From: Acidimicrobiia bacterium | GTDB taxonomy: Bacteria; Actinomycetota; Acidimicrobiia; Spongiisociales; ZC4RG35 | Reading direction: 5' to 3' | Assembly (NCBI GenBank): GCA_036259475.1 | Contig: DATABS010000013.1 | Location: forward strand, 51,430 to 115,429 | Length of the DNA stretch: 64,000 nucleotides | In this document: piece by piece, positions 1-64,000 of the stretch | How the letters are laid out: each line of letters opens with the position of its first letter | Position numbering within the stretch: the stretch's first letter is position 1 | The notes under the pieces: generated by a model | Database searches by the model: none | What the model saw: only the letters and a program-made list of their open reading frames with translations | What the model was told of the DNA's origin: nothing | Program-made: the position numbers and the translations under genes

Positions 1-39
1 CAAGGCCGCGACGGTCACCACCAACGCCGCTCTCCTCAT
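1..39 (-). CDS. 5' end of a gene running off the window; signal-peptide-like start (MRRAALVVTVAAL), possibly a metal-uptake lipoprotein downstream of fur
   Basis: ATG at 39 on the minus strand, 22 bp after the Fur stop; basic then hydrophobic N-terminus; only 13 codons visible. Confidence 0.35.
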   Translation of the reverse strand, partial: MRRAALVVTVAAL

Positions 40-61
40 GTCGGTGTATACGAGGGACGGG

Positions 62-484
62 TCATCGGTGGTTCTGGCACCGGGAGACGATGGCGAAATG
101 GACGGTGTCGGGTTGGTAGCCGTGGCGGTCCAACAGCGCCGCCAGCGGAGCCAACTCCTCCAACGGCAGATCGACGGTGCGCCCGCAAACGTCACACACC
201 AGATGGTGATGATGACCTTCGTCGGTGACATGGATCACGCTGGCCCCCGAGCCGAGGTGGACGTGGTGCACGGCTCCCGCCTCCTGCAGGGCGTCGACGG
301 TGCGGTAGACGGTCGAGAGGTCGATCGGACGTCCCAGCACCTCCTGGGCCCGGGCCTGGACGTCTGAGGCCGAAAGATGGCCGTGGGAGGGCTCCGCCAG
401 GACGGCGCAAATCGCCCGCCGGGTCGCAGTCACCCGCATCGCTTCCCGGCGGAGGGCGTCGATGAGATCGTCGGTCGTTGCCAC
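62..484 (-). CDS. Fur-family transcriptional regulator (Fur/Zur/Nur type)
   Basis: RVTATRRAI, LSTVYRTV helix, HHHLVCDVCG and C-terminal C motif. Confidence 0.93.
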   Translation of the reverse strand: MATTDDLIDALRREAMRVTATRRAICAVLAEPSHGHLSASDVQARAQEVLGRPIDLSTVYRTVDALQEAGAVHHVHLGSGASVIHVTDEGHHHHLVCDVCGRTVDLPLEELAPLAALLDRHGYQPDTVHFAIVSRCQNHR

Positions 485-540
485 TGGCGGCGAGCGTACC
501 CCACTACCGTCCGTGTCGTCCCGACCCAGGAGCCGCCCAG

Positions 541-906
541 ATGAAGAGCCTTCTCGGATTGGCCGCCACCGCCGCCGGCGTTTGGGTGGCAGTGCAGATC
601 GTCCCTGGTCTCGAGTTCGACGGAAACGCGTGGGCGTTCGTCGGCGTGGCTCTCCTCGTGGCGATCGCCAACGCCATCGTCCGCCCGATCCTCAGCCTGC
701 TCAGCTTCCCTGTGATCCTGCTCACCCTGGGTCTGTTCCTCCTGGTCATCAACGCCATCGTTCTGCAGCTGGTGGTGTGGCTCTCGGCTCCCGACCGCCT
801 CGATCTGGGACTCACCTCGACCGGTTTCTTCTGGGCGACGTTCCTCGGGGCTCTGGTGATCAGCCTGGTCCGGTGGCTGCTCGACCTCTTTTTCATCCGC
901 GACTGA
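541..906 (+). CDS. 4-TM phage-holin-superfamily IV (YvlD-like) membrane protein
   Basis: NAIVRPILSLLSFPVILLTLGLFLLVINA signature; start moved to ATG 541. Confidence 0.85.
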   Translation: MKSLLGLAATAAGVWVAVQIVPGLEFDGNAWAFVGVALLVAIANAIVRPILSLLSFPVILLTLGLFLLVINAIVLQLVVWLSAPDRLDLGLTSTGFFWATFLGALVISLVRWLLDLFFIRD

Positions 907-928
907 GGCAGCCGAGAGGGGGCGTCGC

Positions 929-1954
929 TCAGCCGGCGAACTGTTGGCTGCGAACGACGACCCGCTCCAGCACGCCACCGGCGGCACCCGAGTCCACCGA
1001 GTCCACCGCCGCCTCCATCCCCTCGGCGAAGCCCTCGGCTACTCCGGCGGCCACCAGACCGACGGCGGCGTTGATCACGGCGGCGTCCCGACGTGGGCCC
1101 CTCTCCCCCGCCAGGATCCGGCGGGTGATGTCGACGTTTGCCTCCACATCACCGCCGACCAGATCCGAGAGCCGCGAGCGGGCGACTCCAAAGTCCTCCG
1201 GAGTGAACTCGGCGTGGGTGATCTCGCCGTCTTTGAGGCGAAGGATGTAGGTCGGGCCCGACGTAGTGACCTCATCCAGGCCGTCCTCGCCGTGAACGAC
1301 GAAGGCCGACTCCGCCCCGAGGGATGCCAGAACTTGGATCATCCGTTCCGCCATCCTCTGATCCGACACCCCGAGGGCGTAGCGGCGTACCCCGGCCGGA
1401 TTCGCCAGAGGTCCCAGGAAGTTGAAGACCGTCGGGATCCCCAGCGCCTTCCGGACCGGTCCGGCGTGACGCAGCGCCGGGTGGTAGCGGGGAGCGTAGA
1501 AGAAGCCGAACCCCTCCTCGGCCACCAACCTCGCCGTCGCCTCCGGTTCCAACTCGATCGCCACGCCGAGGCCCTCCAGCACGTCAGCCGAACCGCACCG
1601 GCTCGAGGCGGCGCGGTTTCCGTGCTTGGCCACGACGGCACCGGCTCCGGCGGCGATCAGGGCCGCCGTCGTGGAGATGTTGAACGTCGATGATCTGTCG
1701 CCACCCGTACCCACGATGTCCACCAAATTGGAGACGTCTTCGATGGGGACCGCCACCGCGGCCGTTCTCAAGGCTTCGACCAGGCCGGTCATCTCGTCGG
1801 CGGTCTCGCCCTTCATGCGCAGCGCCACGACGAAGGCGGCCACCTGGGCCGGCTCGGCCCGGCCCTCCATGATCTCATTCATCGCGTCGCGGGCCTGCCC
1901 CCGGGTCAGGTGACGACCCGTGGCCAAGTGATCGAGGATGACCGACCAGTCCAT
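929..1954 (-). CDS. trpD: Anthranilate phosphoribosyltransferase
   Basis: DIVGTGGDRSSTFNIST, KHGNRAASSRCGSADVLE, FNFLGPLANP, VVHGEDGLDE; start set at MDWSV (1954). Confidence 0.96.
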   Translation of the reverse strand: MDWSVILDHLATGRHLTRGQARDAMNEIMEGRAEPAQVAAFVVALRMKGETADEMTGLVEALRTAAVAVPIEDVSNLVDIVGTGGDRSSTFNISTTAALIAAGAGAVVAKHGNRAASSRCGSADVLEGLGVAIELEPEATARLVAEEGFGFFYAPRYHPALRHAGPVRKALGIPTVFNFLGPLANPAGVRRYALGVSDQRMAERMIQVLASLGAESAFVVHGEDGLDEVTTSGPTYILRLKDGEITHAEFTPEDFGVARSRLSDLVGGDVEANVDITRRILAGERGPRRDAAVINAAVGLVAAGVAEGFAEGMEAAVDSVDSGAAGGVLERVVVRSQQFAG

Positions 1955-1997
1955 TGGATGGGCGAGTCTAGGTTTCGCCCGGGCGACGCCGACCCGG

Positions 1998-2747
1998 TCA
2001 GTCGAGCGGGTCGACCGGTGGAGTGGCACCCGGCTCGGGCAGGCCCGTCCCACCCGGCTGGACCTCGGGAACCTCCTCGACGTCGAAGTCGCCTACTTCG
2101 ATCTCCGACGTTTCCACTCCGGGTCGGAAGAGCTGCCACAGGCCCCAGGCGATCAGGCCGCCCACCAGGGGGAACACCAGATACACCCACAGCCCCTCGA
2201 AGCTTCCGCCGACGACGGCCGGACCGAACGACCGGGCGGGATTCACCGACGCACCGGAGAAGGGAAGCCCAGCGAAGTGCACCACCGTCAGCGTTAGCGA
2301 GATGCCGACGGCGGCGGTCGCCGGAGCCGTCCGCGTGGAGGCGAGGATCACCAGGACGAAGATGGTGGTGAGGACCAGTTCCGACATCATTCCGAGACGG
2401 AGCGCCGGGTAGCCGGTGGTGGTCTGGGCGACCGCATCCCGGTTGGTGACGATGAGTAGCGTGAGGGAGGCGAGAATGCCGCCGGCGAACTGGGCGATCC
2501 AATAGCCGACGAGGTCGCTGGCCGACGTCCGGTTGTCGAGGTACATGGCGAGAGTCACTGCCGGGTTGAAATGCCCCCCGGAGACGTGTCCCACGGCGTA
2601 CAGGGCGGCCAGCAGGCCCAGCCCGAAGCCGAACGGAACGGTGAGTAGCGGAGTGCCGATATCCGCCGACGCCAGGATCGTCATCGAGCCGAGGACGACC
2701 AGGATGAAGGTGCCGACCAGCTCTGCCAGGTACTTGTTGATGACCAC
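1998..2747 (-). CDS. aqpZ: Aquaporin (MIP family, AqpZ-like) with acidic C-terminal tail
   Basis: Two NPA boxes (SGGHFNPAVT, GASVNPARSFGP); GTG start at 2747 after GAGGAG. Confidence 0.92.
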   Translation of the reverse strand: MVINKYLAELVGTFILVVLGSMTILASADIGTPLLTVPFGFGLGLLAALYAVGHVSGGHFNPAVTLAMYLDNRTSASDLVGYWIAQFAGGILASLTLLIVTNRDAVAQTTTGYPALRLGMMSELVLTTIFVLVILASTRTAPATAAVGISLTLTVVHFAGLPFSGASVNPARSFGPAVVGGSFEGLWVYLVFPLVGGLIAWGLWQLFRPGVETSEIEVGDFDVEEVPEVQPGGTGLPEPGATPPVDPLD

Positions 2748-2827
2748 GATTTCTCCTCGATGGGGCTCGACCGCAAACTGAATGTACAAGCCCGACGGCT
2801 CGCGGAGGTGGCAAAGTGTTGACGACG

Positions 2828-3175
2828 GTGAGATGGGGCGCCGTCTTGCTCGCTCTGGGCGTCGGCGTTCTCGTCCTGGCAGGTTCGGCTCTGATCCTCT
2901 GGCTTGCCCTGTCTCTCGTAGGTGTGGACGGCGCCGCCGGGGCCGCCACCACCTTCGGCACCCTCCTCGGCTTCGCCGCCGCCGGCTGGATCGCCGGCCG
3001 CCGCGCCGCCGTGTCTCACGTCTTCCACGGTGGGATCGCCGCCCTGGGGGTGGCCCTGGCCGTGACCGTCACCGCCGTCCTCGGCGGCAGCCCCGCCCCG
3101 ACACCACAAGTGCTGCTCCTGGCGTTTTTCGCCCTCGTCATCGGCGGCCTCACCGCCTGGCTCGCCCGCCGCTGA
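2828..3175 (+). CDS. Small 4-TM hypothetical membrane protein
   Basis: Four hydrophobic segments; fills the gap between aquaporin and rnpB. Confidence 0.7.
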   Translation: MRWGAVLLALGVGVLVLAGSALILWLALSLVGVDGAAGAATTFGTLLGFAAAGWIAGRRAAVSHVFHGGIAALGVALAVTVTAVLGGSPAPTPQVLLLAFFALVIGGLTAWLARR

Positions 3176-3253
3176 GGCTTGTTGTCAGCCGCGCGTGTCG
3201 CCCAGCGCCACGTTGGCGGGAGGAACCTCGAATACCGGGCACCACCGCGGCGT

Positions 3254-3259
3254 TACACT
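3254..3259 (+). promoter_or_regulatory. Likely -10 box (TACACT) of rnpB
   Basis: TANNNT hexamer about 7 nt upstream of the RNA 5' end. Confidence 0.55.
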
Positions 3260-3266
3260 ATGTGAA

Positions 3267-3628
<362 letters not shown>

Positions 3629-3633
3629 AACGT

Positions 3634-3659
3634 CGAACCCCCTCTAACCGGGGGGTTCG
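3634..3659 (+). terminator. Hairpin after rnpB (element-supplied)
   Basis: CGAACCCCC / GGGGGTTCG 9 bp stem. Confidence 0.65.
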
Positions 3660-3719
3660 GCCATTCCTACGCCTAGTTGAACGCCGCCATTCCGCCAGAA
3701 TTCCGCGAGAGCGCCGCCC

Positions 3720-3840
3720 CGAACACCGGCCGCTACATCACCGTCACCGGGAAGCGGATCGGCGGCGGCAGCATCGAACACCGCCAAGAGGAGCTCGAGG
3801 CCGAGCACGCCCGATGGTTCCCTGCACGCGACGGCCAACA
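3720..3840 (+). pseudogene. Fragment resembling a phage primase-polymerase (NrS-1-like) C-terminal motif
   Basis: GRYITVTG followed by IEHRQEELEAEHARWF recalls the R[FY]xTxTG...I..rq..L motif; upstream catalytic part missing. Confidence 0.4.
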
Positions 3841-4215
3841 TGATGGTCCGCCCGTCGAATCCGGCGCAACCGAAACCGCCAACGAGAGCGGGACGCCATC
3901 GTTGTCGCCTACGCCGCCCGCGGCTGTATCTGCAGACCGGACGTTGCCCACGATCGGGCCAATGGTCTCCGCCACGTCACTATTGCCCACGATGACGGCT
4001 GCCCTGCCGCCGACTCCGGATCGATGCTGATCGTCGGACGTGGTCACCAAGAGTCCGACGCGGAGTGGGCCGGCGACCTCCTCGAGCTGATGAGGGCGAT
4101 CCGATGACGCCGACGCAGATCGTGAAGCCGGGTTTTTGGTACCGAAGTCGTCCTCGGCGGTTGCACCGCCGCCTTTCTCTCCACGCCGGATTCCTAGACC
4201 CCTCGGAGGTTCGAG

Positions 4216-4623
4216 ATGACCAAGCAGGTCGGAAACACCGCCCCGTACAAGAAGCTCCGCGCCGAGTTCATGGCTCGCCAGGGACGCTGGGGGACGTGTG
4301 CCCGGTGCGGCGAGCTGGTCGATATGAAGCTTTCGGGCCGGACGGCGATGGGTCCGTCGGTCGATCACATCGTGCCGACATCGGCCGGCGGCGCCTGGCT
4401 CGAAGTCGACAATCTGCAACTCGTACATCGGAGCTGCAATAGCCGGAAAGGACGCGGGGAGGCTGTCGGTGCGAGTGACCGGCGGTTCCGAAAGGATGGG
4501 CATTGGCTTGTGAAGCCGTTCGACCGGGACCCCGCCTCGCCGCATATGTTTCGGGCTTGCGATAACCCGCGGTGCGCGTTCTGTCTCGCCGAGGGTTACC
4601 GCACTGAGGCTGCCGATGTGTGA
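4216..4623 (+). CDS. Phage-type HNH endonuclease
   Basis: CARCG, VDHIVPTSAGG...DNLQLVHRSCNSRKG; GGAGG before the ATG. Confidence 0.9.
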   Translation: MTKQVGNTAPYKKLRAEFMARQGRWGTCARCGELVDMKLSGRTAMGPSVDHIVPTSAGGAWLEVDNLQLVHRSCNSRKGRGEAVGASDRRFRKDGHWLVKPFDRDPASPHMFRACDNPRCAFCLAEGYRTEAADV

Positions 4624-5031
4624 GCCGATCCGCATCGGAGACGTCGAGCGGGGAGCCGACGTGGTCGGGGTGGGCCCGCGTGCCCGCGTCCCGCGTGGGA
4701 TTGGGTGGGAAGTTCCTGCAGGCCCATGACCTGCGCTTCTGTAGCGCTTCTGAAGCGGGGCTGGAACGCGATCAACCGGGATTGAGAACGCGTCCAACAA
4801 CGTGCCTGCTTGTCGGACGTGGCACTCTGCTAACCGACACTCATGGATCGGGCGATCGAAGTGGACATGCGCTCTTTAACCCCGGTAAGAGCTACATGTC
4901 ACAATCCTGGTTCTCGGTTCGTTTCGCGCACCGACAGGTACGACGTCAGCCTAGATAATCGTCTACGACCCGACTAGGTGACCTGACAGCGGCGGTTCGA
5001 AGCCGACAGAGACCGACCGCCACCTCGGCCG

Positions 5032-6345
5032 CTACCAACTCCGGGTGGGTCCGGAGCCCGTCGGCGGCTCGACTTCATGCACCGAGATCGAGAGGAGACG
5101 TGGCTCGAACACGTCGTTGAGCACCCGGTCGAGCCGTCCGACGATGTCGTTGAGGTCCACGGCGTGACGCAGGTCCTCGGCGAATCTCTCCAACGTCACC
5201 AGGGCGTCATAGCGGTTGCGGTTGAAGCGTCGATCGATGAACTTCTGCACCTGGTCCCGTAGGGGCCGGAAGGCGGAGACGAACAGGAAGGTAGTGATCG
5301 CGACGGCGGGCTTCGAATCGATCAGGGGCGACGCCGCCACGCTGCCCACCAGCATCTGTGCCACCACGACGAAGGCGACGTACACACCGCCGAGGAGACC
5401 CGTGGCTATGGCATAAACGGTGGTGCGGTTGAGCACCCTTTCGATGTCCCACAGGCGATAGCGAAGGATGCCGGCGAAGAGCGCCAGGGGAATGAGCGCA
5501 AAGGCAGGCTGGAACGTCCGATACAGGGCCACCGGAGGCTCGGGGATATGGCGACCGGCGAGGACGTTGGTGGCGGGCGACATGCCGTGGATGACGAGGA
5601 AGACGATCCCGAATCCGACCGAGGGGAGGAGCGCCCAAAAGAGCAAACGGGCCTGAGCCTGGCCGATGGCGTCGTCCTTGATCGCGACGCGGTATGCCTG
5701 TGCGGCCGCGCCGGCCGCAGGTACGAGGAGGCCGAAGAACAACAGGAGTGTGGCGGGCCGAGCCGGCCCCTCCAGCCGTATCGAGAGGAAGACGGCCCCG
5801 ACGCTGGCCGTCAGGTAGAGGGGGATGAGGGCCGCCGGCCGCCAGCGAGGCACCGGGCGTCCATCGGGGAAGAGCAGGAGGGCGTAGACGTAGGCGAGTC
5901 CCGCCAGCACATGGGAGGCCACCTGTGCCAACGTCTCCAACGGGGTGAACGGCAACTGCTCCAGAACCGCCTGCGAGGTGAGGTTGAAGACACCGGCCAC
6001 ACCCACCAGGGCCGTGGCCAGTAGTCGTGCCGTCCAATCACGGGGACGCAGCTTGAGCAGGACCGCCGCCATGGCCAGATGGACGGCGCTGAAGAGATAG
6101 TCCGCGACGATCTGCAATCCGGAGGGAACATTGTGGGAGGCATCCGCCGCCCGCAAGGCCACACGAGCGAAGATTCCGCTTCCCAGCCCATGGACGTGGA
6201 GAGACTCGTGCAGGTCCGCCGAGGTCGAGGCCGCCACGGCCAGCAAGCCCTGGCCTAGGACGAGGAGCCCCCCGAGAGCATAGAGGCAAAAACCGAGCAG
6301 GAGGGCCAGGTCAGCGCGTCGAAACCGACGCTCACTCTCCGCCAT
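5032..6345 (-). CDS. Multi-pass membrane protein resembling the input region of sensor proteins, with no kinase domain
   Basis: About 10 hydrophobic segments; ILRYRLWDIERVLNRTTVY and DRRFNRNRYDA..LE.F...LR..VDL motifs; 4 bp downstream of the cupredoxin gene. Confidence 0.75.
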   Translation of the reverse strand: MAESERRFRRADLALLLGFCLYALGGLLVLGQGLLAVAASTSADLHESLHVHGLGSGIFARVALRAADASHNVPSGLQIVADYLFSAVHLAMAAVLLKLRPRDWTARLLATALVGVAGVFNLTSQAVLEQLPFTPLETLAQVASHVLAGLAYVYALLLFPDGRPVPRWRPAALIPLYLTASVGAVFLSIRLEGPARPATLLLFFGLLVPAAGAAAQAYRVAIKDDAIGQAQARLLFWALLPSVGFGIVFLVIHGMSPATNVLAGRHIPEPPVALYRTFQPAFALIPLALFAGILRYRLWDIERVLNRTTVYAIATGLLGGVYVAFVVVAQMLVGSVAASPLIDSKPAVAITTFLFVSAFRPLRDQVQKFIDRRFNRNRYDALVTLERFAEDLRHAVDLNDIVGRLDRVLNDVFEPRLLSISVHEVEPPTGSGPTRSW

Positions 6346-6349
6346 GCAT

Positions 6350-7612
6350 TCAGCCCGACACGGTGACGGTTCCCACCATCGGCGGGTGGATCAGGCAGGC
6401 GTAGCGATACGTACCCGGACTAGAGAACCGCAGGGTGTACTCGACGTAGGCATCGCTGTACAGGACACCTGACGACCAGAACCCGGATCCGTCCCAGGTA
6501 CCCCCGTCGACGACGATCGGATCCTCACCCTCCGTCTCCTCGACCTCAGGGGCGCCGCCGGCAGGATAGAAGATCTCCTCGTTGGCCTGCACCGTCCCAT
6601 CCTCCAGCCGCTCGTAGATGGGGAAGTACTCGGGCACATCGAAGCTGATCGTGTGGGGTCCGAACATCAGCCAGGTGACGGGCTCGCCGACCTCGGCCTC
6701 GATGGTCTCGGGGATGAACTCGTTGAGCAGACCTTCCACCCGCTCGTCCACCAATCCGCTGAAGTTGCCGGTGAACGCCTCGCCCCCGAAGACGAACTGG
6801 CCCTCGTTGGCCGACTCGTAGGCCTGGCGGAAGGGCTCGACCACCTCGTTCAGCTCCTCGCGGGTTTGGAGGTTGACCTCGCTGGCGGACGGGATCGGCT
6901 CGTCGGGGGGCACCACCTGCATGGTCCCACTGTGGAACGAGCCGTGCACTGAGCAGAAGAACTCGTACTCGCCGGGCTCGATCGACTCCGACACGTTCAG
7001 CTCGAAGGTGTTGCCCCCTTCGGTCTCCAACCCGATGAACCCGCTGTTGTAGTAGGCCTCCGTCCCGTCGAAGGGGCCGAGCTCCTGGTTGGGGCAGGGC
7101 CCACCATCGTCGGGGATCGGGCCCTCCTCGACCAGACAGGGCTGCGCGATGGTCTGGTCGATCTCGCCCTCGGACTCCCCTTCCTCCGGGGGCTCCGCTT
7201 CCTCACCGGCCGACTCCGGTGGCGGCTCCTCGCATCCATAGAGCACGGGCAGCGTGCACTCGGCCGCGAAGTAAGTCTCGAGCACCTCGGGAGGGACCTG
7301 ATCCTCGGGCACCGCGCCCCATTCGTCGAACAGGGGCTTGGTGATCGATAGCACCTCGTTCACCTTGGTTCCAAAGGTGACCGTGTGAGCCTCACCCGTC
7401 CAATCCTGCCTGAATACCACCGTATCGCCCGGATGTACCTGGATGGTGTCGGGGAAGTACTTGATGAACTGGGTGGCGAACTCGTCATGGTCGTAGTCCA
7501 CCCTCACCGTGACCTGCTCGTCCGAGTCCGAGGCGCAGGCTCCGATCAGCAGCACGAGAGCTATCCCGGCCAAGCCGACAACGCCACGACCCGCGCCAGC
7601 ATGTCGCCTCAT
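6350..7612 (-). CDS. Lipoprotein with two cupredoxin (plastocyanin/azurin-like) domains
   Basis: Lipobox LIGAC; HTVTF...FFCSVH and HTISF...YACLIHPPMVG; start 7612 after GGGAG. Confidence 0.85.
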   Translation of the reverse strand: MRRHAGAGRGVVGLAGIALVLLIGACASDSDEQVTVRVDYDHDEFATQFIKYFPDTIQVHPGDTVVFRQDWTGEAHTVTFGTKVNEVLSITKPLFDEWGAVPEDQVPPEVLETYFAAECTLPVLYGCEEPPPESAGEEAEPPEEGESEGEIDQTIAQPCLVEEGPIPDDGGPCPNQELGPFDGTEAYYNSGFIGLETEGGNTFELNVSESIEPGEYEFFCSVHGSFHSGTMQVVPPDEPIPSASEVNLQTREELNEVVEPFRQAYESANEGQFVFGGEAFTGNFSGLVDERVEGLLNEFIPETIEAEVGEPVTWLMFGPHTISFDVPEYFPIYERLEDGTVQANEEIFYPAGGAPEVEETEGEDPIVVDGGTWDGSGFWSSGVLYSDAYVEYTLRFSSPGTYRYACLIHPPMVGTVTVSG

Positions 7613-7681
7613 AGTGAATCCTCCCTTTGCCTTCGATAGACGCCGCCACGATCGCACAGCGACCATTACGACGTCGTTACG

Positions 7682-7954
7682 GTGGACAGCCCTCGGAGAG
7701 CCGACCACCCGCCCACTTCATCCGGAGACACAATACCGGCCAAGAAGGTTGGAGTGACCGCTCCCAAGGCGAGAGCTCTTGCTAGTCATCTTGGCCTCGT
7801 CGGCAACCTGACCTATCACAAGCACGTTCGACTACCGGACGGAAAACTATGGCCACGCTACAGCGATGCCGCCGTGAAGCTGTTGAAAGAGCAGGTTCCC
7901 ATCGTGGATCTAGAAGAGGTCTGGTCACAGTATTGGGCCGACGGCGGCAGGTAG
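7682..7954 (+). pseudogene. Probable 3' remnant of a foreign gene (possibly DUF3644-like C-terminus)
   Basis: Protein-like tail LASHLGL..NLTYHKHVRL...RYSDAAVKLLKEQ; no good start or RBS; more AT-rich than neighbours. Confidence 0.3.
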
Positions 7955-8237
7955 CGCGCCCCGAGGCTCGGATCTTCGCTCTAGGTAGGCTGGACGAGTG
8001 GCAGTGGCATTGCTGCCGGTCGATTGGCACGCATTCCGTCGGCCCGGGTCGGTAAGTACCAGGTTGGCTAGAAACCACTTGGACCCGGCCGGAGGTGCCG
8101 GCCGCGTTCCGCGAGCATTCCGCGGGAGGGTCGGGAAAAGGCGGTATACCTGTAGAACGTCGTAGAACTATCGAGAAGGTGTTTTCTCGGTCAGAGCAAA
8201 ATTACGGCGCGTTTCCCCTGGTAGTCGTATATCTGAT

Positions 8238-8265
8238 GACAGAATCCGGCTTACAGGGGGACTCG
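8238..8265 (+). repeat. attR-like core; displaced copy of the rnpB 3' end
   Basis: GACAGAATCCGGCTTACAGGGGGACTCG, one C-to-G difference from 3601-3628. Confidence 0.92.
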
Positions 8266-8271
8266 TAGCGT

Positions 8272-8299
8272 GGAGAGGCTCCCGAAAGGGGGCCTCTCC
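8272..8299 (+). terminator. GC hairpin after attR, probably the original rnpB terminator
   Basis: GGAGAGGCTCCC-GAAA-GGGGGCCTCTCC 12 bp stem with a GNRA loop. Confidence 0.75.
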
Positions 8300-8325
8300 G
8301 CCTATCCGCCTATCCGCTCCTTCCG

Positions 8326-8814
8326 CTACGCCCCCAGCTTGGCCCGGATTGCCTTGATGTCGGCCGACATCTCGTCGCTCGAATCGCGGCTCTGAGGCGA
8401 ATCACGGTGGATCAGATAGGCCGTGAGCAGAACCATCGTGGCCAACTGGAGGAACTCGCTCTGCCAGTTCTCCAGCACGCTCGACATGAACCTGACCCAG
8501 AACTCACTGCTGAAGAAGGCAGGCGCCGAGTCGCCGTGCTGGAGCGCCTCATGGACTTCCTGGCGGTACTGGAAATAGAGCTGTCCGATCCACGATATGA
8601 AGAAGAGTCCAAACAGAGTCAGGCTGAGCAGATGATCGTGAAACCAATTTCCGTTCGGCTGCCTCGAGGTCGTCGACGGCTCGGACGGCTCATTCGTCCC
8701 GTTGCCGAGAGCCGCCTGCAATTCCTCTTTCGTCATGGACGACCGACCAGCAATCTCGTTCTCGCGGGCCTTCTCCAACAACTCGTCCTTGGACATGTCG
8801 CTCAGTTCGGACAC
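8326..8814 (-). CDS. DUF6766-like membrane protein with an N-terminal Rho_N-like helical domain
   Basis: LSDMSKDELLEKARENEIAGRSSMTKEEL; ENWQSEFLQ..MVLLTAYLIHRDSPQSRD; GTG 8814 after AAGGAG. Confidence 0.8.
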   Translation of the reverse strand: MSELSDMSKDELLEKARENEIAGRSSMTKEELQAALGNGTNEPSEPSTTSRQPNGNWFHDHLLSLTLFGLFFISWIGQLYFQYRQEVHEALQHGDSAPAFFSSEFWVRFMSSVLENWQSEFLQLATMVLLTAYLIHRDSPQSRDSSDEMSADIKAIRAKLGA

Positions 8815-8840
8815 GGATGCTCCTTTCAAGCCGGCAGGCT

Positions 8841-8865
8841 CTACCCCGAATGCGAACCGACTAAC
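8841..8865 (-). promoter_or_regulatory. SigF/SigB-type general-stress promoter (GTTA-N15-GGGTAG)
   Basis: Close to the GTTT-N15-GGGTA consensus, 26 nt upstream of the start. Confidence 0.5.
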
Positions 8866-9075
8866 CGGAAGGACTGCCACAGGAGTCGATCATCGTCTTA
8901 GGATCACCGCCGACTTCCCTCCCATCACAGGCCCTCCAAGGCTTGCCTCAGATTCCGAGCCTTCGAAGGAAGCTCCTTCTGCGGCTGATCGACGATGGAC
9001 GGAGATCGGTCGGCGCGACTCCTATATCGCTCTCGCTGCAGTGCCTTGGCCGTACAAGTCCGTTCCTTTCTTTTC

Positions 9076-9753
9076 TCAGTCGTTTCGGTCGCCGGATACG
9101 GCTCCGGAAGGGCGCGTGAACACTCGGACGGACTCGGGCGAGAACGACTCAGACTGGGTCTGATCGACGGTCCACTCCGATGAGTGGCGCAGGATGGGTT
9201 GGCGGCCGGTGAGGCGGACGAACTCGGCTACCAGCTGACCTGGGTCGCTGTCGGGGATGTTGAGCAGCCTGAATCCGGGGTCTCCTTGTTCATCCACCCA
9301 TCGGACCAGCTGGCTCTCGTCCGCCAGTGCCCAAGCGATGATCATGGCGGCGTGCTCGGTCCCTCGCTGTTCCCAGACGAAGTCATGGCTGTCCCAGGTG
9401 GGGAGGCGGCGGCGGGAGACGAAAGCCTCCTGGTCGGCGGCCGTGAGGTTGGACTCGGCCCAGGCATGGGCGAGCTCGTGAATGACCACCTCGCGGTCCT
9501 CGGTGCACACCTTGACGACCCTGGAATCGGGGAAGTAGAGGCCTCTACGCAGCCGGCAAGCGGTGGTGTCCTCGAAGAACTCGAACGTCACATCGGGCAG
9601 AACCAAACCAGCGGCGGCAAAACGCTCCGCCGCCCAGGCGACCATCGGATGGTCGGACGACGTTGCCTCTTGGTCAACAGAGGAGGGAACACCGGAGGTG
9701 AACACCAGCAGAGCGATGATCGCCGGGAGCGGAGAGCGTATGAGCCATGCCAT
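9076..9753 (-). CDS. Secreted hypothetical protein with an HExxH metallopeptidase motif
   Basis: Signal peptide; VIHELAHAW and downstream EHAA. Confidence 0.7.
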   Translation of the reverse strand: MAWLIRSPLPAIIALLVFTSGVPSSVDQEATSSDHPMVAWAAERFAAAGLVLPDVTFEFFEDTTACRLRRGLYFPDSRVVKVCTEDREVVIHELAHAWAESNLTAADQEAFVSRRRLPTWDSHDFVWEQRGTEHAAMIIAWALADESQLVRWVDEQGDPGFRLLNIPDSDPGQLVAEFVRLTGRQPILRHSSEWTVDQTQSESFSPESVRVFTRPSGAVSGDRND

Positions 9754-9868
9754 CCGGCGAACATGCGGCCAGGCAGCTGTCGCCTCGCTGGCAAGCGGCT
9801 GTCAGATTGCTGTCGTGCCCACCGACCGGAACTATTTAGCTACTGCACACATCTAGTAGTCTGCGCGG

Positions 9869-10339
9869 GTGAACGTCACCCAAACGATCGAGGAGCTGGT
9901 CGAGCGGCTCGACCGTTCCGTCACCGGCATCACCCGTAGAGCCGCCATTCGCCGCCTCTACCGGCGTCTGGCCTCGGTGGCCGGCACGGAAGTGGAACGT
10001 TCCTCCTATCTGGTGCTCAAGCAGCTCGTCGCCGACGGGCCTACCCGAATCACCGACCTCGCTCATGAGCACGGGGTCGAACCTTCGACCATGAGCCGCC
10101 ACACGAGCGGGCTGGAGGAATCAGGGCTGGTGGTGAAGCGAGCCGATCCGTCCGACCGCCGGGTGGCGCTGGCGGAGGCCACTGGCAAAGGGGCCAGTGT
10201 GGTGGAGAAGGTGGAGGCTGAGCGACACCGGATATTCACCGCCATCCTCTCGCGCTGGGATCCCTCCGACGCCGCCCGCTTCGTCGACCTCATCGAACGG
10301 TTCGACGCCGACGTCACCGACCTACTGCAGCAACCATGA
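9869..10339 (+). CDS. MarR-family regulator
   Basis: ITDLA..HGVEPSTMSRH..LEESGLV.KRADPSDRR; overlaps the MFS start. Confidence 0.92.
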   Translation: MNVTQTIEELVERLDRSVTGITRRAAIRRLYRRLASVAGTEVERSSYLVLKQLVADGPTRITDLAHEHGVEPSTMSRHTSGLEESGLVVKRADPSDRRVALAEATGKGASVVEKVEAERHRIFTAILSRWDPSDAARFVDLIERFDADVTDLLQQP

Positions 10340-11892
10340 CCGACACCGCTCTGCCGGGGACACCGGCACCCCGCCCGGTGCCGATGTCGCACCGAGAGAT
10401 CCTCCTCGTCTTCGTCAGCCTCATGTTGGGGATGTTCCTCGCCTCTCTCGACCAGACGATCGTCGCCACCGCCTTGCCGACGATCGTCGGCGAGCTGGGG
10501 GGCCTCGAGCACCTTTCTTGGGTCGTCACCGCCTATCTAGTCACTTCCACGGCCAGCGCTCCTCTCTACGGAAAGCTGTCCGACCTCTACGGCCGCAAGA
10601 TCATGTTCCAGGCGGCGATCGCCATCTTCCTGCTCGGTTCGGTCCTCTCCGGCCTCTCCCAGTCGATGGGCCAGCTCATCGCCTTTCGGGCCGTCCAGGG
10701 CATCGGGGCCGGCGGGCTGATCGTCATGGCCTTGACGATCATCGGCGACGTCCTGTCTCCGCGCGAGCGCGGGAAATATCAGGGATACATGGGGTCGGTC
10801 TTCGCCGTGTCATCCGTCGGCGGTCCCTTGCTCGGTGGCTTCTTCGTCGACAACCTGGACTGGCGCTGGGTCTTTTACATCAATCTGCCCGTCGGGCTGG
10901 TGGCCCTGGCTGCCACCGCCCGGTTCCTCCACCTCCCCACTCGCCGCCGGGAGCACCGCATCGACTATCCGGGCGCGATGCTGCTCGTTTCTGGGGTGAG
11001 CGCAGCCCTGCTGGTCATGGTGTGGGGCGGCAGCGAATACGCCTGGACGTCACCTTTGATCATCGCTCTGGGGGGAGCAGCCGTCCTGCTGCTCTCACTC
11101 TTCCTGGCGCAGGAGCGACGGGCCGAGGAGCCGATCCTCCCCCTTCGCCTGTTCCGGAACAAGGTGTTCAGCATCACATCGGCTGCCGGCTTCATCATGG
11201 GTGTCGCCATGTTCGGAGGGATCATCTTCCTGCCGCTGTTCCTGCAGGTCGTGACAGGGGTCAGCGCCACCCAATCCGGCCTCTTGCTCGTTCCTCTCAT
11301 GGCCGGGATCCTCACTACCTCCATCGTCTCCGGGCGACGCATCAGCCACCACGGACGCTACAAGCGTTATCCCATCGCGGGGATGATGCTCACCACCGTC
11401 GGCCTCTATCTGCTCTCCACCATGGATCCGGACACCGGCGTCGTTCTCGCCTCTGTCTACATGGTGATCTTCGGCAGCGGACTGGGACTGGTGATGCAGG
11501 TGCTCGTCATCGCCGTCCAGAACGCGGTCGATGTGACCGACCTGGGTGCCGCCACCTCCGCCACCACCTTCTTCCGCTCGCTCGGAGGCTCCTTCGGCAC
11601 GGCGCTCTTCGGTGCCGTCCTTTCCGCCCGCCTCACCTCCGAGATCGCCACCCGCCTGCCCGACGTCTCGGGTACCGTCCCGGTGAGCCAGCTCACCGGT
11701 AGTCCCGCTCTCCTGGCCCAGCTTCCCGAGCACATCCGCGGTCCGCTGATCGAAAGCTTCTCGGTGTCGATCACCGACGTGTTCCTCGTCGGAATCCCTT
11801 TCGCCTTGGCGGCCCTGGTCCTCGTGATCTGGCTGCCCGAGCTGCCCCTGCGCGACACGGCCCATGTGGGCGGAGCGCCCACCGAGCTCTGA
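10336..11892 (+). CDS. DHA2 (EmrB/QacA) MFS efflux transporter
   Basis: LDQTIVATALPTIV, GKLSDLYGRK, 14 TM pattern. Confidence 0.95.
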   Translation: MTDTALPGTPAPRPVPMSHREILLVFVSLMLGMFLASLDQTIVATALPTIVGELGGLEHLSWVVTAYLVTSTASAPLYGKLSDLYGRKIMFQAAIAIFLLGSVLSGLSQSMGQLIAFRAVQGIGAGGLIVMALTIIGDVLSPRERGKYQGYMGSVFAVSSVGGPLLGGFFVDNLDWRWVFYINLPVGLVALAATARFLHLPTRRREHRIDYPGAMLLVSGVSAALLVMVWGGSEYAWTSPLIIALGGAAVLLLSLFLAQERRAEEPILPLRLFRNKVFSITSAAGFIMGVAMFGGIIFLPLFLQVVTGVSATQSGLLLVPLMAGILTTSIVSGRRISHHGRYKRYPIAGMMLTTVGLYLLSTMDPDTGVVLASVYMVIFGSGLGLVMQVLVIAVQNAVDVTDLGAATSATTFFRSLGGSFGTALFGAVLSARLTSEIATRLPDVSGTVPVSQLTGSPALLAQLPEHIRGPLIESFSVSITDVFLVGIPFALAALVLVIWLPELPLRDTAHVGGAPTEL

Positions 11893-11935
11893 CCCCCTTT
11901 CCAGTTGCGAGCTCCTGTTCGCTACGTTGAGCACC

Positions 11936-12316
11936 GTGGATCGCTACCAGGACGTCGTGGAGACCCAGATCCGGGAGGCATTGGAGCGGGGCGATTTCGA
12001 TGATTTGCCGGGAACCGGACAACCTCTGAACTTGAAGGACGAAGGACCGGCTTGGTGGGCTCGGCGCAAGATCGAGCAGATCAAGGCGGAAGACCGGATC
12101 ACCGAGATAGCCCGGGAACTCCAAGACCAGATCGATCAGATGTGGTCGCTTCCTGACGAAGAGTCGGTCTCCGAAGCCGCGGCGGATCTGAACCAACGCA
12201 TCGAGGCGCTCAACAGCCAGCTTCCCGGTGATGCCGCCATCCCCGTGATCGACCCGGCCGAAGCAACTCGCACTTGGCGGAGCATGTTCCGAATCCGACA
12301 GCGACCTACGAACTGA
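11936..12316 (+). CDS. DUF1992 (DnaJ-family-associated) domain protein
   Basis: VETQIREALERGDFDDLPGTGQPL; leaderless GTG 7 nt after TACGTT. Confidence 0.85.
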   Translation: MDRYQDVVETQIREALERGDFDDLPGTGQPLNLKDEGPAWWARRKIEQIKAEDRITEIARELQDQIDQMWSLPDEESVSEAAADLNQRIEALNSQLPGDAAIPVIDPAEATRTWRSMFRIRQRPTN

Positions 12317-12353
12317 CGTCACCGACACGGCGTGCGTGCCATCCTGCCTGCGC

Positions 12354-13787
12354 ATGGATGGCAGTTACGACGTGATCGTGATCGGCGCCGGCGCCGCAGG
12401 TGAGAATGCGGCGGCTGCCGCCGCCCGAGGGGGCCTCGACGTCGCCATCGTGGAACGCGACCTCGCCGGCGGCGAATGCTCCTACTGGGCTTGCATGCCG
12501 TCGAAGACGCTGCTCAATCCCGGCAAGGTGCTCGAGGTGGCCCGACGGGCGCCAGGAGCCTCCGCCTCGGTGACCGGGCAGGTGGATGTGGCCGACACCC
12601 TGGAGCGCCGCAACCGGATCGTGCATGACTGGGACGACTCGAGCCAGGTCGAGTGGCTGAAGAATGAAGGCGTCGCGCTCATCCGCGGCCACGCCCGCTT
12701 CACCGGGGAACGAAGGCTGAGCGTCACCGCTTCCGACGGGTCGAAGACCGAGTTGCGGGCAACGTCTGCAGTCGTGATCGCCACCGGCAGCCGGCCGAGC
12801 GATCCCGGCATCCAGGGGATGGAAGAGGTCGATACCTGGGGAAGCCGCGAGATAACGGCCGCCGAGGCGGTTCCCGCCCGTCTGCTCATCGTCGGCGGCG
12901 GGACCGTGGGCGTGGAGATGGCCCAGGCATGGGCCTGGCTCGGCTCACACGTGACTCTGGTCCACAACTCGAGGCACCTGCTCAAGAGTGAGGAGCCCTT
13001 CGTGAGCGACGAACTGCGTGGCGCCTTCGAACGGATCGGAATCACCGTCCTCACCGAGACGGAAACCGAGCGGCTCCGAACCGAGGACGATGGGAGCACG
13101 GTCGCCTCCGTCCGCCACGGCGACGGGACCATCGAGGAGATCGACGCCGACGAAGTCCTGGTGGCAACAGGTCGCCGGCCGAGAACCGATGACGTTGGCC
13201 TCCTCGAGATCGGTCTTCAGCCGGGCCAGCGGCTCACGGTTGACAGCCACATGCGGGTCCAGGGAGTCGAAGCAGGATGGCTCTATGCCGTCGGCGACGT
13301 GAACGGGCGGGCTCTCCTCACCCACATGGGCAAATACCAGGCGCGTATCGCCGGAGCCCACATCGCCGGCCAGCGCGAGGCGGCCGTATCGGAGGTCTCG
13401 GCCGTGCCCCGCGTCGTGTTCACGAGCCCGGAGATCGCAGCCGTGGGACTCACCGAGACCGAGGCGCGAGCGGCCCGCATCCCGGTCGGGACAGTCACCT
13501 ACGACATCGGTCAGGTGGCCGCCGCCAGTGTCCTCGGCCGAGGCTATAAGGGCACGTGCAAGCTGGTGATCGATACCCGACGCCAGATCGTCGTCGGAGC
13601 CACATTCGTGGGGCCGCAGGTAGCCGACCTGCTCCACTCAGCCACCGTGGCAATCGTCGGTGAAGTCCCCCTCTCCCGGCTCTGGCATGCGGTGCCGTCC
13701 TTCCCGACGTTCAGCGAGGTGTGGCTCCGTTTGCTCGAGGCCTACCGAGACGGCGGCTGGGACCCTTACCAGTCCGAGCCGGGCTGA
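12354..13787 (+). CDS. Pyridine nucleotide-disulfide oxidoreductase (dihydrolipoamide dehydrogenase-like)
   Basis: VIGAGAAG, GGECSYWACMPSK redox disulfide, GGGTVGVE, GDVNG. Confidence 0.92.
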   Translation: MDGSYDVIVIGAGAAGENAAAAAARGGLDVAIVERDLAGGECSYWACMPSKTLLNPGKVLEVARRAPGASASVTGQVDVADTLERRNRIVHDWDDSSQVEWLKNEGVALIRGHARFTGERRLSVTASDGSKTELRATSAVVIATGSRPSDPGIQGMEEVDTWGSREITAAEAVPARLLIVGGGTVGVEMAQAWAWLGSHVTLVHNSRHLLKSEEPFVSDELRGAFERIGITVLTETETERLRTEDDGSTVASVRHGDGTIEEIDADEVLVATGRRPRTDDVGLLEIGLQPGQRLTVDSHMRVQGVEAGWLYAVGDVNGRALLTHMGKYQARIAGAHIAGQREAAVSEVSAVPRVVFTSPEIAAVGLTETEARAARIPVGTVTYDIGQVAAASVLGRGYKGTCKLVIDTRRQIVVGATFVGPQVADLLHSATVAIVGEVPLSRLWHAVPSFPTFSEVWLRLLEAYRDGGWDPYQSEPG

Positions 13788-13885
13788 ACCGATCTTCGGC
13801 GCCTCGCCACATCCGATTCTCGCCGAGTAGTCCCACCTGGCGCTCGTTACAGTGAGCGCCCGTCAGTCAAGGAGCCCTGCCGCCG

Positions 13886-14680
13886 ATGTCACCCTCCGAC
13901 AGACCTTCAGGTCGCCCCCGCCTCGTTTTCGGCGACGACGGTGCGCCGCCGGCTGACACGGCCTGGCGCTGGCTGACCTCCCAGGAGTGGTCGGGATGGG
14001 ACATCGAAGTGATGACTGCCGACACCGATGACACCCGCGTCAAATGGGGTGAGCCTCCGGCCGTCGAGGAGTGGACACCCACGTGGGGCAGATCCGAAGC
14101 TATTCCCGGCGCGGTGGCCGTGCGGTTTCTCAAGGCAGCCACAGATCCCAGAGCCATGCTGGCCGATCGGGAAGACGCCGATGTCATCCTCCTCGGTCTG
14201 AGTGCCCACAGCATGCTGCGAGGCATGGTGACCGGGAGCACAACGGAGTGGCTCCTCCACCACCCACCATCGCCGCTGGTCGTGGCCCAAAGCCCCGAAC
14301 AGGTGAACAAGGTCACTGTGTGTGCGGACGGATCGACCCACTCGCGAGCCGCTCTCGGCGCTTTCACCGCTTTGCCGCTGGCGTCGGAGACCCGGGTGAC
14401 CGTCCTGGCGGTCGACGACGGACGCACCGACGCCCGCCACGCCGCTCAGGAGGCGGCGGCGCTGCTGGACGGCAAGGTGCGAGAGGTGAGCATGGTCGTG
14501 GTTGAAGGCCAGCCGACCACCGTGATCCTCGAACAGGTGGAAGAGAACTACTCCGAACTGGTCGTCCTGGGGACGCGGGGACTGACCGGCTGGCAACGGC
14601 TCGTGCTTGGATCCACTGCTTCGGCGGTGGTCCGGGGGGTCGCCTGCACCAGCCTCGTTGCCTCCGCCGACATGGGTTAA
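13886..14680 (+). CDS. Tandem universal stress protein
   Basis: GSTTEWLLHHPPSPLVV and VVLGTRGLTGWQRLVLGSTASAVV. Confidence 0.88.
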   Translation: MSPSDRPSGRPRLVFGDDGAPPADTAWRWLTSQEWSGWDIEVMTADTDDTRVKWGEPPAVEEWTPTWGRSEAIPGAVAVRFLKAATDPRAMLADREDADVILLGLSAHSMLRGMVTGSTTEWLLHHPPSPLVVAQSPEQVNKVTVCADGSTHSRAALGAFTALPLASETRVTVLAVDDGRTDARHAAQEAAALLDGKVREVSMVVVEGQPTTVILEQVEENYSELVVLGTRGLTGWQRLVLGSTASAVVRGVACTSLVASADMG

Positions 14681-14690
14681 CATGCCCACC

Positions 14691-14797
14691 ACGGAGGGGA
14701 GTAGCCCCCAACTGGAAGATCGACATCCTGGCGCCGGATCGAGCGGCGTCCGGTCTCCAGGCCGGTTGAGATCCTCGACGGCGGGCAAGACCTCCGA
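14691..14797 (+). promoter_or_regulatory. yybP-ykoY (Mn2+) riboswitch
   Basis: GGGGAGTAGC at the 5' end, TCGACAT internal motif, GGCAAGACC at the 3' end, CGGAGG/CCTCCG closing stem, upstream of a TerC gene. Confidence 0.85.
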
Positions 14798-14845
14798 CAC
14801 GGACATGAAGACGTCCGGGTCGGGGTCGTCCCGTCCGGTGAAGGA

Positions 14846-15868
14846 ATGCTCAACCTCTCAATGACACCGCTCTCCGTCCTAGCAGCAGACGAACCTGCCG
14901 CCGGCTCGTTCGCCAGCTTCGATGTCCCCGGCTGGGTTTGGGTGACCTTCCTCATCGGAGTCGCCGTCCTGCTGATGGTCGACCTGCTCCTCGTTCACCG
15001 ACGGCCTCACGTCATATCGTTCCGGGAAGCGGCTATCGAGTCCTCGATCTGGATCGCCCTCGGCCTCTCCTTCACGCTGGTGATGCTGGTGTGGCAAGGG
15101 GGCGGCGCCGCCGGAGAATACCTGGCCGGCTACCTCATAGAGAAGAGCCTGTCGGTCGACAACGTCTTCGTCTGGGCGGTGATCCTCAGCTACTTCGCCG
15201 TACCGGCCGAGTATCAGTTCCGGGTCCTCTTCTGGGGCGTGTTCGGAGCGCTGGTCTTGCGGGCGGTCTTCATCTTCGCCGGCGTGGCGCTGATCGAGCA
15301 GTTCGACTGGATCCTGTATGTCTTCGGCGCTTTCTTGATCTTCACCGCCTTCCGGATCGCCCGGCATGAGGAAGCCGAGATCCACCCCGAGGACAACCCG
15401 GTTCTCAAGTTGTTTCGCCGGGTCGTGCCTTCAAGCACCGAATACGACGGCCAGAAGTTGTTCACGCGCCGCGCCGGCCGGCTTCTCGCCACTCCCCTAT
15501 TCGCAGTCCTGGTGTTGATCGAGAGCACCGACGTCGTCTTCGACGTCGACTCCATCCCCGCCATCCTCGCCGTCAGCCGGGAGCCCTTCATCGTCTTCTC
15601 GTCGAACGCGTTCGCCATTCTCGGATTGAGAGCCCTCTATTTCCTGTTGGCCGGCATGGCTGGACGGTTTCGGTATCTCAACCTGGGCCTCGGGGTGATA
15701 TTGGCCTTCGTGGGCGTGAAGATGGTCATCGCCGAGTGGTACCACATGCCGATATGGCTCAGCCTCACGGTTATCGCGGTGGTCCTGACCGTCACTATCG
15801 TCGCCTCGCTCCGCGAGGAACGCCGGGAGAATGCGACCTCCGACGCTCCCACCGCGGCGGATACGTAA
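14846..15868 (+). CDS. terC: TerC/Alx-family membrane protein (Mn2+ homeostasis)
   Basis: YLIEKSLSVDNVFV, RVLFWGVFGALVLR, DVVFDVDSIPA, NAFAILGLRALYF. Confidence 0.94.
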   Translation: MLNLSMTPLSVLAADEPAAGSFASFDVPGWVWVTFLIGVAVLLMVDLLLVHRRPHVISFREAAIESSIWIALGLSFTLVMLVWQGGGAAGEYLAGYLIEKSLSVDNVFVWAVILSYFAVPAEYQFRVLFWGVFGALVLRAVFIFAGVALIEQFDWILYVFGAFLIFTAFRIARHEEAEIHPEDNPVLKLFRRVVPSSTEYDGQKLFTRRAGRLLATPLFAVLVLIESTDVVFDVDSIPAILAVSREPFIVFSSNAFAILGLRALYFLLAGMAGRFRYLNLGLGVILAFVGVKMVIAEWYHMPIWLSLTVIAVVLTVTIVASLREERRENATSDAPTAADT

Positions 15869-15892
15869 GCGCCGGCACCGTCTTCGCTGAAT

Positions 15893-15919
15893 TTGCAAAA
15901 ACTAGCGTTGTGCTATCCT
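15893..15919 (+). promoter_or_regulatory. Sigma70-type promoter, TTGCAA ... TGnTATCCT (extended -10)
   Basis: TTGCAA 15893-15898, TG 15911-15912, TATCCT 15914-15919; spacer is short (15 nt). Confidence 0.6.
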
Positions 15920-15925
15920 GAGGCA

Positions 15926-16045
15926 GCAGCGGGGAGCCGGTTTCCCCACCACACCGGTGAGCCCGAGAGCGTCCAGGCGTACCCTCCTCCCCGATCTTCG
16001 GATCGGATCCTCTCCGCCTCTCTCCCGCTCTCGGGCTTCCCCGCT
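15926..16045 (+). ncRNA. Candidate structured small RNA (or otsA leader) with CU-rich loops
   Basis: Five nested stems including a perfect 12 bp helix and a cUUCGg tetraloop; begins about 7 nt after the -10 box. Confidence 0.6.
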
Positions 16046-16083
16046 ACCAGGGTTAAGGTCGGCGTAATGAGTATCTCACTCCC

Positions 16084-17460
16084 ATGACCGACTCGTCATC
16101 ACGCCTTGTCGTAGCGGCGAATCGCCTACCCGTTCGATGGGATTCCGACGACCGGCGCTGGGTCACCAGCCCGGGCGGTCTGGTTTCGGCCCTGGTTCCG
16201 ATCCTCCAGGAACGGGGCGGAGTTTGGGTCGGTTGGAACGGCTCGGTCGGAGGCGAATCTGAGCGATTCACGGCCGACGAGATCGACAACCTGTCCGTGC
16301 CTCTCGACGAGGAACAGGTCAACGACCACTACTACGGCTTTTGCAATGGCACGATCTGGCCCCTGTATCACGACGCCATCCGTCCCCCGGAATTCCATCG
16401 TCACTGGTGGCGCAAGCATGCCGAGGTCAACCAGCAGTTCGCCGACGCCATCATTTCGGTCTGCCGACCGGGTGACACCATCTGGGTACACGACTACCAG
16501 CTGCAGTTGGTGCCTGAAATGGTCCGACAGCACCTCCCAGGCAACCGGATAGGCTTCTTCCTCCACATCCCGTTCCCTCCGCCCGAGATATTCGAGCGGC
16601 TTCCGTGGCGGCGCCAGATCCTCGAAGGACTCCTCGGTGCCGACTACATCGGCTTTCAGACCCGCAGAGCAGCACTCAACTTCGCCGCCTCGGCTCGCGA
16701 GTTCGCCGGAGCCCGCGGCCCTGCCGCCTCGATGCGCTACGCCAACCGGGAGGTGAGGGCCGAGCCGGTCCCCATCGCCATAGACACGGCTCACTACGCC
16801 GGAGCCGCGTCTGACCTCTCGGTTCAGCGGCTCGGGGCCGAGCTCAGACGCGATCTCGGTGACCCCCCGACCATCATTCTGGGGGTCGATCGTCTGGACT
16901 ACACGAAAGGAATCGACCTTCGGCTTCGAGTGCTCGAGACGTTCTTCGACGAGCATCCCGAGCTGATCGGCAAGGTCTCACTCGTTCAGATTTCGGTGCC
17001 CAGCCGCGAGGATGTGGACGAATACCAGGAGATCCGCCGCCAGGTCGAAGAGATGGTCGGTCGGGTGAACGGAAGATTCGCCCAGGCCGGGTGGACGCCG
17101 ATCCACTACGTGTACCGCTCGATCCCCTTCGAAGAGCTCATCGGCGCCTATCTCACCGCCGACGTGATGCTCGTGACGCCGCTCCGCGACGGCATGAATC
17201 TGGTTGCCAAGGAGTACATCGCCACCCGGGTCGACGACTCGGGCGTCCTCATACTCAGCGAGTTCGCGGGCGCTGCCGAGCAGCTCGAGGAGGCGCTGAT
17301 AGTCAATCCATACGACCTCGATGCACTCTCGGCGACAATCCATCAAGCGGTGACAATGGGAATCGAAGAGCAGCGCCGGAGGATGCGGCGTCTTCGCCGC
17401 AAGGTCACTCGTTGGGATGTTCACAGCTGGGCGCGCCACAACCTCGAAGAGATCGCCTGA
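16084..17460 (+). CDS. otsA: Trehalose-6-phosphate synthase (GT20)
   Basis: [58 protein letters not shown]; a glucosylglycerol-phosphate synthase cannot be excluded. Confidence 0.9.
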
Positions 17461-17481
17461 TGACGAGGCCTGCGGTCTGAG

Positions 17482-18162
17482 ATGTGTGGTCGCTTCGCCC
17501 TGACCGGCGACATCGATTTCTACCGCGGCTACTACGGCGTAGACGAGGTGACGAGCGAGTCGCTCGATCAAAGCTGGAACGTGGCTCCCACAGATGAGTC
17601 GTACGTGGTCGCCGAGAAGGATGACAAGCGCCTCCTGGGCAAGATGCCGTGGGGCCTCATTCCCTACTGGGCCGAGGACGACCGGACCATCCACATCAAC
17701 GCTCGAATCGAGACCGTGGCAACCAAGCCCGCCTTCAAACGGGCGCTGTCCCGCCACCGCTGCCTGATCCCCGCCGACGGCTTCTACGAGTGGGAGCCCA
17801 AGGAAGAGGGCCGAACCCCCCACTGGGTGTATCGGGCGGACGGCCACCCGATGTCGTTCGCCGGCATATGGGCCGCCTGGAAAGACCCGGCAACCGAACA
17901 ATGGACCCGGCGGTTCTCGATTCTCACCACCAAGGCGGAAGGGCCGATCGCCACGATCCACGACCGCATGCCGGTGATCCTAGACGACGACGTGTGGGAC
18001 GCCTGGCTCGACCGTGACCTCGAAGACCCCCGAGCTGCTCTCGACCTGATCCAGCTTCTGGACCCGGACCTCATCATGGAACACGCCGTCTCCTCCCAGG
18101 TCAACAGCGTCCGCAACAACTCCCCCGACCTGACCACCCCAACCAAAGAAACCCTCTTCTAG
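17482..18162 (+). CDS. SOS response-associated peptidase (SRAP/HMCES)
   Basis: MCGRF N-terminus, INARIET, RCLIPADGFYEW, IHDRMPVIL. Confidence 0.96.
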   Translation: MCGRFALTGDIDFYRGYYGVDEVTSESLDQSWNVAPTDESYVVAEKDDKRLLGKMPWGLIPYWAEDDRTIHINARIETVATKPAFKRALSRHRCLIPADGFYEWEPKEEGRTPHWVYRADGHPMSFAGIWAAWKDPATEQWTRRFSILTTKAEGPIATIHDRMPVILDDDVWDAWLDRDLEDPRAALDLIQLLDPDLIMEHAVSSQVNSVRNNSPDLTTPTKETLF

Positions 18163-18223
18163 ATCCCCCGAGTTTTGTCCGCCACGTCGAAAGTGTTTTG
18201 CTCCTTTGTTCCCACGACAACGG

Positions 18224-18423
18224 TGTTTGTCCCCCACGACGAAGGAGTGGGGGAAGGGACCCCGCTGGCGGAGCGCTAGCGGAGCCAGTGGGGTAGGGGG
18301 GAAACCACATTGAACCCGTCTTACAGGTGATTCGACGGGTTCGCCGTTGTTCCCCCCTACCTCCGAGTCGCCCTGGGGGGCGCCTCGCAGGGACCTTCCC
18401 CCAACTTCGTTGGGGGACGAACA
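18224..18423. repeat. Composite inverted REP/BIME-like palindromic element
   Basis: 18224-18303 and 18347-18423 are imperfect reverse complements, each with a CCCCCA..TGGGGG hairpin; central GAACCCGTC/GACGGGTTC hairpin. Confidence 0.65.
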
Positions 18424-18431
18424 TTTCTTGG

Positions 18432-18785
18432 CTACAACTCATCCGGAGGGATGTGGCTCGCGACCGTAATGAGGACCATCTCCAGATTCCCTAGAACCTC
18501 GTTGTTCCAGAATCTCATCACCACAAACCCTTGATCTTCCAGCCAGCGGGTCCGCACGTCGTCGTAGACGCTTTCGAGATGCTGGCTCCCGTCAATCTCG
18601 AGGATCCAACGGTGTCGCATACAGACGAAGTCGACGATGTAGGGGCCGATTACATGTTGGCGGCGGAAGCGGCAGTGGAGCTGACGGCCTCGGAGCTGGT
18701 TCCACACGACCGTCTCTGCCTCTGTCATCGCCCGTCGCAGGCGCCGGGCGCGCTCAGTTCGAAGCGGAGACTTTCTTCTTGCCAC
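18432..18785 (-). CDS. DUF559 (Vsr-like) endonuclease
   Basis: ARRLRRAMTEAE..VW..LR, FRRQHVIGPYIVDF, LEIDGSQH, RFWNNEV; start set at GTG 18785. Confidence 0.92.
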   Translation of the reverse strand: MARRKSPLRTERARRLRRAMTEAETVVWNQLRGRQLHCRFRRQHVIGPYIVDFVCMRHRWILEIDGSQHLESVYDDVRTRWLEDQGFVVMRFWNNEVLGNLEMVLITVASHIPPDEL

Positions 18786-18838
18786 CCAGCCAATGTCGCA
18801 CTTGGCTGTGACACGGCTGTCGCCGGTAGCCTGCGGGG

Positions 18839-19450
18839 GTGGCTCGGTTGCTTCTCGTTCGGCATGCACCTACTCCGGAAACCGGAACCAAGCTGACCGG
18901 CCGCCTACCGGGTGTCGGGCTCGGGGACACCGGGCGCCGGGCCGCGCAGCGGACGGCGGAGCGCCTCAGCGACCTGAAACTCGCCGCCGTCTACGCCTCA
19001 CCGATCGAGCGGACGTGGGAGACCGCGGCGATAATCGCCGCCCCTCACGGGCTTCAGCCGGTATCCGAAGAGGGGCTCGTCGAAGTGGACTATGGCAAGT
19101 GGTCAGGCCGCTCGCTCAAGTCGCTGAGCCAACTGAAGGCGTGGTGGACCGTCCAGGTGACACCGTCGCGAATGACCTTTCCGGAAGGTGAGAGCCTGGC
19201 GGCGGCACAGCACCGGGCGGTGGAGGCGTGCGAGCGTCTGGCAGCTGCCCACGGCAAGGAAACCATCGCGTTGGTGAGCCACTCCGACATCATCCAGTCG
19301 ATCGTCAGCCACTATCTGGGCCAGCCACTTGACCTGTTCTCCCGCATCGTGATATCGCCGACATCGGTTACCGTCGTCGATGTGCCCCGTCAGGGGATAC
19401 CGCGGGTGATGGCGGTCAATACCACCGGAGCGGAAGGATCGTGGCGATGA
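18839..19450 (+). CDS. Histidine phosphatase, MSMEG_4193 family
   Basis: LLVRHA, YASPIER, EVDYG.WSG, LVSHSD. Confidence 0.9.
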   Translation: MARLLLVRHAPTPETGTKLTGRLPGVGLGDTGRRAAQRTAERLSDLKLAAVYASPIERTWETAAIIAAPHGLQPVSEEGLVEVDYGKWSGRSLKSLSQLKAWWTVQVTPSRMTFPEGESLAAAQHRAVEACERLAAAHGKETIALVSHSDIIQSIVSHYLGQPLDLFSRIVISPTSVTVVDVPRQGIPRVMAVNTTGAEGSWR

Positions 19451-19941
19451 GAGACCTGGGACCGGCCGAGGAGTTCGTGGCGGGTGCTCTCGGTGAGCCG
19501 GGTGAACGCCACTTCTATATCCAGGTCACCGCCGCCGGTGAGACGGTGTGGCTCCACGCCGAAAAGCAACAGGTCGCCACCCTCAGCTCCCAGTGCCTCG
19601 CGCTCCTCGCCGCCTCCGACATAACGCCTGACTCCGCCGCCGTCGCCAAGCTGAAGGACGAACTGGCGGTGCGAGAACCAGAAGTGGAGCTGTTCCCCGT
19701 CGGGGACATCCAGGTGGCTGTACTCGAGTCGGAGCTGATCGCCATCGTCATCTCCGCCCCGGAGGGTGAAGCCGACGACGACTCCATCCGCTTCCTCGTC
19801 GCCCCCGAGCAGGTCCAGGCCATGGCCGAGGTGGGACTCGAGGTGGTAGCCGCCGGCCGCCCCATCTGCCCGCATTGCCATCTCCCCGAGGATCCGCTCG
19901 GTCACCGGTGTCCGGCGACCAACGGTCATTTTCCAGCCTGA
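19441..19941 (+). CDS. DUF3090 family protein
   Basis: GALGEPGERHFYIQ, EKQQV, AGRPICPHC..P.DP.GH.CP..NGH. Confidence 0.9.
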   Translation: MAMRDLGPAEEFVAGALGEPGERHFYIQVTAAGETVWLHAEKQQVATLSSQCLALLAASDITPDSAAVAKLKDELAVREPEVELFPVGDIQVAVLESELIAIVISAPEGEADDDSIRFLVAPEQVQAMAEVGLEVVAAGRPICPHCHLPEDPLGHRCPATNGHFPA

Positions 19942-19962
19942 GTCGTCCGTTAGCCTCTCGCC

Positions 19963-20640
19963 GTGGAGCGAACGGATCCGTCATACGTCGTACTGGTGTC
20001 AGTCGATGGCGTGTTCAATGACGCCTCCAACGCCACCCTCCTCGCTCGGGACCGGGAGGGGACCCGCTGGGTATACAAACCCGATGAAGGGGAGCGCCCA
20101 CTGTGGGACTTTCCCACCGGCACTCTCTCGCGCCGGGAGATCGCGTGTTTTCGAGTCTCACGAGCTGCCGGCTTGGACGTCGTCCCTGAGACGCTCCTCG
20201 CCGAGGGCCCATACGGAGCCGGATCGGCCCAGCGATTCCTCGATCAGGATCTGACCTGGGATCCCCGCCCGCTGATCGTCGCGGCCGACGATCGACTCTG
20301 GCCAGTGGCAGTTCTCGACCTGATCGTCAACAACGCCGACCGAAAGATCGGACACCTGCTAAGACAGCCGGAGGACGATCGGATATGGGCCATCGACAAC
20401 GGGCTCAGCTTCCACACCGACGACAAGCTCCGCACGGTGCTCTGGTCGTTCGCCGGCCAGCCGATTCCTCAACCGATCATCGGGCGTCTCGACGCCGATC
20501 AGATGACCCTCGCGGTGGGCGACCTCCTGGCGCCGGCGGAAGTGGAGGCCACCGCAGTCCGGGTCTCGCATCTCCTGGATGATCCCGTCCATCCCTTGCC
20601 CCCCTCGGACCGTCCGCCTATGCCCTGGCCGTTGTGGTGA
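19963..20640 (+). CDS. SCO1664-family protein (PI3/4-kinase-like fold)
   Basis: VYKP..GERPLWDFP.GTL..RE, DLIVNNADRKIGH, IDNGLSFH. Confidence 0.9.
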   Translation: MERTDPSYVVLVSVDGVFNDASNATLLARDREGTRWVYKPDEGERPLWDFPTGTLSRREIACFRVSRAAGLDVVPETLLAEGPYGAGSAQRFLDQDLTWDPRPLIVAADDRLWPVAVLDLIVNNADRKIGHLLRQPEDDRIWAIDNGLSFHTDDKLRTVLWSFAGQPIPQPIIGRLDADQMTLAVGDLLAPAEVEATAVRVSHLLDDPVHPLPPSDRPPMPWPLW

Positions 20641-20723
20641 ACTTCCAGACAGAAGGAATCCACCGCATTACGATACTTATCGTTCGTAGGCAATCCGTCA
20701 CACGACGGAGGAGAGGAAGAGAA

Positions 20724-20993
20724 ATGGGAATCATCTGGACGATCATCGTGGGGTTGATCGTGGGGGCGATCGCTCGCCTCCTCGTACCCGGCAGAGATCC
20801 CCTTGGCTGGATTGCCACCATCCTGCTCGGAATCGGTGGCGCCATCCTGGGTAGCTTCGTAGCGAGCCTCTTCGACGACTCGGAGGGCGTCTCCATCGAC
20901 GTGGTGAACACCGGCCTGTGGGGATGGATCCTGTCGATCCTTGGGGCCATCGTTCTGGTCCTCATCTATCGCCAGATGAAGGTCCGCACCTAA
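20724..20993 (+). CDS. GlsB/YeaQ/YmgE stress-response membrane protein
   Basis: IIVGLIVGAIARLLVPGRDP.G...TILLGIGGAILG. Confidence 0.9.
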   Translation: MGIIWTIIVGLIVGAIARLLVPGRDPLGWIATILLGIGGAILGSFVASLFDDSEGVSIDVVNTGLWGWILSILGAIVLVLIYRQMKVRT

Positions 20994-21015
20994 TACTCCC
21001 ACGATTAACCTGACG

Positions 21016-21050
21016 GAGCCCGAACCCGCAAGGGTTCGGGCTCTTCTATT
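21016..21050 (+). terminator. Intrinsic terminator
   Basis: GAGCCCGAACCC-GCAA-GGGTTCGGGCTC perfect 12 bp stem, then TTCTATT. Confidence 0.85.
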
Positions 21051-21069
21051 TCGAGCCGATAACGGTCCC

Positions 21070-22713
21070 ATGGTCCCACCCTGGTTGCGATGGCGTTGGA
21101 TGGCCCTGATGAGCCTGTCGGCGCTCGCCGTGTCGGGATGCGCCGCCACCGCCGTGGCACCCTCCGTGCCCCTCCTGGCCGACGCCGAAGACAAAGCGAC
21201 GGCAACGTCGTTGCAGAAGGCGACGACGCTCCCACCCACCACCACCACCACGACGACTCAGCCCGCTCCTACGATCACCACGACAACCGCGCCGCCGGCT
21301 CCCCCGACTGCCATCGTGCGGGCGTGTCCCCATCCTGAAGCCACTCCCCCGCCGGTCGGAGGCGAACCCGTCAGCGCCTCGGTGGCGGTGACTCACTCCA
21401 TCATCTGCGGTACCACCGACATCGTCGTGGCGACAGCGGAGGAGGCCGATGGGCTCCCCAGCCGGATGGCTGCGACGATCGGCGCGCCGCTTGTCTACGC
21501 CTCAACGGAAAGGCCCTACGATCCCGCCCGCCTCGGAGCAGCCCGCGTCTGGACGACCGATGCGGCCTTGGTCACCGCCGGAAGCCATGCGATCCTCCCT
21601 CTGGCAGATCAGACAACGGAGGAGATTCCCTACCTCGTCGCCTCGGTCGACAAAGGCGTCGTAACGAAGGAAGCCGTGGGGGCGTCGATCGAAGCGGCGT
21701 CAGAGGCCCCCACGCTCGTGGTGGTATCCCCACAACAGCCGCAATTGGCCGCCAGCGCCGCGGCTGCGGCCGCCGCGGTCGACGGCACAACGGTATGGTC
21801 CGCGCCGGGCGACATGCGACGCCGACGTAGCTTGGCTTCGCTGGCGGAGAACTCAGCTGGACGGTTTCTCGTCGGCGACTTCTCCTTGGCCTCCTCCTGG
21901 CAGCTCGACGTGCTCGCCGCCGGCAAGCAACTCCCCGGCGGAGGACAGGTCCTCTTCCCGGACAAGCGCCTCGTCGCGTTGTATGGGCATCCGCAGACCT
22001 CGGTGCTGGGCGTCCTCGGTGAGCAACCCGTGGCCGAGGCGGTCACCCGCGCCGCCGACCTGGCCGCTCCCTACGGCACCGACGACGTGCCGGCAATTCC
22101 GACGTTCGAGCTGATCGCCACCACTGCCTCGTCCCGACCGGGCGAGGATGGGGACTACTCGGCGGAGCTGTCGGTGGACGAGCTTCGGCCTTGGGTGGAG
22201 ATGGCGGCCGAAGCAGGGCTCTACGTGGTGCTCGATCTCCAGCCCGGCCGGACTGACTTCCTCACGCAGGCCAAGCGATATGAGGAACTCCTCAGGCTCC
22301 CCCACGTTGGCCTGGCCCTCGACCCGGAATGGCGCCTGGGACCGGACCAGTTCCACCTCCGCCAGATCGGCTCCGTCTCGGCCGGCGAGGTCAACACTGT
22401 GGTGAGCTGGCTCGCCGACCTCGTCAGGAGGGAGCGACTTCCCCAGAAGCTGCTCCTCGTCCACCAGTTCAAGTTGTCGATGATCTCCGAGCGGGACCAG
22501 ATCGAGACACCATCCGAACTCGCCGTGGTGATCCAAATGGACGGACAAGGCCCGCTCGGAACCAAGAACGCCACGTGGGACACGCTGGTCGCGGCCGGGA
22601 ACAACGGCTGGGGGTGGGGTTGGAAGAACTTCTACGACGAGGATTCGCCCACACCGACCCCGCAACATGTGATGGGGCTCGACCCATTGCCGGTCTTCGT
22701 CAGCTACCAGTGA
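21070..22713 (+). CDS. Lipoprotein with a Thr/Pro linker and a conserved actinobacterial C-terminal (TIM-barrel-like) domain
   Basis: Lipobox AVSGC; LVALYGHP, VVLDLQPGR, GLALDPEW, LPQKLLLVHQF, DGQG. Confidence 0.75.
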   Translation: MVPPWLRWRWMALMSLSALAVSGCAATAVAPSVPLLADAEDKATATSLQKATTLPPTTTTTTTQPAPTITTTTAPPAPPTAIVRACPHPEATPPPVGGEPVSASVAVTHSIICGTTDIVVATAEEADGLPSRMAATIGAPLVYASTERPYDPARLGAARVWTTDAALVTAGSHAILPLADQTTEEIPYLVASVDKGVVTKEAVGASIEAASEAPTLVVVSPQQPQLAASAAAAAAAVDGTTVWSAPGDMRRRRSLASLAENSAGRFLVGDFSLASSWQLDVLAAGKQLPGGGQVLFPDKRLVALYGHPQTSVLGVLGEQPVAEAVTRAADLAAPYGTDDVPAIPTFELIATTASSRPGEDGDYSAELSVDELRPWVEMAAEAGLYVVLDLQPGRTDFLTQAKRYEELLRLPHVGLALDPEWRLGPDQFHLRQIGSVSAGEVNTVVSWLADLVRRERLPQKLLLVHQFKLSMISERDQIETPSELAVVIQMDGQGPLGTKNATWDTLVAAGNNGWGWGWKNFYDEDSPTPTPQHVMGLDPLPVFVSYQ

Positions 22714-22726
22714 TGGACGGCGCTTG

Positions 22727-23608
22727 TCACCGGCCCAGCCGGCGACGATACGGGTCGTAGCCGGCCCCGCCGGTGTCGTCCCACCGACCGGTGGCAGTGC
22801 GATAGTCGGGCGTCCAGGTCGCCCGCCGAATGCTGCCGCTCGACCGGACGATGAGGCCGACCACCACGCCGAATACGAAGCCGCCGACGTGGGCGGCCCA
22901 CGCCACGCCCGAGTTGGGATTGGTGAAGAACTGGGAGACGAACCAGAAGCCGAGGAGCCATTTCGCCCGCACATCGACGAGCGTGATGAAAAAGAAGAAG
23001 ACCGCCGTGCGCACCGGGGCGTCGGGAAACCAGACCAGGTAGGCACCCATCACCGCCGCGATGGCGCCGGAGGCGCCCACGACGGGGATCGTCGAGTCGA
23101 GGTTGAGGACGATGTGGGCTCCCGAGGCGAACAAACCGCCCAGCAGATAGAACAGCAGATAGCGGACATGGCCCATGTGGTCTTCGATGTTGTTGCCGAA
23201 GATCCACAGAAACAGCAGGTTCCCCCCGAGATGGAGCAGTCCGCCATGGAGAAACATCGACGTCAACAACGAAAGCCACACCGACTTGTCGGGGAAGATC
23301 TTGGGGCTGGTCGGCGAGCCGGCCCCGCACGCCTCGACGTCGGCACTCTGGCCGCCGAAGGTGGCCTCGATCTCGGGGATCGTCAGAGGTCGACCCTCGA
23401 CCACCTCGCAGGGAATTGCGGCGTTCTCCAGCGTGAAAGCGAGCGATTCGTCGGCGAACCGGATCACTCCCTCCTCAGTTTGGACCTCCACCGCCGTCCC
23501 TCCGCCGAACGGCTGCCAGAGGAAGAACAGCCACAGGCAGACGCCTATCAGGCCCACCGTCACGAATGGCGTCCGATGGGTCGGGTTCTCATCTTTCAGC
23601 GGGAGCAC
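22727..23608 (-). CDS. Rhomboid intramembrane serine protease
   Basis: SMFLHGGLLHLGGN, GASGAIAAVMGAY, AHVGGF. Confidence 0.94.
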   Translation of the reverse strand: MLPLKDENPTHRTPFVTVGLIGVCLWLFFLWQPFGGGTAVEVQTEEGVIRFADESLAFTLENAAIPCEVVEGRPLTIPEIEATFGGQSADVEACGAGSPTSPKIFPDKSVWLSLLTSMFLHGGLLHLGGNLLFLWIFGNNIEDHMGHVRYLLFYLLGGLFASGAHIVLNLDSTIPVVGASGAIAAVMGAYLVWFPDAPVRTAVFFFFITLVDVRAKWLLGFWFVSQFFTNPNSGVAWAAHVGGFVFGVVVGLIVRSSGSIRRATWTPDYRTATGRWDDTGGAGYDPYRRRLGR

Positions 23609-23684
23609 GTCACGTGAGACTACGGCAAACAGGGAGGCTGCGCCGAGCCTCTAGAGTCGGTCGAGTCACATACCGGAGGTCTAC

Positions 23685-24668
23685 TTGACGCAGTTCGCCT
23701 ACTTCTGCGGCCATGAGCAGTTTCAACCCGAGGAGCTCGTCCACCATGCCGTTCTGGCCGAGGAAGCCGGATTCGACATGGTCGTCGTATCGGAACACTT
23801 TCATCCTTGGGTCGACGACGATTCAGCCGCCGGGTTCGCTTTCTCGACCATCGGAGCCATGGCCCAGGCGACGGAACGGATCGAGTTCACGACCGGCGTG
23901 ACGACACCGCTCTTCCGATTCCATCCCGCCGTGGTTGCCCAGGCCGCCGCCACCCTGGACCGCCTTTCGGGCGGCCGATTCAGACTCGGGGTGGGGACCG
24001 GTGAGAACATAAACGAAGGCCCCTTGGGATACGACTTCCCGGCTTACAAGGAGCGCAACGCCCGCATGACTGAAGCGCTGGAGATAATGCGGCGGCTCCT
24101 CGATGGCGAAAAGCTGACGTTCGAGGGTGACTACTACCAGACCGACCGGGCGAAGCTCTACTCGCCTCCGGTACAAGAGCACCTGCCCATCTACCTGGCG
24201 GCCGGTGGCCCCAAGTCGGCCACTCTCGCCGGACAGAGGGCGGACGGCGTCATCACCTCGGTGAAGGTGCCAGGAGACACCCTGGAAAAGGTGGTGGAAC
24301 CTCTCAACGAGGCGGCGACGGAGGCTGGTCATCCTGCGCCGACGGTTCTCGCCACCCGCTGGTCGATCTGGGCGGAGACGGAGAACGAAGCCTGGCAGGC
24401 GCTCACGTCATGGCGCGGGCTTCGTGCCCCCGGCCGTTTGGAGGCGGTGGATCCCCAGACGCTGCGGGAACGAGCCGATGAGATGCCCCGTGAAGAGGTC
24501 CTCGAGCGCTACTCGCGGGTCACGACGCCGCAGGACATCGTCGACATCTACCGGCCGCTGATCGGCGAGCTGGGAGCCGACATAGTCACCTTCCAGATGG
24601 TCGCCCTCGACCAGGAGCGGTTGATCACCAGCCTGGGCACTCAGGTCCTCCCCGCATTGAGGGACTAG
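23685..24668 (+). CDS. F420-dependent LLM-class oxidoreductase (G6PDH-F420 family)
   Basis: HEQF.P, SEHFHPW, LGVGTGENINE; TTG start after GGAGG. Confidence 0.9.
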   Translation: MTQFAYFCGHEQFQPEELVHHAVLAEEAGFDMVVVSEHFHPWVDDDSAAGFAFSTIGAMAQATERIEFTTGVTTPLFRFHPAVVAQAAATLDRLSGGRFRLGVGTGENINEGPLGYDFPAYKERNARMTEALEIMRRLLDGEKLTFEGDYYQTDRAKLYSPPVQEHLPIYLAAGGPKSATLAGQRADGVITSVKVPGDTLEKVVEPLNEAATEAGHPAPTVLATRWSIWAETENEAWQALTSWRGLRAPGRLEAVDPQTLRERADEMPREEVLERYSRVTTPQDIVDIYRPLIGELGADIVTFQMVALDQERLITSLGTQVLPALRD

Positions 24669-25345
24669 CCGGCGCGGGTGACCCGTTCGATCAGGGCGAG
24701 AAGCGATTGGTGGGCTGACGCTTCCAGATCCGGGTTGCGCGCCGCCAATTGGAGGGAGGAAGCCGACTCGTTGAGCATTCCGACGACGGTCGCCGCATGA
24801 GAGTTGGCGGACGACAAGAGCGCCTCGACGCGGGGAACGAGACGTTCGGCAACGATGTGGCCGAAGGTCGCCATCAGGTCGATCTTCCAGTTCCCGTTGC
24901 GACGGAGGTAGAACACCCGCTCGGCCTCCGGCGTGACCACGCTGACCGCAACGTACTCCTCCCCGCCCTCTTGGAGTGTCTCCCCCGCTTCGATGGTCGC
25001 CTCGGCCAAGCTGAACTCGGGTTCCAGCGTCTGGGCGAAGCCCGACCAGAAGTTCGCCGCGACGGCGTCGGGGTCGTCTCCGATGGCCTCTACCACTTCG
25101 GTGGGGTTGGCTCCCTCCGCCAGCACCAGCAACCCCGCTTGCTCGGCATCGGTTATCGAGGGCGTGTCCTCGAAGCGGCCCTCGTTGATCGCCTCGAGCA
25201 GCGCCCTCACTACCTCGGTCGGCTCGAGATCCTCGGGAATCGTCGTTTCCAGAACGGCGGCGTCGCCCCGACAAGCAGCCAGCAGGGAGATCAGTGCCGC
25301 GAGCACCACAAGAGGTCGTCGGAGAGTCGACATCGGTCGGGACAA
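24665..25345 (-). CDS. Hypothetical lipoprotein
   Basis: Lipobox LAAC; last gene of the minus-strand Nif3 run. Confidence 0.7.
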   Translation of the reverse strand: MSRPMSTLRRPLVVLAALISLLAACRGDAAVLETTIPEDLEPTEVVRALLEAINEGRFEDTPSITDAEQAGLLVLAEGANPTEVVEAIGDDPDAVAANFWSGFAQTLEPEFSLAEATIEAGETLQEGGEEYVAVSVVTPEAERVFYLRRNGNWKIDLMATFGHIVAERLVPRVEALLSSANSHAATVVGMLNESASSLQLAARNPDLEASAHQSLLALIERVTRAG

Positions 25346-25346
25346 C

Positions 25347-25877
25347 TTAGCCCTGGTCGGTCCGCTTCCCGAGACGCCCCGTCTCGACCAGGCGGGCGCG
25401 GCCCTCGCTCTGTGACAGGCCCGTCGAGTAGGCCAGCCACCCCAGATAAGCGACGCCGATCACTTCGAGGATCCACCTCCACGGATCGGAGGCGGCGCGT
25501 TGGATGGCTCCTTCCCAGAATGATCCACCTGATTGGCCGACGAGTTCCCAGCCGAACGCCGGCCACAGAAACACCCTGCCATAAACCCACATCCCATCGA
25601 CGAGGAGGTGGAGAAGCCAGGCGACGACTAAAGCCATCCAGGCTCGCCGGCGCCGACCTCGCCGGATGCTGGCCATGACGACGACGCCCGCCAACGCCGG
25701 CATCGCCAGACTGTGGCCCCAAAACTCGGCGGTCTGGGTGCCCAGAATCGTCGCCGCCGCCATGTCGATCACGTCGGGAGCGACGGCACCCAATGCCAGG
25801 AAGCGAACATCGACCTTTGGATCGCGAAAGATCCACCGAAAGAGGAACGTGATCGAGGCGAGGTGCCAGACGAGCAC
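25347..25877 (-). CDS. Membrane-bound metal-dependent hydrolase (YdjM-like)
   Basis: GAVAPDVID, GHSL, LLHLLVD motifs. Confidence 0.8.
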   Translation of the reverse strand: MLVWHLASITFLFRWIFRDPKVDVRFLALGAVAPDVIDMAAATILGTQTAEFWGHSLAMPALAGVVVMASIRRGRRRRAWMALVVAWLLHLLVDGMWVYGRVFLWPAFGWELVGQSGGSFWEGAIQRAASDPWRWILEVIGVAYLGWLAYSTGLSQSEGRARLVETGRLGKRTDQG

Positions 25878-25879
25878 CT

Positions 25880-26587
25880 TCAGGGCACGAGGATCCGCCG
25901 GCAGTGGACACAGCGGGGCGGATCGCCCTTCTTCACCTCGACCGCCTCAGCGGGGGATAACCGCATGTGACATCCCCCGCATGTGTCGTCCTCGAGCCGA
26001 CCGATCGCAACGCCTTCCTTGGTGGAACGAAGCTTTTCGTATAGTTCGACGAGATCCGGCGGCACCGGGAACAGCGCCTCTCGCTTCCGTTCCTCCTTGC
26101 GGGCGATCTCGGCGTCGATCGTCCGCCACTCGGCAGTTATGTGGCTCTCGAGCTGGTCCTTTTCGGCGGTGAGGACCTCCAGCTGGTCTTCGAGGCGACT
26201 CACGGCCTCACGAGCAGGGTCTAGCCGGTCGAGCAGCCCCAGGACTCGCTCTTCCGAGGCGCTCTGCTGGCCGCGCAGCGACTGGACTTCCAATCGCATG
26301 TGCTCGGTCTCACGGGCTGACATTCCCCCGGCAAAGAGCCGCGTTTCCTGCTCCTTGAGTTTCTGCTCGAGGATCTCGAGCTCACCCTCGGCTTTGTCGG
26401 TATCGAGCTCGATCTGACGCAACTCGTCCTTGACGGTGCCGATCTGCTCGGTGAGATCGTCGATCTGCTCCTGAGTAGCGCGGTACCGCTCCAACTCGGG
26501 AAGGCTGGAACGACGATGGAGCAGGCGGTCGATCTCCAGGTCGAGGTCCTGGACGTCGAGGAGATCGGCGAAGGCGGGTATCTCCAT
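25880..26587 (-). CDS. C4-type zinc-ribbon coiled-coil protein (DUF164)
   Basis: LLDVQDLDLEI coiled coil; CGGCHMRL...CVHCRRIL. Confidence 0.93.
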   Translation of the reverse strand: MEIPAFADLLDVQDLDLEIDRLLHRRSSLPELERYRATQEQIDDLTEQIGTVKDELRQIELDTDKAEGELEILEQKLKEQETRLFAGGMSARETEHMRLEVQSLRGQQSASEERVLGLLDRLDPAREAVSRLEDQLEVLTAEKDQLESHITAEWRTIDAEIARKEERKREALFPVPPDLVELYEKLRSTKEGVAIGRLEDDTCGGCHMRLSPAEAVEVKKGDPPRCVHCRRILVP

Positions 26588-26609
26588 GCCCGCCTCAGGG
26601 TAGTTGGCC

Positions 26610-27701
26610 CTAGGCCGGTCGAGACCAGGGGCCGTAACCGTCGCCGGTCAGGTCCTCGACCTCCACGGCCAGTCCGGCGACGAACTCGACGAGTGACCGC
26701 ATCCCCGGTAGTTCGGTGGCGGCGTGGCCGGGATCGATCACCGCAACGCCGGAGTCGAGCGCAGCCACGGCCCGATGATGGTCGATATCACCCGTGACGA
26801 TCGCCCGCGCCCCGGCGTTCCGCGCCGCACCGAGGAAGGAACCGCCCGAGCCCGGTACCACGGCTACCTTGCCGGGGGAGGACCTCTGGTCTCCTGCCAC
26901 TCGCAGACCGGCCCCACCGAGATGCTCTGCCACCACGGCGGCCAGGTCCCCGAGGGTGCCGTCCCGCGACCCGACCCGGCCGATCAGTCCGTGGTTGGAG
27001 CGGACGTCGTACACGTCGAAGGCCGGCTCCTCATACGGATGGGCCGCCACGAGGGCGGCGATCACCACCTCCTCCCGCGCCTTCGGCGCCAGCATCTCGA
27101 TTCGGGTCTCCGCTTCGAGGTTCATCTCGCCGGCCCGTCCCACGACCGGGTCGGCTCCCTCGCCGGCTGCGAAGCCGCCCGTCCCTTCCACCCGAAAGCT
27201 GCACGCGTCGTAGTTGCCGATTCGACCGGCACCCACCGCGGAGAGGGACTCCACCACGGTGTCCACCACCTCGGCGGGGACAAACGTGACGATCTTGATC
27301 TGGGCCGCACTTTCGATGGGCCCAAACGCCGCCACCTCGCCCAAACCCAACGCCTCCGCCAGGGAATCCGATGTCCCGCCGGGGGCGGCGTCGAAGTCGG
27401 TGTGGGTGGCAGCCAGGCCAATTCCGGCCGTGATCAGCCGAAACGCACGTCCGGACGCCGATCGATCCGGGACGAGTCGGTTCGTGGGCCGAAACAGCAG
27501 AGGGTGATAGGTCACGACCAGCCCCGGCCGGGTGTCGAGGAGTCGCTCCATCAACCCTTCGCTGACCTCGTGACAAACCGCGACCCGCCCCACCTCGACT
27601 TCCGGATCGCCGAATTGGAGACCGACCGGATCCCACGCCGCCGCCCGATCCGGTCGGGTGCGAAGAGCCAGGTCGTCGAGGAGAGATCTGATCGAACCCA
27701 T
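26610..27701 (-). CDS. Nif3-like dinuclear metal centre protein (YqfO type with a PII-like insert)
   Basis: WDPVGLQ, TYHPLLF, HTDFD, HPYEEPAFD, GDIDHH, GHAATE. Confidence 0.94.
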   Translation of the reverse strand: MGSIRSLLDDLALRTRPDRAAAWDPVGLQFGDPEVEVGRVAVCHEVSEGLMERLLDTRPGLVVTYHPLLFRPTNRLVPDRSASGRAFRLITAGIGLAATHTDFDAAPGGTSDSLAEALGLGEVAAFGPIESAAQIKIVTFVPAEVVDTVVESLSAVGAGRIGNYDACSFRVEGTGGFAAGEGADPVVGRAGEMNLEAETRIEMLAPKAREEVVIAALVAAHPYEEPAFDVYDVRSNHGLIGRVGSRDGTLGDLAAVVAEHLGGAGLRVAGDQRSSPGKVAVVPGSGGSFLGAARNAGARAIVTGDIDHHRAVAALDSGVAVIDPGHAATELPGMRSLVEFVAGLAVEVEDLTGDGYGPWSRPA

Positions 27702-27728
27702 GCGAGACCTAGGCGCCTGCTCGACCGC

Positions 27729-28328
27729 TCAAGAGGATGGAATCGCCTCCGCCACCGGCCGACCGACCGCCAAAGCGTCGACAAGGTCGGGGATCGTCTC
27801 TCGATAGCGGGCATCGGGTTGAGTGCCGGTGGCGTCGGCCAACGCGGTGAAAAAGAGCCGAGCCGCCGCGGCCGATGCCACATCGAATATGTCAGCGTCG
27901 GACAACCCGAGCGAGCGAAGCTTGTCGATGTCCCCCTGGGTGATCGAGGACGGCTCCTGAGCGACCTTGGCCGAATAGTCCACGATCGCCTGCTCCACCT
28001 CGCTGAGCCCGGCCGCCCCGCCTCCCGCGAGAGCCACCACCTGATCGGGCTTGGAGCCGAGTTCGAGCAGCTTCTCCCCGTGGGAGAGGGTGCAGTAGCT
28101 GGATCGGCGGCGCACGGCGGCGGCCACGGTGGCCAGCTCGTACCAACGGGGATCCATCGCCCGCTTGACCGTCGTGTTCAACTGGGCCCAGGCAGCGAAC
28201 AGCGCCGGACGATGGCTGAACTCCTTGCCGTAGTTGGGTAGGTAACCGAGGCTCTGTCGTAACTGGGCGTACATCGAGGCGACGTCACCCTGTGCTGCCT
28301 CCTCGGGGATCGTCTCTATGAATGACAT
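27729..28328 (-). CDS. AhpD/carboxymuconolactone decarboxylase-like peroxidase-related protein
   Basis: GYLPNY...SHRP, YELATV, SSYCTLSHG; start MSFIETIPE at 28328. Confidence 0.88.
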   Translation of the reverse strand: MSFIETIPEEAAQGDVASMYAQLRQSLGYLPNYGKEFSHRPALFAAWAQLNTTVKRAMDPRWYELATVAAAVRRRSSYCTLSHGEKLLELGSKPDQVVALAGGGAAGLSEVEQAIVDYSAKVAQEPSSITQGDIDKLRSLGLSDADIFDVASAAAARLFFTALADATGTQPDARYRETIPDLVDALAVGRPVAEAIPSS

Positions 28329-28412
28329 TTCCGCTCCTCTCGGCGTGCAGTCGAATGTAGCTCGTCGGCGAACCCGGCTCCGCTCGAAGTGTCCGGCTCG
28401 TAGGCTGGATGC

Positions 28413-30014
28413 GTGGCCGACGACGTACAGGTGGTCGTCGAGGACAGCGACGTCGAAGAGCTCCCGCCGTCCCCGCCGAGAGGATGGCTGGCATGGCTCG
28501 GCCTGGCCGCACTGACCCTCGTCCTGCTCGCCGGCACCTTTCCCCCCGGGAGCGAGACACCGACTACGACTTTCCCGCCTATCCCGACGGTAGCCGTTCC
28601 TGAGGTAGTGGCGCAGACTCTCACCTGGGAGCAAGCGACGGGATTCGAGGAAGCGGAGCACATCGGCGGCGTGACCCGCTTCGACGGCGCCTGGTGGGCA
28701 GTCGGCAGCACCGATGTCGGGCTGGGGGTCTGGTCCAGTGACGGTCAGCGCGGACAGTCCTGGAAACTCGCCTCCAGGCCGGGCGGCGACGAAGTCGACG
28801 GTTGGGTCGTCACCGACGTCGACGCCCTGGACGGAAACTTCATCGTCACGGCCGGACCGGAGAACGGTCTCACCGGTGGAAGCCTGTTCGAGTCCGGCGA
28901 CGGTGTCACATGGGAACAACGCCGCCTGTCGTCCTCCTCGGCGCGGCTGCAGACGATCCCGCATCGGGTGATTCCCACTCGTGACGGTGTGATAATCCGC
29001 GGTTTCGGCACCGCCGGCTTCGCCGAGGACAGGGTGGTCGGCCTCCTTCCGGACCGTCTGCACGAGCTGCATGACAACGGTCACGCCGAGTTCGTCGTCA
29101 ACGACTCCGGACAGGTGATCGTTTTCGTGCCTCCCGGCATCGAGATCGACCGGTTCCAGGCGGGAGACCTCAGCCCGGACCTTCCCATGGCTCCCGAACG
29201 ATCGCCCCAGGTGTGGAGAGGTCCGTCGCTCGATGCCCTCGAGGTGTCCCGGGAGGAGTGGTTTCCGTGGGACGTTCAGCCCACCGCCGACGGAACACTG
29301 ATGGCGCCGATAGGGATACAGCTGGCATTTTCGGAAGACGGCGAGGACTGGAAGCCGGTGGGCCCCCGTCTGGACGATCTAATGGGCTTCGTCCCGTGGA
29401 AGGACGGGGCGGCGGCGACGCTGCAGGACGGTGAGCTGCAATATTGGACCCCTGACTCGACAACCATGGCTCCACTGCTACCTGATGAGGTGGTCGATTC
29501 GACAACTCAGTTCAGCCAGGTCGTAGCTGACGACGCGGGACTGGCGGCCCTGGTCAGCGGAGTCAGTTCCACGAGGGACGAGGAGTCGAGGACGCAGGTC
29601 GCAGAGGTGGATGGCACCGAGATGGTGCTCACTCGAGGTCTGACATTGGAGCTGTTTCGTGGCGACGAGCGTCTGTGGAGCGATCTGGTCTGGAACACGC
29701 CAGTCACACTGGAAGAAGGGAACCTTCTTCGATTCGGCGAGCCACCCGACACGATCGGCGTGCCCATCGAGGACTGGATGGAGGCGTTGCGCCAGCACAC
29801 ACGGAGCCAGGGTGCCGACGGAGAAGCGCTCGAGATCGTTCATTCATCCGACGGCCAGAACTGGAGCTCGAGCACGTGGACCGAGATCACGGGACGGGAG
29901 ATCGCTGCCGCTCCCCGCTTGTTCGCCACTGACGACTTCATCCTCGCCGTGGACCAGACCCGCTTCCCCATGCCGTACATGAATGGAGCGTGGCTCGGCC
30001 GACCAACCGGCTGA
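28413..30014 (+). CDS. Membrane-anchored hypothetical protein with BNR-like S.DG..W repeats
   Basis: One N-terminal TM; SSDGQRGQSW, SGDGVTW, SEDGEDW, SSDGQNW repeats. Confidence 0.7.
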   Translation: MADDVQVVVEDSDVEELPPSPPRGWLAWLGLAALTLVLLAGTFPPGSETPTTTFPPIPTVAVPEVVAQTLTWEQATGFEEAEHIGGVTRFDGAWWAVGSTDVGLGVWSSDGQRGQSWKLASRPGGDEVDGWVVTDVDALDGNFIVTAGPENGLTGGSLFESGDGVTWEQRRLSSSSARLQTIPHRVIPTRDGVIIRGFGTAGFAEDRVVGLLPDRLHELHDNGHAEFVVNDSGQVIVFVPPGIEIDRFQAGDLSPDLPMAPERSPQVWRGPSLDALEVSREEWFPWDVQPTADGTLMAPIGIQLAFSEDGEDWKPVGPRLDDLMGFVPWKDGAAATLQDGELQYWTPDSTTMAPLLPDEVVDSTTQFSQVVADDAGLAALVSGVSSTRDEESRTQVAEVDGTEMVLTRGLTLELFRGDERLWSDLVWNTPVTLEEGNLLRFGEPPDTIGVPIEDWMEALRQHTRSQGADGEALEIVHSSDGQNWSSSTWTEITGREIAAAPRLFATDDFILAVDQTRFPMPYMNGAWLGRPTG

Positions 30015-30049
30015 GAAAATCGTCGGATTCCCGGCGACCCTCTGGTTTG

Positions 30050-30071
30050 TGTGGGTGTGGTGTTGTAGGTT
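30050..30071 (+). promoter_or_regulatory. PafBC/RecA-NDp-type promoter (TGTGGG-N10-TAGGTT), leaderless
   Basis: Ends 6 nt before the DUF222 ATG. Confidence 0.55.
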
Positions 30072-30077
30072 GACGGT

Positions 30078-31245
30078 ATGGGCGAACATACGTTCGGATC
30101 CGGCTTGTCGGTCGAGGAGGAGCCTTCGACGCCGATGGAGAAGGTGGTCGATTTCGACGAGTTGACGGCCGGTAGCCGGCTGATGCGGCTGTGTGCGGTG
30201 GCCGAGTTGGACCGGTCCAAGGACTTCGAGTACGACGGTTACACCTCGACGTCGGGGTTTCTCATCCACCGCTGTGGCATGTCCGTCGGTGAAGCCACCC
30301 GGGAGGTGTTTGTGGCGAGGTCGCTGGATCAGATGGGCTATTCGGTCAAGTCGGCGTTCGCCGGGCACATCTCTCTGACCCAACTGGAACTGCTGGCCCA
30401 TGCCCGGGCCCGCCACCCCGACGAGTTCGCCGCCGACGAGGCCACCCTGGTCGATTCGGTGTCGGGTTTGACCGTGGCCCAAACCCGCCAAGCAGTGGAC
30501 TACTGGACCCAGGCCCACGACCAAGCCCCTGAATCAGAACAGGATGAGCCGGTGCCGTCGCGGGCTTACGGTGTCGAAGACGTGGCAGGGCCGGTGGCGT
30601 CTCGACGGCGACTTGGATCCCCTGGCCGGTGACCTGTTGGACACGGCGTTGGATGAGCTCATGTCAGAGATCGTCGACACCACACCCAAAGACGAACTGG
30701 AAACGGCGCCGGTGCGGCGAGCCCAAGCCCTCGAAGAGCTAGCCCGCCGCTTCTTGGGCTCCCCTGCTGGTCCCAGCGACCACGGCAACCGGCCCCACCT
30801 CACCGCCATCGTCGACTGGGACATCCTCACCGGAGCCACCCGCCACGGCGTGTCGGAACTCCTCGACGGGACCGTCATCGCCCCCCACACCGCCCAACGT
30901 CTCGCCTGCGACGCCAAAGTGTGCCGCCTCCTCACCGGACCCGCCGGAGAAATCTTGGACCTGGGACGCAGCGTCCGCACCGTCACCCCCGCCCAATGGC
31001 GCGCCCTGCGCCTCAGAGACCGCCACTGCCAATGGTGGGGCTGTTTCCGTCCCGCCGCCTGGTGCGACGCCCACCACATCCTCCACTGGACCCAAGGCGG
31101 CACCACCAACCTCACCAACCTGGTCCTCATCTGCCGCCACCACCACACCCTCATCCACCGCCACCAATGGAAACTCACCGGCACCCCCCGAAACCTCACC
31201 ATCACCCGACCCGACGGAACCATCCTCAACCACAGCCCGCCGTAG
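30078..31245 (+). pseudogene. DUF222-HNH endonuclease (13E12/Rv1128c family), frameshifted
   Basis: ORFs 30078-30632 and 30544-31245 join into one protein if one G at 30570/30571 is removed; AQRLACDA, RDRHC.WWGC, CDAHHI.HW..GG.T.L.NLVLIC..HH. Confidence 0.85.
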
Positions 31246-31247
31246 GC

Positions 31248-32702
31248 TCAGTCGACGGATCCGTCCAGAATCTGCAGAGTCTTCAAGTCCGAATGGAACT
31301 CGAGGGCGTAGTCGCCCCCTTCCCGCCCCATCCCCGATATCCGGCAGCCCCCGAACGGTGCTGTCAGGTCGCGCACCAGGAATGTGTTGACCCAAACCGT
31401 CCCGGCCCGAATGGCCCGGCCCACCCGGTCGGCTCTCACAGCCGAGCCGGTGAACACGATTCCCGACAGCCCGTAGCGAGTGGAGTTGGCCAGTGCCACC
31501 GCCTCGTCCTCGTCGGAGAAGGTCTGGAACGTGAGCACCGGCCCGAATATCTCATGCTGTACCACCTCGGAGTCGTTCGACGCCGGATTGATGAGGGTGG
31601 GCTCGTACCAGAGGCCGCCCTCAACCGGCTTGCCGCCCATCACCACTTCGTCGCCGTTGTCCCGTGCTCTCTCCACGAAACCGTGGACCCGCTCCCGGTG
31701 ATCGGGATGGATCATCGGAGCGATGGTGGTCGCCGGATCACGGCTGTCGCCCATTACGTGGGTGCCGACGAAGTGGTAGAACCGATCGAGGAAGCGGTCG
31801 GCGATCGACTCCTGGACGAGGAGCCGGGTGCCGGCCAGGCAGACCTGTCCCGAGTCGTCATACTGCCAGGCGGCCCGATGAGCGGCGGCTTCGAGATCGG
31901 CATCCTCGAACACCACGAGCGGCCCTTTGCCGCCCAGCTCGGCAGTGAACGGCACCAGGTTTCGGGCCGCCGCCTCGCCGATCGATCGGCCGGTTTCCGG
32001 GGAACCGGTGAAGGAGATCCGTCTCACCCGATCGTCGGCCACGAGAGCCGCCCCCACCTCTTCGCCGAACCCCTGGACCACGTTGAAGACACCGGGTGGA
32101 AAGTCCGCCTCGGCCGTGAAGTCCGCCAGCAACGACGCCGACAATGGCGACCACTCGGCGGGCTTGAGGACGACGGGGTTCCCGGCGGCCAGAGCAGGAG
32201 CCACCTTCCATGTCGCCAGCATCCATGGCGCATTCCAGGGCGTGATGATCACGGCCGGCCCGGCGGGCATTCGGATCACCGTGTTGGCAGTCCCTTTCGA
32301 GCTCCAGCGCCTTTCGACATGCCTCGAGGCGAGATCGGCGTAGTTGCGGAAGTTCTCGGCTCCCCGATGGACCAAGCGGGCACGCATCGACTTGAGCAGC
32401 ATCGCCATGTCGAGGGTCTCGACCTGTGCGACCCGCTCCACGTTCTCGTCGATGATGTCGGCCAGGCGGTGGAGGTACGCAGCTCGTTCGTCGGGGGAGA
32501 GGCGGCCCCATTCGGAGGCGGCCTCTTCGGCGGCGGCTACGGCGGCAGAAGCCGTGGCGGCGTCACCTCGGGAGATCTCCGCCAACACAAGGCCCCAGTC
32601 GTTGGGCGATCGAGTCTCGAAGGTGGTGGGCGATCCGAGCCGCTCGCCGCCGATCCAATGATGGGGCGAGACGTCGAAGCCGGCGATGTCGACTCGGCTG
32701 AT
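31248..32702 (-). CDS. Aldehyde dehydrogenase, hydroxymuconate-semialdehyde (HpaE/DmpC-like) type
   Basis: ITPWNAP, LKPAEWSP, FTGSPETG, ELGGK, GQVCLAG, EIFGPV; probable ATC start at 32702. Confidence 0.9.
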   Translation of the reverse strand: MSRVDIAGFDVSPHHWIGGERLGSPTTFETRSPNDWGLVLAEISRGDAATASAAVAAAEEAASEWGRLSPDERAAYLHRLADIIDENVERVAQVETLDMAMLLKSMRARLVHRGAENFRNYADLASRHVERRWSSKGTANTVIRMPAGPAVIITPWNAPWMLATWKVAPALAAGNPVVLKPAEWSPLSASLLADFTAEADFPPGVFNVVQGFGEEVGAALVADDRVRRISFTGSPETGRSIGEAAARNLVPFTAELGGKGPLVVFEDADLEAAAHRAAWQYDDSGQVCLAGTRLLVQESIADRFLDRFYHFVGTHVMGDSRDPATTIAPMIHPDHRERVHGFVERARDNGDEVVMGGKPVEGGLWYEPTLINPASNDSEVVQHEIFGPVLTFQTFSDEDEAVALANSTRYGLSGIVFTGSAVRADRVGRAIRAGTVWVNTFLVRDLTAPFGGCRISGMGREGGDYALEFHSDLKTLQILDGSVD

Positions 32703-32718
32703 GGTTCTCCTCCGGTTG

Positions 32719-32737
32719 GTTCGGCACCGAAATGATA
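32719..32737 (-). promoter_or_regulatory. -10 box (TATCAT) plus operator palindrome upstream of the ALDH gene
   Basis: GTTCGGCACCGAAA 32719-32732, nearly identical to 33294-33307. Confidence 0.65.
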
Positions 32738-32756
32738 TCGTGGCCGTCCGATCGGC

Positions 32757-33263
32757 ATGCCCTCCCCGCTGCACAGCAACGACGACGACATCCTCCAGGC
32801 CGAGCGCGACATTCGTGCCCGTCTCGGTCATCTGGGGCTCGACTTCCCTGCCCTGATGGCGGTCTCCAACATCTACCGGGCCGCCACCGCCGTTCGCAAC
32901 CGTGTCGAGAGGGAAGTGCTGTCGGAACACGGCCTGTCTTGGGGCGGTTTCACGATACTCTTCGTGCTTTGGGTCTGGGGCCCGATGGAAGCGGCCCGGT
33001 TGGCGGCCGAGTGCGGCCTGGCCAAGGGCACCCTCAGCGGGATGGCCGAAACCCTCGAGCGTCGGCAGCTGATCCAGCGCCACCGGATGCCGAGCGACCG
33101 ACGGCGCGTGAGCGTTCAGCTCACCGACTCGGGCGCGGAGCTGATAGGCGAGGTCTTTCCCCGCTTCAACGATGTCGAGTCCGCCGTGGTGCAAGAGCTC
33201 GACGAGGCAGAAGTGGCAGAAGTGTCGCGCCTGCTCCGACAGGTGACACGCAGCGCCGGGTGA
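32757..33263 (+). CDS. MarR-family regulator (HpaR-like position)
   Basis: GLSWGGFTILFVLW, TLSGMAETLERRQLI.R...SDRR. Confidence 0.92.
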   Translation: MPSPLHSNDDDILQAERDIRARLGHLGLDFPALMAVSNIYRAATAVRNRVEREVLSEHGLSWGGFTILFVLWVWGPMEAARLAAECGLAKGTLSGMAETLERRQLIQRHRMPSDRRRVSVQLTDSGAELIGEVFPRFNDVESAVVQELDEAEVAEVSRLLRQVTRSAG

Positions 33264-33289
33264 CCATTGTCGGGCGGCTCCGCCAACGG

Positions 33290-33307
33290 TATCGTTCGGT
33301 ACCGAAC
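33290..33307 (+). promoter_or_regulatory. -10 box (TATCGT) plus perfect operator palindrome GTTCGGTACCGAAC
   Basis: 14 bp perfect palindrome overlapping the -10 box, upstream of the dioxygenase RBS. Confidence 0.7.
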
Positions 33308-33323
33308 TAGTCGTGGAGGAACG

Positions 33324-34199
33324 ATGGGCGAGATCGTAGGTGCCGGGCTGATATCACATGCCCCGACCATCATGTTCGACGAGGCCACCCGCCGTGAGCT
33401 GAATGACGGCAAGGAGATCAGTCTGGTTCCGGGTCTGAACCGGTTGAGGGACGAGGTGCTGAGCCGGCTGCGGCCCGACACCATCGTGATCATCGACTCG
33501 CATTGGTTCTCCACCGTCGAGCACATCGTCTCGGCGCATGACCGGCGCCAGGGGATATTCACTTCCTCCGAGCTGCCCCGGGGAATGGCTCGGATCCCGT
33601 ACGATTATCCGGGCGACCCCCAGCTCGGGCATGCCATCGCCCGAGCCGGCGCCGAATTGGGCCAGCCCACCCACGCTTCCGACGATGAGTACCTGCCGGT
33701 CTACTACGCCACGATCAACCTGGTCCACTATCTGCGGACGTCCGAGAGAGTCGTGTCGATATCTCTCGTGCAGACTGGAGAGATGAAGGACTTCATGGCG
33801 ATGGGAGAGGGCATCGCCCGTGCCGTCGACGAGTCCGACAGGAGAGTGGTCCTCCTGGCCAGCGGCGGAATGACCCATCGGTTCTGGTCGCTCACCGAAC
33901 TGGGCGACCATGAAGCATCCGATCCGTCCCACATCATCACGCCGGAGGCGAGGGCGGCCGACGAGCAACGGATTGCGTGGATGGAGTCGGGCGAGCTCCA
34001 TCGGATCGTCGACACGATGGACGAGTACTACACCCACGCTCCTGAAGGCGACTTCGGGCATTTCCTCATGATGCTGGCGGCAATCGGTGGTCGCGATTGC
34101 ATCGCCCGGGGAGAGCGATTCTCGGACTATGAGAACGCCACCGGGACCGGTCAGGTCCACGTCTGGTTCGAGCGCCCGGAGGGCGGCTGGACCGGGTGA
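33324..34199 (+). CDS. LigB-family extradiol ring-cleavage dioxygenase (HpaD-like)
   Basis: SHAPT, IIDSHW, LLASGGMTH, PEG.FGH; ATG 33324 after GGAGG. Confidence 0.88.
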   Translation: MGEIVGAGLISHAPTIMFDEATRRELNDGKEISLVPGLNRLRDEVLSRLRPDTIVIIDSHWFSTVEHIVSAHDRRQGIFTSSELPRGMARIPYDYPGDPQLGHAIARAGAELGQPTHASDDEYLPVYYATINLVHYLRTSERVVSISLVQTGEMKDFMAMGEGIARAVDESDRRVVLLASGGMTHRFWSLTELGDHEASDPSHIITPEARAADEQRIAWMESGELHRIVDTMDEYYTHAPEGDFGHFLMMLAAIGGRDCIARGERFSDYENATGTGQVHVWFERPEGGWTG

Positions 34200-34380
34200 C
34201 GAGGGCCGAAATCGCGGGCTGAGCACGCCGGTCTATCTCGGTCCGGCGCCGGACAAGCTTCCGACCGTCGCACCGCAGGGCATGAAGTCTTGTGTCCCGA
34301 CGGCACCGCCGAGCCGGAGCTGACGAGCCCGCCCTGAGCTTGGGAATGGGCAGCCGGCACCTCCTGCCACAATTGCGCTT

Positions 34381-36045
34381 GTGCCACCTCCCATCGCACC
34401 CGCCGCTCGCCTGCGGGCGGATCTGGATGCGCTGGCCGACGCCGTATCGTCGGCGGGCTTCGGGCTGGCCTCGATCGACCAGGAGGAGCGTCGTGACAGG
34501 CGCGATGAGCTGGTCGGGGTCATTCGTTCCTACCTGATACCTCGGCTGGGCGACCAATCCGCTCCGCTCATCGTGGTGGTCGCCGGCCCGACCGGCTCGG
34601 GGAAGTCGACGGTGGTCAATTCTCTCGCCGAGCGGGAGGTGAGCCGACCCGGTCCCCTTCGCCCTACCACTCGCCAGCCGGTGGTCTGGTGCCATGAGCG
34701 CCACGCCGACCGCTATCGCAAGTTCGGGACGGTCGAGTGCAAGGTGGTGCCCGACGACCATCCCCTCCTCGGTGACCTCACGGTGGTCGACACACCCGAC
34801 ATCGACTCCTATGTGGCCGACCATCGCCGGGTCACCGCGGAAGTTCTCCATCATGCCGACGTGGTGATCTTCCTCACGTCCGCCCAGCGATATGCCGATG
34901 CCGTTCCCTGGGAGATCCTCGGGGACATCGACCGTCGCGGCAGCATCATCATCTACGTGATGAACCGCCTCAACCGCCGCGCTTCAGGCGCGGTATCCGA
35001 CTACGGAGCCCTGTTGCGTCGGAATGGCCTGGAGGTGGTCGAGATCCATTCCATCCAGGAGCAGCGGGTCCGGGGTGAGGCCGGGATGCTGCCCGGACGG
35101 GCGATGTCCAAGCTCGGTGACGAGCTGCGGGAACTGGCTAGCGATCGGCAGAAGGTGCTCTCGGGCGTCACCCGGCGAGCCTCCCAATATGCCGTCGACG
35201 CCGCCCGTAACCTCGCGGGGGAGGTCGAGGAGCAGGAACTCGAGCGCCAGCGGCTTTCGGCGGTGGTGGAGAGGATCTACGAGGACGCCCGCGCCGAGTT
35301 GACCGCCGAACTGGATCGGGGTGCCCTGATTCGCACCGAAGTGGTCGACCGATGGAGCGAGCGGGTGGGGACAGGCGAGGTGGCGCGCTGGGTACGAGGG
35401 TCTGCGTCATGGCTCCGAGGTGTCGCCGATCGACTCACAGGCCAGCCCGCCGCCGTCGTCGACCAGATCGAACACGAGGCTCGGCGGGAACTGGCCGACG
35501 CCATCGGCACCCGGCTCGACCGTGCGGCGCGGGCGGTGGCGACGGCCTGGGAGGTCGACCGAAGCGGACGCGAGCTGATCACGCCCGATCTGCGGACCAG
35601 TGGCGAGGAGGCCCGCCTGGAAGTCGGCGCCACCGTCGACGAGTGGTTGGCCGGGCTGACGCGGATGGTGGAGGAGGAGGCGCCGGGGCGGTTTCGGGCG
35701 GCACGCGTCGCCTCGACCGGGGTGAATGCCGCCGCCGTTTCGACCATCCTCGCCGTCTTCGCCGCCACCGGGGGCATCACTGGTGCCGAATTCGGGGTGG
35801 CTGCCGGTGCGGCCGCCGCCCAGCAGGGCATTCTCGAGCATGTGCTCGGCCGGGCCGCCGCTCGCTCGCTCTCGGGATCGGCCCGGGACAGCCTCCTCAC
35901 CTCTATCGGATCGGTTTTCGAGGCCGAAGCCGCCCGATTCTTCCGGGTCTTGAAAGCGGCCTCCGATCCGGTCGAACTGGCCGATCAGATCCGCCAGGCG
36001 GCGGCAACGGTGGAAGCCGAGTCGGAAGACTTCCATGCAAGGTGA
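34381..36045 (+). CDS. Dynamin-like GTPase, first of a pair
   Basis: GPTGSGKST, RPTT, DTPDIDS; helical stalk with a hydrophobic hairpin. Confidence 0.85.
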   Translation: MPPPIAPAARLRADLDALADAVSSAGFGLASIDQEERRDRRDELVGVIRSYLIPRLGDQSAPLIVVVAGPTGSGKSTVVNSLAEREVSRPGPLRPTTRQPVVWCHERHADRYRKFGTVECKVVPDDHPLLGDLTVVDTPDIDSYVADHRRVTAEVLHHADVVIFLTSAQRYADAVPWEILGDIDRRGSIIIYVMNRLNRRASGAVSDYGALLRRNGLEVVEIHSIQEQRVRGEAGMLPGRAMSKLGDELRELASDRQKVLSGVTRRASQYAVDAARNLAGEVEEQELERQRLSAVVERIYEDARAELTAELDRGALIRTEVVDRWSERVGTGEVARWVRGSASWLRGVADRLTGQPAAVVDQIEHEARRELADAIGTRLDRAARAVATAWEVDRSGRELITPDLRTSGEEARLEVGATVDEWLAGLTRMVEEEAPGRFRAARVASTGVNAAAVSTILAVFAATGGITGAEFGVAAGAAAAQQGILEHVLGRAAARSLSGSARDSLLTSIGSVFEAEAARFFRVLKAASDPVELADQIRQAAATVEAESEDFHAR

Positions 36046-37441
36046 CCTGGTGGCGGCCCTGGATGCCTTCGACCGGGTCATCGCGGCGGCCGACGGATTG
36101 GTGGAGGAAGACCGGCTGGAACCGATAGCGCGCACGGTTCGCTCGGTTCGTGACAGGGCCGGTTACCTGGGCGACACCCTGGTAGCGGCCGTCGCCGGCG
36201 GGACCGGCTCGGGCAAGTCGAGTCTCATCAACGCTCTCGCCGGCGAGGAGGTGACCGAGTCAGGCGGCATGCGTCCCACCACCGGCGTTCCCGTCGCCTG
36301 GATCCCAGCCAATCCCGAACCCGGCGTGGTCCGTCTCCTCGACGATCTCGGTGTGAAAGAGAGGGTGGGACAGGACCTCCATCCATGGCTGGCCCTGCTG
36401 GACCTGCCCGACACCGACTCGGTCGTCGTCGACCACCGTCACACCGTCGAGGCCCTCCTCCCGCGGGTCGATCTCGTCCTATGGGTCATCGATCCGGAGA
36501 AATACCAGGACCGGGTGCTGCATCAACGCTACCTGGAGCCGCTCGCCGCCTACGAGCGTCAATTCGTATTCGTTCTCAACCAGATCGACCGCCTGGAAGC
36601 TGAAACCGTCACACGGCTCGTGGAGGATCTCGCCGGTACCCTGGCGGCCGACGGCATCACCCGCCCCAAGATCGTTCCGGTCGCGGCCGATCCCGATGCA
36701 GGCCCGCCCATCGGGGTCGACGATCTGGTCGAGATGCTCGAGCAGACCGTCGACGTCAAGCGACTCGTATACGACAAGCTCGCCACCGACCTGTCCGAGG
36801 CGGCACGCCAGCTGTCGGCGCTTCCCGACCTCTCCGGCGGTGTCGGGTTCGGAACCCGATGGGACGAGGCTCGCTTGGAGGCCGCCCGGCTGCTGGCGGA
36901 AGGAGAGCGGCGCCGCTGCGAAGCCCACCTGAACGAGTTCATCGCCGACCTGGCCGATGAGGTCGGGGGAGGGGCGGGCGATGCCCTCCGCGACGAGGTC
37001 GGAACGGATGCCGTTTCGTCGGCCGTCGAGGTGGCGTACGAATCCTCCGGCGCCTACCGCAGCCCGCCGGCTCCTCCTGCTCCCGCTTGGGTCTCGCCGG
37101 TGCGCTGGCTCGCCGTGGCCGTCCTTCTTGCCGGGGCGGTATGGGGTGTCGACCGCCTCCGAACGGGCGGCGGCCTGGTGTGGCCGGTGATCGTCGCCCT
37201 CGCTGCTGCCCTCATCTGGGTCGGAGTGGGGGCATGGACATCTGGGCACCGAACCCGGCTCGCCGCCCGCCTCCGCGACGAGCAGCGTCGGGAATTGGTC
37301 GATCCGATCGCCCGACAGCTCGACACCCAGCTAGGACGCAAGCTGCGGACGGTGCTGCGACGGCGGGCCGGAGCCACCGCCGCCGCCACGGAGCTGAATC
37401 TGGCCCTGGCAGAGCTCGACCGGCGACTCGGGGAGCGCTGA
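36035..37441 (+). CDS. Dynamin-like GTPase, second of a pair, with two C-terminal TMs
   Basis: GGTGSGKSS, RPTT, DLPDTDS, DPEKYQD, NQID; overlaps the first gene. Confidence 0.85.
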   Translation: MQGDLVAALDAFDRVIAAADGLVEEDRLEPIARTVRSVRDRAGYLGDTLVAAVAGGTGSGKSSLINALAGEEVTESGGMRPTTGVPVAWIPANPEPGVVRLLDDLGVKERVGQDLHPWLALLDLPDTDSVVVDHRHTVEALLPRVDLVLWVIDPEKYQDRVLHQRYLEPLAAYERQFVFVLNQIDRLEAETVTRLVEDLAGTLAADGITRPKIVPVAADPDAGPPIGVDDLVEMLEQTVDVKRLVYDKLATDLSEAARQLSALPDLSGGVGFGTRWDEARLEAARLLAEGERRRCEAHLNEFIADLADEVGGGAGDALRDEVGTDAVSSAVEVAYESSGAYRSPPAPPAPAWVSPVRWLAVAVLLAGAVWGVDRLRTGGGLVWPVIVALAAALIWVGVGAWTSGHRTRLAARLRDEQRRELVDPIARQLDTQLGRKLRTVLRRRAGATAAATELNLALAELDRRLGER

Positions 37442-37442
37442 G

Positions 37443-38369
37443 TCAGACGGGTGGGGGGCCGACCACCCACAGGGAGTCGGCGCGATACGTGAAACCCGCT
37501 GAGGTGACTGAGCCGACCACTTCACCATCCATCTGCAACCGGGCAGGTTGCCCGCTGGCGACCGAGAATGACTTGACGCCGGTCCACACCTGCAGTCCTT
37601 TCATCTCGCCGAGCGAGGCGGTGAAAATCCTCCTGAGTAGTCCGGGGAGGCGACGCATGGGTAGCCGCTCGACTGCCAGCAACGTCATCGGGTCGGGATG
37701 CTCGGCCGTGAAGCGCAGAGACGAGCGGCCGAAGTAGGTGAACGCAGAATGGAACTGGGCCATCACCCCGATGACCGACGTGGTGCGACCCTCCGCCTCC
37801 ACCTCGATCTCGGGCGCCCTTCGGCGCAAGTCGGACCACAGCATGCCGATCGCGGTCCGGGCGTAGTGGACAGCCCCGAAACGGTACTTCCGGTAGGGCT
37901 CGGTCTCGGCGGCAGCCACCACATCGGCATCCAGGCCCACTCCCGTTGCGAACAAGGCGTGTCGGTAGTCCCTGTCGCCGTTCTCCAGAGTGAAGTCGAC
38001 CGAGACCACCGGCCACGGATTGAACGAGACGTCTCCGGCCAGGAGACGGGCTGCCTTGGTGGACTTGGAGGGAAGGCCGACCTGACGCGCGAAGACGTTG
38101 GTGGTTCCCGCCGGCAACACCGCCAGATATACCTCCGTCCCGATCAGCGACTGCGCCACCTGGTGAACGATGCCGTCGCCACCCATCGCCACCACGCCGT
38201 CGAAGCCGGCGGTGACGGCGTCGGCGGCGATCGTGCGGGCATCCTCGGCGGAGTGCGGCCAAACCGCCTCCACCCTGTGCCGCCGGGTCAGTGTGCGGAG
38301 GATGCTGCGATGGTCACCGCCTGTGAATTGAGAAGCCGCCGGATTGGCGACGAGCATCAGTCTGGCCAT
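37443..38369 (-). CDS. Diacylglycerol kinase family (YegS/Rv2252-like) lipid kinase
   Basis: VANPAAS, GGDGIVHQV, LPAGTTNVFAR, QMDGE. Confidence 0.92.
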   Translation of the reverse strand: MARLMLVANPAASQFTGGDHRSILRTLTRRHRVEAVWPHSAEDARTIAADAVTAGFDGVVAMGGDGIVHQVAQSLIGTEVYLAVLPAGTTNVFARQVGLPSKSTKAARLLAGDVSFNPWPVVSVDFTLENGDRDYRHALFATGVGLDADVVAAAETEPYRKYRFGAVHYARTAIGMLWSDLRRRAPEIEVEAEGRTTSVIGVMAQFHSAFTYFGRSSLRFTAEHPDPMTLLAVERLPMRRLPGLLRRIFTASLGEMKGLQVWTGVKSFSVASGQPARLQMDGEVVGSVTSAGFTYRADSLWVVGPPPV

Positions 38370-38376
38370 GTCAATT

Positions 38377-38447
38377 GTGTGGGGGGTACTCCCCCCGCAC
38401 CCCCCACGGCTCCTCGTCGTGCGGTGGTTTCGTGGTCGGGGCCGTCC
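38377..38447. repeat. About 70 bp dispersed palindromic repeat, copy 1
   Basis: TGTGGGGGGTACTCCCCCC.CACCCCCCACGGCT...GTGGTCGGGGCCGTCC shared with 47346-47419 and 47453-47527. Confidence 0.8.
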
Positions 38448-38547
38448 CCCTTACGCGGATCGGATCGCGTCGAGAGTGCAGATCTGTGGCTCACAGCATG
38501 CTCACTGCCCGCTCGTCGCCGAGACGTCCGATTCGGAGACGGATTGT

Positions 38548-38584
38548 CTTCCGACTTCCGACTTCCGACTCATGACTTCCGACA
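38548..38584. repeat. Heptamer tandem repeat (CCGACTT)n
   Basis: CTTCCGACTTCCGACTTCCGACTCATGACTTCCGAC. Confidence 0.8.
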
Positions 38585-38648
38585 TAACTTGCGAAGCCTA
38601 GGTCGGACGACCCTTGAGGGGGCATCCCCCTCCGGTACCCTGCGCGGA

Positions 38649-39608
38649 ATGAGCGACGAGGGTCGAGCTCTCTTCTCCCTTCCGGTCGGGGAGGGAGCTG
38701 GAGCGATATTGGGTCTGGCGGCGGGTGATACCGCCGGTGGTGCCTCTGACAAAGGCTATTCGTCGAGCACTCAGCAGGCCGTCGTCGTTGCCTATCACCT
38801 CTTCCGTCACGGTTACCTCGACCGGGACGCATTGACCGTGGAACTGGCCGAGCTAGACGGGGACGAGCGCGACCCCTCGGTCTATCGCGCTCTCTCGCCT
38901 GATATGCGGCGCTGGCTGGACTCGGTCCGGGCGGGTGAGGCCGACTACGGGTCGGAGCCCAGCCTCGATCCCGCGGTCCGAGCGGTCCCTTTGGGAATGT
39001 GGTTCCGGCGCCGGCCTGAGGACCTCGTGACGAGCACTTTGGACTGTGCCCGGGTGACTCACCTCGACGCCCCCTCGGCTGTATTGACCACTGCTGTGGC
39101 GGCGGCCGTTGCCGGCGGATGTTTCGCCCAGAACGGACGCGACTTGGTGATGGCGGTGGTCGAGGTGGCACGCCAGGCTGTGACGGTGATCCAGTCCGAC
39201 GATCTCCGGTATGCCCACAGCGACCAGGTGGATGAGGTCATTTCCCGTCTGAGGCGCTCCGCCGATCTGATCGGTACACCCGGACCCGAACTCACCGGAG
39301 CGCTGGGCGACGATCCCGCCGGGATGGTGGCGGCGGCACTCTCCCTGACCGCTCCTGTCACGTCTCGACCTCACCGACCCATCGAGGAGGCCGTCGAGAT
39401 AGGGGGCAGCCCCCTCGGGGCGATCGTCGGAGCGGTCCTCGGTGCCCGCGTCGGGGTCCGTGTGTGGCCCTGGGACTTCCCCAACGACACCTGGTTCGTG
39501 GCCATGGGCGAACGCCTGGTGGCGGGGAAATCGGATTTGGCCGAGCTACCGGTGCCCTATGCGGTGGAACAGCGGATCACGTACGCATCTCCGGACCCGC
39601 AGCTGTGA
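38649..39608 (+). CDS. ADP-ribosylglycohydrolase-fold protein with degenerate catalytic motifs
   Basis: GAILGLAAGDTAG, AVRAVPLG, ARVTH, GAIVGAVLGA; start MSDEG at 38649. Confidence 0.8.
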   Translation: MSDEGRALFSLPVGEGAGAILGLAAGDTAGGASDKGYSSSTQQAVVVAYHLFRHGYLDRDALTVELAELDGDERDPSVYRALSPDMRRWLDSVRAGEADYGSEPSLDPAVRAVPLGMWFRRRPEDLVTSTLDCARVTHLDAPSAVLTTAVAAAVAGGCFAQNGRDLVMAVVEVARQAVTVIQSDDLRYAHSDQVDEVISRLRRSADLIGTPGPELTGALGDDPAGMVAAALSLTAPVTSRPHRPIEEAVEIGGSPLGAIVGAVLGARVGVRVWPWDFPNDTWFVAMGERLVAGKSDLAELPVPYAVEQRITYASPDPQL

Positions 39609-40827
39609 CTACGGGGCGCAGGCCCCTCAACACGACGAAGGCGACAGCCACGAAAGCCGCCAGCGCCCCGAGCGCCCAGGTACGCGGTAGATCGAGCACG
39701 TCAACGACGAACGCCCACACCAGCGGCCCGAGGATGGTGGCGAACCGGCCCACGGTGGCGTAGAGCCCGTACATCTCACCCAGGTGCTGGGGTGGGCTGA
39801 TATCGGTCATCAGCACTCGATCCGCCGTCCAGGTCGCCCCCAGTGCCGCCCCTCCGATCGGGGCGATCAGCCAAGCCAGTGCCGTGGTGCCATCGACGCC
39901 GGCGCCCACTCCGGTTGCCAGGGCGGCGATCCAGGCGAGCAGAGTCACCCGGAGAACGGGAAAGGCTCCGAAGCGGCTGACCCCCCACCCGGCCACGAAG
40001 CTTCCCGGGATGGCGGCGGTGATGGCCGCCACCAACAGGACGGTCGTCTGGGCGGGCTCGAAGCCCAGCTCCTCAATGGCGTAGATGGCGAGAAAGCCTC
40101 CGATGAGTGTGTTGATGGCGTCGGTGTAGAGGAAGCGGCCTACCAGGAAGCGGACCATCCCGGGGATGGTGGCCGCCAGACGCCATGAGGCGACGAGGCG
40201 TACCGCCACCTGGCCGATTCCGGGTCCTGGCCCGCCCCGGCCGGGGCGTTCGTCGACGAAGGCGAATGTGGGTAGGGCGAAGACGACGAAGCCGGCGGCA
40301 AGCATCCAAAACGTGGGGCGGAAACCCAGGTCCCACACTTCGAGGCTCAAGGTTCCGATCCCCAGACCAACGAACGAGCCCACGTAGCCGACGCCGACGC
40401 CGAGGCCCGAGACCCGTCCCCGCGTCGCCGGGGTGGAGACGTCGGGCAGCAGGGCGTCGTAGACGACAGAGCCAGTGTTGAAGGCGACCAGGGCAGCCCA
40501 CAGAACCACGAATGAAAGCCAGTCAGGGCCTGAGGCGATAAACGCGGTGGCGGTGACGGCCACCAGGGTCGTGACGGCCAGGGTCGGAACCCGCTGGCCG
40601 CGGGCGTCGCTTCTGGCGCCGATCCATGGTGCGAGGAAGACGACCACGATCCCTGCGGAGGCCTCGACGATCGAAAGCGCCGAGTCGGGGAGACCCCGAG
40701 AGATCAGCCAGGACGGGAAGTAGAGGCCGATCACGCCGAGGGCGAAGATCGTGTTGGCCAGGTCGTAGGCGACCCACGCCCCGGTCGCCCTGGATGATGG
40801 GGCTCCCGGATGGGCCGCCGGGATCAA
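39577..40827 (-). CDS. MFS transporter, UMF1/Atg22-like
   Basis: WVAYDLANTIF, VVYDALLP, GRVSGLG.GVGYVG, YGLYATVGRF. Confidence 0.9.
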   Translation of the reverse strand: MIPAAHPGAPSSRATGAWVAYDLANTIFALGVIGLYFPSWLISRGLPDSALSIVEASAGIVVVFLAPWIGARSDARGQRVPTLAVTTLVAVTATAFIASGPDWLSFVVLWAALVAFNTGSVVYDALLPDVSTPATRGRVSGLGVGVGYVGSFVGLGIGTLSLEVWDLGFRPTFWMLAAGFVVFALPTFAFVDERPGRGGPGPGIGQVAVRLVASWRLAATIPGMVRFLVGRFLYTDAINTLIGGFLAIYAIEELGFEPAQTTVLLVAAITAAIPGSFVAGWGVSRFGAFPVLRVTLLAWIAALATGVGAGVDGTTALAWLIAPIGGAALGATWTADRVLMTDISPPQHLGEMYGLYATVGRFATILGPLVWAFVVDVLDLPRTWALGALAAFVAVAFVVLRGLRPVVTAAGPEMRT

Positions 40828-40840
40828 CTGTCGCCTGCTC

Positions 40841-41923
40841 TCAGAAGGTGACCGCGACCGCGATCAGCTCATCATGACCGAGCAACCCGGCTGCCGCCTG
40901 CATGGCCCGCTGTGCCTCTTCGAGCGGGAACTGGTGCGAGACCAGGTCGTCCACCCGCTTGTCGGTGGCGAGACGCTCCGTGGCCCAGCGGTAGCTTTCG
41001 GTCGACGCGCCCATCGCCCCTCTCACCGTGAGCTGCTTGGTGACCAGCACGTCCGAGAAGAAGTGGAGTGCCCGATTCCCCTTGGTGGAGGCGAGCACGA
41101 CCCGGCCTCCGCTACGGACGATGTCGAGGCCGGTGAAGACGGCCTCGGGATCGTCAGAAGTCACGTCGACGACCACGTCGGGTCGGCATCCGGTCGAGTC
41201 GGCGATGGCCGTGGCGAGATCGGGATGGCGTTCTATGTCGATCGTCAGGTCGGCACCCAGCTTCTCGGCCAGGTCGAGGCGATCCCGGTCATGGGAGAGA
41301 CCCGTCACGCCCACCCACGATGCTCCCGCCGCCTTGGCGGCCAACACACAGGCGAGGCCCCGAGGACCCGGACCCAGGATCAGCACCCTGTCGCCGGCCT
41401 GGAGTTGGGGCAGTTCCACCGCCCAGGTGTGCCCGGTGGCGAGGGAATGGACCGACGTGGCCACCTCGGCGGGGACGTCGTCGGTCACCGGGTGCACGGT
41501 GGCAGCCGGGTCGATGTAGAGGTACTCGGCCATTCCGCCCCACAGCGCCGGAGGCTCGGTGGACGGTATCAGCCCGTAGGTGTTCGAAGGCTTGCGGAAC
41601 TGGCAGGTAGCCAACCCGTGACGGCAGCGGCTGCACTTCCCGCATCTGATGCCGGGCTCGAGCACGACCCGGGCTCCGATGTCGAAGGGAATCGTCTCGT
41701 CGGCGACGGCGATCCGGCCCACCACCTGGTGTCCGGGAATGAGGGGATACTTGACCTCTCGCCGCTCTCCGTGCCACGCCTGGACGTCGGCGCCGGAGAT
41801 AGCCGTTGCCTCAACTGCCAGCCAGCCTCCTGCTGGTGCCGGTTGAGAGGGAATCTTCGTGCTGGCGAGCTGGCGGGGCTCGACGAGCACCATGGCTTTG
41901 GCGGCGTGCCCGAGTTCGACCAT
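40841..41923 (-). CDS. MDR/zinc-binding dehydrogenase-fold protein, catalytic Zn ligands altered
   Basis: LIPGHQVVG, CGKCSRC...C, ILGPGPRGL; start MVELG at 41923. Confidence 0.85.
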   Translation of the reverse strand: MVELGHAAKAMVLVEPRQLASTKIPSQPAPAGGWLAVEATAISGADVQAWHGERREVKYPLIPGHQVVGRIAVADETIPFDIGARVVLEPGIRCGKCSRCRHGLATCQFRKPSNTYGLIPSTEPPALWGGMAEYLYIDPAATVHPVTDDVPAEVATSVHSLATGHTWAVELPQLQAGDRVLILGPGPRGLACVLAAKAAGASWVGVTGLSHDRDRLDLAEKLGADLTIDIERHPDLATAIADSTGCRPDVVVDVTSDDPEAVFTGLDIVRSGGRVVLASTKGNRALHFFSDVLVTKQLTVRGAMGASTESYRWATERLATDKRVDDLVSHQFPLEEAQRAMQAAAGLLGHDELIAVAVTF

Positions 41924-41970
41924 TGCGTCGGGAGTGTAGGCAAGCGGATCTGAGGCCCAATCGCACCCGG

Positions 41971-43152
41971 TCAGATCGCGGCCAGCGCGTCGGCCAGACG
42001 CTCGAGGCCGCGGTCGAGGTCGGCATCGGCCAGCGCGTAGGAAAGGCGGGCGTATCCCGGAGCGCCGAATGCCTCGCCCGGGACCAGCGCCACTCCCGCT
42101 TCCTCCAGGATCCAGGTCGCCAAATCCAGCGTGGTGTTGAAGCGGCCGCCCAGGTAGCGGGAGAGGTCCGGGAACGTGTAGAAGGCGCCGTCCGGTTCCA
42201 GACACCTCAGCCCATCGATGGCGCCGAGATGCTTGACCATCGCCTGGCGCCTGCGGTCGAAGGCGAGGCGCATCTCCTCGACGACGTCCTGGGGACCGGT
42301 CAACGCAGCCAGGGCCGCCCGCTGGCTGACGTTGGCGACGTTGGATGTCAGATGAGATTGGAGTCGGATCGAAGCTGAGACGACGTCCGGCGGGCCTATC
42401 AGCCATCCCACTCGCCAGCCGGTCATGGCGTAGGACTTGGCCACTCCGTTGACCACGACCCAACGGTCCTCCAACTCGGCCACCGAACCGGGCAGGCTGA
42501 CGAACGAGGCGTCACCGTAGACGAGGCGCTGGTAGATCTCATCGGTGAGGATCCACACGCCGTTGTCGGCCGCCCAGCGACCCACCGATTCGACCTCGGC
42601 CGCGGTGTAGACGGCTCCGGTCGGATTGGATGGAGAGACGAACACCAGCATCTTCGTGGCGTCGGTGCGGTGACGTTCGAGAGTCTCGGAAGTGACCTTG
42701 AACCCGTCTTCGATCGTGGTCGGCACCTCGATGGCCGTGGCGCCGGTGAGTCCCACCGCCTCCGGATACGTGACCCAGTAGGGGGTGGGGAGCAGCACCT
42801 CGTCACCCGGATCGAGGAGCGCGGCCATGGCGGTGAAGACCGCTTGCTTGCCACCGTTGGTGATCAGCACCTGCCGGGGGTCGACGTCGATTCCTGAATA
42901 CGACCGGGCGTTCTCCGCCGCCGCTTCACGCAGCTCCGGGAGCCCGGCGGCGGCGGTGTAGTGGTGATTGCGGGCATCCTTCACTGCCGCGGCGGCCGCC
43001 TCCACGATGTGGGACGGAGTGGCGAAGTCGGGTTCTCCGGCGCTGAAGCTGATCACGTCCTCGCCGGCGGTCCGCATGGCCGCCGCCCGGGTCGAAATCG
43101 CCATGGTGGCCGACTCGGAGATAGCCGCCAGCCGGCGAGAGACGCGACTCAC
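41971..43152 (-). CDS. PLP-dependent class I/II aminotransferase (aspartate aminotransferase-like)
   Basis: GEPDF, NGGKQA, SPSNPTG, DEIY, GVAKSYAMTGWRVG. Confidence 0.95.
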   Translation of the reverse strand: MSRVSRRLAAISESATMAISTRAAAMRTAGEDVISFSAGEPDFATPSHIVEAAAAAVKDARNHHYTAAAGLPELREAAAENARSYSGIDVDPRQVLITNGGKQAVFTAMAALLDPGDEVLLPTPYWVTYPEAVGLTGATAIEVPTTIEDGFKVTSETLERHRTDATKMLVFVSPSNPTGAVYTAAEVESVGRWAADNGVWILTDEIYQRLVYGDASFVSLPGSVAELEDRWVVVNGVAKSYAMTGWRVGWLIGPPDVVSASIRLQSHLTSNVANVSQRAALAALTGPQDVVEEMRLAFDRRRQAMVKHLGAIDGLRCLEPDGAFYTFPDLSRYLGGRFNTTLDLATWILEEAGVALVPGEAFGAPGYARLSYALADADLDRGLERLADALAAI

Positions 43153-43154
43153 TG

Positions 43155-43448
43155 TCAGCCCTCCGGGGCTTTGTCGGCGACGTCGGCCGCCTTCTCGTCC
43201 AGCTTCTCGGCCGCTTCGGCCGCCTTCTGGGACGCCGATTCCACGGCGGAGGCGGCGGCTTCCTTGGCCTTTCCGGCGGCTTCGCCCGCCGCGCCCATGG
43301 CCTTTTCCACCATCGGCTTTGCCTTCTCGGCTGCCTCGCCGGCCGCTTCCATCGCTTTGTCCATCATCGGCTTCGCTTTCCCAGCGACCTCCTCGGCCGT
43401 GTCCTTGGCTTTGCCGAACAGGCCCCTCAAGGTGTCCATGAGAGCCAC
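43155..43448 (-). CDS. Small Ala/Lys/Glu-rich repeat protein
   Basis: Tandem 18-aa amphipathic repeats; lies in a co-oriented gene run. Confidence 0.75.
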   Translation of the reverse strand: MALMDTLRGLFGKAKDTAEEVAGKAKPMMDKAMEAAGEAAEKAKPMVEKAMGAAGEAAGKAKEAAASAVESASQKAAEAAEKLDEKAADVADKAPEG

Positions 43449-43497
43449 GCTGCCTCCTCTGGTCAGGTGGTTGCAGCGTAGTGGTCGCCGGGCGGCC

Positions 43498-43845
43498 TCA
43501 CTCGTCGGAACGAAGGCGGCGCAGTTCCTGTCGCTCCCACTGGCGGCGGCGACGTCGCCGCCGGATGATCCCGCCCAGCACCTCGTCGAGGATCACGGCG
43601 ATGACGACGCTGATGAGGATGATGATCACGAGCGGCAGTTGCCAGTCGAATCCGAGGAAGTGGATCTCGACGTCGTGGGTGTTCTGCACCGCGAACACCA
43701 CTATCACCACCGTCAGCGCCAGGAAGAGGGCCAGCCGCCACGGGACTTCGACCTGGGGCTCTTCGTAACTCCGCCGTTCCTGAGTCGTCGCTTCTTCCGG
43801 CTCGACGGGAGAAGCGTTCACTTCTCGGTCATCGTGGTCGGTCAT
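43498..43845 (-). CDS. LapA (DUF1049) family protein
   Basis: VFAVQNT..VEIHFLGF...LPL. Confidence 0.85.
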   Translation of the reverse strand: MTDHDDREVNASPVEPEEATTQERRSYEEPQVEVPWRLALFLALTVVIVVFAVQNTHDVEIHFLGFDWQLPLVIIILISVVIAVILDEVLGGIIRRRRRRRQWERQELRRLRSDE

Positions 43846-43862
43846 GGCACGATCCTACGGGA

Positions 43863-45206
43863 TCATCGAACCGAGGCCTGCTCACTCTCGAAGGACCATC
43901 GGGCTCTCGACGCCCGGGCGGCGGCGATGTCCACCCTCCAGAGGAGGAATCCGCCGACGGCGAAGAAGAACACGAGAGAGAGGATGGCATAGCGGGATGA
44001 GCCGGTGACGGCTCCGATGAAGGCGAAGAGGAACGGGCCCCAGATCGCCGAGAACTTGGAGAAGACGGAGTAGAAGCCATAGAACTCCGCCGATGCCTCG
44101 GCCGGAATCATCGAGCCGTACAGACTTCGCGACAGCGCCTGCACGCCGCCGAGAACGAACCCGATCACCGCGGCGAGCCCGAGGAACGGAATCGGGGCCC
44201 CGGTCGGCAGAAAGAACGCCGCCAGCGCCACCGACGTCCACACGACCAGCGAGATGAGGAGCGCCCGCTTGATACCGAGGGCGTACGACAGACGGCCGAA
44301 TCCGAGCGCCCCGAAGTAGGCGATGAACTGGACAATGAGAAAGGCGAGGACGATGACCGTCAGATCCAGCTCCAGCGTACTCCCGGCGTAGGCGCTGGAG
44401 ATGTTGATCGTCGTCTGTACTCCGTCGTTGTAGAGGATGAAGGCGATGACGAACAGGAGGAGCTGGGGGAAATGGCGGAGACGGCGGGCGGTCGCCAAGG
44501 TTCGCCCGAAGCCGATACGGAGGTAGGCGTTGGGGCGAGGCAGGTGGCGTAGCCTCTCCGGCAGCGGTTGGGATATCCCAGTCTCGGGGATGCGGGGAAT
44601 CGACCAGAGCGAGAAGCCGATCCACCAGATTCCCGCCCCGGCGAGCACGATGCGGGTGGTCAACTCGGCGCCGAACGGCTCAGCGAAGATCAAGCCGACG
44701 CCCAGGAGCAAGTAGAGCCCGCCCCCCACGTAGCCGAGGGCATAGCCGCGCGACGACTCGCGGTCGATGGTGTCGTCGCTCGTGAGATCGGGGAGGAAGC
44801 CGTCGTAGAAGACGTTGGCCCCGACGAAGCCCATCTGTGCCACGAGGAAGATGCCGATCGTCGCTCCGACTCGGCCCGGAGCGGCGAAGAAGAGGAGGAT
44901 CGTGAAGATGGAGCCGATCAGAGCGAAGCCGCTGAGGAACTTCTTCTTCGAGGCGGAGAAGTCGGCGATCGCCCCGAGGACGGGGATGACGAGGAACATG
45001 ACCAGCGGTCCGAAACCGGCCACCAGGCCCCACAGGCCGTCCGCCGCCCACTCCCGGCCGAAGAGGCGGTAGCTATCGCCCGGCACGACGGTGGAGACGA
45101 AGAAGGCGGGGAGGACCGCTCCGGCGACCACCGTGACGTAGGCCGAGTTGGCCCAGTCGTACATCGCCCAGGCGCGGAGGGCCTGGCGATCGTTCCTCGC
45201 AGACAC
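43863..45206 (-). CDS. MFS transporter, UMF1/Atg22-like
   Basis: WAMYDWANSAY, ANVFYDGFLP, SSRGYALGYVGG, QALSRSLY, EFYGFY; GTG start 45206. Confidence 0.92.
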   Translation of the reverse strand: MSARNDRQALRAWAMYDWANSAYVTVVAGAVLPAFFVSTVVPGDSYRLFGREWAADGLWGLVAGFGPLVMFLVIPVLGAIADFSASKKKFLSGFALIGSIFTILLFFAAPGRVGATIGIFLVAQMGFVGANVFYDGFLPDLTSDDTIDRESSRGYALGYVGGGLYLLLGVGLIFAEPFGAELTTRIVLAGAGIWWIGFSLWSIPRIPETGISQPLPERLRHLPRPNAYLRIGFGRTLATARRLRHFPQLLLFVIAFILYNDGVQTTINISSAYAGSTLELDLTVIVLAFLIVQFIAYFGALGFGRLSYALGIKRALLISLVVWTSVALAAFFLPTGAPIPFLGLAAVIGFVLGGVQALSRSLYGSMIPAEASAEFYGFYSVFSKFSAIWGPFLFAFIGAVTGSSRYAILSLVFFFAVGGFLLWRVDIAAARASRARWSFESEQASVR

Positions 45207-45258
45207 GAGAGGAGCGTAGCCAGAGGGGTTATTCGTCGAGGCCTCTAGCGTCAACTCG

Positions 45259-46464
45259 ATGTTCCTCCGGTTCGTCCTCGTCATCGCCGCCACCGTGGTC
45301 ATGTCGGCGTGCGCCGACGACGGCTCGAACGAGTCCAGCCGCGCCGCCCAATCGACTTTCACCTCGATGGTGACGACCACGTTGGCGGAAGCGTCGACGT
45401 CGAGTGTCGTCAGCACCACATCTTCGACGACCACGAGCGTTCCGCCCTCGACCACTACGACCACCACCCTGTCACCGCTTCAGGCCTTGACGTACGAGCC
45501 GGTGGCCCCGGCGGACTTCCCCACCATGATCACGGCCCGCCCGGGCGATGAGGTGGCCTTGCTGGCAGAACGGGGAGGAGTCGTTCGGGTTCTCGCCGAC
45601 GGCGAGGTGGGAGACGTAGTCCTCGACATATCCGGTCGGACGACGGTCGACGGGGAGCGGGGACTTCTCGGCCTGGTGCGCCACCCCGAGGACGACGGGC
45701 GCTTGTTCGTGCATTACACGGACGGCGCGGGCGACACCGTCGTATCGGAGTTCTCGCTCGAGGATCTGGCGGCGGATCCCGACTCGGAACGCGTCCTTCT
45801 CACCGTCGACCAGCCCGCCGCCAACCACAACGGCGGCATGATCCAGTTCGGTCCCGACGGCGCTCTTTACCTGGGGCTGGGAGACGGGGGCGGGGGCGGC
45901 GACCGCTTCGGAAACGGCCAGAACACGGAAACGCTGCTCGGTGGGATCGTGCGTATCGACATCGAGTCGGCCGGGGGAGAGCTGTGGCACCACGGACTCC
46001 GCAATCCGTGGCGGTTCTGGATCGACGGCCACGACATCTGGATCGCCGACGTCGGCCAGGCCAGCTTCGAGGAAGTGGATATCGCCGATGTCACCCAATC
46101 CGGGATCAACTACGGCTGGCCGATCATGGAGGGGGCTCACTGCTATCAGGCGAGCGACTGCGACATGTCCGGCCTGCACCTGCCGCTGATCGAGATCCCC
46201 CGCGGCGATGGCGGAGCCTGCTCGATCACAGGCGGAGTCGTCTACCGAGGCTCGGCCATTCCGGAACTGGCAGGCCGATACCTCTTCTCCGATTACTGCG
46301 GAGGCTTCTTGCGATCGGTCGACCGGCAAGGACAGGTCACAGACCACACCGGGGAGGTCGGTGTTCCCGGGCGAGTGGTGTCGTTCGGAGTCGACGGATC
46401 AGGCGAGGTCTACGTAATGACGACCGAGGAAGTGCTGCGTCTCGCCGCCGCCCGCGAGGGCTAG
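45259..46464 (+). CDS. PQQ-dependent sugar (glucose/sorbosone) dehydrogenase family lipoprotein
   Basis: ERGLLGL..HP, NHNGG.I.FGPDG.LY..LGDGG, GLRNPWRF, DVGQ. Confidence 0.92.
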   Translation: MFLRFVLVIAATVVMSACADDGSNESSRAAQSTFTSMVTTTLAEASTSSVVSTTSSTTTSVPPSTTTTTTLSPLQALTYEPVAPADFPTMITARPGDEVALLAERGGVVRVLADGEVGDVVLDISGRTTVDGERGLLGLVRHPEDDGRLFVHYTDGAGDTVVSEFSLEDLAADPDSERVLLTVDQPAANHNGGMIQFGPDGALYLGLGDGGGGGDRFGNGQNTETLLGGIVRIDIESAGGELWHHGLRNPWRFWIDGHDIWIADVGQASFEEVDIADVTQSGINYGWPIMEGAHCYQASDCDMSGLHLPLIEIPRGDGGACSITGGVVYRGSAIPELAGRYLFSDYCGGFLRSVDRQGQVTDHTGEVGVPGRVVSFGVDGSGEVYVMTTEEVLRLAAAREG

Positions 46465-46937
46465 AGGTCCTTTCCGAGACAGACGCTGTTGGGAGTCGCC
46501 TGGTACTCGCCCCAGCAGGGCACCGGATGGAAACCGAAGCCGGCGTAGAGATGCCGGGCGGCGGGCTGGGCCGGCCCCATCTCCAGGACCAGTTGGCGGG
46601 CGCCGCGCCGCTGCGCCTCCCGCTCGAGTCGTTCGAGGAGGGCGGCTCCCACGCCATTTCTCCGCGCCTCGGGCCGGACGTACATTCGTTTGATTTCCGC
46701 TCGACCATCGCCGACGAGGCGGACGGCCCCACAACCCACCGCTTGCCCGTCGAGGCGGGCGATCAAGAACACGCCCTTGTCTCCTGTGACCTGCTCGGGT
46801 TCGAGCGAGAAGTGGTTCTCGTCGGGGTGATAGAGGCTGTCGAGGACGGCGTTGAGCTCGCCGATGAGCGCCACGGACTCGGCGTCGGATGGCGCAGCTT
46901 CTTCCAGATTCACCAGGCGGGGATTCACGTCGGCCAC
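46461..46937 (-). CDS. GNAT acetyltransferase
   Basis: AVGCGA, EIKRMYVRPEARRNGVG, ARHLY..FGF. Confidence 0.92.
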   Translation of the reverse strand: MADVNPRLVNLEEAAPSDAESVALIGELNAVLDSLYHPDENHFSLEPEQVTGDKGVFLIARLDGQAVGCGAVRLVGDGRAEIKRMYVRPEARRNGVGAALLERLEREAQRRGARQLVLEMGPAQPAARHLYAGFGFHPVPCWGEYQATPNSVCLGKDL

Positions 46938-46951
46938 GGTACCCTGCCGCC

Positions 46952-47344
46952 ATGGCCACCATCTTCACCCGGATCATCGAGGGCGAGATCCCCGGCACCT
47001 TCATCTGGAGAGACGATCACTGTGTCGCCTTCATGTCCATCAACCCGCTGCGTCGGGGCCACGTTCTAGTCGTGCCGATCGAGGAGATCGACCACTGGAT
47101 CGACTGTCCCCCGGACCTGAGAGATCACCTCTTCGAGGTGGCCCAACGCATCGCCCGGGCGCAACAGGAGGCATTCGATCCCGCCAGGGTGGGACTGATG
47201 ATCGCCGGTCTGGAGGTCCCTCATCTCCACCTCCATATAGTGCCGATCGATGGGGTCCACGACCTGGATTTCGCCAACGCCGCCACCGACGTGGATCGCG
47301 AAGAGCTCGAGGCAGCCGCCCAAGCTATCCGGGAAAGGCTGTGA
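46952..47344 (+). CDS. HIT-family nucleotide hydrolase
   Basis: MATIFTRII.GEIP, GHVLVVP, EVPHLHLHIVP. Confidence 0.95.
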   Translation: MATIFTRIIEGEIPGTFIWRDDHCVAFMSINPLRRGHVLVVPIEEIDHWIDCPPDLRDHLFEVAQRIARAQQEAFDPARVGLMIAGLEVPHLHLHIVPIDGVHDLDFANAATDVDREELEAAAQAIRERL

Positions 47345-47345
47345 T

Positions 47346-47527
47346 GATTATGTGGGGGTACTCCCCCCACACCCCCCACGGCTGCCCGTGGCAGAGCGGG
47401 TCGGTGGTCGGGGCCGTCCGGCCTCGGTTGTTCGTTCTTGGGTGGTCTGTTTGATTATGTGGGGGGTACTCGCCCAACACCCCCCACGGCTGCCCGTGGC
47501 AGAGTGGGTCGGTGGTCGGGGCCATCC
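47346..47527. repeat. Two tandem copies (47346-47419, 47453-47527) of the ~70 bp palindromic repeat
   Basis: GATTATGTGGGGGTACTC...GGTGGTCGGGGCC repeated with few differences. Confidence 0.85.
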
Positions 47528-47550
47528 AGCCGGGTTCATCTCACCCGAAG

Positions 47551-47602
47551 CCGACTTCCGACTTCCGACTTCAAACTTCCGACTTTCGACCCCGACTTCC
47601 GG
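47551..47602. repeat. Heptamer tandem repeat (CCGACTT)n
   Basis: CCGACTTCCGACTTCCGACTTCAAACTTCCGACTTTCGACCCCGACTTCC. Confidence 0.8.
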
Positions 47603-47613
47603 CTGTTGACTCC

Positions 47614-48444
47614 ATGGGCGTGGTCTTAGCCGCCGTCGCCGCCTTCGGCTACGGCACCGGAGACTTCCTGGGAGGGGTCGCCACCCGCCGGATCCCGGCG
47701 GCGAGCACCCTCTTCTGGTCGCATCTGGTGGGCCTGGCTCTGTTGGCGGTGTGGATTCCGCTCGATCCCGGCGAGCCGATCGTCTCCGACATGATCGCCG
47801 GCGCCGGGGCCGGTCTCTTCGGGCTCGCAGGCCTCGTCTTCCTCTACACCGGCCTGGCACGGGGACGGGCCGCGGTGGTCGCCCCGGCCGCGGCCGTGGT
47901 GGGAGCGATCGTCCCCGTGATCGCCGGTGTCGCCGGCGGCGACCCGCTGGGTGCACTCGGCTGGGCGGGAGTGGCCGCGGCCTTGCCCGCCATCTACCTG
48001 GTCTCCACGATCGAGGGGACACCGCGACGAGCGGCCGGGCTCGGCTACGGCTTGATGGCCGGTTTGTTCTTCGGTGGGTACTTCACCGTCCTCGCCCAGG
48101 CGAGTGACGCGTCCGGCATGTGGCCGCTGGTCGCCTCCCGGGGCCTATCCGTGACTGTGCTCGTCGTCGCCGGGCTGGCTGCCCGGCGGTCGTGGCTGAC
48201 CGCTCCGGGCGGACGGGTGGGAGGCGCCGTGGTGGGCGTCGGAGTCCTCGACCTGATCGGAAACGTCGCCTACCTGCTGGCGGCCAACCTCGCCTCCCTC
48301 GTGGTCGTGGCGATGGTTGCGTCGCTCTATCCGGCGGTGACGGTGCTCATGACGAGGCTCGTCTACAGCGAGCGCCTGTCTCCCCACCAGCTGAGCGGCC
48401 TGGGCCTGGCCGTCCTGGCAGTCGCCTGCTTCTCGGCTGTCTGA
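47614..48444 (+). CDS. EamA/DMT-family transporter
   Basis: YGTGDFLGG, 10 TM in two EamA halves, SLYPAVTV. Confidence 0.9.
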   Translation: MGVVLAAVAAFGYGTGDFLGGVATRRIPAASTLFWSHLVGLALLAVWIPLDPGEPIVSDMIAGAGAGLFGLAGLVFLYTGLARGRAAVVAPAAAVVGAIVPVIAGVAGGDPLGALGWAGVAAALPAIYLVSTIEGTPRRAAGLGYGLMAGLFFGGYFTVLAQASDASGMWPLVASRGLSVTVLVVAGLAARRSWLTAPGGRVGGAVVGVGVLDLIGNVAYLLAANLASLVVVAMVASLYPAVTVLMTRLVYSERLSPHQLSGLGLAVLAVACFSAV

Positions 48445-48446
48445 AC

Positions 48447-49574
48447 TCAGCGGCGAGAGGCGTAGTCGACGACGGTTTGTTCCAGCACCTCCATCGCCCG
48501 CGAGTGGCCTGCCAGGGCGTCAGTAGTCGTGTAGGCGAGCACCCGGGCGACCCACAGGCGGAAAACCAGACTGCGCCAGGCCGGCTCAGGCCGGTAGGCG
48601 TCGATGAGATGGACGAGCGTCTCATACCACCCCTCGCCGTCGAGGAAGGCGAACGTCGGCTCCCGCTGGTTGGCCAGAATCGGCCCGGCGATGTGGCGGG
48701 GGAATGTCCGGGCGGCTTCGGCTTCAGTCGCAGTCCAGCCCTCGGTCAGTAGACGGATGGTTGATTCGACGTCGTATCCGACCTTGTGGGCGATGGCGGG
48801 CGTGGCCGGCGCCTCCGGCTCCACCTCGTGCTCGAAAGGCGAGGGAGGCGGCATCTCTCCGACGGCCAGCGCAGCTTCGAAGCACTCGTAGACCATCGCC
48901 CGCAGCTCCTCGAGAGACCCGTAGAGGGCGTGTTGCTTCCCCCCGGGCACGAAATGCTCGTACATAGGGCCGGTTCCGGCGGTGGCATAGGTGATGACGG
49001 TGTCGATTCCCCAGTCCGATCGCGAGGTGACGAAGTCGTCATCGACGAGCTTCTCGACGACACCACGGGAGAGGAGCACCTCGCCGCCCAAGGGCTGGGG
49101 GATCTGCCAGAGCTGGGATCGGGAGTGGCCGATGGCGAACAGCGGCCGCGTCAGCATCCAGGTGATCATGGCGTCGGTAGAGGCGCGGGGGAAGTAGTGG
49201 CGAACCACCGGAAAACCGTCGTCGGCTGCCTTCTCGGCCCCTTCGATCCATGAGGCGTCGAAGTTGGTGATGTCGGCGTCGTAGAAGTGGAGCCGCTCGT
49301 TGTCGCCGGTGAGGAACCGGCGCATGGCGGTGTTCATCCCGTCGCCCTTGCCGGATCGGCGGTCGCCGATCCGATCCTGGAGGATCACCTCCACCGGAAC
49401 CTTCGTCGACGTCGATATACGGGAGGACTCGCCGGCGAGCAGTTCGAACAATCGGCCCGGTTCGGCCCCCACCGCCAGCACGCCCGTCACACGCGGATGA
49501 TGGGCGGCGGTCTCGAGGTTGGCGGTTGCCACATCGGCATCTTCTGACTTGAACGGGAATACGACCAGGCTCAT
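48447..49574 (-). CDS. mgs: Mannosylglycerate synthase (GT78, Rhodothermus-type)
   Basis: MSLVVFPFK, GKGDGMNTA, HFYDADIT, VRHYFPRASTDAMITWM, QPLGGE, SDWGIDT, GYDVE, RVL.YT match my recollection of R. marinus Mgs along the full length. Confidence 0.88.
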   Translation of the reverse strand: MSLVVFPFKSEDADVATANLETAAHHPRVTGVLAVGAEPGRLFELLAGESSRISTSTKVPVEVILQDRIGDRRSGKGDGMNTAMRRFLTGDNERLHFYDADITNFDASWIEGAEKAADDGFPVVRHYFPRASTDAMITWMLTRPLFAIGHSRSQLWQIPQPLGGEVLLSRGVVEKLVDDDFVTSRSDWGIDTVITYATAGTGPMYEHFVPGGKQHALYGSLEELRAMVYECFEAALAVGEMPPPSPFEHEVEPEAPATPAIAHKVGYDVESTIRLLTEGWTATEAEAARTFPRHIAGPILANQREPTFAFLDGEGWYETLVHLIDAYRPEPAWRSLVFRLWVARVLAYTTTDALAGHSRAMEVLEQTVVDYASRR

Positions 49575-49787
49575 CGCTGCCATCCTGCCAAGCGGGCGCC
49601 TCAACGTTGTAACCGACGTTTAGGCGACTCTGCATCGCAGCAGATCGTGAGAACCCTGTGCTCCGGTCATCCGTATCGGCGATCGACGTTCATGGGAGGT
49701 GATCCGGTAACGGTCGGACCAAGAAACGGCCGGAACCTCGAGACAGGCGCCCAGCCTTGCAATAGACATGAAAAAGTCGCCACGACA

Positions 49788-49814
49788 TGTCGAAATTCGA
49801 GGTTCCGGTTCGTC
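49788..49814 (+). promoter_or_regulatory. ECF42-type promoter TGTCGA-N17-CGTC
   Basis: TGTCGA 49788-49793, CGTC 49811-49814, upstream of the DGPF gene. Confidence 0.7.
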
Positions 49815-49852
49815 GAGAGGACGAAGGTATCCCCTAGAGAAAGGAGCCGAGG

Positions 49853-50224
49853 ATGCCTAGGTACGCGGCACTCATATACGGACCGGAGGAAAGCCCCGCC
49901 GAGGCCGACCCAGAGGTGTTGGCCCAGGTGATGGCCGAATACACCGAGTTCACCGACAAGGCGGGGGCGGCCGGAGTCATGAGCGGGGGAGAGGCTCTGG
50001 AAGACACGTCGACCGCCACGACGATCCATGTCGAAGGAGGCAAGGGTGGAGAAGTGATCCACTCCGATGGACCCTTCGCCGAGACGAAAGAGGTCCTCGG
50101 TGGGTTCTTCCTCCTCGATTGCAAGGACCTGGATGAAGCCCTGATGTGGGCGGCACAGATTCCCGGTGCGTGGCACGGTCACATCGAGGTTCGTCCGGTG
50201 ATCGACTTTTCCCAGGAGCAGTGA
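49853..50224 (+). CDS. YciI/DGPF-domain protein
   Basis: DGPFAETKEVLGGF, IEVRPV. Confidence 0.95.
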   Translation: MPRYAALIYGPEESPAEADPEVLAQVMAEYTEFTDKAGAAGVMSGGEALEDTSTATTIHVEGGKGGEVIHSDGPFAETKEVLGGFFLLDCKDLDEALMWAAQIPGAWHGHIEVRPVIDFSQEQ

Positions 50225-51426
50225 CCCGGACGGTCGAAGACACGCTGAGGATGGAGGGTGGCCGGGTGCTGGCCACCCTCATCCGTCTCACGGGCGACTT
50301 CGACCTGGCCGAGGACGCGCTGCAGGACGCGGTGGTCGAGGCGCTACAGCGGTGGGGACCGGATGGGGTGCCGTCGACGCCGGCCGCCTGGCTGACGACT
50401 GTCGCTCGCAACAAGGCCCTCGATCGGCTGCGACGTGAGTCGGTCCGCGGGCACAAGGAGGCCGATGCCATTCGGCTGCTCTCCGATCCGCCGCCGGTCT
50501 CGCCGATAGACGATCGCCTCCGGCTCATCTTCACTTGCTGTCACCCGGCCCTGTCGCCCGAGTCGCGTGTGGCGCTCACTCTGAGGACCGTCGGTGGGCT
50601 CACGACCACCGAACTCGCCCGCTGCTTCTTCGTCTCAGATGCCACCATGGGCCAGAGGCTGAGCCGGGCCAAAGCGAAGATCGCCCGGGCGAAAATTCCC
50701 TACCGGGTCCCCGACGACCACGAGCTACCCGACCGTCTCTCAGCCGTCCTGGCGACGGTCTATCTCGTCTTCACGGCCGGACATCACGCCCCGCACGGTG
50801 CCTTGGACTCACGTCGGGAACTCGCCGAGGAGGCGATTCGACTGGGGCGCTTGCTACTCGAGTTGTTGGGCGACCATCCCGAGGTGCCTGGTCTTCTGTC
50901 GCTGATGCTGGCCACTCATGCCCGCCGGCAAGCCCGCCTCGACGGCAACGGCGACATCGTTCTCCTGGCCGACCAGGATCGCGACCTGTGGGATCACCAC
51001 GCCATCCGGGAGGCGTCCGACATGTTGCAGACCGCCTTGAGGCGGCGACTGCCGGGCCCGTATCAGATACAGGCCGCCATCGCCTGCCTGCACGGAATCG
51101 CTCCGAGTGACGCGGCGACGGATTGGAAGCAGATCGTCGATCTCTACCGAATGCTGGAGAACACCACCCCGCTACCGGTCGTGGCGATCAACCGCGCGGT
51201 GGCCGAAGCGAAGGTCTTCGGGCCGGATGCCGGCCTGGCGGTGGTCAACGCCGTCACCGGTATGGAGCACTGGCACCTCTACTGGTCGACACGGGCCGAG
51301 TTGTTGCGGCAGTCGGGTCGCAACGAAGAGGCAGCGGCCGCCTACCGCAAGGCACTCGACTGCGACATGAACCAAAGCGACCGTCGCTTCCTCGAGCGGC
51401 GCCTCGGAGAGATCGACACGTCCTGA
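50221..51426 (+). CDS. ECF sigma factor with a C-terminal TPR-like extension (ECF42 group)
   Basis: DLAEDALQDA, DDRLRLIFTCCHPAL, GPYQIQAAIA; coupled to the DGPF gene; GTG 50221. Confidence 0.92.
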   Translation: MTRTVEDTLRMEGGRVLATLIRLTGDFDLAEDALQDAVVEALQRWGPDGVPSTPAAWLTTVARNKALDRLRRESVRGHKEADAIRLLSDPPPVSPIDDRLRLIFTCCHPALSPESRVALTLRTVGGLTTTELARCFFVSDATMGQRLSRAKAKIARAKIPYRVPDDHELPDRLSAVLATVYLVFTAGHHAPHGALDSRRELAEEAIRLGRLLLELLGDHPEVPGLLSLMLATHARRQARLDGNGDIVLLADQDRDLWDHHAIREASDMLQTALRRRLPGPYQIQAAIACLHGIAPSDAATDWKQIVDLYRMLENTTPLPVVAINRAVAEAKVFGPDAGLAVVNAVTGMEHWHLYWSTRAELLRQSGRNEEAAAAYRKALDCDMNQSDRRFLERRLGEIDTS

Positions 51427-51457
51427 AGGTCGTCGTCCGGGCAGCCTGCACCGGATC

Positions 51458-51479
51458 TGTCCCAGCCGGCCGTTACTCT
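51458..51479 (+). promoter_or_regulatory. PafBC/RecA-NDp-type promoter (TGTCCC-N10-TACTCT) of herA
   Basis: Ends 8 nt before the ATG; no SD. Confidence 0.6.
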
Positions 51480-51487
51480 CGCCTGCG

Positions 51488-53185
51488 ATGAGTGACCCTC
51501 GCACCCCCAGCGAGAACATGGTCGGCCGCGTGATCGGAACCGACGACGCCACCCCTCTCGAGTTCTGGGTGGCGGTAGCGCCGGGGGAGTACCTCCAGCT
51601 AGACGACGTCGTGGCTTTGGAGCGGGTGCTGCCCACCGGGGAGTCCGTCCGGGTCTACGGAATGGTGTCCCAGGTACGGGCTCGTCATGAGGGCGCCAGA
51701 TTCGACTCCGATGTGTTCCTGATCTCGGACGGCGTCCTACCTGCCGAGGTGTCGGAGGCCGCCAAGGTCACTGCCACCCGGTTCGAGCCCGAGGTGTTCG
51801 TCCCGCCCCGGCCCGGCCAGCCCGTCGATCGGGCGCAGGGCGACGAGCGTGATCGAGCGCTGTTCTTCGATCGGATGGACAGGCGTCTCGCCATCGGACT
51901 GACGCGCGACAACGCGCCCCTGTTCGTCAACTTCGAGTTCCTCAATGGGGAGAGGGGCGCCCACGTCAACATCTCGGGTGTCTCGGGCGTGGCCACCAAG
52001 ACCACCTATGCCACGTTCCTACTCCACTCGCTCTTCAACGGAGCGGTCCTCGGGCCGGGGGCGGTCAATACCAAGGCTCTGATCTTCAACGTCAAGGGGG
52101 AGGATCTGCTTCACCTCGACCGGCCCAACGCGGTGCTCGAGGACGACCAACTGGTCCGCTATCGGGCGCTCGGGCTTCCGTCCGACCCTTTCAAGTCGGT
52201 CGGCTTCTACGCTCCGCCCAGGGTCGACTCCGAGACGTTGCGGGCCGACGTCTACTCCCGGTCCGACGTGACCAGCTTCTGTTGGTCGCTGGCAGAGTTC
52301 TGTCACGACGAGCTCTTGCCGTTCCTGTTCGCCGACGCCGAAGACGACCGGGCTCAGTACACCATGGTCGTCTACTCAGTGATGGCCCAGCTCAAACGGG
52401 CCACCCGCCGCGACGACGGCTCGGTCACGATCGAGGGAACCACGGTTCGCAGCTTTCGCCAGCTCGTCGAGCTCATCACCGACAAGGTACTGAGTGAGGA
52501 CGAGGGGCCCGTCTGGGCCGGTACGGCCATCGGACGGGGAACGGTCAACGCCTTCGTCCGCCGGCTCAACTCGGCGGTGCGCCACCTCGAGCGCCTCATC
52601 CGGGGCAACCTGTCGGATCCGGAGCGTCATCGGGTTCGGACCGACGACCATCGGGTCACGGTGGTCGACCTCCACAACCTCAACGACCGTGCCAAACGCT
52701 TCGTGGTGGGCGTGACGGTGCAGCGGGCGTTCGAGCAGAAAGAGCGACAGGGACGGCAGGGCGACGACGACCTGCTGTTCCTGGTCCTCGACGAGTTGAA
52801 CAAGTACGCCCCCCGGGACGGGTCGAGTCCGATCAAGGAGATCCTGCTCGACGTCGCCGAGCGAGGAAGGAGCCTGGGGATCATCCTCATCGGAGCCCAG
52901 CAGACCGCCTCGGAGGTGGAACGCCGGATCATCGCCAACTCGTCGATCCGGGTGGTGGGTCGCCTCGACTCGGCCGAGGCCTCGCGCGAGGAGTACGGGT
53001 TCCTCCCCTCTGTGCATCGTCAGCGGGCCACGATCATCAAACCGGGCACCATGCTGATAAGCCAGCCCGAGCTCCCGCTGCCGCTGGTGGCCGAGTTCCC
53101 CTTCCCCGCCTGGGCGACGCGTCCCTCGGAGGCGGTCGTGAGCGGTGGTGATGCCCCCGACGACCCCTTCCAGGGTCTCGGCTGA
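51488..53185 (+). CDS. herA: HerA-type ATPase/DNA translocase
   Basis: N-terminal HAS barrel, HVNISGVSGVATKT, LDELNKYAP, AERGRSLGIILIGAQQ. Confidence 0.88.
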   Translation: MSDPRTPSENMVGRVIGTDDATPLEFWVAVAPGEYLQLDDVVALERVLPTGESVRVYGMVSQVRARHEGARFDSDVFLISDGVLPAEVSEAAKVTATRFEPEVFVPPRPGQPVDRAQGDERDRALFFDRMDRRLAIGLTRDNAPLFVNFEFLNGERGAHVNISGVSGVATKTTYATFLLHSLFNGAVLGPGAVNTKALIFNVKGEDLLHLDRPNAVLEDDQLVRYRALGLPSDPFKSVGFYAPPRVDSETLRADVYSRSDVTSFCWSLAEFCHDELLPFLFADAEDDRAQYTMVVYSVMAQLKRATRRDDGSVTIEGTTVRSFRQLVELITDKVLSEDEGPVWAGTAIGRGTVNAFVRRLNSAVRHLERLIRGNLSDPERHRVRTDDHRVTVVDLHNLNDRAKRFVVGVTVQRAFEQKERQGRQGDDDLLFLVLDELNKYAPRDGSSPIKEILLDVAERGRSLGIILIGAQQTASEVERRIIANSSIRVVGRLDSAEASREEYGFLPSVHRQRATIIKPGTMLISQPELPLPLVAEFPFPAWATRPSEAVVSGGDAPDDPFQGLG

Positions 53186-53303
53186 CCCTCCAAGCGCCCT
53201 ACCCGACAGTTGGGTCATTCTGCGAAGCCTTTTACGGCGTAGCGGCGGAAAAATCTTCACAGGAAGGGTTGCCGGAGGCCCTTCCCGGCTAAACAACCGA
53301 ATC

Positions 53304-53325
53304 TGTCACACCCTTCACCTACTCT
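53304..53325 (+). promoter_or_regulatory. PafBC/RecA-NDp-type promoter (TGTCAC-N10-TACTCT) of sbcD
   Basis: Ends 7 nt before the GTG; leaderless geometry. Confidence 0.65.
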
Positions 53326-53332
53326 CGACGGC

Positions 53333-54466
53333 GTGAAGATCCTGCATACCGCCGACTGGCACCTCGGGCGCACGATCCGGGGCCGCAGCCGCCTCGACGA
53401 GCAGACTGACGTCCTCTCCGAAGTGGTCGAGATCGCCTCACACGAGGCGGTCGATCTGGTGTTGGTCGCCGGCGACCAGTTCGACACAGCCAGCCCGACT
53501 CCCGCCGCCGAACGATTGGCCTATCGCACCCTGCTCCAACTGGCCGAGGTGGCGCCGGTGGTGATGGTCGCCGGCAACCACGACCATCCTCGCCGCCTCG
53601 AAGCCGTCGCTCCGCTCCTCGAACTGGGTCGGGTGACGGTCGGTTCCTCGGTTGCCCGGCCCGATGATGGCGGGGTGGTGCGGCCGGTCGAGGGTGTCCG
53701 CGTCGCCTTGATCCCCTTCTTGTCCCAGAGGGGGATAGTCAGCGCCAGCGACCTGATGGCACTCGAGGCGGACCAGCAGGGCGCGAAGTTCGCCGACCGG
53801 ATGGATCAGATCATCTCCGCCTTGTGTGAAGGCGTGACGGCGGACGAGGTCAACATCGTCCTTGGCCATGTCATGGTCCACGGCGGCGATACCGGAGGAG
53901 GTGAGCGAGCCGCCCACACGGTTTTCGACTATTCCATTCCGGCCCAGGCCTTCCCACCGACCCTGTCGTATGTGGCTCTCGGTCATCTCCACCGCCACCA
54001 GAAGATGCCGGCGGCAGCTCCTGTCTGGTACTCCGGCGCTCCGCAACAGCTCGACTTCGGCGAAGTGGACGACAGCAAGGGTGTCCTGATCGTCGAAGCG
54101 GAGCCCGCCCTTCCTGCCCGCGTGGAGTTCCGACCGCTCACGTCGGGACGGAAGTTGCGCATCCTCCGCGGCACCCTCGAGCAGGTGGAGGCGGCGGCGG
54201 GCGATCTGAACGAGACCGACTATGTCCGCGTGGTGCTCGACGAGACGGCCCGGGCCGGATTGGCCGACACGGTCCGCCAGCTCGTTCCGCAAGCGGTCGA
54301 CGTTGTCCTCGATCCGGCCCGGCGCCATCCGCGCCAGCGGCGCAGCAGCCGGGCCGGGCGGACCCATCGAGAACTGTTCGTCGAGTACCTGCAAGAGGTC
54401 GACTTCCACGACCGGCGGGTGGTGGAGCTCTTCGACGAGCTGATGGAGGAGGCGCATGAGGCCTGA
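53333..54466 (+). CDS. sbcD: SbcD/Mre11 nuclease
   Basis: HTADWHLG, AGDQFD, AGNHD, ALGHLH, YSGAPQQLDFGE. Confidence 0.96.
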   Translation: MKILHTADWHLGRTIRGRSRLDEQTDVLSEVVEIASHEAVDLVLVAGDQFDTASPTPAAERLAYRTLLQLAEVAPVVMVAGNHDHPRRLEAVAPLLELGRVTVGSSVARPDDGGVVRPVEGVRVALIPFLSQRGIVSASDLMALEADQQGAKFADRMDQIISALCEGVTADEVNIVLGHVMVHGGDTGGGERAAHTVFDYSIPAQAFPPTLSYVALGHLHRHQKMPAAAPVWYSGAPQQLDFGEVDDSKGVLIVEAEPALPARVEFRPLTSGRKLRILRGTLEQVEAAAGDLNETDYVRVVLDETARAGLADTVRQLVPQAVDVVLDPARRHPRQRRSSRAGRTHRELFVEYLQEVDFHDRRVVELFDELMEEAHEA

Positions 54467-56822
54467 ACGGCTGGAGATGTCCGGCTTCGCTCCGTTCCGG
54501 GACCGCACAGAGGTCGACTTCCGAAACCTTGAATTGTTCGCCCTCACCGGTCCGACCGGGGCCGGCAAGAGCTCGGTGATCGACGCTCTCACCTTTGCCC
54601 TTTACGGCAGCGTCGCCCGATATGACCGACGAAGCGTCGGCCCCATCATCTCGCTCGGAGCCGCCGAGGCGCGTATTCGCTTCGACTTCACGGTCGAGGG
54701 CACGCCCTATACCGCTGCCCGTGTCGTGCGCCGCACGGCGGCCGGCGGGGCGACCACCGCCGAGGCCCGGCTGGAGAGCGACGGGCAGGTGCTCGCCTCC
54801 GGAGCCGCCGAGGTGACGGCGGCAGTCGAGCGACTGCTGGGGCTGGCCATCGATCACTTCACCCGGTCTGTCGTGCTTCCCCAGGGTGAGTTCGCCGCCT
54901 TCCTCCATGACACCCCCGCCGGCCAGCAGGACCTGGTCAAAGCTCTTCTCGACATGGGGCTCCTGGACACGGTCCGGAAGTCGGCCACCGAACGGGCCAA
55001 GACGGCGGAGGCCCTGGCGGACCAGGCCCGAACCCGCCGCGATGACCTGTCTGACGCCACCGAAGAGGCCGAAAAGGAGGCGGGAGCGCGCCTCGCCCGT
55101 CTGGAGCAGCTGGTCGAAGCCGTCACATCGGCTGAAGAGGCGATCGACGAGGCACAGGAGGCGGCCAAGGCGAAGGCCACCGAGGTCGAGACCCTGGAAA
55201 ACCAGGCACGGCTGGTGGCCGCGGTCCGGATCCCCGAGGGATTGACAGATCTGGCCGAGAAGCTCGCTTCCCTCAAGGCGGAGGTGGCCAAGTCTGAGAA
55301 GCAGGTCGCTCGGGCCGAGGAAGCGTTGGCGACTGTCACGACCGAGGCGGAGGCACTTCCCAGCGCCGAATCGCTCGAGACGGCCAGCAGCCTCATCATC
55401 GACTTGTCAGAGGCGCGCCAACGCCGGGACGCCATCGATCTCGAGCGGTTGGCGGCGGAACGTACCGATGCCGAAAAGCGATTGAGCGAACTGCAGAAAG
55501 TGTGTGACGCCGCCCGTAAGGCGCTCGAGGATGCGCGTTCCCGCCACGCCGCCCACGCCCTCACCAAGGGTCTCGTGGCGGGAGATCCGTGTCCCGTCTG
55601 CCGACAGCCCTTGCTCGAAGGGCCTGGGGATCCGCCGGCCGATCTCGGTGAGGGCGAAGCGGCCCTGGAGGCGGCGGAGAAGGCTCTCGACCGCGCCAGG
55701 ACCCTACACCGACAGGCCGAGGCGGCGGCGGCCGAAGGGCGCGTCGGCCACCAGGCGGCAAGCGCCACGGTGTCGCAGATCGAATCGCGCCTGTCGGGGC
55801 TGCCCCAGGGCGAGGCACTTTCCGAGGCGATCACCGCCCGCGCCGCCGTCGACCAGCGAATGACGGATGCCAGGGAGCAGCTGAAGGTTGCCCGCCAGGA
55901 TTTCGCCCTGGTGCGAGAAGCAGTGAGTGAGCTCGAGAACGCCGAGAAGCAGGCGTGGTATGACTTTTCCGAACTACGCGACAGAGTGGCCGCGCTCGGC
56001 CCGCCCGCAGCGGAGCGGGACGATCTGGGCGAGGCCTGGCGCAGGCTGCTGGGCTGGGCCCAAGCCACTCAGGTGAGCATCGCCGAGCAGCTGACGCAGG
56101 CGGTGGCGGCAGCCGAGGATGCCGCCGCCGCCGTGCAGAAGCAGACGGACGAGGTCGAGCAGCTGTTGGAGGACGCCCACGTCAGCGGCCAGGGACGGCC
56201 GACGACCCGACTCGCTGCCGCCGTCGCCATGGCCAACGCCGAGCACGACCGAATCCGGGAACGGCGAGGCGAGCGTGAGGCCGCCCAGACTCAGCTCAAC
56301 GAATTCACCGAGAAGGCGGCCGTCGCCACCGCTCTCGCCAACCACATGAAGGCGAATCGGTTCGAAGGGTGGCTGCTATCCGAGGCTCTCGCCGGTCTGG
56401 TGGACGGAGCCAACACCCTCCTTGCCGACCTCACCTCCGGCTGCTACTCGCTGGCTCTACAGGAGCGCTCGATCGAGGTGGTGGACCACCGCAATGCCGA
56501 CGAACACCGCTCGGTCAGGAGTCTTTCAGGAGGTGAGACCTTCCTCGTCTCCTTGGCGCTCGCCTTGTCGCTCGGCGAGCAGCTGACCAACCTGTCCGAG
56601 CGGGGCGGGGCGCGCCTGGAGGCGATATTCCTCGATGAGGGATTCGGCAGTCTCGACGCCGCCACCCTCGAGACGGTGTCGGTGGTCGTCACCGAGCTCG
56701 CCTCCCAAGGCCGCATCGTGGGCGTAGTGACCCACGTCAAGGAACTCGCCGAACAGATCCCGACTCGGTTCGAGGTCCGGACCGGCCCCGCCGGCAGCAC
56801 CGTCGAAAGAGTCGAGCAATGA
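54456..56822 (+). CDS. sbcC: SbcC/Rad50 SMC-family ATPase
   Basis: GPTGAGKSS, LPQGEF, CPVC zinc hook, LSGGETF, FLDEGFGSLD. Confidence 0.96.
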   Translation: MRPERLEMSGFAPFRDRTEVDFRNLELFALTGPTGAGKSSVIDALTFALYGSVARYDRRSVGPIISLGAAEARIRFDFTVEGTPYTAARVVRRTAAGGATTAEARLESDGQVLASGAAEVTAAVERLLGLAIDHFTRSVVLPQGEFAAFLHDTPAGQQDLVKALLDMGLLDTVRKSATERAKTAEALADQARTRRDDLSDATEEAEKEAGARLARLEQLVEAVTSAEEAIDEAQEAAKAKATEVETLENQARLVAAVRIPEGLTDLAEKLASLKAEVAKSEKQVARAEEALATVTTEAEALPSAESLETASSLIIDLSEARQRRDAIDLERLAAERTDAEKRLSELQKVCDAARKALEDARSRHAAHALTKGLVAGDPCPVCRQPLLEGPGDPPADLGEGEAALEAAEKALDRARTLHRQAEAAAAEGRVGHQAASATVSQIESRLSGLPQGEALSEAITARAAVDQRMTDAREQLKVARQDFALVREAVSELENAEKQAWYDFSELRDRVAALGPPAAERDDLGEAWRRLLGWAQATQVSIAEQLTQAVAAAEDAAAAVQKQTDEVEQLLEDAHVSGQGRPTTRLAAAVAMANAEHDRIRERRGEREAAQTQLNEFTEKAAVATALANHMKANRFEGWLLSEALAGLVDGANTLLADLTSGCYSLALQERSIEVVDHRNADEHRSVRSLSGGETFLVSLALALSLGEQLTNLSERGGARLEAIFLDEGFGSLDAATLETVSVVVTELASQGRIVGVVTHVKELAEQIPTRFEVRTGPAGSTVERVEQ

Positions 56823-57754
56823 CCACCCAGCCAACAGACATGCGGTACACGGTGGCCCAGTGGTCCCCGGAGTATGGAGTGCCGACGGAGCCGGAGCTCG
56901 AGGATGCCAGCGACCGCGTCGATGCGGGGATCGAGCTGCCGGTCGGGCAATGGCGCGAGATCATGCCCGACGTAGACCCGGCCGACGATGTCTTGTTCAT
57001 CGACGGTGTCCGCCGGGTCGACGCCAACCTATGGATCGAGCAACCGGGAGGTCGGCCCGCCCTGGGGCTCGCCGCCACCTACGCCGCCGGCGCAGTCCGC
57101 AGCAACGGCACGGCCCAGGTGGTGGAGGCGCGGGTCGAGCGGGGGCTGTTCACCTCCGCGGCGGGAGCGGCCGACCTCGTCACGACCTGCGGAACGTATT
57201 CCGTGCGGGCCACTTCCGGTGGTACGCCCGAAGAATTGTGGCTCGGCATCCAGCAGAGGATGGGTGAGCTGGAGGGGGTGGTCGCCGTGGCCCCGTCCGG
57301 AGCTGCTCTCATCATCGCCGACGGCCCCCTCTCCCATCATCGTCACGCCGAGGGGGCGGTGGGGTATGTCAAGCGGGAGCACGTCGAGTATCTGCCTGTC
57401 GACCTGTGGGAGGTGAAGTATGGGTTGGCGGTTGGGCGGCGGACACCGCTCTTCGTCACCACTACCTCATGGTCGCGATACTCGTGGTACGTCCGCCTGG
57501 CCAACGGGGCCGGACCGGCGGAGGGTCTGGTCCGCTGCGAGGTGAGCGCGGACACGGACATAGGCGCCGCCGTTCGTGTCGCCGACCGGGTGACTGCCAC
57601 CCTTCCCCGTTTCGCCTCCGCTCCCCACAAGGATCCGCGGGCTCCCGAGAACCTCTATCCGATCGCCGGGCTCGAACGGGAGCTTCGGCGCCGCCTGGGT
57701 GACCAGCAGCTCATGTACCGGGCGTTGCGGGTGGCCGCCTGGCGGGCAGCGTGA
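56819..57754 (+). CDS. nurA: NurA-family nuclease
   Basis: FIDGVRR, IIADGPL, VGYVK, DPRAPENLYPI..LE..LR..LG; coupled to sbcC. Confidence 0.8.
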   Translation: MTTQPTDMRYTVAQWSPEYGVPTEPELEDASDRVDAGIELPVGQWREIMPDVDPADDVLFIDGVRRVDANLWIEQPGGRPALGLAATYAAGAVRSNGTAQVVEARVERGLFTSAAGAADLVTTCGTYSVRATSGGTPEELWLGIQQRMGELEGVVAVAPSGAALIIADGPLSHHRHAEGAVGYVKREHVEYLPVDLWEVKYGLAVGRRTPLFVTTTSWSRYSWYVRLANGAGPAEGLVRCEVSADTDIGAAVRVADRVTATLPRFASAPHKDPRAPENLYPIAGLERELRRRLGDQQLMYRALRVAAWRAA

Positions 57755-58234
57755 TCAGCTGACCGTCGGGCGGAGGGCGGTTGGCACCGTCCCTCCGCCG
57801 TCGGGTGTGGGGACCGCAGGAGCTTCGCTCCGCGGTGTACCCGTTAATCCCCGATTCGGCGTCGGGATGTCAAACGAGGCGGTGAGGCGGGCGGCGTCAT
57901 CGAAGGTGAGCAGCTCTCTCACCTGACGGTGCTGCGCCGTTTCCCCGGTCATCGGCCCCGTTTCGTCGCGGACGACGGCCTCCGGCCTAGGAAGCGGCTC
58001 CGCCGTCTGCGGCGACGTGCCGGCGAGCCCGACCGCCACGACGAGGGCGGCACCGGCCAGAGCGGCGCTGGCCGTCAACGGCCGGATCAGGCTCGACCCA
58101 TCGAAGAACGCCAGGCGCCTCCTCGGTCGGCTCTTTCGGGGAGCTTGGCGGACCTGTCGAGCGAGATAGCCGTCCATCGCCTCCACCCACTGGGGGATGT
58201 CGGGTGAGGCGGGGCGCCGCATCTCAGATCGCAT
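57755..58234 (-). CDS. Single-TM protein, putative anti-sigma partner
   Basis: ATG 58234 overlaps the sigma stop region; basic N-terminus, one TM, short C-terminus. Confidence 0.6.
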   Translation of the reverse strand: MRSEMRRPASPDIPQWVEAMDGYLARQVRQAPRKSRPRRRLAFFDGSSLIRPLTASAALAGAALVVAVGLAGTSPQTAEPLPRPEAVVRDETGPMTGETAQHRQVRELLTFDDAARLTASFDIPTPNRGLTGTPRSEAPAVPTPDGGGTVPTALRPTVS

Positions 58235-58853
58235 ACTTCGCCTCCACCTCGATGAGGATTCCGTCGGTCTCGAGGGAGTCACGTACGGACCTCCGGGCCC
58301 GGGACAGTCTGAGGCGGGCCGCATTGGGCGTGATCCCCAGGGAGTACGCCGCCTCGCTGGGCGTGAGGCCGTCGTATGCAACGAGCTCGAGTACCTCTCG
58401 CTCCGACTTGGACAACCGTCGCAGGGCCTCTTCGAGGGCCGGGGCCTGGCGGGCAGCGTCGAGAGCCGCTGCCACGGCCTCCTCTTCGCTCTCGGTGAAG
58501 CGGGGAAAGACGTTGGAAGCCTTGGTCAACAGCCGACTCCGGCTGGCATTTCTGCGTCTCTGACGGGAAACGAGGCGGCGCGAAATGCCGAACAGCCAGG
58601 GAAGGGCGGTTTCTGTCTCCGGGCGGTAGCGTTCGGCTGCTTGAAGGGCGACGAGGAAGCAGTCGCCCACCAGGTCGGAGACGTCTTCTGGTGTGGCACA
58701 ACGTCGGATCGCATAAGTCGTCACCGCCTGCACGTGGCGGCGGAAGAAGATCGAGTACGCCTGGGCGTCGCCGCTCGCCGCTCCAGACAACAACTCCGCG
58801 TCCGTACGGTCCACCACGACAACTCTATGCGCGCCGCCCTTTCGGCATGTCAA
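58224..58853 (-). CDS. ECF RNA polymerase sigma factor
   Basis: DAELL...GDAQAY..FFRRH, ALPWLFGISR, LSKSEREVLEL, VRLSRAR-like end; true start may be a few codons downstream. Confidence 0.92.
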   Translation of the reverse strand: MTCRKGGAHRVVVVDRTDAELLSGAASGDAQAYSIFFRRHVQAVTTYAIRRCATPEDVSDLVGDCFLVALQAAERYRPETETALPWLFGISRRLVSRQRRRNASRSRLLTKASNVFPRFTESEEEAVAAALDAARQAPALEEALRRLSKSEREVLELVAYDGLTPSEAAYSLGITPNAARLRLSRARRSVRDSLETDGILIEVEAKYAI

Positions 58854-58868
58854 ACATGGGGATTGTTG

Positions 58869-58895
58869 GGAGGGGACCCGACGGGCGTCCCCTCC
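58869..58895 (-). terminator. Hairpin after the substrate-binding protein gene
   Basis: GGAGGGGAC / GTCCCCTCC 9 bp stem. Confidence 0.6.
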
Positions 58896-58907
58896 GCTCG
58901 CGCCGTC

Positions 58908-60818
58908 CTATCGGAGAACGAAGTCGGCGGCGTTGGCCAGAGGTCCGGCCGAGTTCGCATCGGGGGCGACGGCCCCCTTGGCAACCAGGTCGTTGCTGTA
59001 GGCGTAGAAATCGGGCTTCTGAGTCAGCGGAATCATGAACAGCCCCTGCTCGGGATCCTGGTCGAGCGTCGTCACCCAGGTGTCGAGCTCGTTGTAGCAA
59101 GCAGCCCTCTCGTCGTCGTCGAGGGTGGCGTTGCACTCCGCCGCGAACTGGTCGAACTCCTCGTTCCGGAACCCGTATGGATTACCAGTGGCGGGAACCG
59201 GCTCGCCGGCCTCATCCTCGACCACCCCGCCGGAGAGGTAGCTCGTGATCTGACCGCCCGGCCATGGTCCACCCACCCAGGCGAACTGCATTATGTCGAG
59301 GAGGTTGGGATCCCCGAGCTCGCCGCCGGAGGCCGATGCCAGCAGGTTGTCGGATGAGAACGGGCGCGTCGTGAAGTAATCAGAGCCCGGCACGTTGTCG
59401 ATCGTGATCTCGATCCCGGCCGCTTGCATCTGCGCCTGGATGATCTGCTGCTGCAGCTCGCGTAGGGCGTTGCCGCCGGTCGTGCCCACGCGGAGGGTCA
59501 GACGACCGAGCTCGGGATGGGCATAGATCCCATCCCCGCCTTCCGTATAGCCGGCCGATTCCAGGGCCGCCCGGGCCGATTCCACGTCGCCCATGCCGTA
59601 GCCCTTCTCGCCCTGGTGATCCTCATATACCTCCTGATTCGCCATCCACATGGTGTTGCCCAGACCGGCCGGGTCGAGGACGTCACCCAGGATCGGGGCG
59701 TACAGGGTCTCGACGACCTGGCCCTTGTCGATCGCAAAGGCAAGAGCTTCGCGGACCTCCGGTTGGGCGAGGTGAGGATTGAGGACGTTGAACCCCCAAT
59801 GCTCGTAGATCGGGCCGGGGATCGCCGCCACGGTGAAGCGGTCGTCCATGTTGATCTCCTCGAAGGCGAGCTGTGGCTGCGTGAAGACGATGTGCGCCTC
59901 GCCTGCCTTGAGCGCATTGACCTGGGCGTCGGTGTCGGCCACCCAGTTGATTCGGATCCCGCTGACACAGGCGGCACCCCGGTTCTGGGCGTCAGGACTG
60001 ACCGAGCCGTGATAATTGTCATTGCGGACGAGATGCATCGCGACCCCGAAGTCCCATGTGTCGAAGATCATCGGTCCTGAAGAGGGGAGCGGCTCGCCGT
60101 TCGCGCCGGTCCACGTGCGCTGCATTTCGTTCACCTCGGCGGCCCCGGCGCCCTCACCGAAGGCATGCGCCGGGAAGATGTTGGTGAAGATCGACTTCCA
60201 TCCGGCGAAGAACGGATCGTAAGTGATCTCGAACTCGGTGTCCGAGACGACGGTGAAGTCGCTGATCTGGTCGTAGCCCTGCCGGGAGGAGATCAGATAG
60301 GTCCCACCACCCGACTCGGGGTCGTAGCCCTCCATGACCACGTTGTAGGTGAACTCGACGTCGGCCGATGTCAACGGCTCGCCGTCTGACCACATCAGGT
60401 CGTCTCGCAGCCGGTGACTGATCGTGACGGAGCCGTTGTCATTGGCGACGACCTCGGCCTCCTCGGCGAGCAGTTCGGGATAGAAGTTCATGTCGGCGGT
60501 TGTCCCGTACAGGTCCTCCCACAGCACCTGCCAGACGTAGCTGGTGACCGCCAGATTGTTGTTCGGATCGTTGAGGTGCATGTCGGGTGGCTCCTGCTCG
60601 TGCGCCCAGACGAGCACCCCTTCCGAACCGTCGCAGTAGTTGTCTGTCTCCTCGGGTGCCATGGTCGTAGCCGAAGATGAGTCGGTGGCGGTGGTGTCGG
60701 TCGCCATGGTGTCGAGTGCCATCGAAGTGGCGGTCGCCCCGGTCGTGTCGGCCGGCTGTTCGGTTCCGCAGGCGACGAGCGCCAGCGCAATCACGGCCAG
60801 CAAGGTAAATCGCTTCAT
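58908..60818 (-). CDS. Family 5 (peptide/oligopeptide) ABC substrate-binding lipoprotein
   Basis: Lipobox LVAC, WSDGEPLTSADVEFT, SGPM, REALAFAIDK; ATG 60818 after GGAGG. Confidence 0.92.
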   Translation of the reverse strand: MKRFTLLAVIALALVACGTEQPADTTGATATSMALDTMATDTTATDSSSATTMAPEETDNYCDGSEGVLVWAHEQEPPDMHLNDPNNNLAVTSYVWQVLWEDLYGTTADMNFYPELLAEEAEVVANDNGSVTISHRLRDDLMWSDGEPLTSADVEFTYNVVMEGYDPESGGGTYLISSRQGYDQISDFTVVSDTEFEITYDPFFAGWKSIFTNIFPAHAFGEGAGAAEVNEMQRTWTGANGEPLPSSGPMIFDTWDFGVAMHLVRNDNYHGSVSPDAQNRGAACVSGIRINWVADTDAQVNALKAGEAHIVFTQPQLAFEEINMDDRFTVAAIPGPIYEHWGFNVLNPHLAQPEVREALAFAIDKGQVVETLYAPILGDVLDPAGLGNTMWMANQEVYEDHQGEKGYGMGDVESARAALESAGYTEGGDGIYAHPELGRLTLRVGTTGGNALRELQQQIIQAQMQAAGIEITIDNVPGSDYFTTRPFSSDNLLASASGGELGDPNLLDIMQFAWVGGPWPGGQITSYLSGGVVEDEAGEPVPATGNPYGFRNEEFDQFAAECNATLDDDERAACYNELDTWVTTLDQDPEQGLFMIPLTQKPDFYAYSNDLVAKGAVAPDANSAGPLANAADFVLR

Positions 60819-60999
60819 CGTTTGGTCCTCCTGGTTCGCGGGTGGGCCGGCCAGGCGGCGCCACTGCTGATTCATGCCAGGTCGCCATGGGGCCATGTCA
60901 CCCATCTCGATGAATCCGCCCGGATGGGACCGCCAGCACGGTGGTGAAATGCCCGGCACCTACGGGGACATAGATGGGCGTGCGGATCGAGGAGATGTC

Positions 61000-61959
61000 G
61001 TGTTCGCCTATGCGGTGAGGAGGGTCACTGCCACCGTTCCCGTGCTGATCCTCGCCACCTTTTTCGTCTACGTGCTGGTATCGGTGGCCAACGACCCGCT
61101 GGCCCGTCTCGCCACATGTACCGCCTGTGACGAGGCTGCCTACGAGCGGATCGTCCAGCTGTACGACCTCGATCAGCCCATCCCCGTCCGCTTCGTCGGC
61201 TGGATCGGCGATGCGATGCAGGGGGATCTCGGGATCTCCACCTCACTCGGGGAAAGAGAGGTCACGCCGATACTGCTGGAGCGGGCATGGAACACCGCGC
61301 TGTTGGCAGTGCCTGCGTTCGTCCTGATTGCCATCACTGCGGTGATCCTCTCCGTCTTCTCGGCAGTCCGCCAGTACACGCTCGGCGACTACCTGATCAC
61401 CGGGGGGTCATTCCTCGGGATCGCCATGCCGACGTTCTTCTTCGGATTGCTGCTGCAGGTGGCATTCGGGGTGTGGTGGCAGGATTGGACCGGCACCAAG
61501 CCGTTCTACGTGACCGGCATGCATCTCGAGTCGTTCGGCGATTATCTGTCCTCGGCGGGGTTGCCGATCTTCACTCTTGCTCTGGTGATCGTCGCCACGG
61601 AAAGCCGTTTCGGGCGAGCGTCCATGCTCGAGGTGATCAACGCCGACTACATCCGCATGGCCCGCTCGAAGGGCCTTTCGGAGGGAAGGGTGATCACCGG
61701 ACACGCACTGCGCAACGCCCTGATCCCCATTGTGACGCTCTGGGCCCTGGACTTCTCCGCCCTGCTGGGCGGATCCGTGATCACCGAGACGATCTTCGCC
61801 TGGCCGGGCCTGGGCCAGCTCCTGCTGAATGCCCTCACCGCCCAGGACCTGGACCTCGTCATGGCGATCGTCGTGTTCATCGCCGTCGTCACCATCGGCT
61901 TCAACCTCATCGCCGATCTGCTCTACGGAGTTCTCGACCCCCGGGTCCGCTATGACTGA
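61000..61959 (+). CDS. Peptide ABC permease (DppB/OppB-like)
   Basis: LDQPIPVRF, ADYIRMARSKGL, HALRNALIP, ETIFAWPGLG; GTG 61000. Confidence 0.94.
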   Translation: MFAYAVRRVTATVPVLILATFFVYVLVSVANDPLARLATCTACDEAAYERIVQLYDLDQPIPVRFVGWIGDAMQGDLGISTSLGEREVTPILLERAWNTALLAVPAFVLIAITAVILSVFSAVRQYTLGDYLITGGSFLGIAMPTFFFGLLLQVAFGVWWQDWTGTKPFYVTGMHLESFGDYLSSAGLPIFTLALVIVATESRFGRASMLEVINADYIRMARSKGLSEGRVITGHALRNALIPIVTLWALDFSALLGGSVITETIFAWPGLGQLLLNALTAQDLDLVMAIVVFIAVVTIGFNLIADLLYGVLDPRVRYD

Positions 61960-62863
61960 CGTACGATCCGATTCGCTCGTCGGCGGGGATGGGCTGCTCC
62001 AACCGTCGGCGGTACAGGAGGCACGCGGCTTCGGCCGTCAGGTTTGGGACCGGTTCGTCCATCATCGGGTGGCCATGGCGGCGGTGGTGGTCCTGGTGCT
62101 GTTGATCGCCTCTTTCTGGGTGGCCCCCCTGCTCTCGCCTTTCGAGTTCGACGAGCTCACCCCGGACCTGCGCCAGGCACCCAGTTGGGCCCATCCCTTC
62201 GGAACCGACGAGATCGGGCGGGATCTGTTGGTGAGGACCTTCATCGGGGGAGGCTTTTCGATCCGAATCGCAGTGTTGGTGTCGATCGTCGCCACGCTCA
62301 TCGGGACGCTGCTCGGCGCCCTCGCCGGCTACTTCGGCGGATGGGTCGACGCGGTCATCTCCCAGGTCGTCAATCTGGTGCTGGTCATCCCCGCCCTCGC
62401 CATTCTCCTCGTTCTGGCTCTGAGATGGGGCTCCGGCCCCTGGGCTCTCGCCATGATCCTCGCCGCCCTCCTCTGGGTCCGGATCGGCCGGGTGGTGCGG
62501 GGCCTGTTCATCTCCCATCGCGAGGCAGATTTCGTCGAAGCGGCCCGGGCGGCGGGAGCCAGGTCGTCTCGCATAATGCTGCGTCACATCCTGCCGAACG
62601 CCGTCGGACCGATCGTCGTGGAGATGACCCTCCTGGTCGGGACCGCCATCATTCTCGAGTCGACGGTGTCGTTCCTGGGACTCGGCGTGCAGTTCCCGAT
62701 CCCCACCCTCGGGAATCTGATCAACGAGGCGAAGGGAGCGATCGACACCGTCCCCTCGCGCATCCTATTCCCGGGGGGTGTCGCAGTTCTCATCACCCTC
62801 TGCGTCAATTTCATCGGCGATGGTCTGCGTGATGCCCTTGATCCGGCGGGGGGACACGCGTGA
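61952..62863 (+). CDS. Peptide ABC permease (DppC/OppC-like)
   Basis: HPFGTDEIGRD, FVEAARAAGA, RHILPN, NFIGDGLRDALDP. Confidence 0.94.
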   Translation: MTDVRSDSLVGGDGLLQPSAVQEARGFGRQVWDRFVHHRVAMAAVVVLVLLIASFWVAPLLSPFEFDELTPDLRQAPSWAHPFGTDEIGRDLLVRTFIGGGFSIRIAVLVSIVATLIGTLLGALAGYFGGWVDAVISQVVNLVLVIPALAILLVLALRWGSGPWALAMILAALLWVRIGRVVRGLFISHREADFVEAARAAGARSSRIMLRHILPNAVGPIVVEMTLLVGTAIILESTVSFLGLGVQFPIPTLGNLINEAKGAIDTVPSRILFPGGVAVLITLCVNFIGDGLRDALDPAGGHA

Positions 62864-63918
62864 GCGCGGTGAGACCGGAGCTGCCATATCCTGCGTCTCG
62901 CTGGGATTCCGGCGACGGGCCCATACTCCAAGTCGAGAACCTCTCGGTCGAGTTTCCGACCCGCGAGGGACTGGTCCACGCGGTCGAGGATGTGTCATTC
63001 CGGGTGGAGCCGGGGGAGGTACTCGGTGTGGTCGGCGAGTCCGGCTCCGGCAAGTCCGTTACCGCCCTGGCCATCATGGGTTTGCTCCCCAAGCGCAGCC
63101 GGGTGCGGGGGGCGATACGGTTCCGGGGAAGGGACCTGCTCGCTCTGGACCGAACGGCAATGCGTGATGTCCGGGGGCGGGAGATCTCGATGATCTTTCA
63201 AGACCCCATGACCGCCCTCAACCCGGTCCTCACGGTCGGTCGGCAGCTCGTGGAGATGATCCGGCGCCACCAGGATCTCGACCGACAGGAGGCTCGCCGG
63301 GAGGCCCTCGAGTTGATGGACCTCGTGGGGATCCCGGCCCCGCAGCGTCGCATCGATCAGTTTCCCCACGAGCTGTCCGGAGGCATGTGCCAACGGATCG
63401 TGATCGCCATCGCCATCGCCAACCGGCCCCTGCTGGTCATCGCCGACGAGCCCACCACCGCTCTCGACGTGACGATCCAGGCTCAGGTGATGGAGGTCAT
63501 GACATCCGTTCAGGCCGAAGTCGGCTCGGCACTGATGCTCATCACCCACGACCTGGGCCTGGTGGCCGGTACCGCCGACCGGGTGCAGGTCATGTATGGC
63601 GGCCGCATCATGGAAACCGCCCCCGCCAACTCCATTTTCGCCGAGGGTGCCAACCCCTACACACTGGGTCTGCTGCGCTCTCTTCCTCGACTGGACGAGT
63701 CCGGTGAGACCCCCCTCTTCTCGATCCGGGGTGCCCCACCCTCGGCGATTCTCCGCCCGGAAGGTTGCGCCTTCCACCCCCGCTGCGACTATGCCACTGA
63801 CCAGTGCGTCGTCGAGCCGCCCCCCATGGTGGCCGTAGGCGCCGATCACCTGTCGCGGTGCCACCACATCGATCGGGTCCTCGCCGGGTCGGCGGCGGTG
63901 GCAGAGTCGCCGCCATGA
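62860..63918 (+). CDS. Peptide ABC ATP-binding subunit (DppD/OppD-like)
   Basis: [43 protein letters not shown]. Confidence 0.95.
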
Positions 63919-64000
63919 TCCCCCTGCTCACGGCCGAGGGGCTCGAGACCCACTTCCCGATCAGGGCGGGGCTCCTCCGCCGTCAGATCGGAACCGTCTA
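63915..64000 (+). CDS. Peptide ABC ATP-binding subunit (DppF/OppF-like), 5' part only
   Basis: [28 protein letters not shown] overlapping the previous stop; runs off the window. Confidence 0.85.
   Translation, partial: MIPLLTAEGLETHFPIRAGLLRRQIGTV

Follow-up and report, generated by a model that had tools for sequence, protein, structure and literature searches.

A probable decayed integrative element at rnpB, the RNase P RNA gene, in a soil bacterium of the Acidimicrobiia

That mobile elements integrate at the 3' ends of tRNA and tmRNA genes is textbook knowledge. The islands and prophages that carry tyrosine integrases and occupy the 3' parts of these genes form the Islander/TIGER class (PMC4383910, PMC12424338), and Islander itself scans tRNA and tmRNA genes only (PMC12424338). 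A target of another kind is used by phage phiEf11, whose attB lies inside ffs (4.5S RNA). It was described in 2025 as novel among non-coding RNA targets, in a report that names tRNA/tmRNA genes and csRNA as those known before and leaves rnpB unmentioned (PMC12540744). No paper naming rnpB, the gene of RNase P RNA, as an attachment site was found in the full-text literature searched, and a prior listing in the TIGER database is possible. The elements that we describe at rnpB share much with tRNA/tmRNA islands: the integrase lies beside the target, the identity block is the 3' end of a structured RNA, the gene is regenerated while a displaced 3' fragment remains at the far end, and empty sites in relatives, tandem arrays and decayed remnants all occur. 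They differ in that they target the RNase P ribozyme gene and supply a terminator hairpin, and the copy in our window (the whole 64-kb stretch of DNA analysed, from a soil Acidimicrobiia bacterium) differs further in having no integrase. Like phiEf11, which is temperate, they use the gene of a small, essential, structured RNA that is neither a tRNA nor a tmRNA, and the 27-nt identity segment adjoining the phiEf11 integrase is comparable to theirs, but host phylum (Firmicutes), RNA and integrase lineage are different. The mechanism is of the known tRNA/tmRNA type, while the target, rnpB, is new to the searched literature.

The gene itself is preserved: rnpB scores 282 bits with the Rfam model of bacterial class A RNase P RNA, whose gathering score is 100, covers model positions 1-367 and is intact, not truncated. 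As the initial annotation had observed, its last 28 nt, GACAGAATCCGGCTTACAGGCGGACTCG, recur with one mismatch (27/28 identical, C3621 vs G8258; Table 1). A 20-nt probe allowed up to 3 mismatches finds only these two copies in 64 kb where shuffles expect 0, and no third copy of the 28-mer is present in the window even when 8 of 28 mismatches are tolerated. Position 8258 is C in contigs of runs X1, X2 and X4, so that the repeat is a perfect 28/28 in three other soil metagenomes; G8258 is private to the GCA_036259475.1 assembly, and the G-G mismatch, which had been read as drift, is either that or an assembly error. The left copy pairs in helix P1 of the Rfam alignment, and each copy has its own strong hairpin directly downstream, again as first described; both hairpins went unlisted in a consensus terminator scan because neither has a T-run. 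The attL junction appears in no RNA-seq run.

Table 1. Features of the insert and its borders in the window.
Feature	Position	Strand	Remarks
rnpB (RNase P RNA, bacterial class A)	3267..3632	+	Rfam RF00010; last 28 nt are the left repeat
attL core, left copy of the 28-nt identity block	3601..3628	+	conserved ACAGAAUCCGGCUUA segment and 3' strand of helix P1
Element-borne hairpin, GAACCCCCTCTAACCGGGGGGTTC type, now terminal to rnpB	3632..3661	+	-23 kcal/mol, z -3.8
P' arm	3662..3720	.	DNA similarity to L100, L086; candidate arm-type sites ATTCCGCCAGAA (3689), ATTCCGCGAGAG (3700)
HNH endonuclease gene	4216..4623	+	Pfam HNH 1.3e-8; PHROG 338 2.8e-19
437-aa polytopic membrane protein, second gene of a host-type two-gene cassette	5032..6345	-	GC3 0.81
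Secreted double-cupredoxin (blue copper) protein	6350..7708	-	Pfam Copper-bind and Cupredoxin_1
P arm of the former attP	8100..8237	.	ATTCCGCGGGAG (8117), GTAGAAC twice (8152, 8162), GGTGTTT..GGTCA (8178-8193), ACGGCGCGTTTCCCCTGGT (8205-8222)
attR core, displaced native rnpB 3' end	8238..8265	+	G8258 private variant
Native rnpB terminator hairpin, orphaned 4.6 kb from the gene	8266..8304	+	-32.8 kcal/mol, z -6.9

That rnpB was the integration target, as had been proposed, is supported by its unoccupied form. In the closest relatives (L005, L011, L077 and L012), where such empty sites were to be sought, the orthologue of the right-hand hairpin comes immediately after rnpB, and a soil contig of run X4, from a related strain, joins 3616 to 8262 and is likewise an empty site. 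The hairpin that now follows the regenerated rnpB end in the window is of another type, AACCCCCTCTnAnCnGGGGGTT, a trait of one subgroup (L045/L086/L100/L231/L238) of an rnpB-linked integrase clade. The same type stands 3' of rnpB in L085, L086, L100, L013 and 23 metagenome contigs, and it does so at every locus where an integrase of the L045 group lies beside rnpB, in keeping with the earlier suggestion that the element brought a replacement 3' end and terminator. A candidate reading of this hairpin as just another native terminator was dropped, given its co-occurrence with integrases and its presence after the internal junctions of tandem arrays. Searching IMG/VR with the hairpin pattern matched only unrelated AT-rich phage terminators.

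The integrase family with specificity for rnpB that the initial annotation anticipated does exist: 67 of the 92 loci with an integrase of this clade adjoin rnpB, and these occur in Mycobacterium, Nocardioides, Blastococcus, Microbacterium and Acidimicrobiia. Duplicated rnpB 3' ends near tyrosine integrases, whose search had also been advised, are found at 14 of the rnpB-adjoining loci (repeats of at least 22 nt, spaced mostly 8-10.5 kb apart). The tyrosine recombinase of the clade (R..K..HxxR..H..Y), convergent with rnpB, is present in relatives of the insert, with R198, K237, H306, R309, H332 and Y342 invariant (alignment A3); near full-length integrases lie beside the same hairpin type in L045/L085, L224, L231 and L238. 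The only rnpB element of the clade that was annotated, L089 from Microbacterium, is 9.6 kb long and carries an integrase (Pfam Phage_integrase match), HTH regulators, a large terminase, a portal and an HK97-type capsid gene, with no tail genes among the ORFs scanned; the viral contig L119 shows the joined attP form of this element. In size and genes L089 may be compared with capsid-forming phage satellites of the cf-PICI type, and most bounded rnpB relatives measure 8-10.5 kb, whereas the window insert carries none of the genes listed for L089, only the HNH endonuclease. Tandem arrays at rnpB are seen in L100, L218 and L234, and units that keep both ends with the integrase missing or truncated are L226 and the first units of these three arrays.

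Homology to the integrase-bearing elements is found at both ends of the insert. On the left, 3601-3716 is 79% identical to L100 over 117 nt (blastn), and the similarity of the P' arm to L100 and L086 extends over what is, on the minus strand there, the final codons of the integrase gene (alignment A1); in both, an integrase or integrase remnant lies 44-80 nt from rnpB. On the right, an ordered set of motifs in the ~140 nt that precede the right copy is common to the window, L100, L234, L218 and L226, and this architecture (GTAGAA repeats, GGTGTTT..GGTCA, ACG..CGT..CCC.GGT; window 8150-8222) can be aligned between them. A motif search places three of the window's four ATTCCGCGAGAG-like sites within 130 nt of the two cores, and the corresponding places in both arms of L100 hold a different motif. 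These motifs are candidate integrase binding (arm-type) sites.

The insert itself has no integrase. No Pfam integrase is present among the 20 ORFs of 3629-18162, and neither tblastn with the L045 and L086 integrases nor a clade HMM detects one in the six frames of the window, where the best match (E 0.47) falls in a frame whose coding signal is weak; a recognisable protein-level remnant is likewise absent, between the repeats and elsewhere in the window. It is therefore from the relatives alone that we infer integrase-mediated entry. What the insert does keep is the ~50 nt of DNA resembling the last codons at the 3' end of the integrase gene. It may be compared with CIMEs, the integrase-less, att-flanked, cis-mobilisable elements found next to streptococcal ICEs: the insert shares with them functional-looking att flanks, the lack of a recombinase and a position at the site of integrase-bearing relatives, but its integrase-like end would point to a deletion derivative.

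The phage-like genes said to lie between the copies come down to one, the HNH endonuclease gene, which is the sole insert ORF matching Pfam or PHROGs phage families; its nearest relative, 63% identical, is on a small contig that also encodes an excisionase-type HTH protein and a Prim-Pol. Prophage modules for virion structure, lysis or replication are absent from the insert. The two large genes are host-type: the membrane protein, without a match in Pfam, PHROG or NCBIfam, is encoded next to the cupredoxin gene in L240-L242 as well, and the double-cupredoxin protein, probably a lipoprotein to judge from its LLIGAC motif, has 468 homologues. At the DNA level, window positions 5062-7682 share 81% identity with cassettes that have ordinary chromosomal surroundings and no rnpB nearby, and on this ground the idea of an element-specific cargo was dropped. 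This 2.6-kb cassette of host-like GC3 makes up more than half of the insert, and given its host type the DNA originally integrated may have been different. In the loci compared, the HNH gene is the one insert ORF with a relative, and tblastx of the unassigned parts against all loci returned low-complexity noise only.

We consider it very likely that the insert is a decayed rnpB-targeting integrative element, a deletion derivative that integrated via the 28-nt identity block of its attP and later lost its integrase. The integrative element first proposed would thus stand as a remnant and not as an intact element, with no integrase and mostly host-type cargo. In this scheme, for which we infer the recombination event, the function of the arm sites and the order of the losses, the ancestor would have been a small mobile element that encoded a tyrosine integrase. 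In its attP, a 28-nt duplicate of the 3' end of rnpB would have been flanked by the element's hairpin on one side and by an arm of phased repeats on the other. The integrase would have recombined attP with the chromosomal rnpB inside the identity block, yielding at attL an intact rnpB (host 5' part, core and element hairpin) and at attR the native 3' fragment and native terminator, moved 4.6 kb downstream. A later deletion or replacement would then have removed the integrase gene and most of the element, leaving both arms, the ~50 nt of integrase-like 3' end, the HNH gene and the cupredoxin/membrane-protein cassette. Lacking its own integrase, the insert can probably no longer move.

Alternatively, the insert might be alive, a non-autonomous mini-element that keeps both att sites and its arm sites and is excised and integrated in trans, the integrase coming from a full-size relative either resident elsewhere in the genome or infecting it. 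The family motif architecture retained in both arms, the perfect repeat in three other samples and the recurrence of integrase-less or truncated units with both ends would suit such a life style, as would tandem arrays, which represent repeated integration at occupied sites. We nevertheless judge it unlikely: no cognate integrase is encoded within 64 kb, no excision or circle junction was seen among the assembled contigs, insert depth is about that of the flanks in run X1, the truncated integrase pieces of relatives resemble a decay series, and cargo varies from unit to unit, no mini-element sequence having been found spreading among genomes. A wider version of this idea, speculative and rather doubtful, is that rnpB is the dedicated landing site of a large, undescribed actinobacterial integrase clade carried by 8-10 kb capsid-encoding satellite-like elements, and that the integrase-less units with conserved arms (the window insert, L226 and the first units of the L100, L218 and L234 arrays) are miniature hitchhikers moved in trans.

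The borders could also be misplaced, the island extending over ~3629-12248 and the copy at 8238 being the internal junction of two tandem elements. The syntenic relative L011 lacks 8266-12248, the 4 kb right of attR, at its rnpB site (its order is rnpB, 2.6 kb, then homologues of the window genes 12249-17460), and tandem arrays at rnpB are known. However, it is the native-type hairpin that comes after the right copy, whereas internal junctions of tandem arrays carry the element type; a third 28-mer is missing; and the genes in 8326-12316 (DUF6766, MarR, MFS and DJC28 domain) bear no mobile-element signature. We regard a larger island as quite improbable and, because L011 also lacks 8266-12248, take the region to be variable for further reasons. 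The repeat might also have arisen by chance, through chimeric assembly or from a local duplication that had nothing to do with site-specific recombination: mis-joined rnpB reads are conceivable in metagenomes given that the core ACAGAATCCGGCTTA is near-universal in bacteria, and rnpB depth reached 10-100x flank depth in the runs, because many species share rnpB. Such explanations are already contradicted and retain almost no credibility: chance matches are not expected, each junction lies within a single independent contig of another run (3416-7817 and 7824-8460), soil metagenomes from several studies carry the stretch, and the flanks match their predicted partners, with the native terminator on the right and the element arms inside. 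The second copy is thus not the assembly artefact against which the initial annotation had cautioned.

These elements add the RNase P ribozyme gene to the RNA genes used as integration targets, at a time when ffs is still published as a novel one. Targeting of rnpB is not a one-off, since it characterises a coherent clade present in many actinobacterial genera, including Mycobacterium, Nocardioides and Microbacterium, and island finders restricted to tRNA/tmRNA genes overlook these elements. For annotation, this means that occupied genomes have a foreign rnpB 3' end and terminator and that orphan rnpB fragments are integration scars, not pseudogenes. The clade integrases, with a universally present, single-copy attB, could provide genetic tools for Actinomycetota. 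If miniature hitchhikers were indeed moved in trans, this would amount to two-level parasitism anchored in an essential ribozyme gene; the window itself documents how an element decays while the part of it that completes an essential gene persists.

The 4.6-kb insert has very probably entered rnpB by the mechanism of tRNA and tmRNA islands, its integrase having since been lost. In the window, rnpB is the sole RNA gene found by Rfam, and its last 28 nt (GACAGAATCCGGCTTACAGGCGGACTCG) recur at the far end of the insert with one mismatch (C3621 vs G8258), each copy being followed by a hairpin of its own. This arrangement, described in the initial annotation, was confirmed by probing and folding: a 20-nt probe with up to 3 mismatches allowed finds two sites only in the window (0 expected by chance), and there is no third copy of the 28-nt block there even when 8 mismatches in 28 are tolerated. 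The two hairpins differ from each other but are both strong; the consensus terminator scan missed them because a T tail is lacking in each. Helix P1 is formed by the left copy without mismatch in the Rfam alignment; in the right copy G8258 would oppose a G, as had been predicted.

In this genome (G+C about 66%), third-position G+C tells real genes from spurious ORFs; besides the features tabulated here, about 0.6 kb of the insert has no assigned gene. The phage-like genes initially reported between the copies reduce to one, the HNH endonuclease gene, and no integrase is among them: Pfam gives no integrase match in 3629-18162, tblastn of the window with related integrases gives none, and neither does a profile of the actinobacterial integrase clade related to the L045 protein (see below) run against the six frames of the whole 64 kb. 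The closest and sole relative found for the HNH gene (63% identity) lies on a small contig that also encodes an excisionase-type HTH gene and a Prim-Pol gene.

Features of the rnpB locus and of the insert (window positions)
Feature	Position	Strand	Remarks
rnpB (bacterial class A RNase P RNA)	3267-3632	+	Rfam, complete, 282 bits
Left copy, last 28 nt of rnpB (attL core)	3601-3628		
Insert between copies	3629-8237		4609 nt
Left hairpin	3632-3661		after left copy, -23 kcal/mol
HNH endonuclease gene	4216-4623		Pfam 1.3e-8, PHROG 2.8e-19
Membrane protein, 437 aa (minus strand)	5032-6345		without family match
Secreted double-cupredoxin protein (minus strand)	6350-7708		
Lower-G+C stretch	7709-8237		apparently non-coding
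Right copy (attR core)	8238-8265		one mismatch
Right hairpin	8266-8304		after right copy, -32.8 kcal/mol

Empty sites, which the initial annotation had suggested looking for, do occur. The left flank gene is trpD, and trpD-rnpB synteny is shared with over 50 genome bins of Acidimicrobiia, which assigns the organism to this class; no locus with this synteny has a second rnpB core within the sequence compared. In the closest relatives (L005, L011, L077 and L012), GTGGAGAGGC...GCCTCTCC(GCCTAT) follows rnpB within 4-6 nt and is the orthologue of the right hairpin, not of the left one. It follows that the native gene end is the right copy with its hairpin, displaced by 4.6 kb. In soil metagenome run X4, one short contig links 3616 to 8262 via a variant P1 strand: this is a related strain's rnpB running directly into the native hairpin.

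The entire region downstream of rnpB (window 8266-17463) differs among relatives. In L011, rnpB is followed by 2.6 kb and then by homologues of window genes 12249-17460, and in more distant Acidimicrobiia the SRAP gene (window 17464-18162) lies immediately downstream of rnpB. The genes at 8326-12316 (DUF6766, an unknown, MarR, MFS, DJC28 domain) are absent from the site in all loci compared. In some Acidimicrobiia bins, the rnpB match itself falls into two parts 50-160 nt from each other (L032, reoriented 14916-15533; L015, L016, L035, L041 and L042), which suggests lineage-specific helix expansions or insertions within RNase P RNA.

That the repeat is an artefact or a chance match is scarcely credible: the stretch is present in soil metagenomes of several studies, and contigs of run X1 cover both junctions (3416-7817 with 3 differences, and 7824-8460), with insert depth about equal to flank depth. 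Position 8258 is a C in contigs of X1, X2 and X4, so that the repeat is perfect elsewhere and the G of the window is either an error or a change private to it, which fits the initially proposed drift of a displaced, unselected fragment. The attL junction is absent from the RNA runs searched. Alternatively, the insert could be a mini-element that is still mobile but depends on functions in trans, which we consider unlikely; assembled contigs, in which rare forms would not show, contain neither a circle nor an excision joint from the same strain. It could also belong to a larger composite island extending to 12248, but this is somewhat less likely still, given that the hairpin after the right copy is of the native type and that there is no third repeat.

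The insert shares both its ends with a family of elements that carry an integrase. The left-type hairpin follows rnpB in two relatives, L013 and L045, and in L045 a tyrosine recombinase gene (378 aa) lies 0.9 kb away, convergent with rnpB; the HTH ORF before it is a possible excisionase. Searching genomes with this protein yielded 18 loci, with rnpB directly adjoining the integrase in 7; direct repeats of the locus' own rnpB 3' end lie farther on in L100 (28 nt), L094 (27 nt) and L089 (25 nt). L100 resembles the window on both sides: the match of window 3601-3716 to its attL side is 79%, and that of window 8148-8264 to its attR side is 71% and takes in some 90 nt to the left of the repeat. In the arm to the left of the displaced copy, one motif order (GTAGAA two to three times, GGTGTTT..GGTCA, ACG..CGT..CCC.GGT) is common to the window, L100, L234, L218 and L226. 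To the right of the left hairpin, about 50 nt of the window align with the last integrase codons of L100 and L086, and then similarity ends. Of the four sites in the window that resemble ATTCCGCGAGAG, three lie no farther than 130 nt from the two cores; at equivalent positions of both its arms, L100 has another motif, ATTCAACAAGAG. This pattern is consistent with arm-type integrase sites varying together with the element, and ATTCCGCG and the GTAGAAC repeats would be candidate arm sites in the window. In L086, the integrase gene beside rnpB (3691-5076) is a pseudogene, with two in-frame stops and without the region of the first catalytic arginine.

The integrases in question form a family. A profile scan of species-representative genomes returned 452 relatives, and 92 loci were examined, first scan included: full rnpB adjoins the integrase in 65, and 2 further loci are short contigs terminating in the rnpB core. 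In most rnpB-adjoining loci the rnpB 3' end lies 35-100 nt beyond the integrase stop, and an rnpB-end repeat of at least 22 nt is found in 14 loci, at 3.1-10.5 kb (11 of them at 8.1-10.5 kb). The catalytic R, K, HxxR, H and Y are invariant positions in the integrase alignment. Among the hosts are Mycobacterium aurum, Mycolicibacterium, Nocardioides, Pimelobacter simplex, Blastococcus, Geodermatophilus, Microbacterium, Propionibacteriaceae and Acidimicrobiia. Integrases linked to rnpB make up one large subtree of a neighbour-joining tree, whereas a sister group (Streptomyces, Kitasatospora, Micromonospora) has no rnpB linkage. The proposal of such an integrase family is borne out by rnpB linkage in 67 of 92 loci and by the tree, the 14 repeat-bearing loci being instances of duplicated rnpB 3' ends near tyrosine integrases. 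In the full texts searched, rnpB is nowhere named as an attachment site, and a 2025 ffs paper gives tRNA/tmRNA and csRNA as the only known non-coding RNA targets (PMC12540744). Many clade members, whatever their target, have two to three phased GCGGAC(T/C) repeats at most 40 nt from the integrase stop (just past it in L116, L119, L127, L128, L130, L131, L134, L135 and L138), and L119 has AGTCCGCAGAA twice in its other arm; both the repeats and the AGTCCGCAGAA pair are likely arm-type sites.

Some relatives are phage-like. In a Microbacterium bin, L089 holds a 9.6-kb element (1565-11179) bounded by its 25-nt rnpB repeat and encoding the integrase, HTH proteins, large terminase TerL, an SPP1-type portal, an HK97-type capsid and DUF6093; none of the ORFs scanned is a tail gene. 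In gene content it resembles a capsid-forming phage satellite. In IMG/VR, two viral contigs of 10-11 kb end inside rnpB beside a clade-type integrase, and L119, a 15-kb contig, has the integrase followed by an rnpB 3' fragment only, whose flanks match both ends of L089, hence an attP arrangement. The nearest cultured phages, Arthrobacter phages Kukla and TripleJ, are only 39% identical; in Kukla, a temperate phage, ACAGAACCCGGCGTA... and then a hairpin directly follow the integrase gene (weak Rfam match, E 0.035). At L215 2571-2640 (Kukla, PQ362669; also in TripleJ), ACAGAACCCGGCGTATCGGTCAACCCATCCA and the hairpin are co-oriented with the tyrosine integrase gene and would be a candidate attP matching the rnpB 3' end.

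The interior of the insert has other affinities. The cupredoxin gene has 468 homologues, and its pair with the membrane-protein gene is found elsewhere at 81% DNA identity over window 5062-7682; since matching cassettes occupy differing, ordinary chromosomal contexts without rnpB, this is a host-type cassette, either carried in by the element or a later replacement of its interior. The pair (L240 3889-6454, L241 7597-10177) recurs in soil Acidimicrobiia as a conserved two-gene unit whose neighbours vary by genome. At window 7179, contigs of X3 and X4 have 18 additional nt, CTTCCTCCGGGGGCTCCG, inserted in frame where the cupredoxin gene encodes its acidic linker; depth in these runs across 3735-4640 and 7600-8500 is far below that of the cassette, and the insert ends may differ in their populations.

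Loss of the integrase is not peculiar to the window. A metagenome scan for an rnpB end with the element-type hairpin gave 23 contigs, 10 with an L045-group integrase (three near full length, the rest C-terminal pieces), and some with several kb of flank yet no integrase; L226 resembles the window, with an integrase-less 3.45-kb insert and two copies. Tandem arrays occur in L100 (7101-10259), L234 (4108-8317) and L218 (147-2222), where the element-type hairpin follows the second rnpB-end copy as well, meaning two or more units head to tail. This graded loss across contigs makes the window one stage of a common erosion path, in which the piece completing the essential gene is always kept.

Follow-up and report, generated by a model that had tools for sequence, protein, structure and literature searches.

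The stretch between terC and otsA in the window (the whole 64-kb piece of DNA that was analyzed) carries a structured RNA element, which is a new RNA family. The element probably controls otsA or other genes; its means would be pyrimidine-rich loops, similar to the sequence with which the ribosome docks on mRNA. Comparative support for it is strong, and natural communities express it at a high level. Almost none of the Acidimicrobiia, which are common in soil and compost, are in culture. Trehalose, for which OtsA is the key enzyme, is the chief protectant of cells exposed to heat, drying or osmotic stress. In the literature, we found neither an otsA-associated RNA motif nor a regulatory RNA of Acidimicrobiia. 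The locus has the following parts.

14846-15868, plus strand: terC, gene of a TerC-family membrane protein (Pfam PF03741, E 2e-52)
15892-15919, plus strand: promoter P1, conserved in most relatives and placed where RNA contigs start
A 15925 or A 15928, plus strand: transcription start of the element RNA, from homologous contig starts in relatives
15928-16045, plus strand: structured RNA element (118 nt), from RNAfold, the alignment and the covariance model (CM)
16084-17460, plus strand: otsA, gene of trehalose-6-phosphate synthase (GT20; Pfam PF00982, E 1e-146)

Within the element, helices and single strands were placed as listed here.

15928-15935 and 16038-16045, plus strand: helix P1, AGCGGGGA / TCCCCGCT, closing a junction from which hairpin P2 and the long arm P3-P4-P5 extend
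15937-15941 and 15953-15957, plus strand: helix P2, CCGGT / ACCGG, with loop TTCCCCACCAC
15942-15952, plus strand: P2 hairpin loop, UUCCCCACCAC, with the core CCCACCA conserved in the 12-sequence alignment
15960-15971 and 16026-16037, plus strand: helix P3 (12 bp), AGCCCGAGAGCG / CGCTCTCGGGCT
15975-15979 and 16015-16019, plus strand: helix P4, AGGCG / CGCCT
15980-15990, plus strand: internal-loop strand J4/5, TACCCTCCTCC (as RNA UACCCUCCUCC), near-invariant in 12 sequences
15983-15991, plus strand: anti-Shine-Dalgarno (anti-SD)-like motif CCUCCUCCC (in DNA letters CCTCCTCCC) of the J4/5 region
15991-16006, plus strand: P5 hairpin CCGATC-TTCG-GATCGG, stem invariant, loop variable
16007-16014, plus strand: internal-loop strand J5/4, ATCCTCTC (as RNA AUCCUCUC)
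16007-16025, plus strand: pyrimidine-rich 3' side of the arm, made of J5/4 AUCCUCUC, the P4 3' strand CGCCU and J4/3 CUCUCC
16020-16025, plus strand: J4/3, unpaired CTCTCC

The first-pass annotation of this DNA, made from the letters alone, had proposed these helices and unpaired stretches. All of them are in place, and RNAfold gave an identical fold for 15928-16045 (plus strand), with an MFE of -60.3 kcal/mol, a z of -3.81 and none of 200 shuffled sequences folding as well. The RNA is base-paired from its 5' nucleotide 1, its helices are GC-rich, and the internal loop between P4 and P5 measures 11 x 8 nt. In the full-leader folds of all 12 loci, the element formed a separate 5' domain. The anti-SD-like motif that the annotation had pointed out is present at 15983-15991, and the CCUCC of J4/5 complements GGAGG-type Shine-Dalgarno sequences (SDs) in front of genes of the window.

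That the fold is real, as was claimed from one sequence, is borne out by the homologous terC-otsA intergenic regions. Paired cells made up 96.3% across 12 sequences and both sides had changed at 12 pairs, a level of covariation that was reached by none of 500 shuffles, so that chance is unlikely. Identity of the element to the window copy was 75-96%, compared to 67-77% for otsA DNA and 44-59% for otsA third codon positions. We observed that P1-P3 drifted with compensation while the loops were near-invariant in sequence; P4, P5 and the internal loops were more conserved than the stems that give stability. In helix 5, six of the seven pairs had no variation at all. The motif CCUCCUCCC was conserved in 10 of 12 sequences and was one or two bases shorter in loci L007 and L272. 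The earlier description of the unpaired stretches as CU-rich was correct for J4/5, J5/4 and J4/3, but the 3-nt TCC bulge, also counted among them, turned out to be variable (CCA, AA, CAA, UCA, AUU, ACA and AUA in relatives).

The choice of the plus strand had been supported by the cUUCGg loop of P5. This loop is not conserved (UACG, UCCG, CACAU and CAAG occur in relatives) and therefore has no weight for the strand. The choice itself stood on other grounds, as the alignment of 12 had 28 G-U cells versus 10 A-C cells on the plus strand. Most of the A-C cells belonged to outermost 'pairs' that precede the transcript start, and G-U wobbles are compatible with the plus strand only. An RNA from the minus strand, which folds slightly better (z -4.6), was rejected because the G-U pairs turn into A-C mismatches and the promoter and the genes have the opposite orientation.

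The same element was found in 11 other loci of Acidimicrobiia, as a single copy in each, always in the order terC-element-otsA and on the strand of otsA; terC was upstream in 11 of 11 related loci. The carriers are nine GTDB species representatives, all of them (9/9) Acidimicrobiia/Actinomycetota MAGs, and three metagenome or window copies. They form a small group of uncultured bacteria from soil and compost. A CM (R1) gave 82-145 bits for the 12 loci and at most 21 bits for anything else. A specific sequence pattern run over 596 Gb matched 11 stretches, of which nine were true and all in the terC-otsA context; the matches L249 and L268 were rejected (a coding region and a proteobacterial hairpin). 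Among 72 more distant otsA loci (at most 61% amino-acid identity), none had the element by CM search and none had terC upstream; therefore the element is either confined to the clade or unrecognizable beyond it.

In agreement with the novelty claimed at first, Rfam had no match over the whole window at the gathering score, and on 15800-16200 at E up to 10 it produced chance matches only (MIAT_exon1, E 6, on the minus strand; scr5239, E 2.3, downstream). The suspicion of a REP or MITE repeat was dispelled by the copy number, one in 64 kb and one per contig in every relative.

Promoter P1 is a conserved sigma-70-type extended -10 promoter that starts transcription where the closing stem begins. 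It has a -35-like TTTGCA (15892-15897), a 16-nt spacer with a conserved CTAGC, and an extended -10 box made of TG (15911-15912), c and TATCCT (15914-15919); the consensus across relatives is TTTGCA-16-TGcTATCaT. TTTGCA, CTAGCG and TGCTATC were near-invariant in most relatives, with weaker versions in L192, L272 and L008. Conservation did not extend to the DNA further upstream. Locus L007 retained the element and had no promoter P1 altogether. A generic promoter scan did not call the extended -10 box because its score was 8/12.

RNA contigs of relatives started 5-9 nt downstream of the -10 box, and the predicted start A's were matched in four runs and three species. With contig ends being approximate as start positions, the homologous A's were at 2307 (run X34), 2308 (X49) and 2304 (X47) of L002, at 2283 of L005, equal to 2302 of L004 (X31), and at 2299 of L004 (X35). 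Depth stepped up at the start from 17 to 230 (X49, L002-like), from 336 to 872 (X35) and from 44 to 138 (X30). Thus, the promoter proposed in the annotation is conserved, and its RNA is seen in compost and soil metatranscriptomes, beginning at the predicted site. A depth rise in the 3' end of terC (about 2065 of L005) was rejected as a start site, since this stretch is identical in L003, L004 and L005 and its k-mers are shared between the strains.

The element RNA was abundant in these metatranscriptomes. In all three relatives examined in detail (L002-, L004- and L005-like), unbroken contigs began at the start site, covered the element and the spacer and entered otsA. For example, a contig of X34 (2307-2787 on L002) covered the start site, the element, the spacer and about 290 nt of otsA; other spanning contigs were 2398-2740 on L004 and 2379-2740 on L005. 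Contigs also extended past the element in four further soil, manure or unlabelled runs. A large share of the element transcripts, from about one third to three quarters by run, continued for more than 300 nt. Most of the transcripts with the element reach otsA; it is therefore chiefly a 5' leader domain, with otsA as its conserved right neighbor on the same transcripts. The guess of an otsA leader in the annotation is the best fit to these continuous contigs.

The depths are flat means over Logan contigs of mixed communities, with no strand information; k-mers are common to several strains, and a conserved OtsA motif close to the apparent drop is a point where contigs break, so the drop and all the ratios that follow are soft. 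Downstream contigs had 35-75% or more of the depth of the element. Summed over strain-specific contigs, downstream versus element depth was 617/1128 in X31, 975/1294 in X35 and 177/499 in X29, while in X30 the downstream depth was 340 compared to 152 for the element. A seemingly large excess of the element shrank to 1.3-2.8-fold (X29, X31, X35) after the co-occurring L004-like and L005-like downstream contigs were summed; in X29, the fall just after the element was about 5-fold for the L005-like contig alone and 2.8-fold for both. Further on, about 240-300 nt into otsA, depth fell 3-10-fold in X29, X31, X35 and X49 and just 1-1.75-fold in X30 and X34. Such a fall in most runs but not in all suggests conditional attenuation. 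Samples differed in how 5' depth compared to depth in the gene body. In most runs, the element had the highest abundance in the locus, and a size-fractionated soil library had a 117-nt contig with a depth of 67 versus 12 for the read-through contig. Read-through from terC into the element was seen in X35. No terminator-like site was found at the element, and it does not look like an intrinsic terminator of terC, since its stem is followed by ACCAGGG and not by a U-run.

The region between the element and otsA has two more features.

16054-16059, plus strand: TAAGGT, a putative leaderless-type -10 box (second promoter, P2) that lies 7 nt upstream of ATG 16067
16067-16087, plus strand: six-codon ORF (MSISLP*) with a stop codon overlapping the start of otsA (ATGA)

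The annotation had stated that otsA has no SD of its own. This is true for ATG 16084, but it overlooked a second ATG at 16067 with the TAAGGT box upstream. The six-codon ORF had the same length and overlap in L001 and L003-L005; elsewhere, the first ATG was in frame with otsA. In 11 of 12 loci, the first ATG was preceded, at a distance of 6-10 nt, by a TAnnGT box with the pattern TA[AG][GT]GT-CAG, and TAGnnT-N6/7-GTG layouts were present at three other genes of the window. From its sequence and position, TAAGGT is probably a second promoter box, of the leaderless type, in most species. The depth of X30, higher downstream than in the element, was counted toward a downstream promoter. L002 had only an SD-led GTG start of otsA and no second promoter box; therefore, its otsA is expressed from the leadered transcript. 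The spacer length varied from about 8 nt in the window to more than 50 nt in L003, L005 and L272, and three start-region layouts were seen. Full-leader folds of the 12 loci had no conserved pairing between the element and the start region. Pairing of the C/U loops with UAAGGU, UAGGGU or UAGUGU was tried and dropped, with no covariation and no consistent helix; a -10 hexamer is the better reading of the conserved box.

Tentatively, and with somewhat less than an even chance, we read the element as a cis-acting, attenuator-type leader of otsA with a trans factor that binds the conserved C/U loops, CCUCCUCCC included. The element would be an autonomously folding 5'-terminal domain of the otsA leader RNA, and the leader would set the share of promoter P1 transcripts that become full-length otsA mRNA. 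Its rigid scaffold may offer four conserved pyrimidine-rich single strands (CCCACCA, UACCCUCCUCC, AUCCUCUC and CUCUCC) to the factor, most plausibly the termination factor Rho, or a G-rich RNA or a protein competing with Rho. The primary sites of Rho bind YC dinucleotides. Transcripts from promoter P1 appear to have no good SD before the start codon, so they would be poorly translated and prone to premature termination in early otsA. Productive translation in most species would probably also come from a leaderless-type promoter just before the first ATG. Control is not expected to act by pairing with the start region, because no such pairing is conserved. A leader of this kind would give a handle on how Acidimicrobiia switch on trehalose synthesis.

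The position of the element is that of a cis leader, in the 5' untranslated part, on the otsA strand and with a consistent neighbor. On the other hand, a conserved expression platform is absent; no conserved terminator, anti-terminator or SD-sequestering helix linking the element to otsA was found. Among the closest parallels are Rho-dependent leader attenuators, such as the Salmonella mgtA and corA leaders, and the rutA-boxB-rutB layout of lambda tR1. Shared with these are the location in a 5' leader, C-rich and G-poor single strands separated by helices, and a loss of transcript inside the first gene to a condition-dependent extent. The rut sites normally have no sequence conservation, while the loops of the element are sequence-conserved; no alternative conformations were found, and the role of Rho is pure inference. 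Near-invariant loops argue for sequence-specific pairing rather than for the loose YC-richness needed by Rho. A cis switch would not usually have such a variable spacer and three start layouts. An exact anti-SD motif that is exposed, the hallmark of trans-acting sRNAs, also counts against the cis reading, as do the terC read-through into the element and L007 with its missing promoter.

The main rival, possible though doubtful, is a trans-acting, chaperone-independent sRNA of 6C or cuckoo likeness, either stand-alone or a stable fragment of the otsA leader, whose C/U-rich loops with the exact anti-SD mimic CCUCCUCCC block G-rich ribosome-binding sites (RBSs) of other mRNAs. Read-through into otsA would then be leakage, and OtsA protein would be made from leaderless mRNA; the leaderless-type box in 11 of 12 loci would free otsA from promoter P1. 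The conserved promoter of its own and the defined 5' end (contig starts at homologous A's) fit an sRNA, as do near-invariant loops next to compensated drift of P1-P3, the complementarity of CCUCC to the GGAGG-type SDs of the genome, the modest excess of the element in X29, X31 and X35, and the 117-nt contig. The anti-SD sRNA of the annotation thus kept its promoter and a modest excess of RNA but lacks a terminator. Moreover, about one third to three quarters of the transcripts run on, the element was less abundant than downstream RNA in X30, L007 kept the element and lost the promoter, and L002 depends on the leadered transcript. Complementary sites were not enriched within the 64-kb window (31 found, 33 expected). 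The very narrow distribution and the strict synteny offer no sign of independence from otsA.

The 6C RNA of Actinobacteria (RF01066), known as B11/6C in M. tuberculosis, acts through C-rich loops without chaperones (PMC6486639). The element is similar in belonging to the same phylum in a wide sense, in being highly expressed and structured with a strong housekeeping-type promoter, and in having conserved C-rich single strands able to pair with G-rich RBSs without Hfq. It differs in having five helices with a junction rather than the 6C hairpins, a single C-rich hairpin loop (P2) with the other three C/U segments being internal-loop strands, an RNA that continues into a coding gene, and a presence in nine Acidimicrobiia species representatives only. 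The 6C model had no match in the window at the gathering score nor in 15800-16200 at E 10. Members of the cuckoo/alpha-r14 family of Alphaproteobacteria (CcsR1-4, NfeR1/C14) have 2-4 adjacent hairpins, with the motif in each loop and no multiloop, and the motif has been read as anti-SD (PMC4615179). The nonamer CCUCCUCCC is identical in the element, and some cuckoo members are co-transcribed with a neighbor gene or induced by stress or salt; the element, however, belongs to Acidimicrobiia, and its branched fold with a multiloop has a single copy of the motif, placed in an internal loop. NfeR1 is linked to osmoadaptation. The statement of the annotation that the fold matches neither family was right, the likeness being apt and membership failing. 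The RsaE/RoxS and RNAIII-type UCCC-loop sRNAs of Firmicutes, discrete terminated sRNAs that target SD regions, likewise expose several C-rich motifs on one scaffold but are unrelated to the element in sequence and fold. If trans-acting, the element would be a third, independently evolved example of anti-SD loops after 6C and cuckoo RNAs, and its lineage seems to use leaderless mRNAs as well.

Unlikely is a passive structural module, i.e. a stable paired 5' domain that senses nothing, shields the otsA transcript from 5'-end-dependent decay and accumulates as a decay-resistant fragment, possibly serving also as a U-less terminator or insulator and a protective 3' end for terC. Pairing from nucleotide 1, GC-rich helices and about -60 kcal/mol suit such a module, and so do the dominance of the element in most runs, the terC read-through that reaches it and the fall after it in X29 (about 5-fold, or 2.8-fold when summed). 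However, a stabilizer or terminator needs stems and not near-invariant loops, and here P4, P5 and the internal loops were conserved above the stabilizing stems, with the dedicated conserved promoter P1 directly in front.

We consider quite unlikely a metabolite or ion riboswitch, an RNA thermometer or an osmosensor for trehalose synthesis, with trehalose-6-phosphate, trehalose, a nucleotide-glucose or glucose-6-phosphate as candidate ligand and the P4/P5 internal loop as the pocket. The strict tie to one metabolic gene on the same strand, the location in the 5' leader, a conserved core of internal loops between invariant helices and the sample-dependent ratio of 5' to gene-body RNA agree with a riboswitch. 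Riboswitch-type leaders and 5'-UTR-derived sRNAs, e.g., Listeria SreA/SreB, resemble the element in the autonomous conserved 5' domain on a metabolic-gene mRNA and in the excess of the 5' part, but the element has no conserved expression platform and its core is pyrimidine-only. The cores of known aptamers depend on purines and on tertiary contacts, whereas the conserved unpaired nucleotides here are almost only C and U, and just 12 close sequences are at hand. The start codon is outside the structure; therefore, the element is no classical thermometer.

A long shot is a new device for control of trehalose synthesis, either a mimic of the 16S rRNA 3' end or the first riboswitch for a trehalose-pathway metabolite. 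As a 16S mimic, the P5 hairpin followed by GGAUC-CUCUCC / GGACCUCCU would imitate the hairpin-plus-CCUCC 3' end, would titrate SDs or a factor that recognizes the 16S 3' end, and, in cells under heat, osmotic or desiccation stress, would move translation from one mode to the other, SD-led or leaderless.

Very improbable is a protein-binding operator or a cluster of methylation sites at the DNA level with no RNA element; such a role could fall to the invariant palindrome CCGATCnnnnGATCGG and to three GATC sites clustered in 17 bp. The P5 stem was invariant while its loop varied, and a palindrome is typical of a site bound by a dimer, but compensatory changes and the 28 one-strand G-U pairs show selection for RNA pairing in P1-P3, and 12-bp P3 arms 54 nt apart are not an operator layout. 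The 6S-like RNA polymerase decoy suggested in the annotation has a negligible probability, having in its favor abundance, strong structure and the 11 x 8 nt internal loop and nothing else, while no 6S or Ms1 model matched even at E 10, the element is 118 nt long and branched rather than a rod of about 180 nt (family range about 180-300 nt), its pyrimidine-only loop strands are unlike an open-promoter mimic, and its RNA continues into a coding gene.

The 118-nt element between terC and otsA comprises five helices (P1 to P5) preceded by promoter P1, which is distinct from helix P1. The features of the element and of its flanks are, in window coordinates:

15892-15897, plus strand: TTTGCA, 16 nt upstream of TG-c-TATCCT
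15911-15919, plus strand: extended -10 box, TG-c-TATCCT
15928-15935 / 16038-16045, plus strand: helix P1
15937-15941 / 15953-15957, plus strand: helix P2, with an 11-nt C-rich loop
15960-15971 / 16026-16037, plus strand: helix P3, 12 bp, perfect
15975-15979 / 16015-16019, plus strand: helix P4
15991-16006, plus strand: helix P5
Unpaired strands of the element: UACCCUCCUCC, AUCCUCUC and CUCUCC
16054-16059, plus strand: TAAGGT, 7 nt before the ATG at 16067 (region 16054-16087)

The helices, the unpaired strands and the -10 box were all as the first-pass annotation had described them at 15893-16045, and the structure predicted by RNAfold was exactly P1-P5 (-60.3 kcal/mol, z -3.81, with none of 200 shuffles as good). 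The minus strand also folded well (z -4.6); therefore, folding energy alone was no guide to strand. As DNA, the P5 stem is a perfect palindrome, and GATC occurs three times within 17 nt (15993-16009), in this invariant stem and the adjoining GGAUCC.

Relatives of OtsA were collected from one genome per species, giving 80 loci. The element was directly upstream of otsA only in the eight closest ones (OtsA amino-acid identity 71-80%, all Acidimicrobiia MAGs), the same eight that had terC upstream of otsA. Context-free DNA patterns added three copies, one from one more species (L272) and two from metagenome contigs (L192 and L194), all in the order terC-element-otsA. The most specific pattern found 11 stretches in a 596-Gb collection, nine of them true members and two chance matches. 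The core sequence occurred once in the window, and a covariance model of the element scored nothing else above 21 bits, either in the window or among some 310 other loci. Thus, the element is single copy, limited to one clade and strictly syntenic, and not one of the many copies expected of a REP or MITE.

We observed that identity to the window copy was 75-96% for the element, compared to 67-77% for the 450 nt of otsA that follow the AANR motif and 44-59% for their third codon positions, which indicates that this non-coding DNA is under strong purifying selection. Collecting the homologous terC-otsA intergenic regions for covariation, as had been proposed, revealed paired changes. In the 12-sequence alignment, which had been fitted to the model, 96.3% of cells were paired and both sides had changed in 12 pairs; none of 500 shuffles matched the observed values, and slid controls dropped to 37-50% paired. 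Compensatory changes were found in P1, P2 and P3. Helices P4 and P5 were invariant save for a single pair in each, and both strands of the intervening internal loop were nearly so, while the P5 hairpin loop, a 3-nt bulge and the P2-P3 linker varied freely. The greatest constraint therefore falls on the distal P4-loop-P5 module and the CCCACCA loop. There were 28 G-U cells and 10 A-C cells, the latter largely confined to the outermost pairs of the model, which precede the start of the transcript; the functional strand is therefore the plus strand, as first proposed.

The search of Rfam 15 with the sequence from 15800 to 16200 (E up to 10) gave two chance matches and no family. Neither cuckoo nor 6C RNA had been thought to match the fold, and the comparison bears this out. 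The element has no 6C model match and differs from 6C in architecture; it shares a motif with cuckoo RNAs, yet the motif is single, sits in an internal loop within a branched fold, and occurs in the wrong phylum. The defining features of 6S RNA are likewise absent, and likeness to all three is limited to the idea of anti-SD loops. The element is positioned as a cis-regulatory leader would be, though no expression platform can be recognised. The finding holds and, at the level of the family, is new; the element is most fittingly classed as a novel RNA family whose general kind is already known.

The element was present in metatranscriptomes of compost, soil and manure. The data were contigs assembled from mixed strains, strandless and each with a flat mean k-mer depth, and the depth figures are thus indicative only. 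In X34, X49, X47, X31 and X35, contig starts fell at homologous A's of cAGCAGCGGGG, in locus coordinates:

L002, 2307: X34, with zero coverage across 200 nt upstream
L002, 2308 and 2304: X49 and X47, respectively
L005, 2283 (equal to L004, 2302): X31
L004, 2299: X35

These starts correspond to window 15925-15928, 5-8 nt past the -10 box, in line with the promoter and transcript first proposed. Depth rose at this site from 17 to 230 (X49), from 336 to 872 (X35) and from 44 to 138 (X30); read-through from terC was also seen (X35). Selection acts on the element as a plus-strand RNA structure; it has a promoter of its own and is abundant in situ. Covariation and expression support it beyond the initial sequence-only view, while its function is only proposed.

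Strain-specific contigs crossed from the element via the non-conserved spacer into otsA (L005 2379-2740, L004 2398-2740, L002 2385-2790 and 2307-2787), with more such variants in soil and manure runs. The element makes up the physical 5' end of transcripts that enter otsA. Stopping at the element was estimated from the depth of the shared unitig at its 3' end against the summed L004-like and L005-like downstream contigs:

X31: 1128 against 617
X35: 1294 against 975
X29: 499 against 177
X30: 152 against 340

A short RNA species could account for an excess of 1.3-2.8-fold at most. In X30, RNA downstream exceeded the element, which argues for extra initiation after it. We also saw a 3-10-fold fall about 240-290 nt into otsA (window ~16320-16375) in X29, X31, X35 and X49, for L002, L004 and L005, compared to just 1-1.75-fold in X30 and X34. 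The break coincides with a conserved coding motif where assembly graphs branch, so its position is uncertain; the depth difference between exact-match flanking contigs persists. Premature termination, processing or an assembly effect may be responsible.

The spacer between element and otsA, C/U-rich and in part a degenerate duplicate of the element 3' end, measures about 8 nt in the window and more than 50 nt in L003, L005 and L272. A clear 34-nt tandem duplication is seen in L272 (7183-7260). In 11 of 12 loci a TA[AG][GT]GT-CAG box lies 6-10 nt upstream of the first ATG; its T, A and final T are invariant, as in the actinobacterial -10 hexamer, and it is a putative second promoter that would yield leaderless mRNA. 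From the ATG at 16067 runs a six-codon ORF (MSISLP*), its TGA overlapping the ATG of otsA (ATGA, 16084-16087), a layout common to the window, L001 and L003-L005. The arrangement resembles a leaderless start with coupling by termination and reinitiation; in six other loci the first ATG is the in-frame otsA start. In L002 (2429-2500), two GGAG motifs and a GTG start replace the box and ATG, and its otsA must therefore be translated from a leadered transcript. In L007 (2275-2345), promoter P1 is lost and the terC stop codon adjoins the element. Elsewhere in the window, TAGTCT or TAGCCT precedes GTG by 6-7 nt at three genes (9869, 18839 and 19963; gene calls crude) and GGAGG precedes several other gene starts, which suggests that the host uses leaderless mRNAs beside SD-led genes.

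When the complete leaders were folded, the element formed a 5'-terminal domain of its own in each species; a conserved helix from it to the start region was not seen, and no terminator-like site was found. The element is a unit in itself, and conservation peaks in single strands made only of pyrimidines, held by invariant helices. It most probably acts by being bound, rather than by refolding. As to the early guess of an otsA leader, the transcripts do run from the element into otsA, and for the regulatory part we favour, tentatively and at somewhat below even chances, a cis-acting attenuator-type leader. Transcripts from promoter P1 have no good SD ahead of the start codon, and the sample-dependent RNA loss early in otsA has the appearance of premature, translation-sensitive (Rho-type) termination. 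Rho prefers YC-rich single strands spaced by helices, and the layout of the element fits this; a protein or a G-rich RNA is just as possible as the bound factor.

The chief rival, possible and rather less probable, has the RNA act in trans against SD sequences, in the manner of 6C (PMC6486639) and cuckoo RNAs (PMC4615179). In its favour are the exact match of the nonamer to an anti-SD and the invariant loops; against it count the absence of a defined 3' end and the fact that read-through predominates. Action in trans and a cis-acting leader are compatible, not mutually exclusive. A passive stabiliser or terminator is unlikely, a metabolite or physical sensor slightly more so, and a DNA-level site, for instance one for protein binding or methylation, very improbable; the 6S-like polymerase decoy once suggested, which fails the 6S comparison, can practically be dismissed.

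Its connection with trehalose synthesis and its occurrence beside leaderless starts give the element interest. A narrow distribution (nine species representatives) and the lack of a cultured organism restrict its immediate reach. At the window locus, a universal stress protein (Usp) gene lies upstream of terC (13886-14680), an SOS-response associated peptidase (SRAP) gene lies directly 3' of otsA (17482-18162), and otsB is absent after otsA.

RNase P RNA was the sole match of the whole window to Rfam 15 at gathering scores, and no tRNA was found in the window. Downstream of the intact RNase P RNA gene, at a distance of 4.6 kb, is a 28-nt copy of its 3' end, 96% identical (3601-3628 and 8238-8265), with a weak partial RNase P match (8210-8269, 22 bits). 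An element that integrated into the rnpB 3' end would leave such a pattern; the ORFs in between include no integrase, just a cupredoxin-like protein. An intergenic repeat of about 70 nt (GGGGGTACTCCCCCCACACCCCCCACGGCTGCCCGTGGCAGAG...) occurs in three copies (38382-38451, 47354-47423 and 47462-47531), and runs of CTTCCGA-like hexamers follow the first copy (38548-38583) and the tandem pair (47555-47590).

Follow-up and report, generated by a model that had tools for sequence, protein, structure and literature searches.

An Inherited GT78 Mannosylglycerate Synthase Homologue in One Order of Uncultured, Mostly Soil Acidimicrobiia

Genes at the Synthase Locus

The stretch of DNA analyzed here, referred to as the window, is 64,000 nucleotides long and lies on a 116-kb contig. 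The host is a member of the Acidimicrobiia from soil, uncultured, whose genome comprises 3.04 Mb in 112 contigs and is 97.4% complete. Among public records the nearest are MAGs with the title 'Acidimicrobiia bacterium', which come mainly from projects on soil, compost and sediment; two of these are genomes of the same genus. The features discussed below are listed in Table 1.

Table 1. Positions of the synthase gene and of other features of the window.
Feature	Position (nt)	Strand	Description or match
Gene for GT78 mannosylglycerate synthase homologue	48447..49574	(-)	375 aa; GT-A catalytic domain and helical C-terminal domain
Upstream region of the synthase gene	49575..49852	(-)	278 bp
EamA/DMT membrane transporter gene, convergent	47512..48444	(+)	PF00892 3.8e-20
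YCII-domain gene	49853..50224	(+)	PF03795 1.4e-18; Shine-Dalgarno-like AAGGAG before ATG
ECF-type sigma factor gene, DUF6596 and TPR tail	50146..51426	(+)	Sigma70_r2, Sigma70_r4_2, DUF6596; start codon uncertain
herA-like ATPase gene, first of herA-sbcD-sbcC	51488..53185	(+)	HAS-barrel match; SbcD and SbcC Pfam matches downstream
otsA (trehalose-6-phosphate synthase)	16102..17454	(+)	PF00982 7.2e-147; G000:C13:67531-68883, same contig

The synthase reading frame starts with an ATG at position 49574, has 375 codons and a stop codon, and is open throughout. A longer frame with a TTG start has ten extra residues (385 aa). The 375 aa sequence begins with MSLVV, which is also the start of the Rhodothermus marinus mannosylglycerate synthase (MGS), and an entry in a public collection (P0003) is the identical 375 aa gene call. 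Analysis by Pfam shows an MGS_GT domain (3.1e-92, 308.8 bits, cut-off 27) and an MGS_C domain (2.5e-27, 95.7 bits, cut-off 27).

A search of solved structures matches the protein to R. marinus MGS (2BO4, 2Y4J-M) with an E-value of 2.2e-99 and 336 bits, and shows no real structural matches beyond the R. marinus MGS entries. Positions 11–377 of the 385 aa frame align with residues 1–370 of the R. marinus chain; the window synthase has two single-residue gaps and the chain has one. The percent identity is roughly 50%, as estimated from the alignment score. The original prediction, that the protein resembles GT78 Mgs over its whole length, is borne out by both Pfam domains and by this end-to-end alignment, and the overall identity to Mgs is not low. 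The NCBI model of GpgS, the glucosyl-3-phosphoglycerate synthase, gives only 18.4 bits against a cut-off of 262. Judged by sequence, the window gene is a GT78 mannosylglycerate synthase homologue with an intact frame, and it falls within GT78 and outside of GT55 and GT81.

Active Site Residues

A paper on the structure of M. tuberculosis GpgS (PMC2581804) describes residues of functional importance in MGS. Gln66 contacts the guanine and Glu11 the ribose of the donor, Lys76-Asp100-Asp192 make up a conserved network located at the sugar, and the metal ligands are Asp102 and His217. The donor-sugar pocket is lined by Leu163, Trp189 and Met229, the acceptor carboxylate is contacted by Thr139 and by the backbone of Ile138, and Tyr220 is near the phosphates (PMC2581804). 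Alignment to the R. marinus chain shows that all MGS residues named in that paper are present in the window synthase. The metal-site motifs HFYDADI and GKxH of the window synthase align with those of R. marinus, and the acceptor-site block RASTDAMITW is identical in the two proteins. Arg131 is reportedly a glycerate-binding residue of the R. marinus enzyme (Flint 2005).

These residues are highly conserved in the family. In an alignment of 89 relatives and nine distant cluster representatives, K76, D100, D102, R131, D135 and T139 do not vary, nor do L163, W189, D192, H217, Y220 and M229. All 89 loci have Gln66, as do eight of the nine distant representatives; Glu11, which is present in the window synthase, is kept in 86 of the 89 relatives. 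Near the active site, Tyr86, Ala216 and Arg218 of R. marinus are replaced by Arg, Gln and Ala, respectively, in the window synthase. These three positions are variable family-wide. Since they also vary among the representatives closest to R. marinus, they do not appear to define specificity.

Gene Order Around the Synthase

The window's neighboring genes were searched against the 89 related loci. A block consisting of sbcD-herA, the synthase gene and, beyond it, EamA-HIT-GSDH-MFS is present in 53 of the 89. Besides EamA, its members on that side are a HIT-family gene, a glucose/sorbosone dehydrogenase gene and an Atg22-type MFS gene, and the genomes of the same genus (L112, L113) display the same order. 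In relatives, herA and the synthase gene are positioned head-to-head, and the median distance between their starts is about 35 bp. The window genome differs in that the YCII and DUF6596 sigma factor genes form a two-gene insertion in the gap between the synthase gene and herA, which is found in this genome only. The two genes are directly head-to-head, without the insertion, in L112 and L113; the YCII gene was not found at these two loci, and the ECF sigma factor has no homologue in the 89 related loci, nor at L112 and L113.

The HIT-family gene of the block is at positions 46889–47344 (+). A longer overlapping frame at 46852–47454 is a false frame, which picked up tblastn matches through its overlap with the HIT gene.

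The sbcD-herA-MGS block is also present in several MAGs titled Acidobacteriota (L046, L056, L057, L068, L076, L079, L086, L029, L024) and in one titled Gammaproteobacteria (L022). EamA and GSDH are usually present as well, and the HerA sequences are 72%–75% identical to that of the window. The synthases of these MAGs are almost identical to those of records titled Acidimicrobiia, e.g. L068 compared with L081. Mistaken record titles are the probable explanation, not a transfer of the genes between phyla.

Upstream Region and Putative Promoter

The final ~30 bp before the synthase start resemble those of close relatives and display a TGCCA..CT-like hexamer 7–9 nt ahead of the ATG, a pattern suggestive of a short-leader or leaderless promoter for the synthase gene. 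A scan for sigma-70 promoter and terminator consensus sequences around the gene found nothing.

In relatives a TAnnnT hexamer is situated 6–9 nt before the synthase start, and this suggests that the synthase transcript may be leaderless there. In L020, L025, L033, L056, L064 and others, the short spacer between the two genes contains a conserved element immediately ahead of the start of herA, with the sequence TGTCAC..N..TACGCT on the strand of that gene. It is about 60 bp upstream from the start of the synthase gene. The element resembles the actinobacterial RecA-independent DNA-damage promoter.

Distribution of the Synthase

A collection search yielded 925 relatives of the synthase, the best of which are 57%–67% identical and belong to uncultured Actinomycetota and Acidimicrobiia. 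The GTDB species representatives contain 226 stretches that code for a relative. Many relatives already carry the JGI label 'mannosylglycerate synthase' and one is annotated at NCBI as 'mannosylglycerate synthase domain-containing protein'. The GT78 family as a whole is small; a HMMER search of 1.84 billion cluster representatives gives 113 matches, 22 of them at an E-value of 1e-30 or better.

A 400-genome sample of the Acidimicrobiia class shows strong matches in the order of the window only. A strong match is present in 45 of 60 genomes of the window's own GTDB family, f1 (43 of 58 when the two unpublished genomes G227 and G369 are left out). Outside of f1, 12 genomes from four more families of this order carry the synthase: all three of f5, all six of f6, two of the nine in f12 and one of the 18 in f9. 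Every strong match in the class sample is uninterrupted by internal stop codons. The rest of the class sample shows weak partial matches of at most 31 bits, and a 400-genome sample of the whole phylum has no positive genome outside of the window's family.

An overlooked actinobacterial GT78 clade was one of two explanations given in the original prediction, and the counts agree with it: the clade is large and is confined to one order of Acidimicrobiia. A full-text search found no paper that ties mannosylglycerate synthesis to Acidimicrobiia; the Borges 2014 review was outside its coverage. One order of uncultured Acidimicrobiia, most of them from soil, carries the GT78 synthase as an ordinary, vertically inherited trait that is common there but unstudied.

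Inheritance and Transfer

A maximum-likelihood tree of the 89 synthase copies divides into two well-supported halves. The first has 57 rows, of which 53 show herA synteny. The window copy is in a nine-row group together with its genus and close kin (97% SH-aLRT). The second half is made up of copies from two further families of the order (f5 and f6) and from other Acidimicrobiia, with 14 copies of Bipolaricaulota type nested among them (99% SH-aLRT). In a second tree, rooted at its midpoint, the nine distant cluster representatives were added to the 89 copies. P0126, which is the 50%-cluster representative nearest to R. marinus (381 bits to 2BO4), was used here as a stand-in for the R. marinus enzyme. 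It falls outside of the group formed by Acidimicrobiia and Bipolaricaulota, a placement with weak support (85) that depends on the midpoint root. The gene tree largely matches the synteny groups.

Horizontal acquisition was the other explanation in the original prediction. A recent transfer into this genome from a Rhodothermus-like or other donor would be compatible with the patchy presence of GT78 across phyla and with the nesting of Bipolaricaulota copies among those of Acidimicrobiia, and transfers do occur in the family, as seen from a copy of the other clade at a different spot in one genome (G010). However, the window gene has the same position and gene order as in genomes of the same genus and the same family, its G+C content (0.66–0.68) is similar to that of its flanks, and it groups with its taxonomic kin at 97%–99% support. 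Recent transfer is rejected on base composition, synteny and the tree, and is extremely improbable. The synthase either entered or arose in the order long ago and has been inherited since, with repeated losses and occasional transfers. If the gene came into this lineage by transfer, it did so long ago, at the root of the order or the family.

The genome G010 is of the same family as the window. Its usual slot between herA and EamA (L114, G010:C13:11000-25000) is without a synthase gene and has a 1.1-kb gap with no match. The synthase of this genome belongs to the other clade and is positioned between herA and sbcD, tail-to-tail with herA. There was apparently a loss of the gene followed by re-acquisition close to the original site.

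Within the genus (window compared with L112 and L113) the synthase is 65% identical, HerA 90% and the MFS gene 81%–84%. Judging by its long branches, the synthase subclade of the window evolves fast, and its predicted active site is intact.

The EamA Gene and the Synthase

The start of the EamA gene is probably near position 47614, since sequences of relatives align from about residue 33. In the window its stop codon is 2 bp from that of the synthase gene. The original prediction was that this convergent transporter could move the solute. The presence of the gene is confirmed by its Pfam match, but the functional link is not upheld.

A functional pair, in which EamA would carry the product of the synthase out of or into the cell, is suggested by the proximity of the two genes. 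Their ends nearly touch in the window, they adjoin at a distance of 10–70 bp in about ten close relatives, and an EamA orthologue is found a few kb from the synthase gene in 41 of the 89 loci. However, all 41 are herA-syntenic and belong to one inherited synteny block, and thus they amount to one evolutionary event. In most of the 41 there are one to three genes between EamA and the synthase gene. Where the synthase gene has a different genomic context (31 copies), EamA is never its neighbor. In addition, four of seven same-family genomes without a synthase that were examined (G017, G009, G176 and G106) have kept EamA beside herA. Independent co-occurrence of the two genes was not found among these loci, and in the four genomes EamA was not lost together with the synthase. 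A functional pair is quite improbable, and EamA as a dedicated mannosylglycerate transporter is rejected on the co-occurrence data. EamA is a neighbor through inherited gene order, and a specific tie to the synthase is unsupported.

In L056, genes for an MFS transporter and a YdcZ exporter lie between EamA and the synthase gene. In G176, which is one of the genomes without a synthase, EamA is 285 bp from herA.

Host Genome and Predicted Product

The host genome encodes a GDP-mannose pyrophosphorylase (376.8 bits, curated cut-off 373), thus the donor substrate GDP-mannose can be made. A DUF4147/MOFRL glycerate kinase is also present. The otsA gene provides trehalose as a second available protective-solute route.

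Actinobacteria were said in the original prediction to use typically two-step routes (GpgS/MpgS). In this genome, at 97.4% completeness, there is no match to GT55 MpgS (PF09488), a true GpgS was not found (best match 45 bits, cut-off 262), and a GH63 mannosylglycerate hydrolase (PF22422) was not found either. Given the completeness of the genome, these three genes are likely missing. As neither MpgS nor a true GpgS was found, the one-step enzyme appears to be the sole glycerate-glycoside route among those searched.

From its sequence and genomic setting we infer that the window enzyme probably makes mainly mannosylglycerate from GDP-mannose and D-glycerate, and that the product is used as a compatible solute. 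In the proposed mechanism, GDP-mannose would be bound in a retaining GT-A transferase by Gln66, Glu11 and the metal on Asp102 and His217, and D-glycerate would be bound via Thr139 and Arg131. The 2-OH of free D-glycerate would then receive the mannose of GDP-mannose, giving 2-O-alpha-mannosyl-D-glycerate in one step. During osmotic or drying stress the cell would build up the product in its cytoplasm as a compatible solute, alongside trehalose.

A glycerate connection is also found in gene order. In a sister subclade (f5 and kin) a DUF4147/MOFRL glycerate-kinase-type gene follows the synthase gene on the same strand in seven of seven loci (L002, L003, L023, L028, L040, L049, L052). It is 15–24 bp away in four of these and overlaps the end of the synthase gene in the rest. 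This ties the synthase family to glycerate metabolism independently of homology. Observations counted against the mannosylglycerate reading include the 65% identity of the synthase within the genus beside 90% for HerA; in addition, a GH63 hydrolase, which would serve turnover of the solute, was not found in the host genome.

The sequence does not fix the product, since the R. marinus and plant GT78 enzymes are promiscuous. In vitro the R. marinus enzyme reportedly uses GDP-glucose, UDP-sugars, lactate and glycolate as well, and glucosylglycerate is said to be a further product of a plant GT78 homologue; Flint 2005, Nielsen 2011 and Nobre 2013 reportedly describe this promiscuity. The enzyme might thus make mainly glucosylglycerate or another hydroxy-acid glycoside (of lactate or glycolate) in vivo, and the differences from R. 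marinus at Tyr86, Ala216 and Arg218, positions that vary across the family, would be in keeping with this. These positions, however, vary even close to R. marinus, whereas the guanine-binding Gln66 and the residues of the GDP-mannose sugar pocket are invariant in the 89 relatives, and the host has GDP-mannose pyrophosphorylase. A main product other than mannosylglycerate is unlikely. A further reading has the enzyme working mainly in reverse or in turnover: imported mannosylglycerate and GDP would be converted to GDP-mannose and glycerate, with EamA or the MFS protein as importer. In Bipolaricaulota the homologue closes an operon for a sugar ABC importer, a context which hints, in that phylum, at uptake or salvage more than at synthesis. 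The glycerate kinase gene directly after the synthase in one Acidimicrobiia subclade would fit use of released glycerate, and there are several transporter genes in the window's block. Nevertheless no ABC importer or glycerate kinase gene adjoins the synthase gene in the window or its clade, and the transporters persist in genomes without a synthase. A Leloir transferase running backwards on an ordinary glycoside is also thermodynamically uphill. Such a salvage role is very unlikely for the window enzyme, and synthesis of mannosylglycerate is the preferred reading.

A broader proposal is that mannosylglycerate is an order-wide protectant against drying stress in soil Acidimicrobiia, and that the synthase-herA pair represents a co-switched desiccation-survival unit that combines the solute with repair of DNA breaks. 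The second part draws on the conserved head-to-head arrangement of the two genes in relatives and on the element resembling a DNA-damage promoter between their starts. The whole is put forward as a rather doubtful conjecture.

Comparison with Known Systems

The GT78 family, its fold and its reaction are already known, and relatives of the window synthase are already labelled in databases. GT78 is described as rare and is reported from R. marinus, red algae, Selaginella, Physcomitrella and a charophyte (PMC3342304, bioRxiv 10.1101/2025.02.11.637652). The present analysis indicates that a one-step pathway considered a rarity in papers is standard equipment of widespread uncultured soil actinobacteria, and the GT78-bearing Acidimicrobiia appear to be without the two-step routes expected for their phylum. 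If the predicted product is correct, mannosylglycerate, which is usually linked to thermophiles and red algae, becomes a candidate drought or salt protectant in ordinary soils. The Acidimicrobiia copies also represent many enzyme variants, possibly mesophilic, for making mannosylglycerate, a commercially interesting protein stabilizer.

The R. marinus enzyme (GT78; 2BO4, 2BO6-8, 2Y4J-M) has the same two-domain architecture and length as the window synthase, and the two share the DXD motif, His217, Gln66, the sugar pocket, and Arg131 and Thr139. About half of the residues differ. R. marinus has the two-step pathway as well, which was not found in the host genome.

The eukaryotic GT78 proteins of red algae, Selaginella moellendorffii and Physcomitrella belong to the same CAZy family and are presumed to catalyze the same reaction, a likeness drawn from their descriptions. 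In the red alga Bostrychia the synthase is accompanied by GH63 hydrolases, whereas none was found in the host genome.

The Bipolaricaulota homologues are of the same family and are 46%–50% identical to the window synthase. There the synthase gene ends an operon of a binding protein, two permeases and an ATPase; the window copy, in contrast, stands alone between herA and EamA. At Bipolaricaulota-type loci (L042, L045, L050, L051, L054, L060, L067, L087, L089) a GntR-plus-binding-protein fusion gene is found beside the synthase operon.

The two-step systems consist of GT55 MpgS/MpgP, found in Thermus and archaea and as the fused MgsD in Dehalococcoides, and of the GT81 enzymes of Actinomycetota, i.e. 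the MpgS of Rubrobacter xylanophilus and mycobacterial GpgS. GT81 shares with MGS the GT-A fold, the DXD motif, the Lys-Asp-Asp/Glu network and the Thr contact to the carboxylate (PMC2581804). The end product of the GT55 and GT81 routes is of the same solute class, mannosyl- or glucosylglycerate, but these routes proceed through 3-phosphoglycerate and a phosphatase, unlike the single-step MGS.

What the first reader, a model, noticed from the sequence alone, without database searches (positions are those of the whole stretch)
51488..57754. Complete herA-mre11-rad50-nurA cluster in archaeal gene order
Seen: herA, sbcD, sbcC (with CPVC hook) and nurA are co-oriented, and the last three overlap. 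Established: herA-mre11-rad50-nurA is the double-strand-break end-resection operon of thermophilic archaea such as Sulfolobus; bacteria mostly use RecBCD or AddAB/AdnAB, with HerA-NurA patchy and little studied. Inference: an archaeal-style four-protein resection machine wired to a bacterial PafBC-type damage response, with separate promoters for herA and sbcD-sbcC-nurA.
Basis: partly seen in the sequence, partly recalled or inferred. Interest (0 to 1): 0.65.

Follow-up and report, generated by a model that had tools for sequence, protein, structure and literature searches.

The report
Bacterial herA-sbcD-sbcC-nurA DNA-break repair cluster
Four adjacent genes in this soil Acidimicrobiia bacterium encode bacterial versions of the HerA motor, SbcD/SbcC (Mre11/Rad50) and the NurA nuclease behind two DNA-damage-type promoters; the cluster is real, but it is a common bacterial module whose archaeal-looking gene order arose independently.

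Summary
herA (51488-53185), sbcD (53333-54466), sbcC (54456-56822, CPVC hook) and nurA (56819-57754) are co-oriented, and the last three overlap by 11 and 4 nt. The last gene is a true NurA. It matches Deinococcus radiodurans NurA by sequence (E 8e-20) and by fold (pLDDT 89; Foldseek E 9e-18), and the catalytic D/K/R residues are invariant.

All four proteins are of bacterial type, not archaeal. HerA matches D. radiodurans HerA at E 4e-149, and SbcCD is closest to E. coli SbcCD.

The four genes are linked in 86 Actinomycetota loci and in two outgroup phyla. Gene order changed once: nurA-herA-sbcD-sbcC is ancestral, and the window's "archaeal" order marks one derived Acidimicrobiia clade.

herA and sbcD each carry TGTC-N12-TACTCT 7-8 nt before the start codon. 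In this genome the same motif precedes recA, radA, recC and other repair genes. It has the geometry of the mycobacterial PafBC (RecA-NDp) promoter, and pafBC is present. The genome also has recBC and an adnAB-like pair, and this is its only sbcCD.

Verdict: a damage-inducible break-end-processing module. It is a new member of a known kind and of moderate interest.

The parts
51458..51479 (+). herA promoter-like site, TGTCCCAG-N8-TACTCT (a -26-type element plus a -10 hexamer). The ATG follows 8 nt after the -10, so the mRNA is probably leaderless.
   Evidence: Sequence read. It is one of only 2 TGTC-N12-TACTCT sites in the window (0.06 expected). A motif lies before herA in 37/41 related loci.
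51488..53185 (+). herA: bacterial-type HerA hexameric ATPase/translocase. Walker A is ISGVSGVATKT (K171/T172) and Walker B is LDE (D435/E436).
   Evidence: PDB 7f6d_B at E 4.4e-149, with the same unusual Walker A as DrHerA. Weak HAS-barrel Pfam hit. Motif positions.
53304..53325 (+). sbcD promoter-like site, TGTCACAC-N8-TACTCT. The GTG start follows 7 nt after the -10, so the mRNA is probably leaderless.
   Evidence: TGTCACAC(C) is this genome's own consensus for the motif, as before recA and radA. Strict motif present before sbcD in 47/67 related loci, plus CGTC variants.
53333..54466 (+). sbcD (Mre11 homologue): nuclease with all phosphoesterase motifs (DWH, GDQFD, GNHD, GH, GHLH).
   Evidence: TIGR00619 at E 1.4e-52. 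E. coli SbcD 6s6v_A at 1.3e-31. Motifs located.
54456..56822 (+). sbcC (Rad50 homologue): short 788-aa SMC-like ATPase with Walker A GPTGAGKSS, signature LSGGE, Walker B FLDEGF and H-loop VTH.
   Evidence: TIGR00618 at E 3.7e-68. 6s6v_C at 1.3e-33. Motifs. It overlaps sbcD by 11 nt behind a GGAGGAGG Shine-Dalgarno.
55590..55601 (+). Zinc-hook CPVC of SbcC (aa 379-382).
   Evidence: Translation; position.
56819..57754 (+). nurA: bacterial-type NurA nuclease with an RNase H-like fold. D62, K185 and R274 correspond to D53, K201 and R309 of DrNurA.
   Evidence: 7f6d_H at E 7.7e-20 and 1zup at 9.5e-10. AF2 pLDDT 89. Foldseek 7f6d_G at E 9.3e-18. The residues are invariant in 58 sequences. Mutant data are in PMC9960219. 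ATGA overlap with sbcC.
57769..57799 (.). GC-rich inverted repeat just after the nurA stop. It may mark the transcript end; it has no T tract.
   Evidence: Read. Not picked up by the terminator scan. Not followed up.

Best explanation

Inferred mechanism:
- SbcD/SbcC, the organism's only Mre11/Rad50 homologue, recognises DNA ends through zinc-hook-linked ATPase heads and cleans blocked or hairpin-capped ends.
- The HerA hexamer translocates on the duplex and feeds it into a NurA dimer, which degrades the 5' strand. This leaves 3' tails for RecA.

Expression is inferred to be DNA-damage-induced from two probably leaderless promoters, one for herA and one for sbcD-sbcC-nurA. Both belong to the PafBC-activated RecA-NDp class. 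The last three genes are translationally coupled.

Shown here: gene identities, folds, catalytic residues, conserved linkage, congruent phylogenies, and a conserved promoter motif shared with recA and other repair genes.

Inferred only: induction, PafBC dependence, physical or functional cooperation of the four proteins, and the direction of resection.
For: Identities and intact active sites. Biochemistry of the orthologous D. radiodurans complex is in PMC9960219.

Linkage: sbcD-sbcC-nurA is contiguous in every informative locus of 80 Acidimicrobiia species, usually with herA directly upstream. All four genes lie within 9 kb in 34 of 38 sampled Actinomycetota contexts. They are also linked in Dehalococcoidia and Coprothermobacterota.

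Co-evolution: pairwise-distance correlations are r = 0.87-0.95. The NurA and SbcD trees split the two gene orders on one branch with 100/99-100 support; the HerA tree agrees in that the window's order forms one nested clade.

Regulon:
- TGTC-N12-TANNNT occurs only 40 times in 3.04 Mb, and 18 of those sites have an ORF start 6-9 nt downstream.
- The genes behind these sites include recA, radA, recC, a recQ-like helicase, a UvrD+HRDC helicase, a PD-(D/E)XK nuclease ahead of adnAB, a DUF222 gene and an ECF sigma factor.
- TGTC is the most enriched 4-mer (6.5x) among 717 leaderless-like starts, and only at N12 spacing (16 sites against 0-4 at other offsets).
- The geometry equals the mycobacterial consensus tTGTCRgtg-8nt-TAnnnT (PMC5656591).
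- The genome has a dop-prcB-prcA-pafA locus followed by two WYL-domain genes.
- The motif is conserved before herA (37/41) and sbcD (47/67) in relatives. In the other gene order it lies before the first gene, nurA (20/23), rarely before herA (3/23) and never before sbcD (0/23).

Housekeeping character: there is no second sbcCD in a 97%-complete genome, and synteny with the mannosylglycerate synthase gene is conserved.
Against: - There are no expression data; no RNA run holds this stretch.
- PafBC binding is inferred from motif geometry alone. The bases after TGTC differ from the mycobacterial RGTG (herA CCAG, sbcD ACAC).
- Nothing here shows that HerA-NurA and SbcCD interact or act on the same substrate.
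- In D. radiodurans and Thermus the nurA-herA pair is not linked to sbcCD, and its in vivo role is still debated.
- A 2026 review (PMC13748450) assigns bacterial NurA-HerA mainly to defence against foreign DNA.
- RecBC(D) and AdnAB are also present, so a resection role would be redundant.
Confidence: 0.72

Rival explanations
1. The genes are co-regulated neighbours but not one machine. SbcCD does its usual job of cleaving hairpins, palindromes and protein-blocked ends. HerA-NurA does something separate, such as fork processing or work with RecJ as proposed in Deinococcus. The linkage would reflect only shared damage-inducible control.
For: The cluster is split into two transcription units here. 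herA is sometimes 0.5-3 kb away or further. Deinococcus and Thermus keep nurA-herA apart from sbcCD (PMC5448004). DrHerA has been reported to interact with RecJ (PMC4663267, title and abstract).
Against: The four genes stay linked through at least three different gene orders and in three phyla. In many loci they overlap or abut as a single operon. Their trees are congruent. That is more than co-regulation usually maintains.
Confidence: 0.18
2. It is a defence system that degrades incoming phage or plasmid DNA, like HerA-based systems (SIR2-HerA, TdpAB) or Lamassu/MADS-type SMC ATPases.
For: Weak PADLOC hits: HerA to mad8 (E 4e-12) and HerA models, SbcC to LmuB (3e-25) and mad3. The NurA model also resembles the nuclease of TdpAB (8wfd_G, E 3e-4). 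Review PMC13748450 claims a defence role for bacterial NurA-HerA.
Against: The PADLOC hits cover generic ATPase regions only, and no effector or sensor partner gene is present. The cluster is a single-copy core locus with conserved flanks across a whole class, not a variable island. It holds the only sbcCD in the genome. Its promoters belong to the recA/radA/recC regulon.
Confidence: 0.06
3. It is an archaeal operon acquired by horizontal transfer, which would explain the archaeal gene order.
For: The order herA-mre11-rad50-nurA is that of the Sulfolobus operon (PMC4351679).
Against: No archaeal HerA or NurA structure is hit even at E 10, while the bacterial ones score 4e-149 and 8e-20. SbcD and SbcC score far better against bacterial than archaeal models and structures. 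The window's order is one clade nested among lineages with nurA-herA-sbcD-sbcC, and in outgroup phyla nurA lies next to herA.
Confidence: 0.02

Closest known systems
Deinococcus radiodurans NurA-HerA complex (PDB 7F6D, 7WRW, 7WRX; PMC9960219)
   Same: HerA and NurA are orthologues. HerA matches at E 4e-149 and has the identical atypical Walker A (ISG-SGVATKT), Walker B and C-terminal motifs. NurA has the same fold and the D53/K201/R309 equivalents. In vitro the Deinococcus complex is an ATP-driven translocase that feeds duplex DNA to a dimeric nuclease.
   Different: In Deinococcus nurA-herA is a two-gene operon away from sbcCD. Here sbcD-sbcC lies between herA and nurA, nurA is translationally coupled to sbcC, and the promoters are of the actinobacterial PafBC type.
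nurA-hepA(herA)-sbcD-sbcC cluster of Oceanithermus profundus (noted in Blesa et al. 2017, PMC5448004)
   Same: Bacterial-type NurA and HerA are linked to bacterial SbcD/SbcC. The same linkage and order occur in 23 of the Actinomycetota loci sampled here and in a Dehalococcoidia contig.
   Different: In the window's clade nurA sits after sbcC and there are two promoters instead of one. The Oceanithermus case was reported as a single-genus observation.
herA-mre11-rad50-nurA operon of thermophilic archaea (Sulfolobus, Pyrococcus; Constantinesco et al. 2004; PMC4351679)
   Same: Same four functions, same gene order, and damage-linked expression is proposed for both. It is the likely functional analogue.
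   Different: The proteins here are bacterial-type. The order is convergent. The host is a mesophilic soil actinobacterium that also has RecBC(D) and AdnAB. The archaeal genes are essential, whereas essentiality here is unknown.
Mycobacterial PafBC / RecA-NDp DNA-damage regulon (PMC5656591, PMC6789036, PMC8223512)
   Same: Same motif geometry (TGTC, 12 nt, TANNNT) directly upstream of repair genes. pafBC follows pafA in the proteasome locus. Regulon content overlaps (recA, radA, the adnAB region, a uvrD-like helicase, DUF222/REP13E12-like genes, an ECF sigma factor).
   Different: herA, nurA and sbcCD were not found mentioned as PafBC targets in the papers searched. The local consensus is TGTCACAC rather than TGTCRGTG. 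Most sites here sit 6-9 nt from the start codon.

Membership tests
Bacterial HerA-NurA (Deinococcus-Thermus type) | HerA with an N-terminal HAS barrel and a RecA-like ATPase domain, with Walker A lysine and Walker B D-E | tested here: met
   Near full-length alignment to 7f6d_B at E 4.4e-149. K171/T172 and D435/E436 align with DrHerA K175/T176 and D487/E488. HAS-barrel Pfam hit at E 3.5e-4, below the cut-off.
Bacterial HerA-NurA (Deinococcus-Thermus type) | NurA with an RNase H-like fold and the catalytic Asp plus Lys/Arg that are required in DrNurA | tested here: met
   AF2 model with pLDDT 89. Foldseek finds 7f6d_G at E 9.3e-18 (TM 0.71) and 1zup at E 4.5e-16. D62/K185/R274 are invariant in 58 homologues and align with D53/K201/R309.
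Bacterial HerA-NurA (Deinococcus-Thermus type) | HerA6-NurA2 complex with ATP-dependent nuclease activity on DNA ends | not testable with these tools
   Needs purified proteins. Indirect support only: congruent trees and r = 0.94 between HerA and NurA distances.
Archaeal herA-mre11-rad50-nurA operon | Gene order herA, mre11, rad50, nurA on one strand | tested here: met
   The order in Sulfolobus is as given in PMC4351679.
Archaeal herA-mre11-rad50-nurA operon | Common descent with the archaeal genes (archaeal-type HerA, NurA, Mre11, Rad50) | tested here: not met
   No archaeal HerA or NurA chain was found at E <= 10. Archaeal Mre11/Rad50 models and structures score 15-35 orders of magnitude worse than bacterial ones. 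The gene order is derived within bacteria.
SbcCD / Mre11-Rad50 | Mre11 phosphoesterase motifs I-V; Rad50 Walker A/B, signature motif, H-loop and CxxC zinc hook in a coiled coil | tested here: met
   DWHLG, GDQFD, GNHD, GH and GHLH in SbcD. GPTGAGKSS, LSGGE, FLDEGF, VTH and CPVC (aa 379-382) in SbcC. Family scores.
PafBC / RecA-NDp regulon | pafB and pafC (WYL-domain pair) present in the genome next to pafA | tested here: met
   Two adjacent WYL-domain ORFs lie directly after pafA in a dop-prcB-prcA-pafA locus on contig C107. No NCBIfam model named them, so the assignment rests on domain and position.
PafBC / RecA-NDp regulon | Promoter motif tTGTCRgtg-8nt-TAnnnT upstream of the gene | tested here: inconclusive
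   The core TGTC, the spacing and TANNNT are present before herA and sbcD and are conserved. They are shared with recA, radA, recC and others. The four bases after TGTC are CCAG and ACAC, not RGTG (consensus from PMC5656591).
PafBC / RecA-NDp regulon | PafBC-dependent induction by DNA damage | not testable with these tools
   No RNA data for this organism. Needs RNA-seq with and without mitomycin C, and a pafBC mutant in a relative.
HerA- or SMC-based anti-phage systems (SIR2-HerA, TdpAB, Lamassu, MADS) | Dedicated effector or sensor partner genes, location in a variable defence island, and a full-length match to the system's models | tested here: not met
   Only partial ATPase-region hits in PADLOC. 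The neighbours are sbcD, sbcC and nurA. The locus is conserved class-wide with stable flanks.

The most novel reading that the evidence does not exclude
HerA, SbcD, SbcC and NurA form one physically coupled resection machine, which would be a third bacterial end-resection route beside RecBCD and AdnAB. In Actinomycetota it would belong to the PafBC regulon. One Acidimicrobiia clade independently moved nurA behind sbcC, with translational coupling, and so reproduced the archaeal order. That would point to selection for co-assembly of NurA with Rad50/SbcC, an interaction not yet described in either domain.
Probability: 0.2. Interest if true: 0.6.

Novelty: new member of a known kind. Interest (0 to 1): 0.35.

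Why it matters
Bacterial NurA-HerA has been studied only in Deinococcus and Thermus, where it is separate from SbcCD. A 2026 review states that bacterial nurA has no stable synteny with herA, mre11 or rad50 (PMC13748450).

These data show the opposite for a whole actinobacterial class and for contigs from two other phyla. The four genes are inherited together, and they sit behind the same damage-type promoter as recA.

This gives a bacterial setting in which to test whether Mre11-Rad50 and HerA-NurA truly cooperate, a question still open in archaea. A probable cultured relative, Ilumatobacter, carries the cluster. It would also add herA, nurA and sbcCD to the candidate PafBC regulon.

It does not reveal a new kind of system.

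Tried and rejected
- Pfam and NCBIfam did not name the last gene or HerA above their cut-offs. PDB sequence search and a fold search settled both.
- The exact mycobacterial motif TGTCRGTG-N8-TANNNT does not hit the two promoters, even with one mismatch. The relaxed core TGTC-N12-TANNNT does.
- LexA/SOS box (GAAC-N4-GTTC): none at the two promoters, and counts are at chance level.
- The generic sigma-70 promoter and terminator scan gave nothing useful.
- The ECF sigma gene directly upstream (50146-51426) was considered as a dedicated regulator. It is absent from all related loci, so it was rejected.
- RNA evidence for leaderless starts: no RNA runs are available, only soil DNA runs.
- The search for homologous proteins with HerA returned only close Acidimicrobiia relatives. 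The representative search plus cluster look-up was needed to reach other phyla.
- A second sbcCD, or a second herA of this type, in the genome: none.
- Archaeal origin and a defence-island reading were both considered and rejected (see rival explanations).
- The kinship labels of the genome search ('same class' against 'same phylum') did not match protein similarity, so I did not use them for taxonomy.
Full report
**1. The observation**

The region holds four co-oriented ORFs at exactly the stated coordinates:
- 51488-53185 (565 aa)
- 53333-54466 (377 aa)
- 54456-56822 (788 aa)
- 56819-57754 (311 aa)

sbcD and sbcC overlap by 11 nt, and a GGAGGAGG Shine-Dalgarno lies just before the sbcC ATG. 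sbcC and nurA overlap as ATGA. A 147-nt gap separates herA from sbcD.

**2. Gene identities**

Library HMMs name only the middle two genes.
- SbcD matches TIGR00619 at E 1.4e-52 and Metallophos.
- SbcC matches TIGR00618 at E 3.7e-68, AAA_23 and SbcC_Walker_B.
- HerA gets only a sub-threshold HAS-barrel hit.
- The last protein gets nothing; NurA PF09376 scores E 0.11.

Against solved structures the picture is clear.
- HerA aligns over almost its whole length with D. radiodurans HerA (7f6d_B, E 4.4e-149). It shares that protein's unusual Walker A (ISG-SGVATKT), the Walker B and the C-terminal GAQQTASEVERR block.
- The last protein matches D. radiodurans NurA (7f6d_H, E 7.7e-20) and Thermotoga TM1739 (E 9.5e-10).

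I built a 58-sequence alignment and an AlphaFold model (pLDDT 89, pTM 0.87). Foldseek ranks DrNurA first (E 9.3e-18, TM 0.71/0.66), then TM1739, then the nuclease of TdpAB.

The residues whose mutation abolishes DrNurA activity are D53, K201 and R309 (PMC9960219). They align with D62, K185 and R274, which are invariant in the alignment.

SbcD has all five phosphoesterase motifs. SbcC has Walker A and B, the signature motif, the H-loop and the CPVC hook at aa 379-382. All four proteins look catalytically competent.

**3. Bacterial, not archaeal**

No archaeal HerA or NurA structure appears even at E 10. SbcD and SbcC are closest to E. coli SbcCD (6s6v; E 1.3e-31 and 1.3e-33), then Thermotoga. 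Archaeal Mre11 and Rad50 match only over the N-terminal motifs, and the NCBIfam scores say the same.

The HerA family also occurs in Deinococcus (52% identity), Coprothermobacterota (47%), Dehalococcoidia (41%) and candidate division WS2 (33%).

**4. Host and genome background**

Relatives found with NurA are nearly all Acidimicrobiia MAGs. The window's own assembly is 3.04 Mb, 66% G+C and 97% complete.

The genome also holds:
- recC plus the start of recB at a contig end;
- an adjacent pair of UvrD-like helicases with C-terminal PD-(D/E)XK domains, which looks like adnAB;
- an intein-containing recA.

I did not look for recD. There is no second sbcCD and no second herA of this type. The cluster is therefore an addition to the usual actinobacterial resection enzymes, and it contains the only Mre11/Rad50 homologue.

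**5. Conservation and gene order**

In 80 species-level loci found with NurA, sbcD-sbcC-nurA is contiguous wherever the contig allows. herA is usually directly upstream, sometimes 0.5-3 kb away, and once inverted.

In an even sample of 401 Actinomycetota genomes, 97 have a HerA hit at E <= 1e-20. I fetched 40 contexts; 38 hold this HerA type, and the other two hold a distant 27-28% HerA. All four genes lie within 9 kb in 34 of the 38.

Two orders exist among the 86 loci with all four genes:
- the window's herA-sbcD-sbcC-nurA, in 62 loci;
- nurA-herA-sbcD-sbcC, in 23 loci;
- one rearranged locus.

The second order includes a 4,830,181-bp single-contig genome. From memory of that length, I take it to be Ilumatobacter coccineus.

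The NurA and SbcD trees separate the two orders on a single branch (support 100/99 and 100/100). In the HerA tree the window's order forms one clade. The other order is paraphyletic around it, and DrHerA falls among these lineages.

Outside the phylum, a Dehalococcoidia contig has nurA-herA-sbcD-sbcC and a Coprothermobacterota contig has sbcD-sbcC-nurA-herA. Oceanithermus has nurA-hepA-sbcD-sbcC and Deinococcus has nurA-herA (PMC5448004).

In every outgroup nurA lies next to herA. The "archaeal" order is therefore a single derived rearrangement, convergent with Sulfolobus (order in PMC4351679).

Pairwise distances of the four proteins correlate at r = 0.87-0.95. That fits inheritance as a unit, although shared species history alone could also give it.

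**6. Promoters**

herA and sbcD are each preceded by ATCTGTC-N12-TACTCT, ending 8 and 7 nt before the start codon. These are the only two such sites in the window, against 0.06 expected.

Genome-wide results:
- TGTC-N12-TANNNT occurs 40 times.
- In 18 cases an ORF of at least 80 aa starts 6-9 nt after the -10.
- The annotated genes behind such sites (recA's called start lies 28 nt after the -10; the rest start 6-9 nt after it) are recA, radA, recC, a RecQ-like helicase, a UvrD+HRDC helicase, a PD-(D/E)XK nuclease upstream of the adnAB-like pair, a DUF222 protein, a PHP phosphoesterase, an ECF sigma factor, a Lon/PDZ protease and comF.
- Among 717 leaderless-like starts, TGTC is the most enriched 4-mer at this position (6.5x). 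It peaks only at N12 spacing, with 16 sites against 0-4 at other offsets.

The geometry equals the mycobacterial RecA-NDp consensus tTGTCRgtg-8nt-TAnnnT (PMC5656591), which PafBC uses (PMC6789036). The genome has dop-prcB-prcA-pafA followed by two WYL-domain genes.

The motif is conserved in relatives before herA (37/41) and sbcD (47/67, plus CGTC variants). In six loci herA abuts sbcD with no second promoter. In the nurA-first order, a motif relaxed to allow C in the first position lies before nurA (20/23), rarely before herA (3/23) and never before sbcD (0/23).

So the ancestral form appears to be one damage-type operon, and the window's clade has two units. No SOS box lies at either promoter. 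No RNA data exist to confirm the start sites.

**7. Interpretation**

The best-supported reading is a DNA-damage-inducible end-processing module. SbcCD opens or cleans ends, and HerA-NurA resects them. Expression comes from PafBC-type, probably leaderless promoters.

Induction, PafBC dependence and cooperation among the four proteins are inferences.

A defence role is unlikely. The locus is a core, single-copy, syntenic locus. The PADLOC matches cover only ATPase regions, and its promoters are those of recA and radA.

**8. Novelty**

Bacterial NurA-HerA is known, and its linkage to sbcDC was noted for Oceanithermus in 2017. I found no paper describing the cluster in Actinomycetota or its PafBC-type promoters. 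A 2026 review denies stable synteny in bacteria.

Earlier notes of this scan report the same operon in many genomes. They are leads only, but they agree with what I found independently.

I therefore file it as a new member of a known kind, of moderate interest.

Noticed in passing
window 30050-31245: A frameshifted DUF222/HNH (REP13E12-like) gene runs through ORFs 30078-30632 and 30544-31245. It is preceded by TGTGGGTG-N8-TAGGTT 6 nt before its ATG, and a perfect GAACATACGTTC (SOS-box-like) sits at 30084-30095, just inside the ORF. A near-identical copy with TGTCGGTG lies at the end of contig C26. It may be under dual PafBC/LexA control, as described for some mycobacterial genes.
   Followed up: partly
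window 48447-51426: The mannosylglycerate synthase gene (48447-49604, minus strand) lies directly upstream of herA in about 30 related loci. In the window an ECF sigma factor gene with DUF6596 and TPR (50146-51426) sits between them and is absent from the relatives, so it looks like a local insertion.
   Followed up: partly
genome contig C35:19874-22027 (locus L094): recA is 717 aa and carries an intein (NF007072, intein N- and C-terminal models). It is preceded by TTCTTGTCACAC-N8-TACGTT.
   Followed up: no
HerA tree: D. radiodurans HerA falls inside the actinobacterial HerA diversity. It is sister to the window's clade plus three nurA-first loci (SH-aLRT 99, long branch). This hints at transfer between Deinococcota and Actinomycetota rather than an archaeal source.
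   Followed up: no
L257:12598-13776 and L259:1611-8746: The Dehalococcoidia cluster has an extra 392-aa SMC_N/AAA_23 ATPase gene right after sbcC. The Coprothermobacterota cluster has a third order, sbcD-sbcC-(344-aa NurA-position gene)-herA.
   Followed up: no
L036, L040, L251: Contigs labelled Boseongicola (Pseudomonadota), Acidobacteria and Gemmatimonadales carry NurA or HerA genes about 62-77% identical to the Acidimicrobiia/Actinomycetota queries, and L036 nests among Acidimicrobiia sequences in the HerA tree. They are probably mis-binned or mislabelled MAG contigs.
   Followed up: no
window 58197-59357: A 386-aa ORF with no Pfam or NCBIfam match lies downstream of nurA. Homologues (33-49% identity) occupy the same position in about a dozen related loci. 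Its function is unknown, and no link to the cluster was established.
   Followed up: partly
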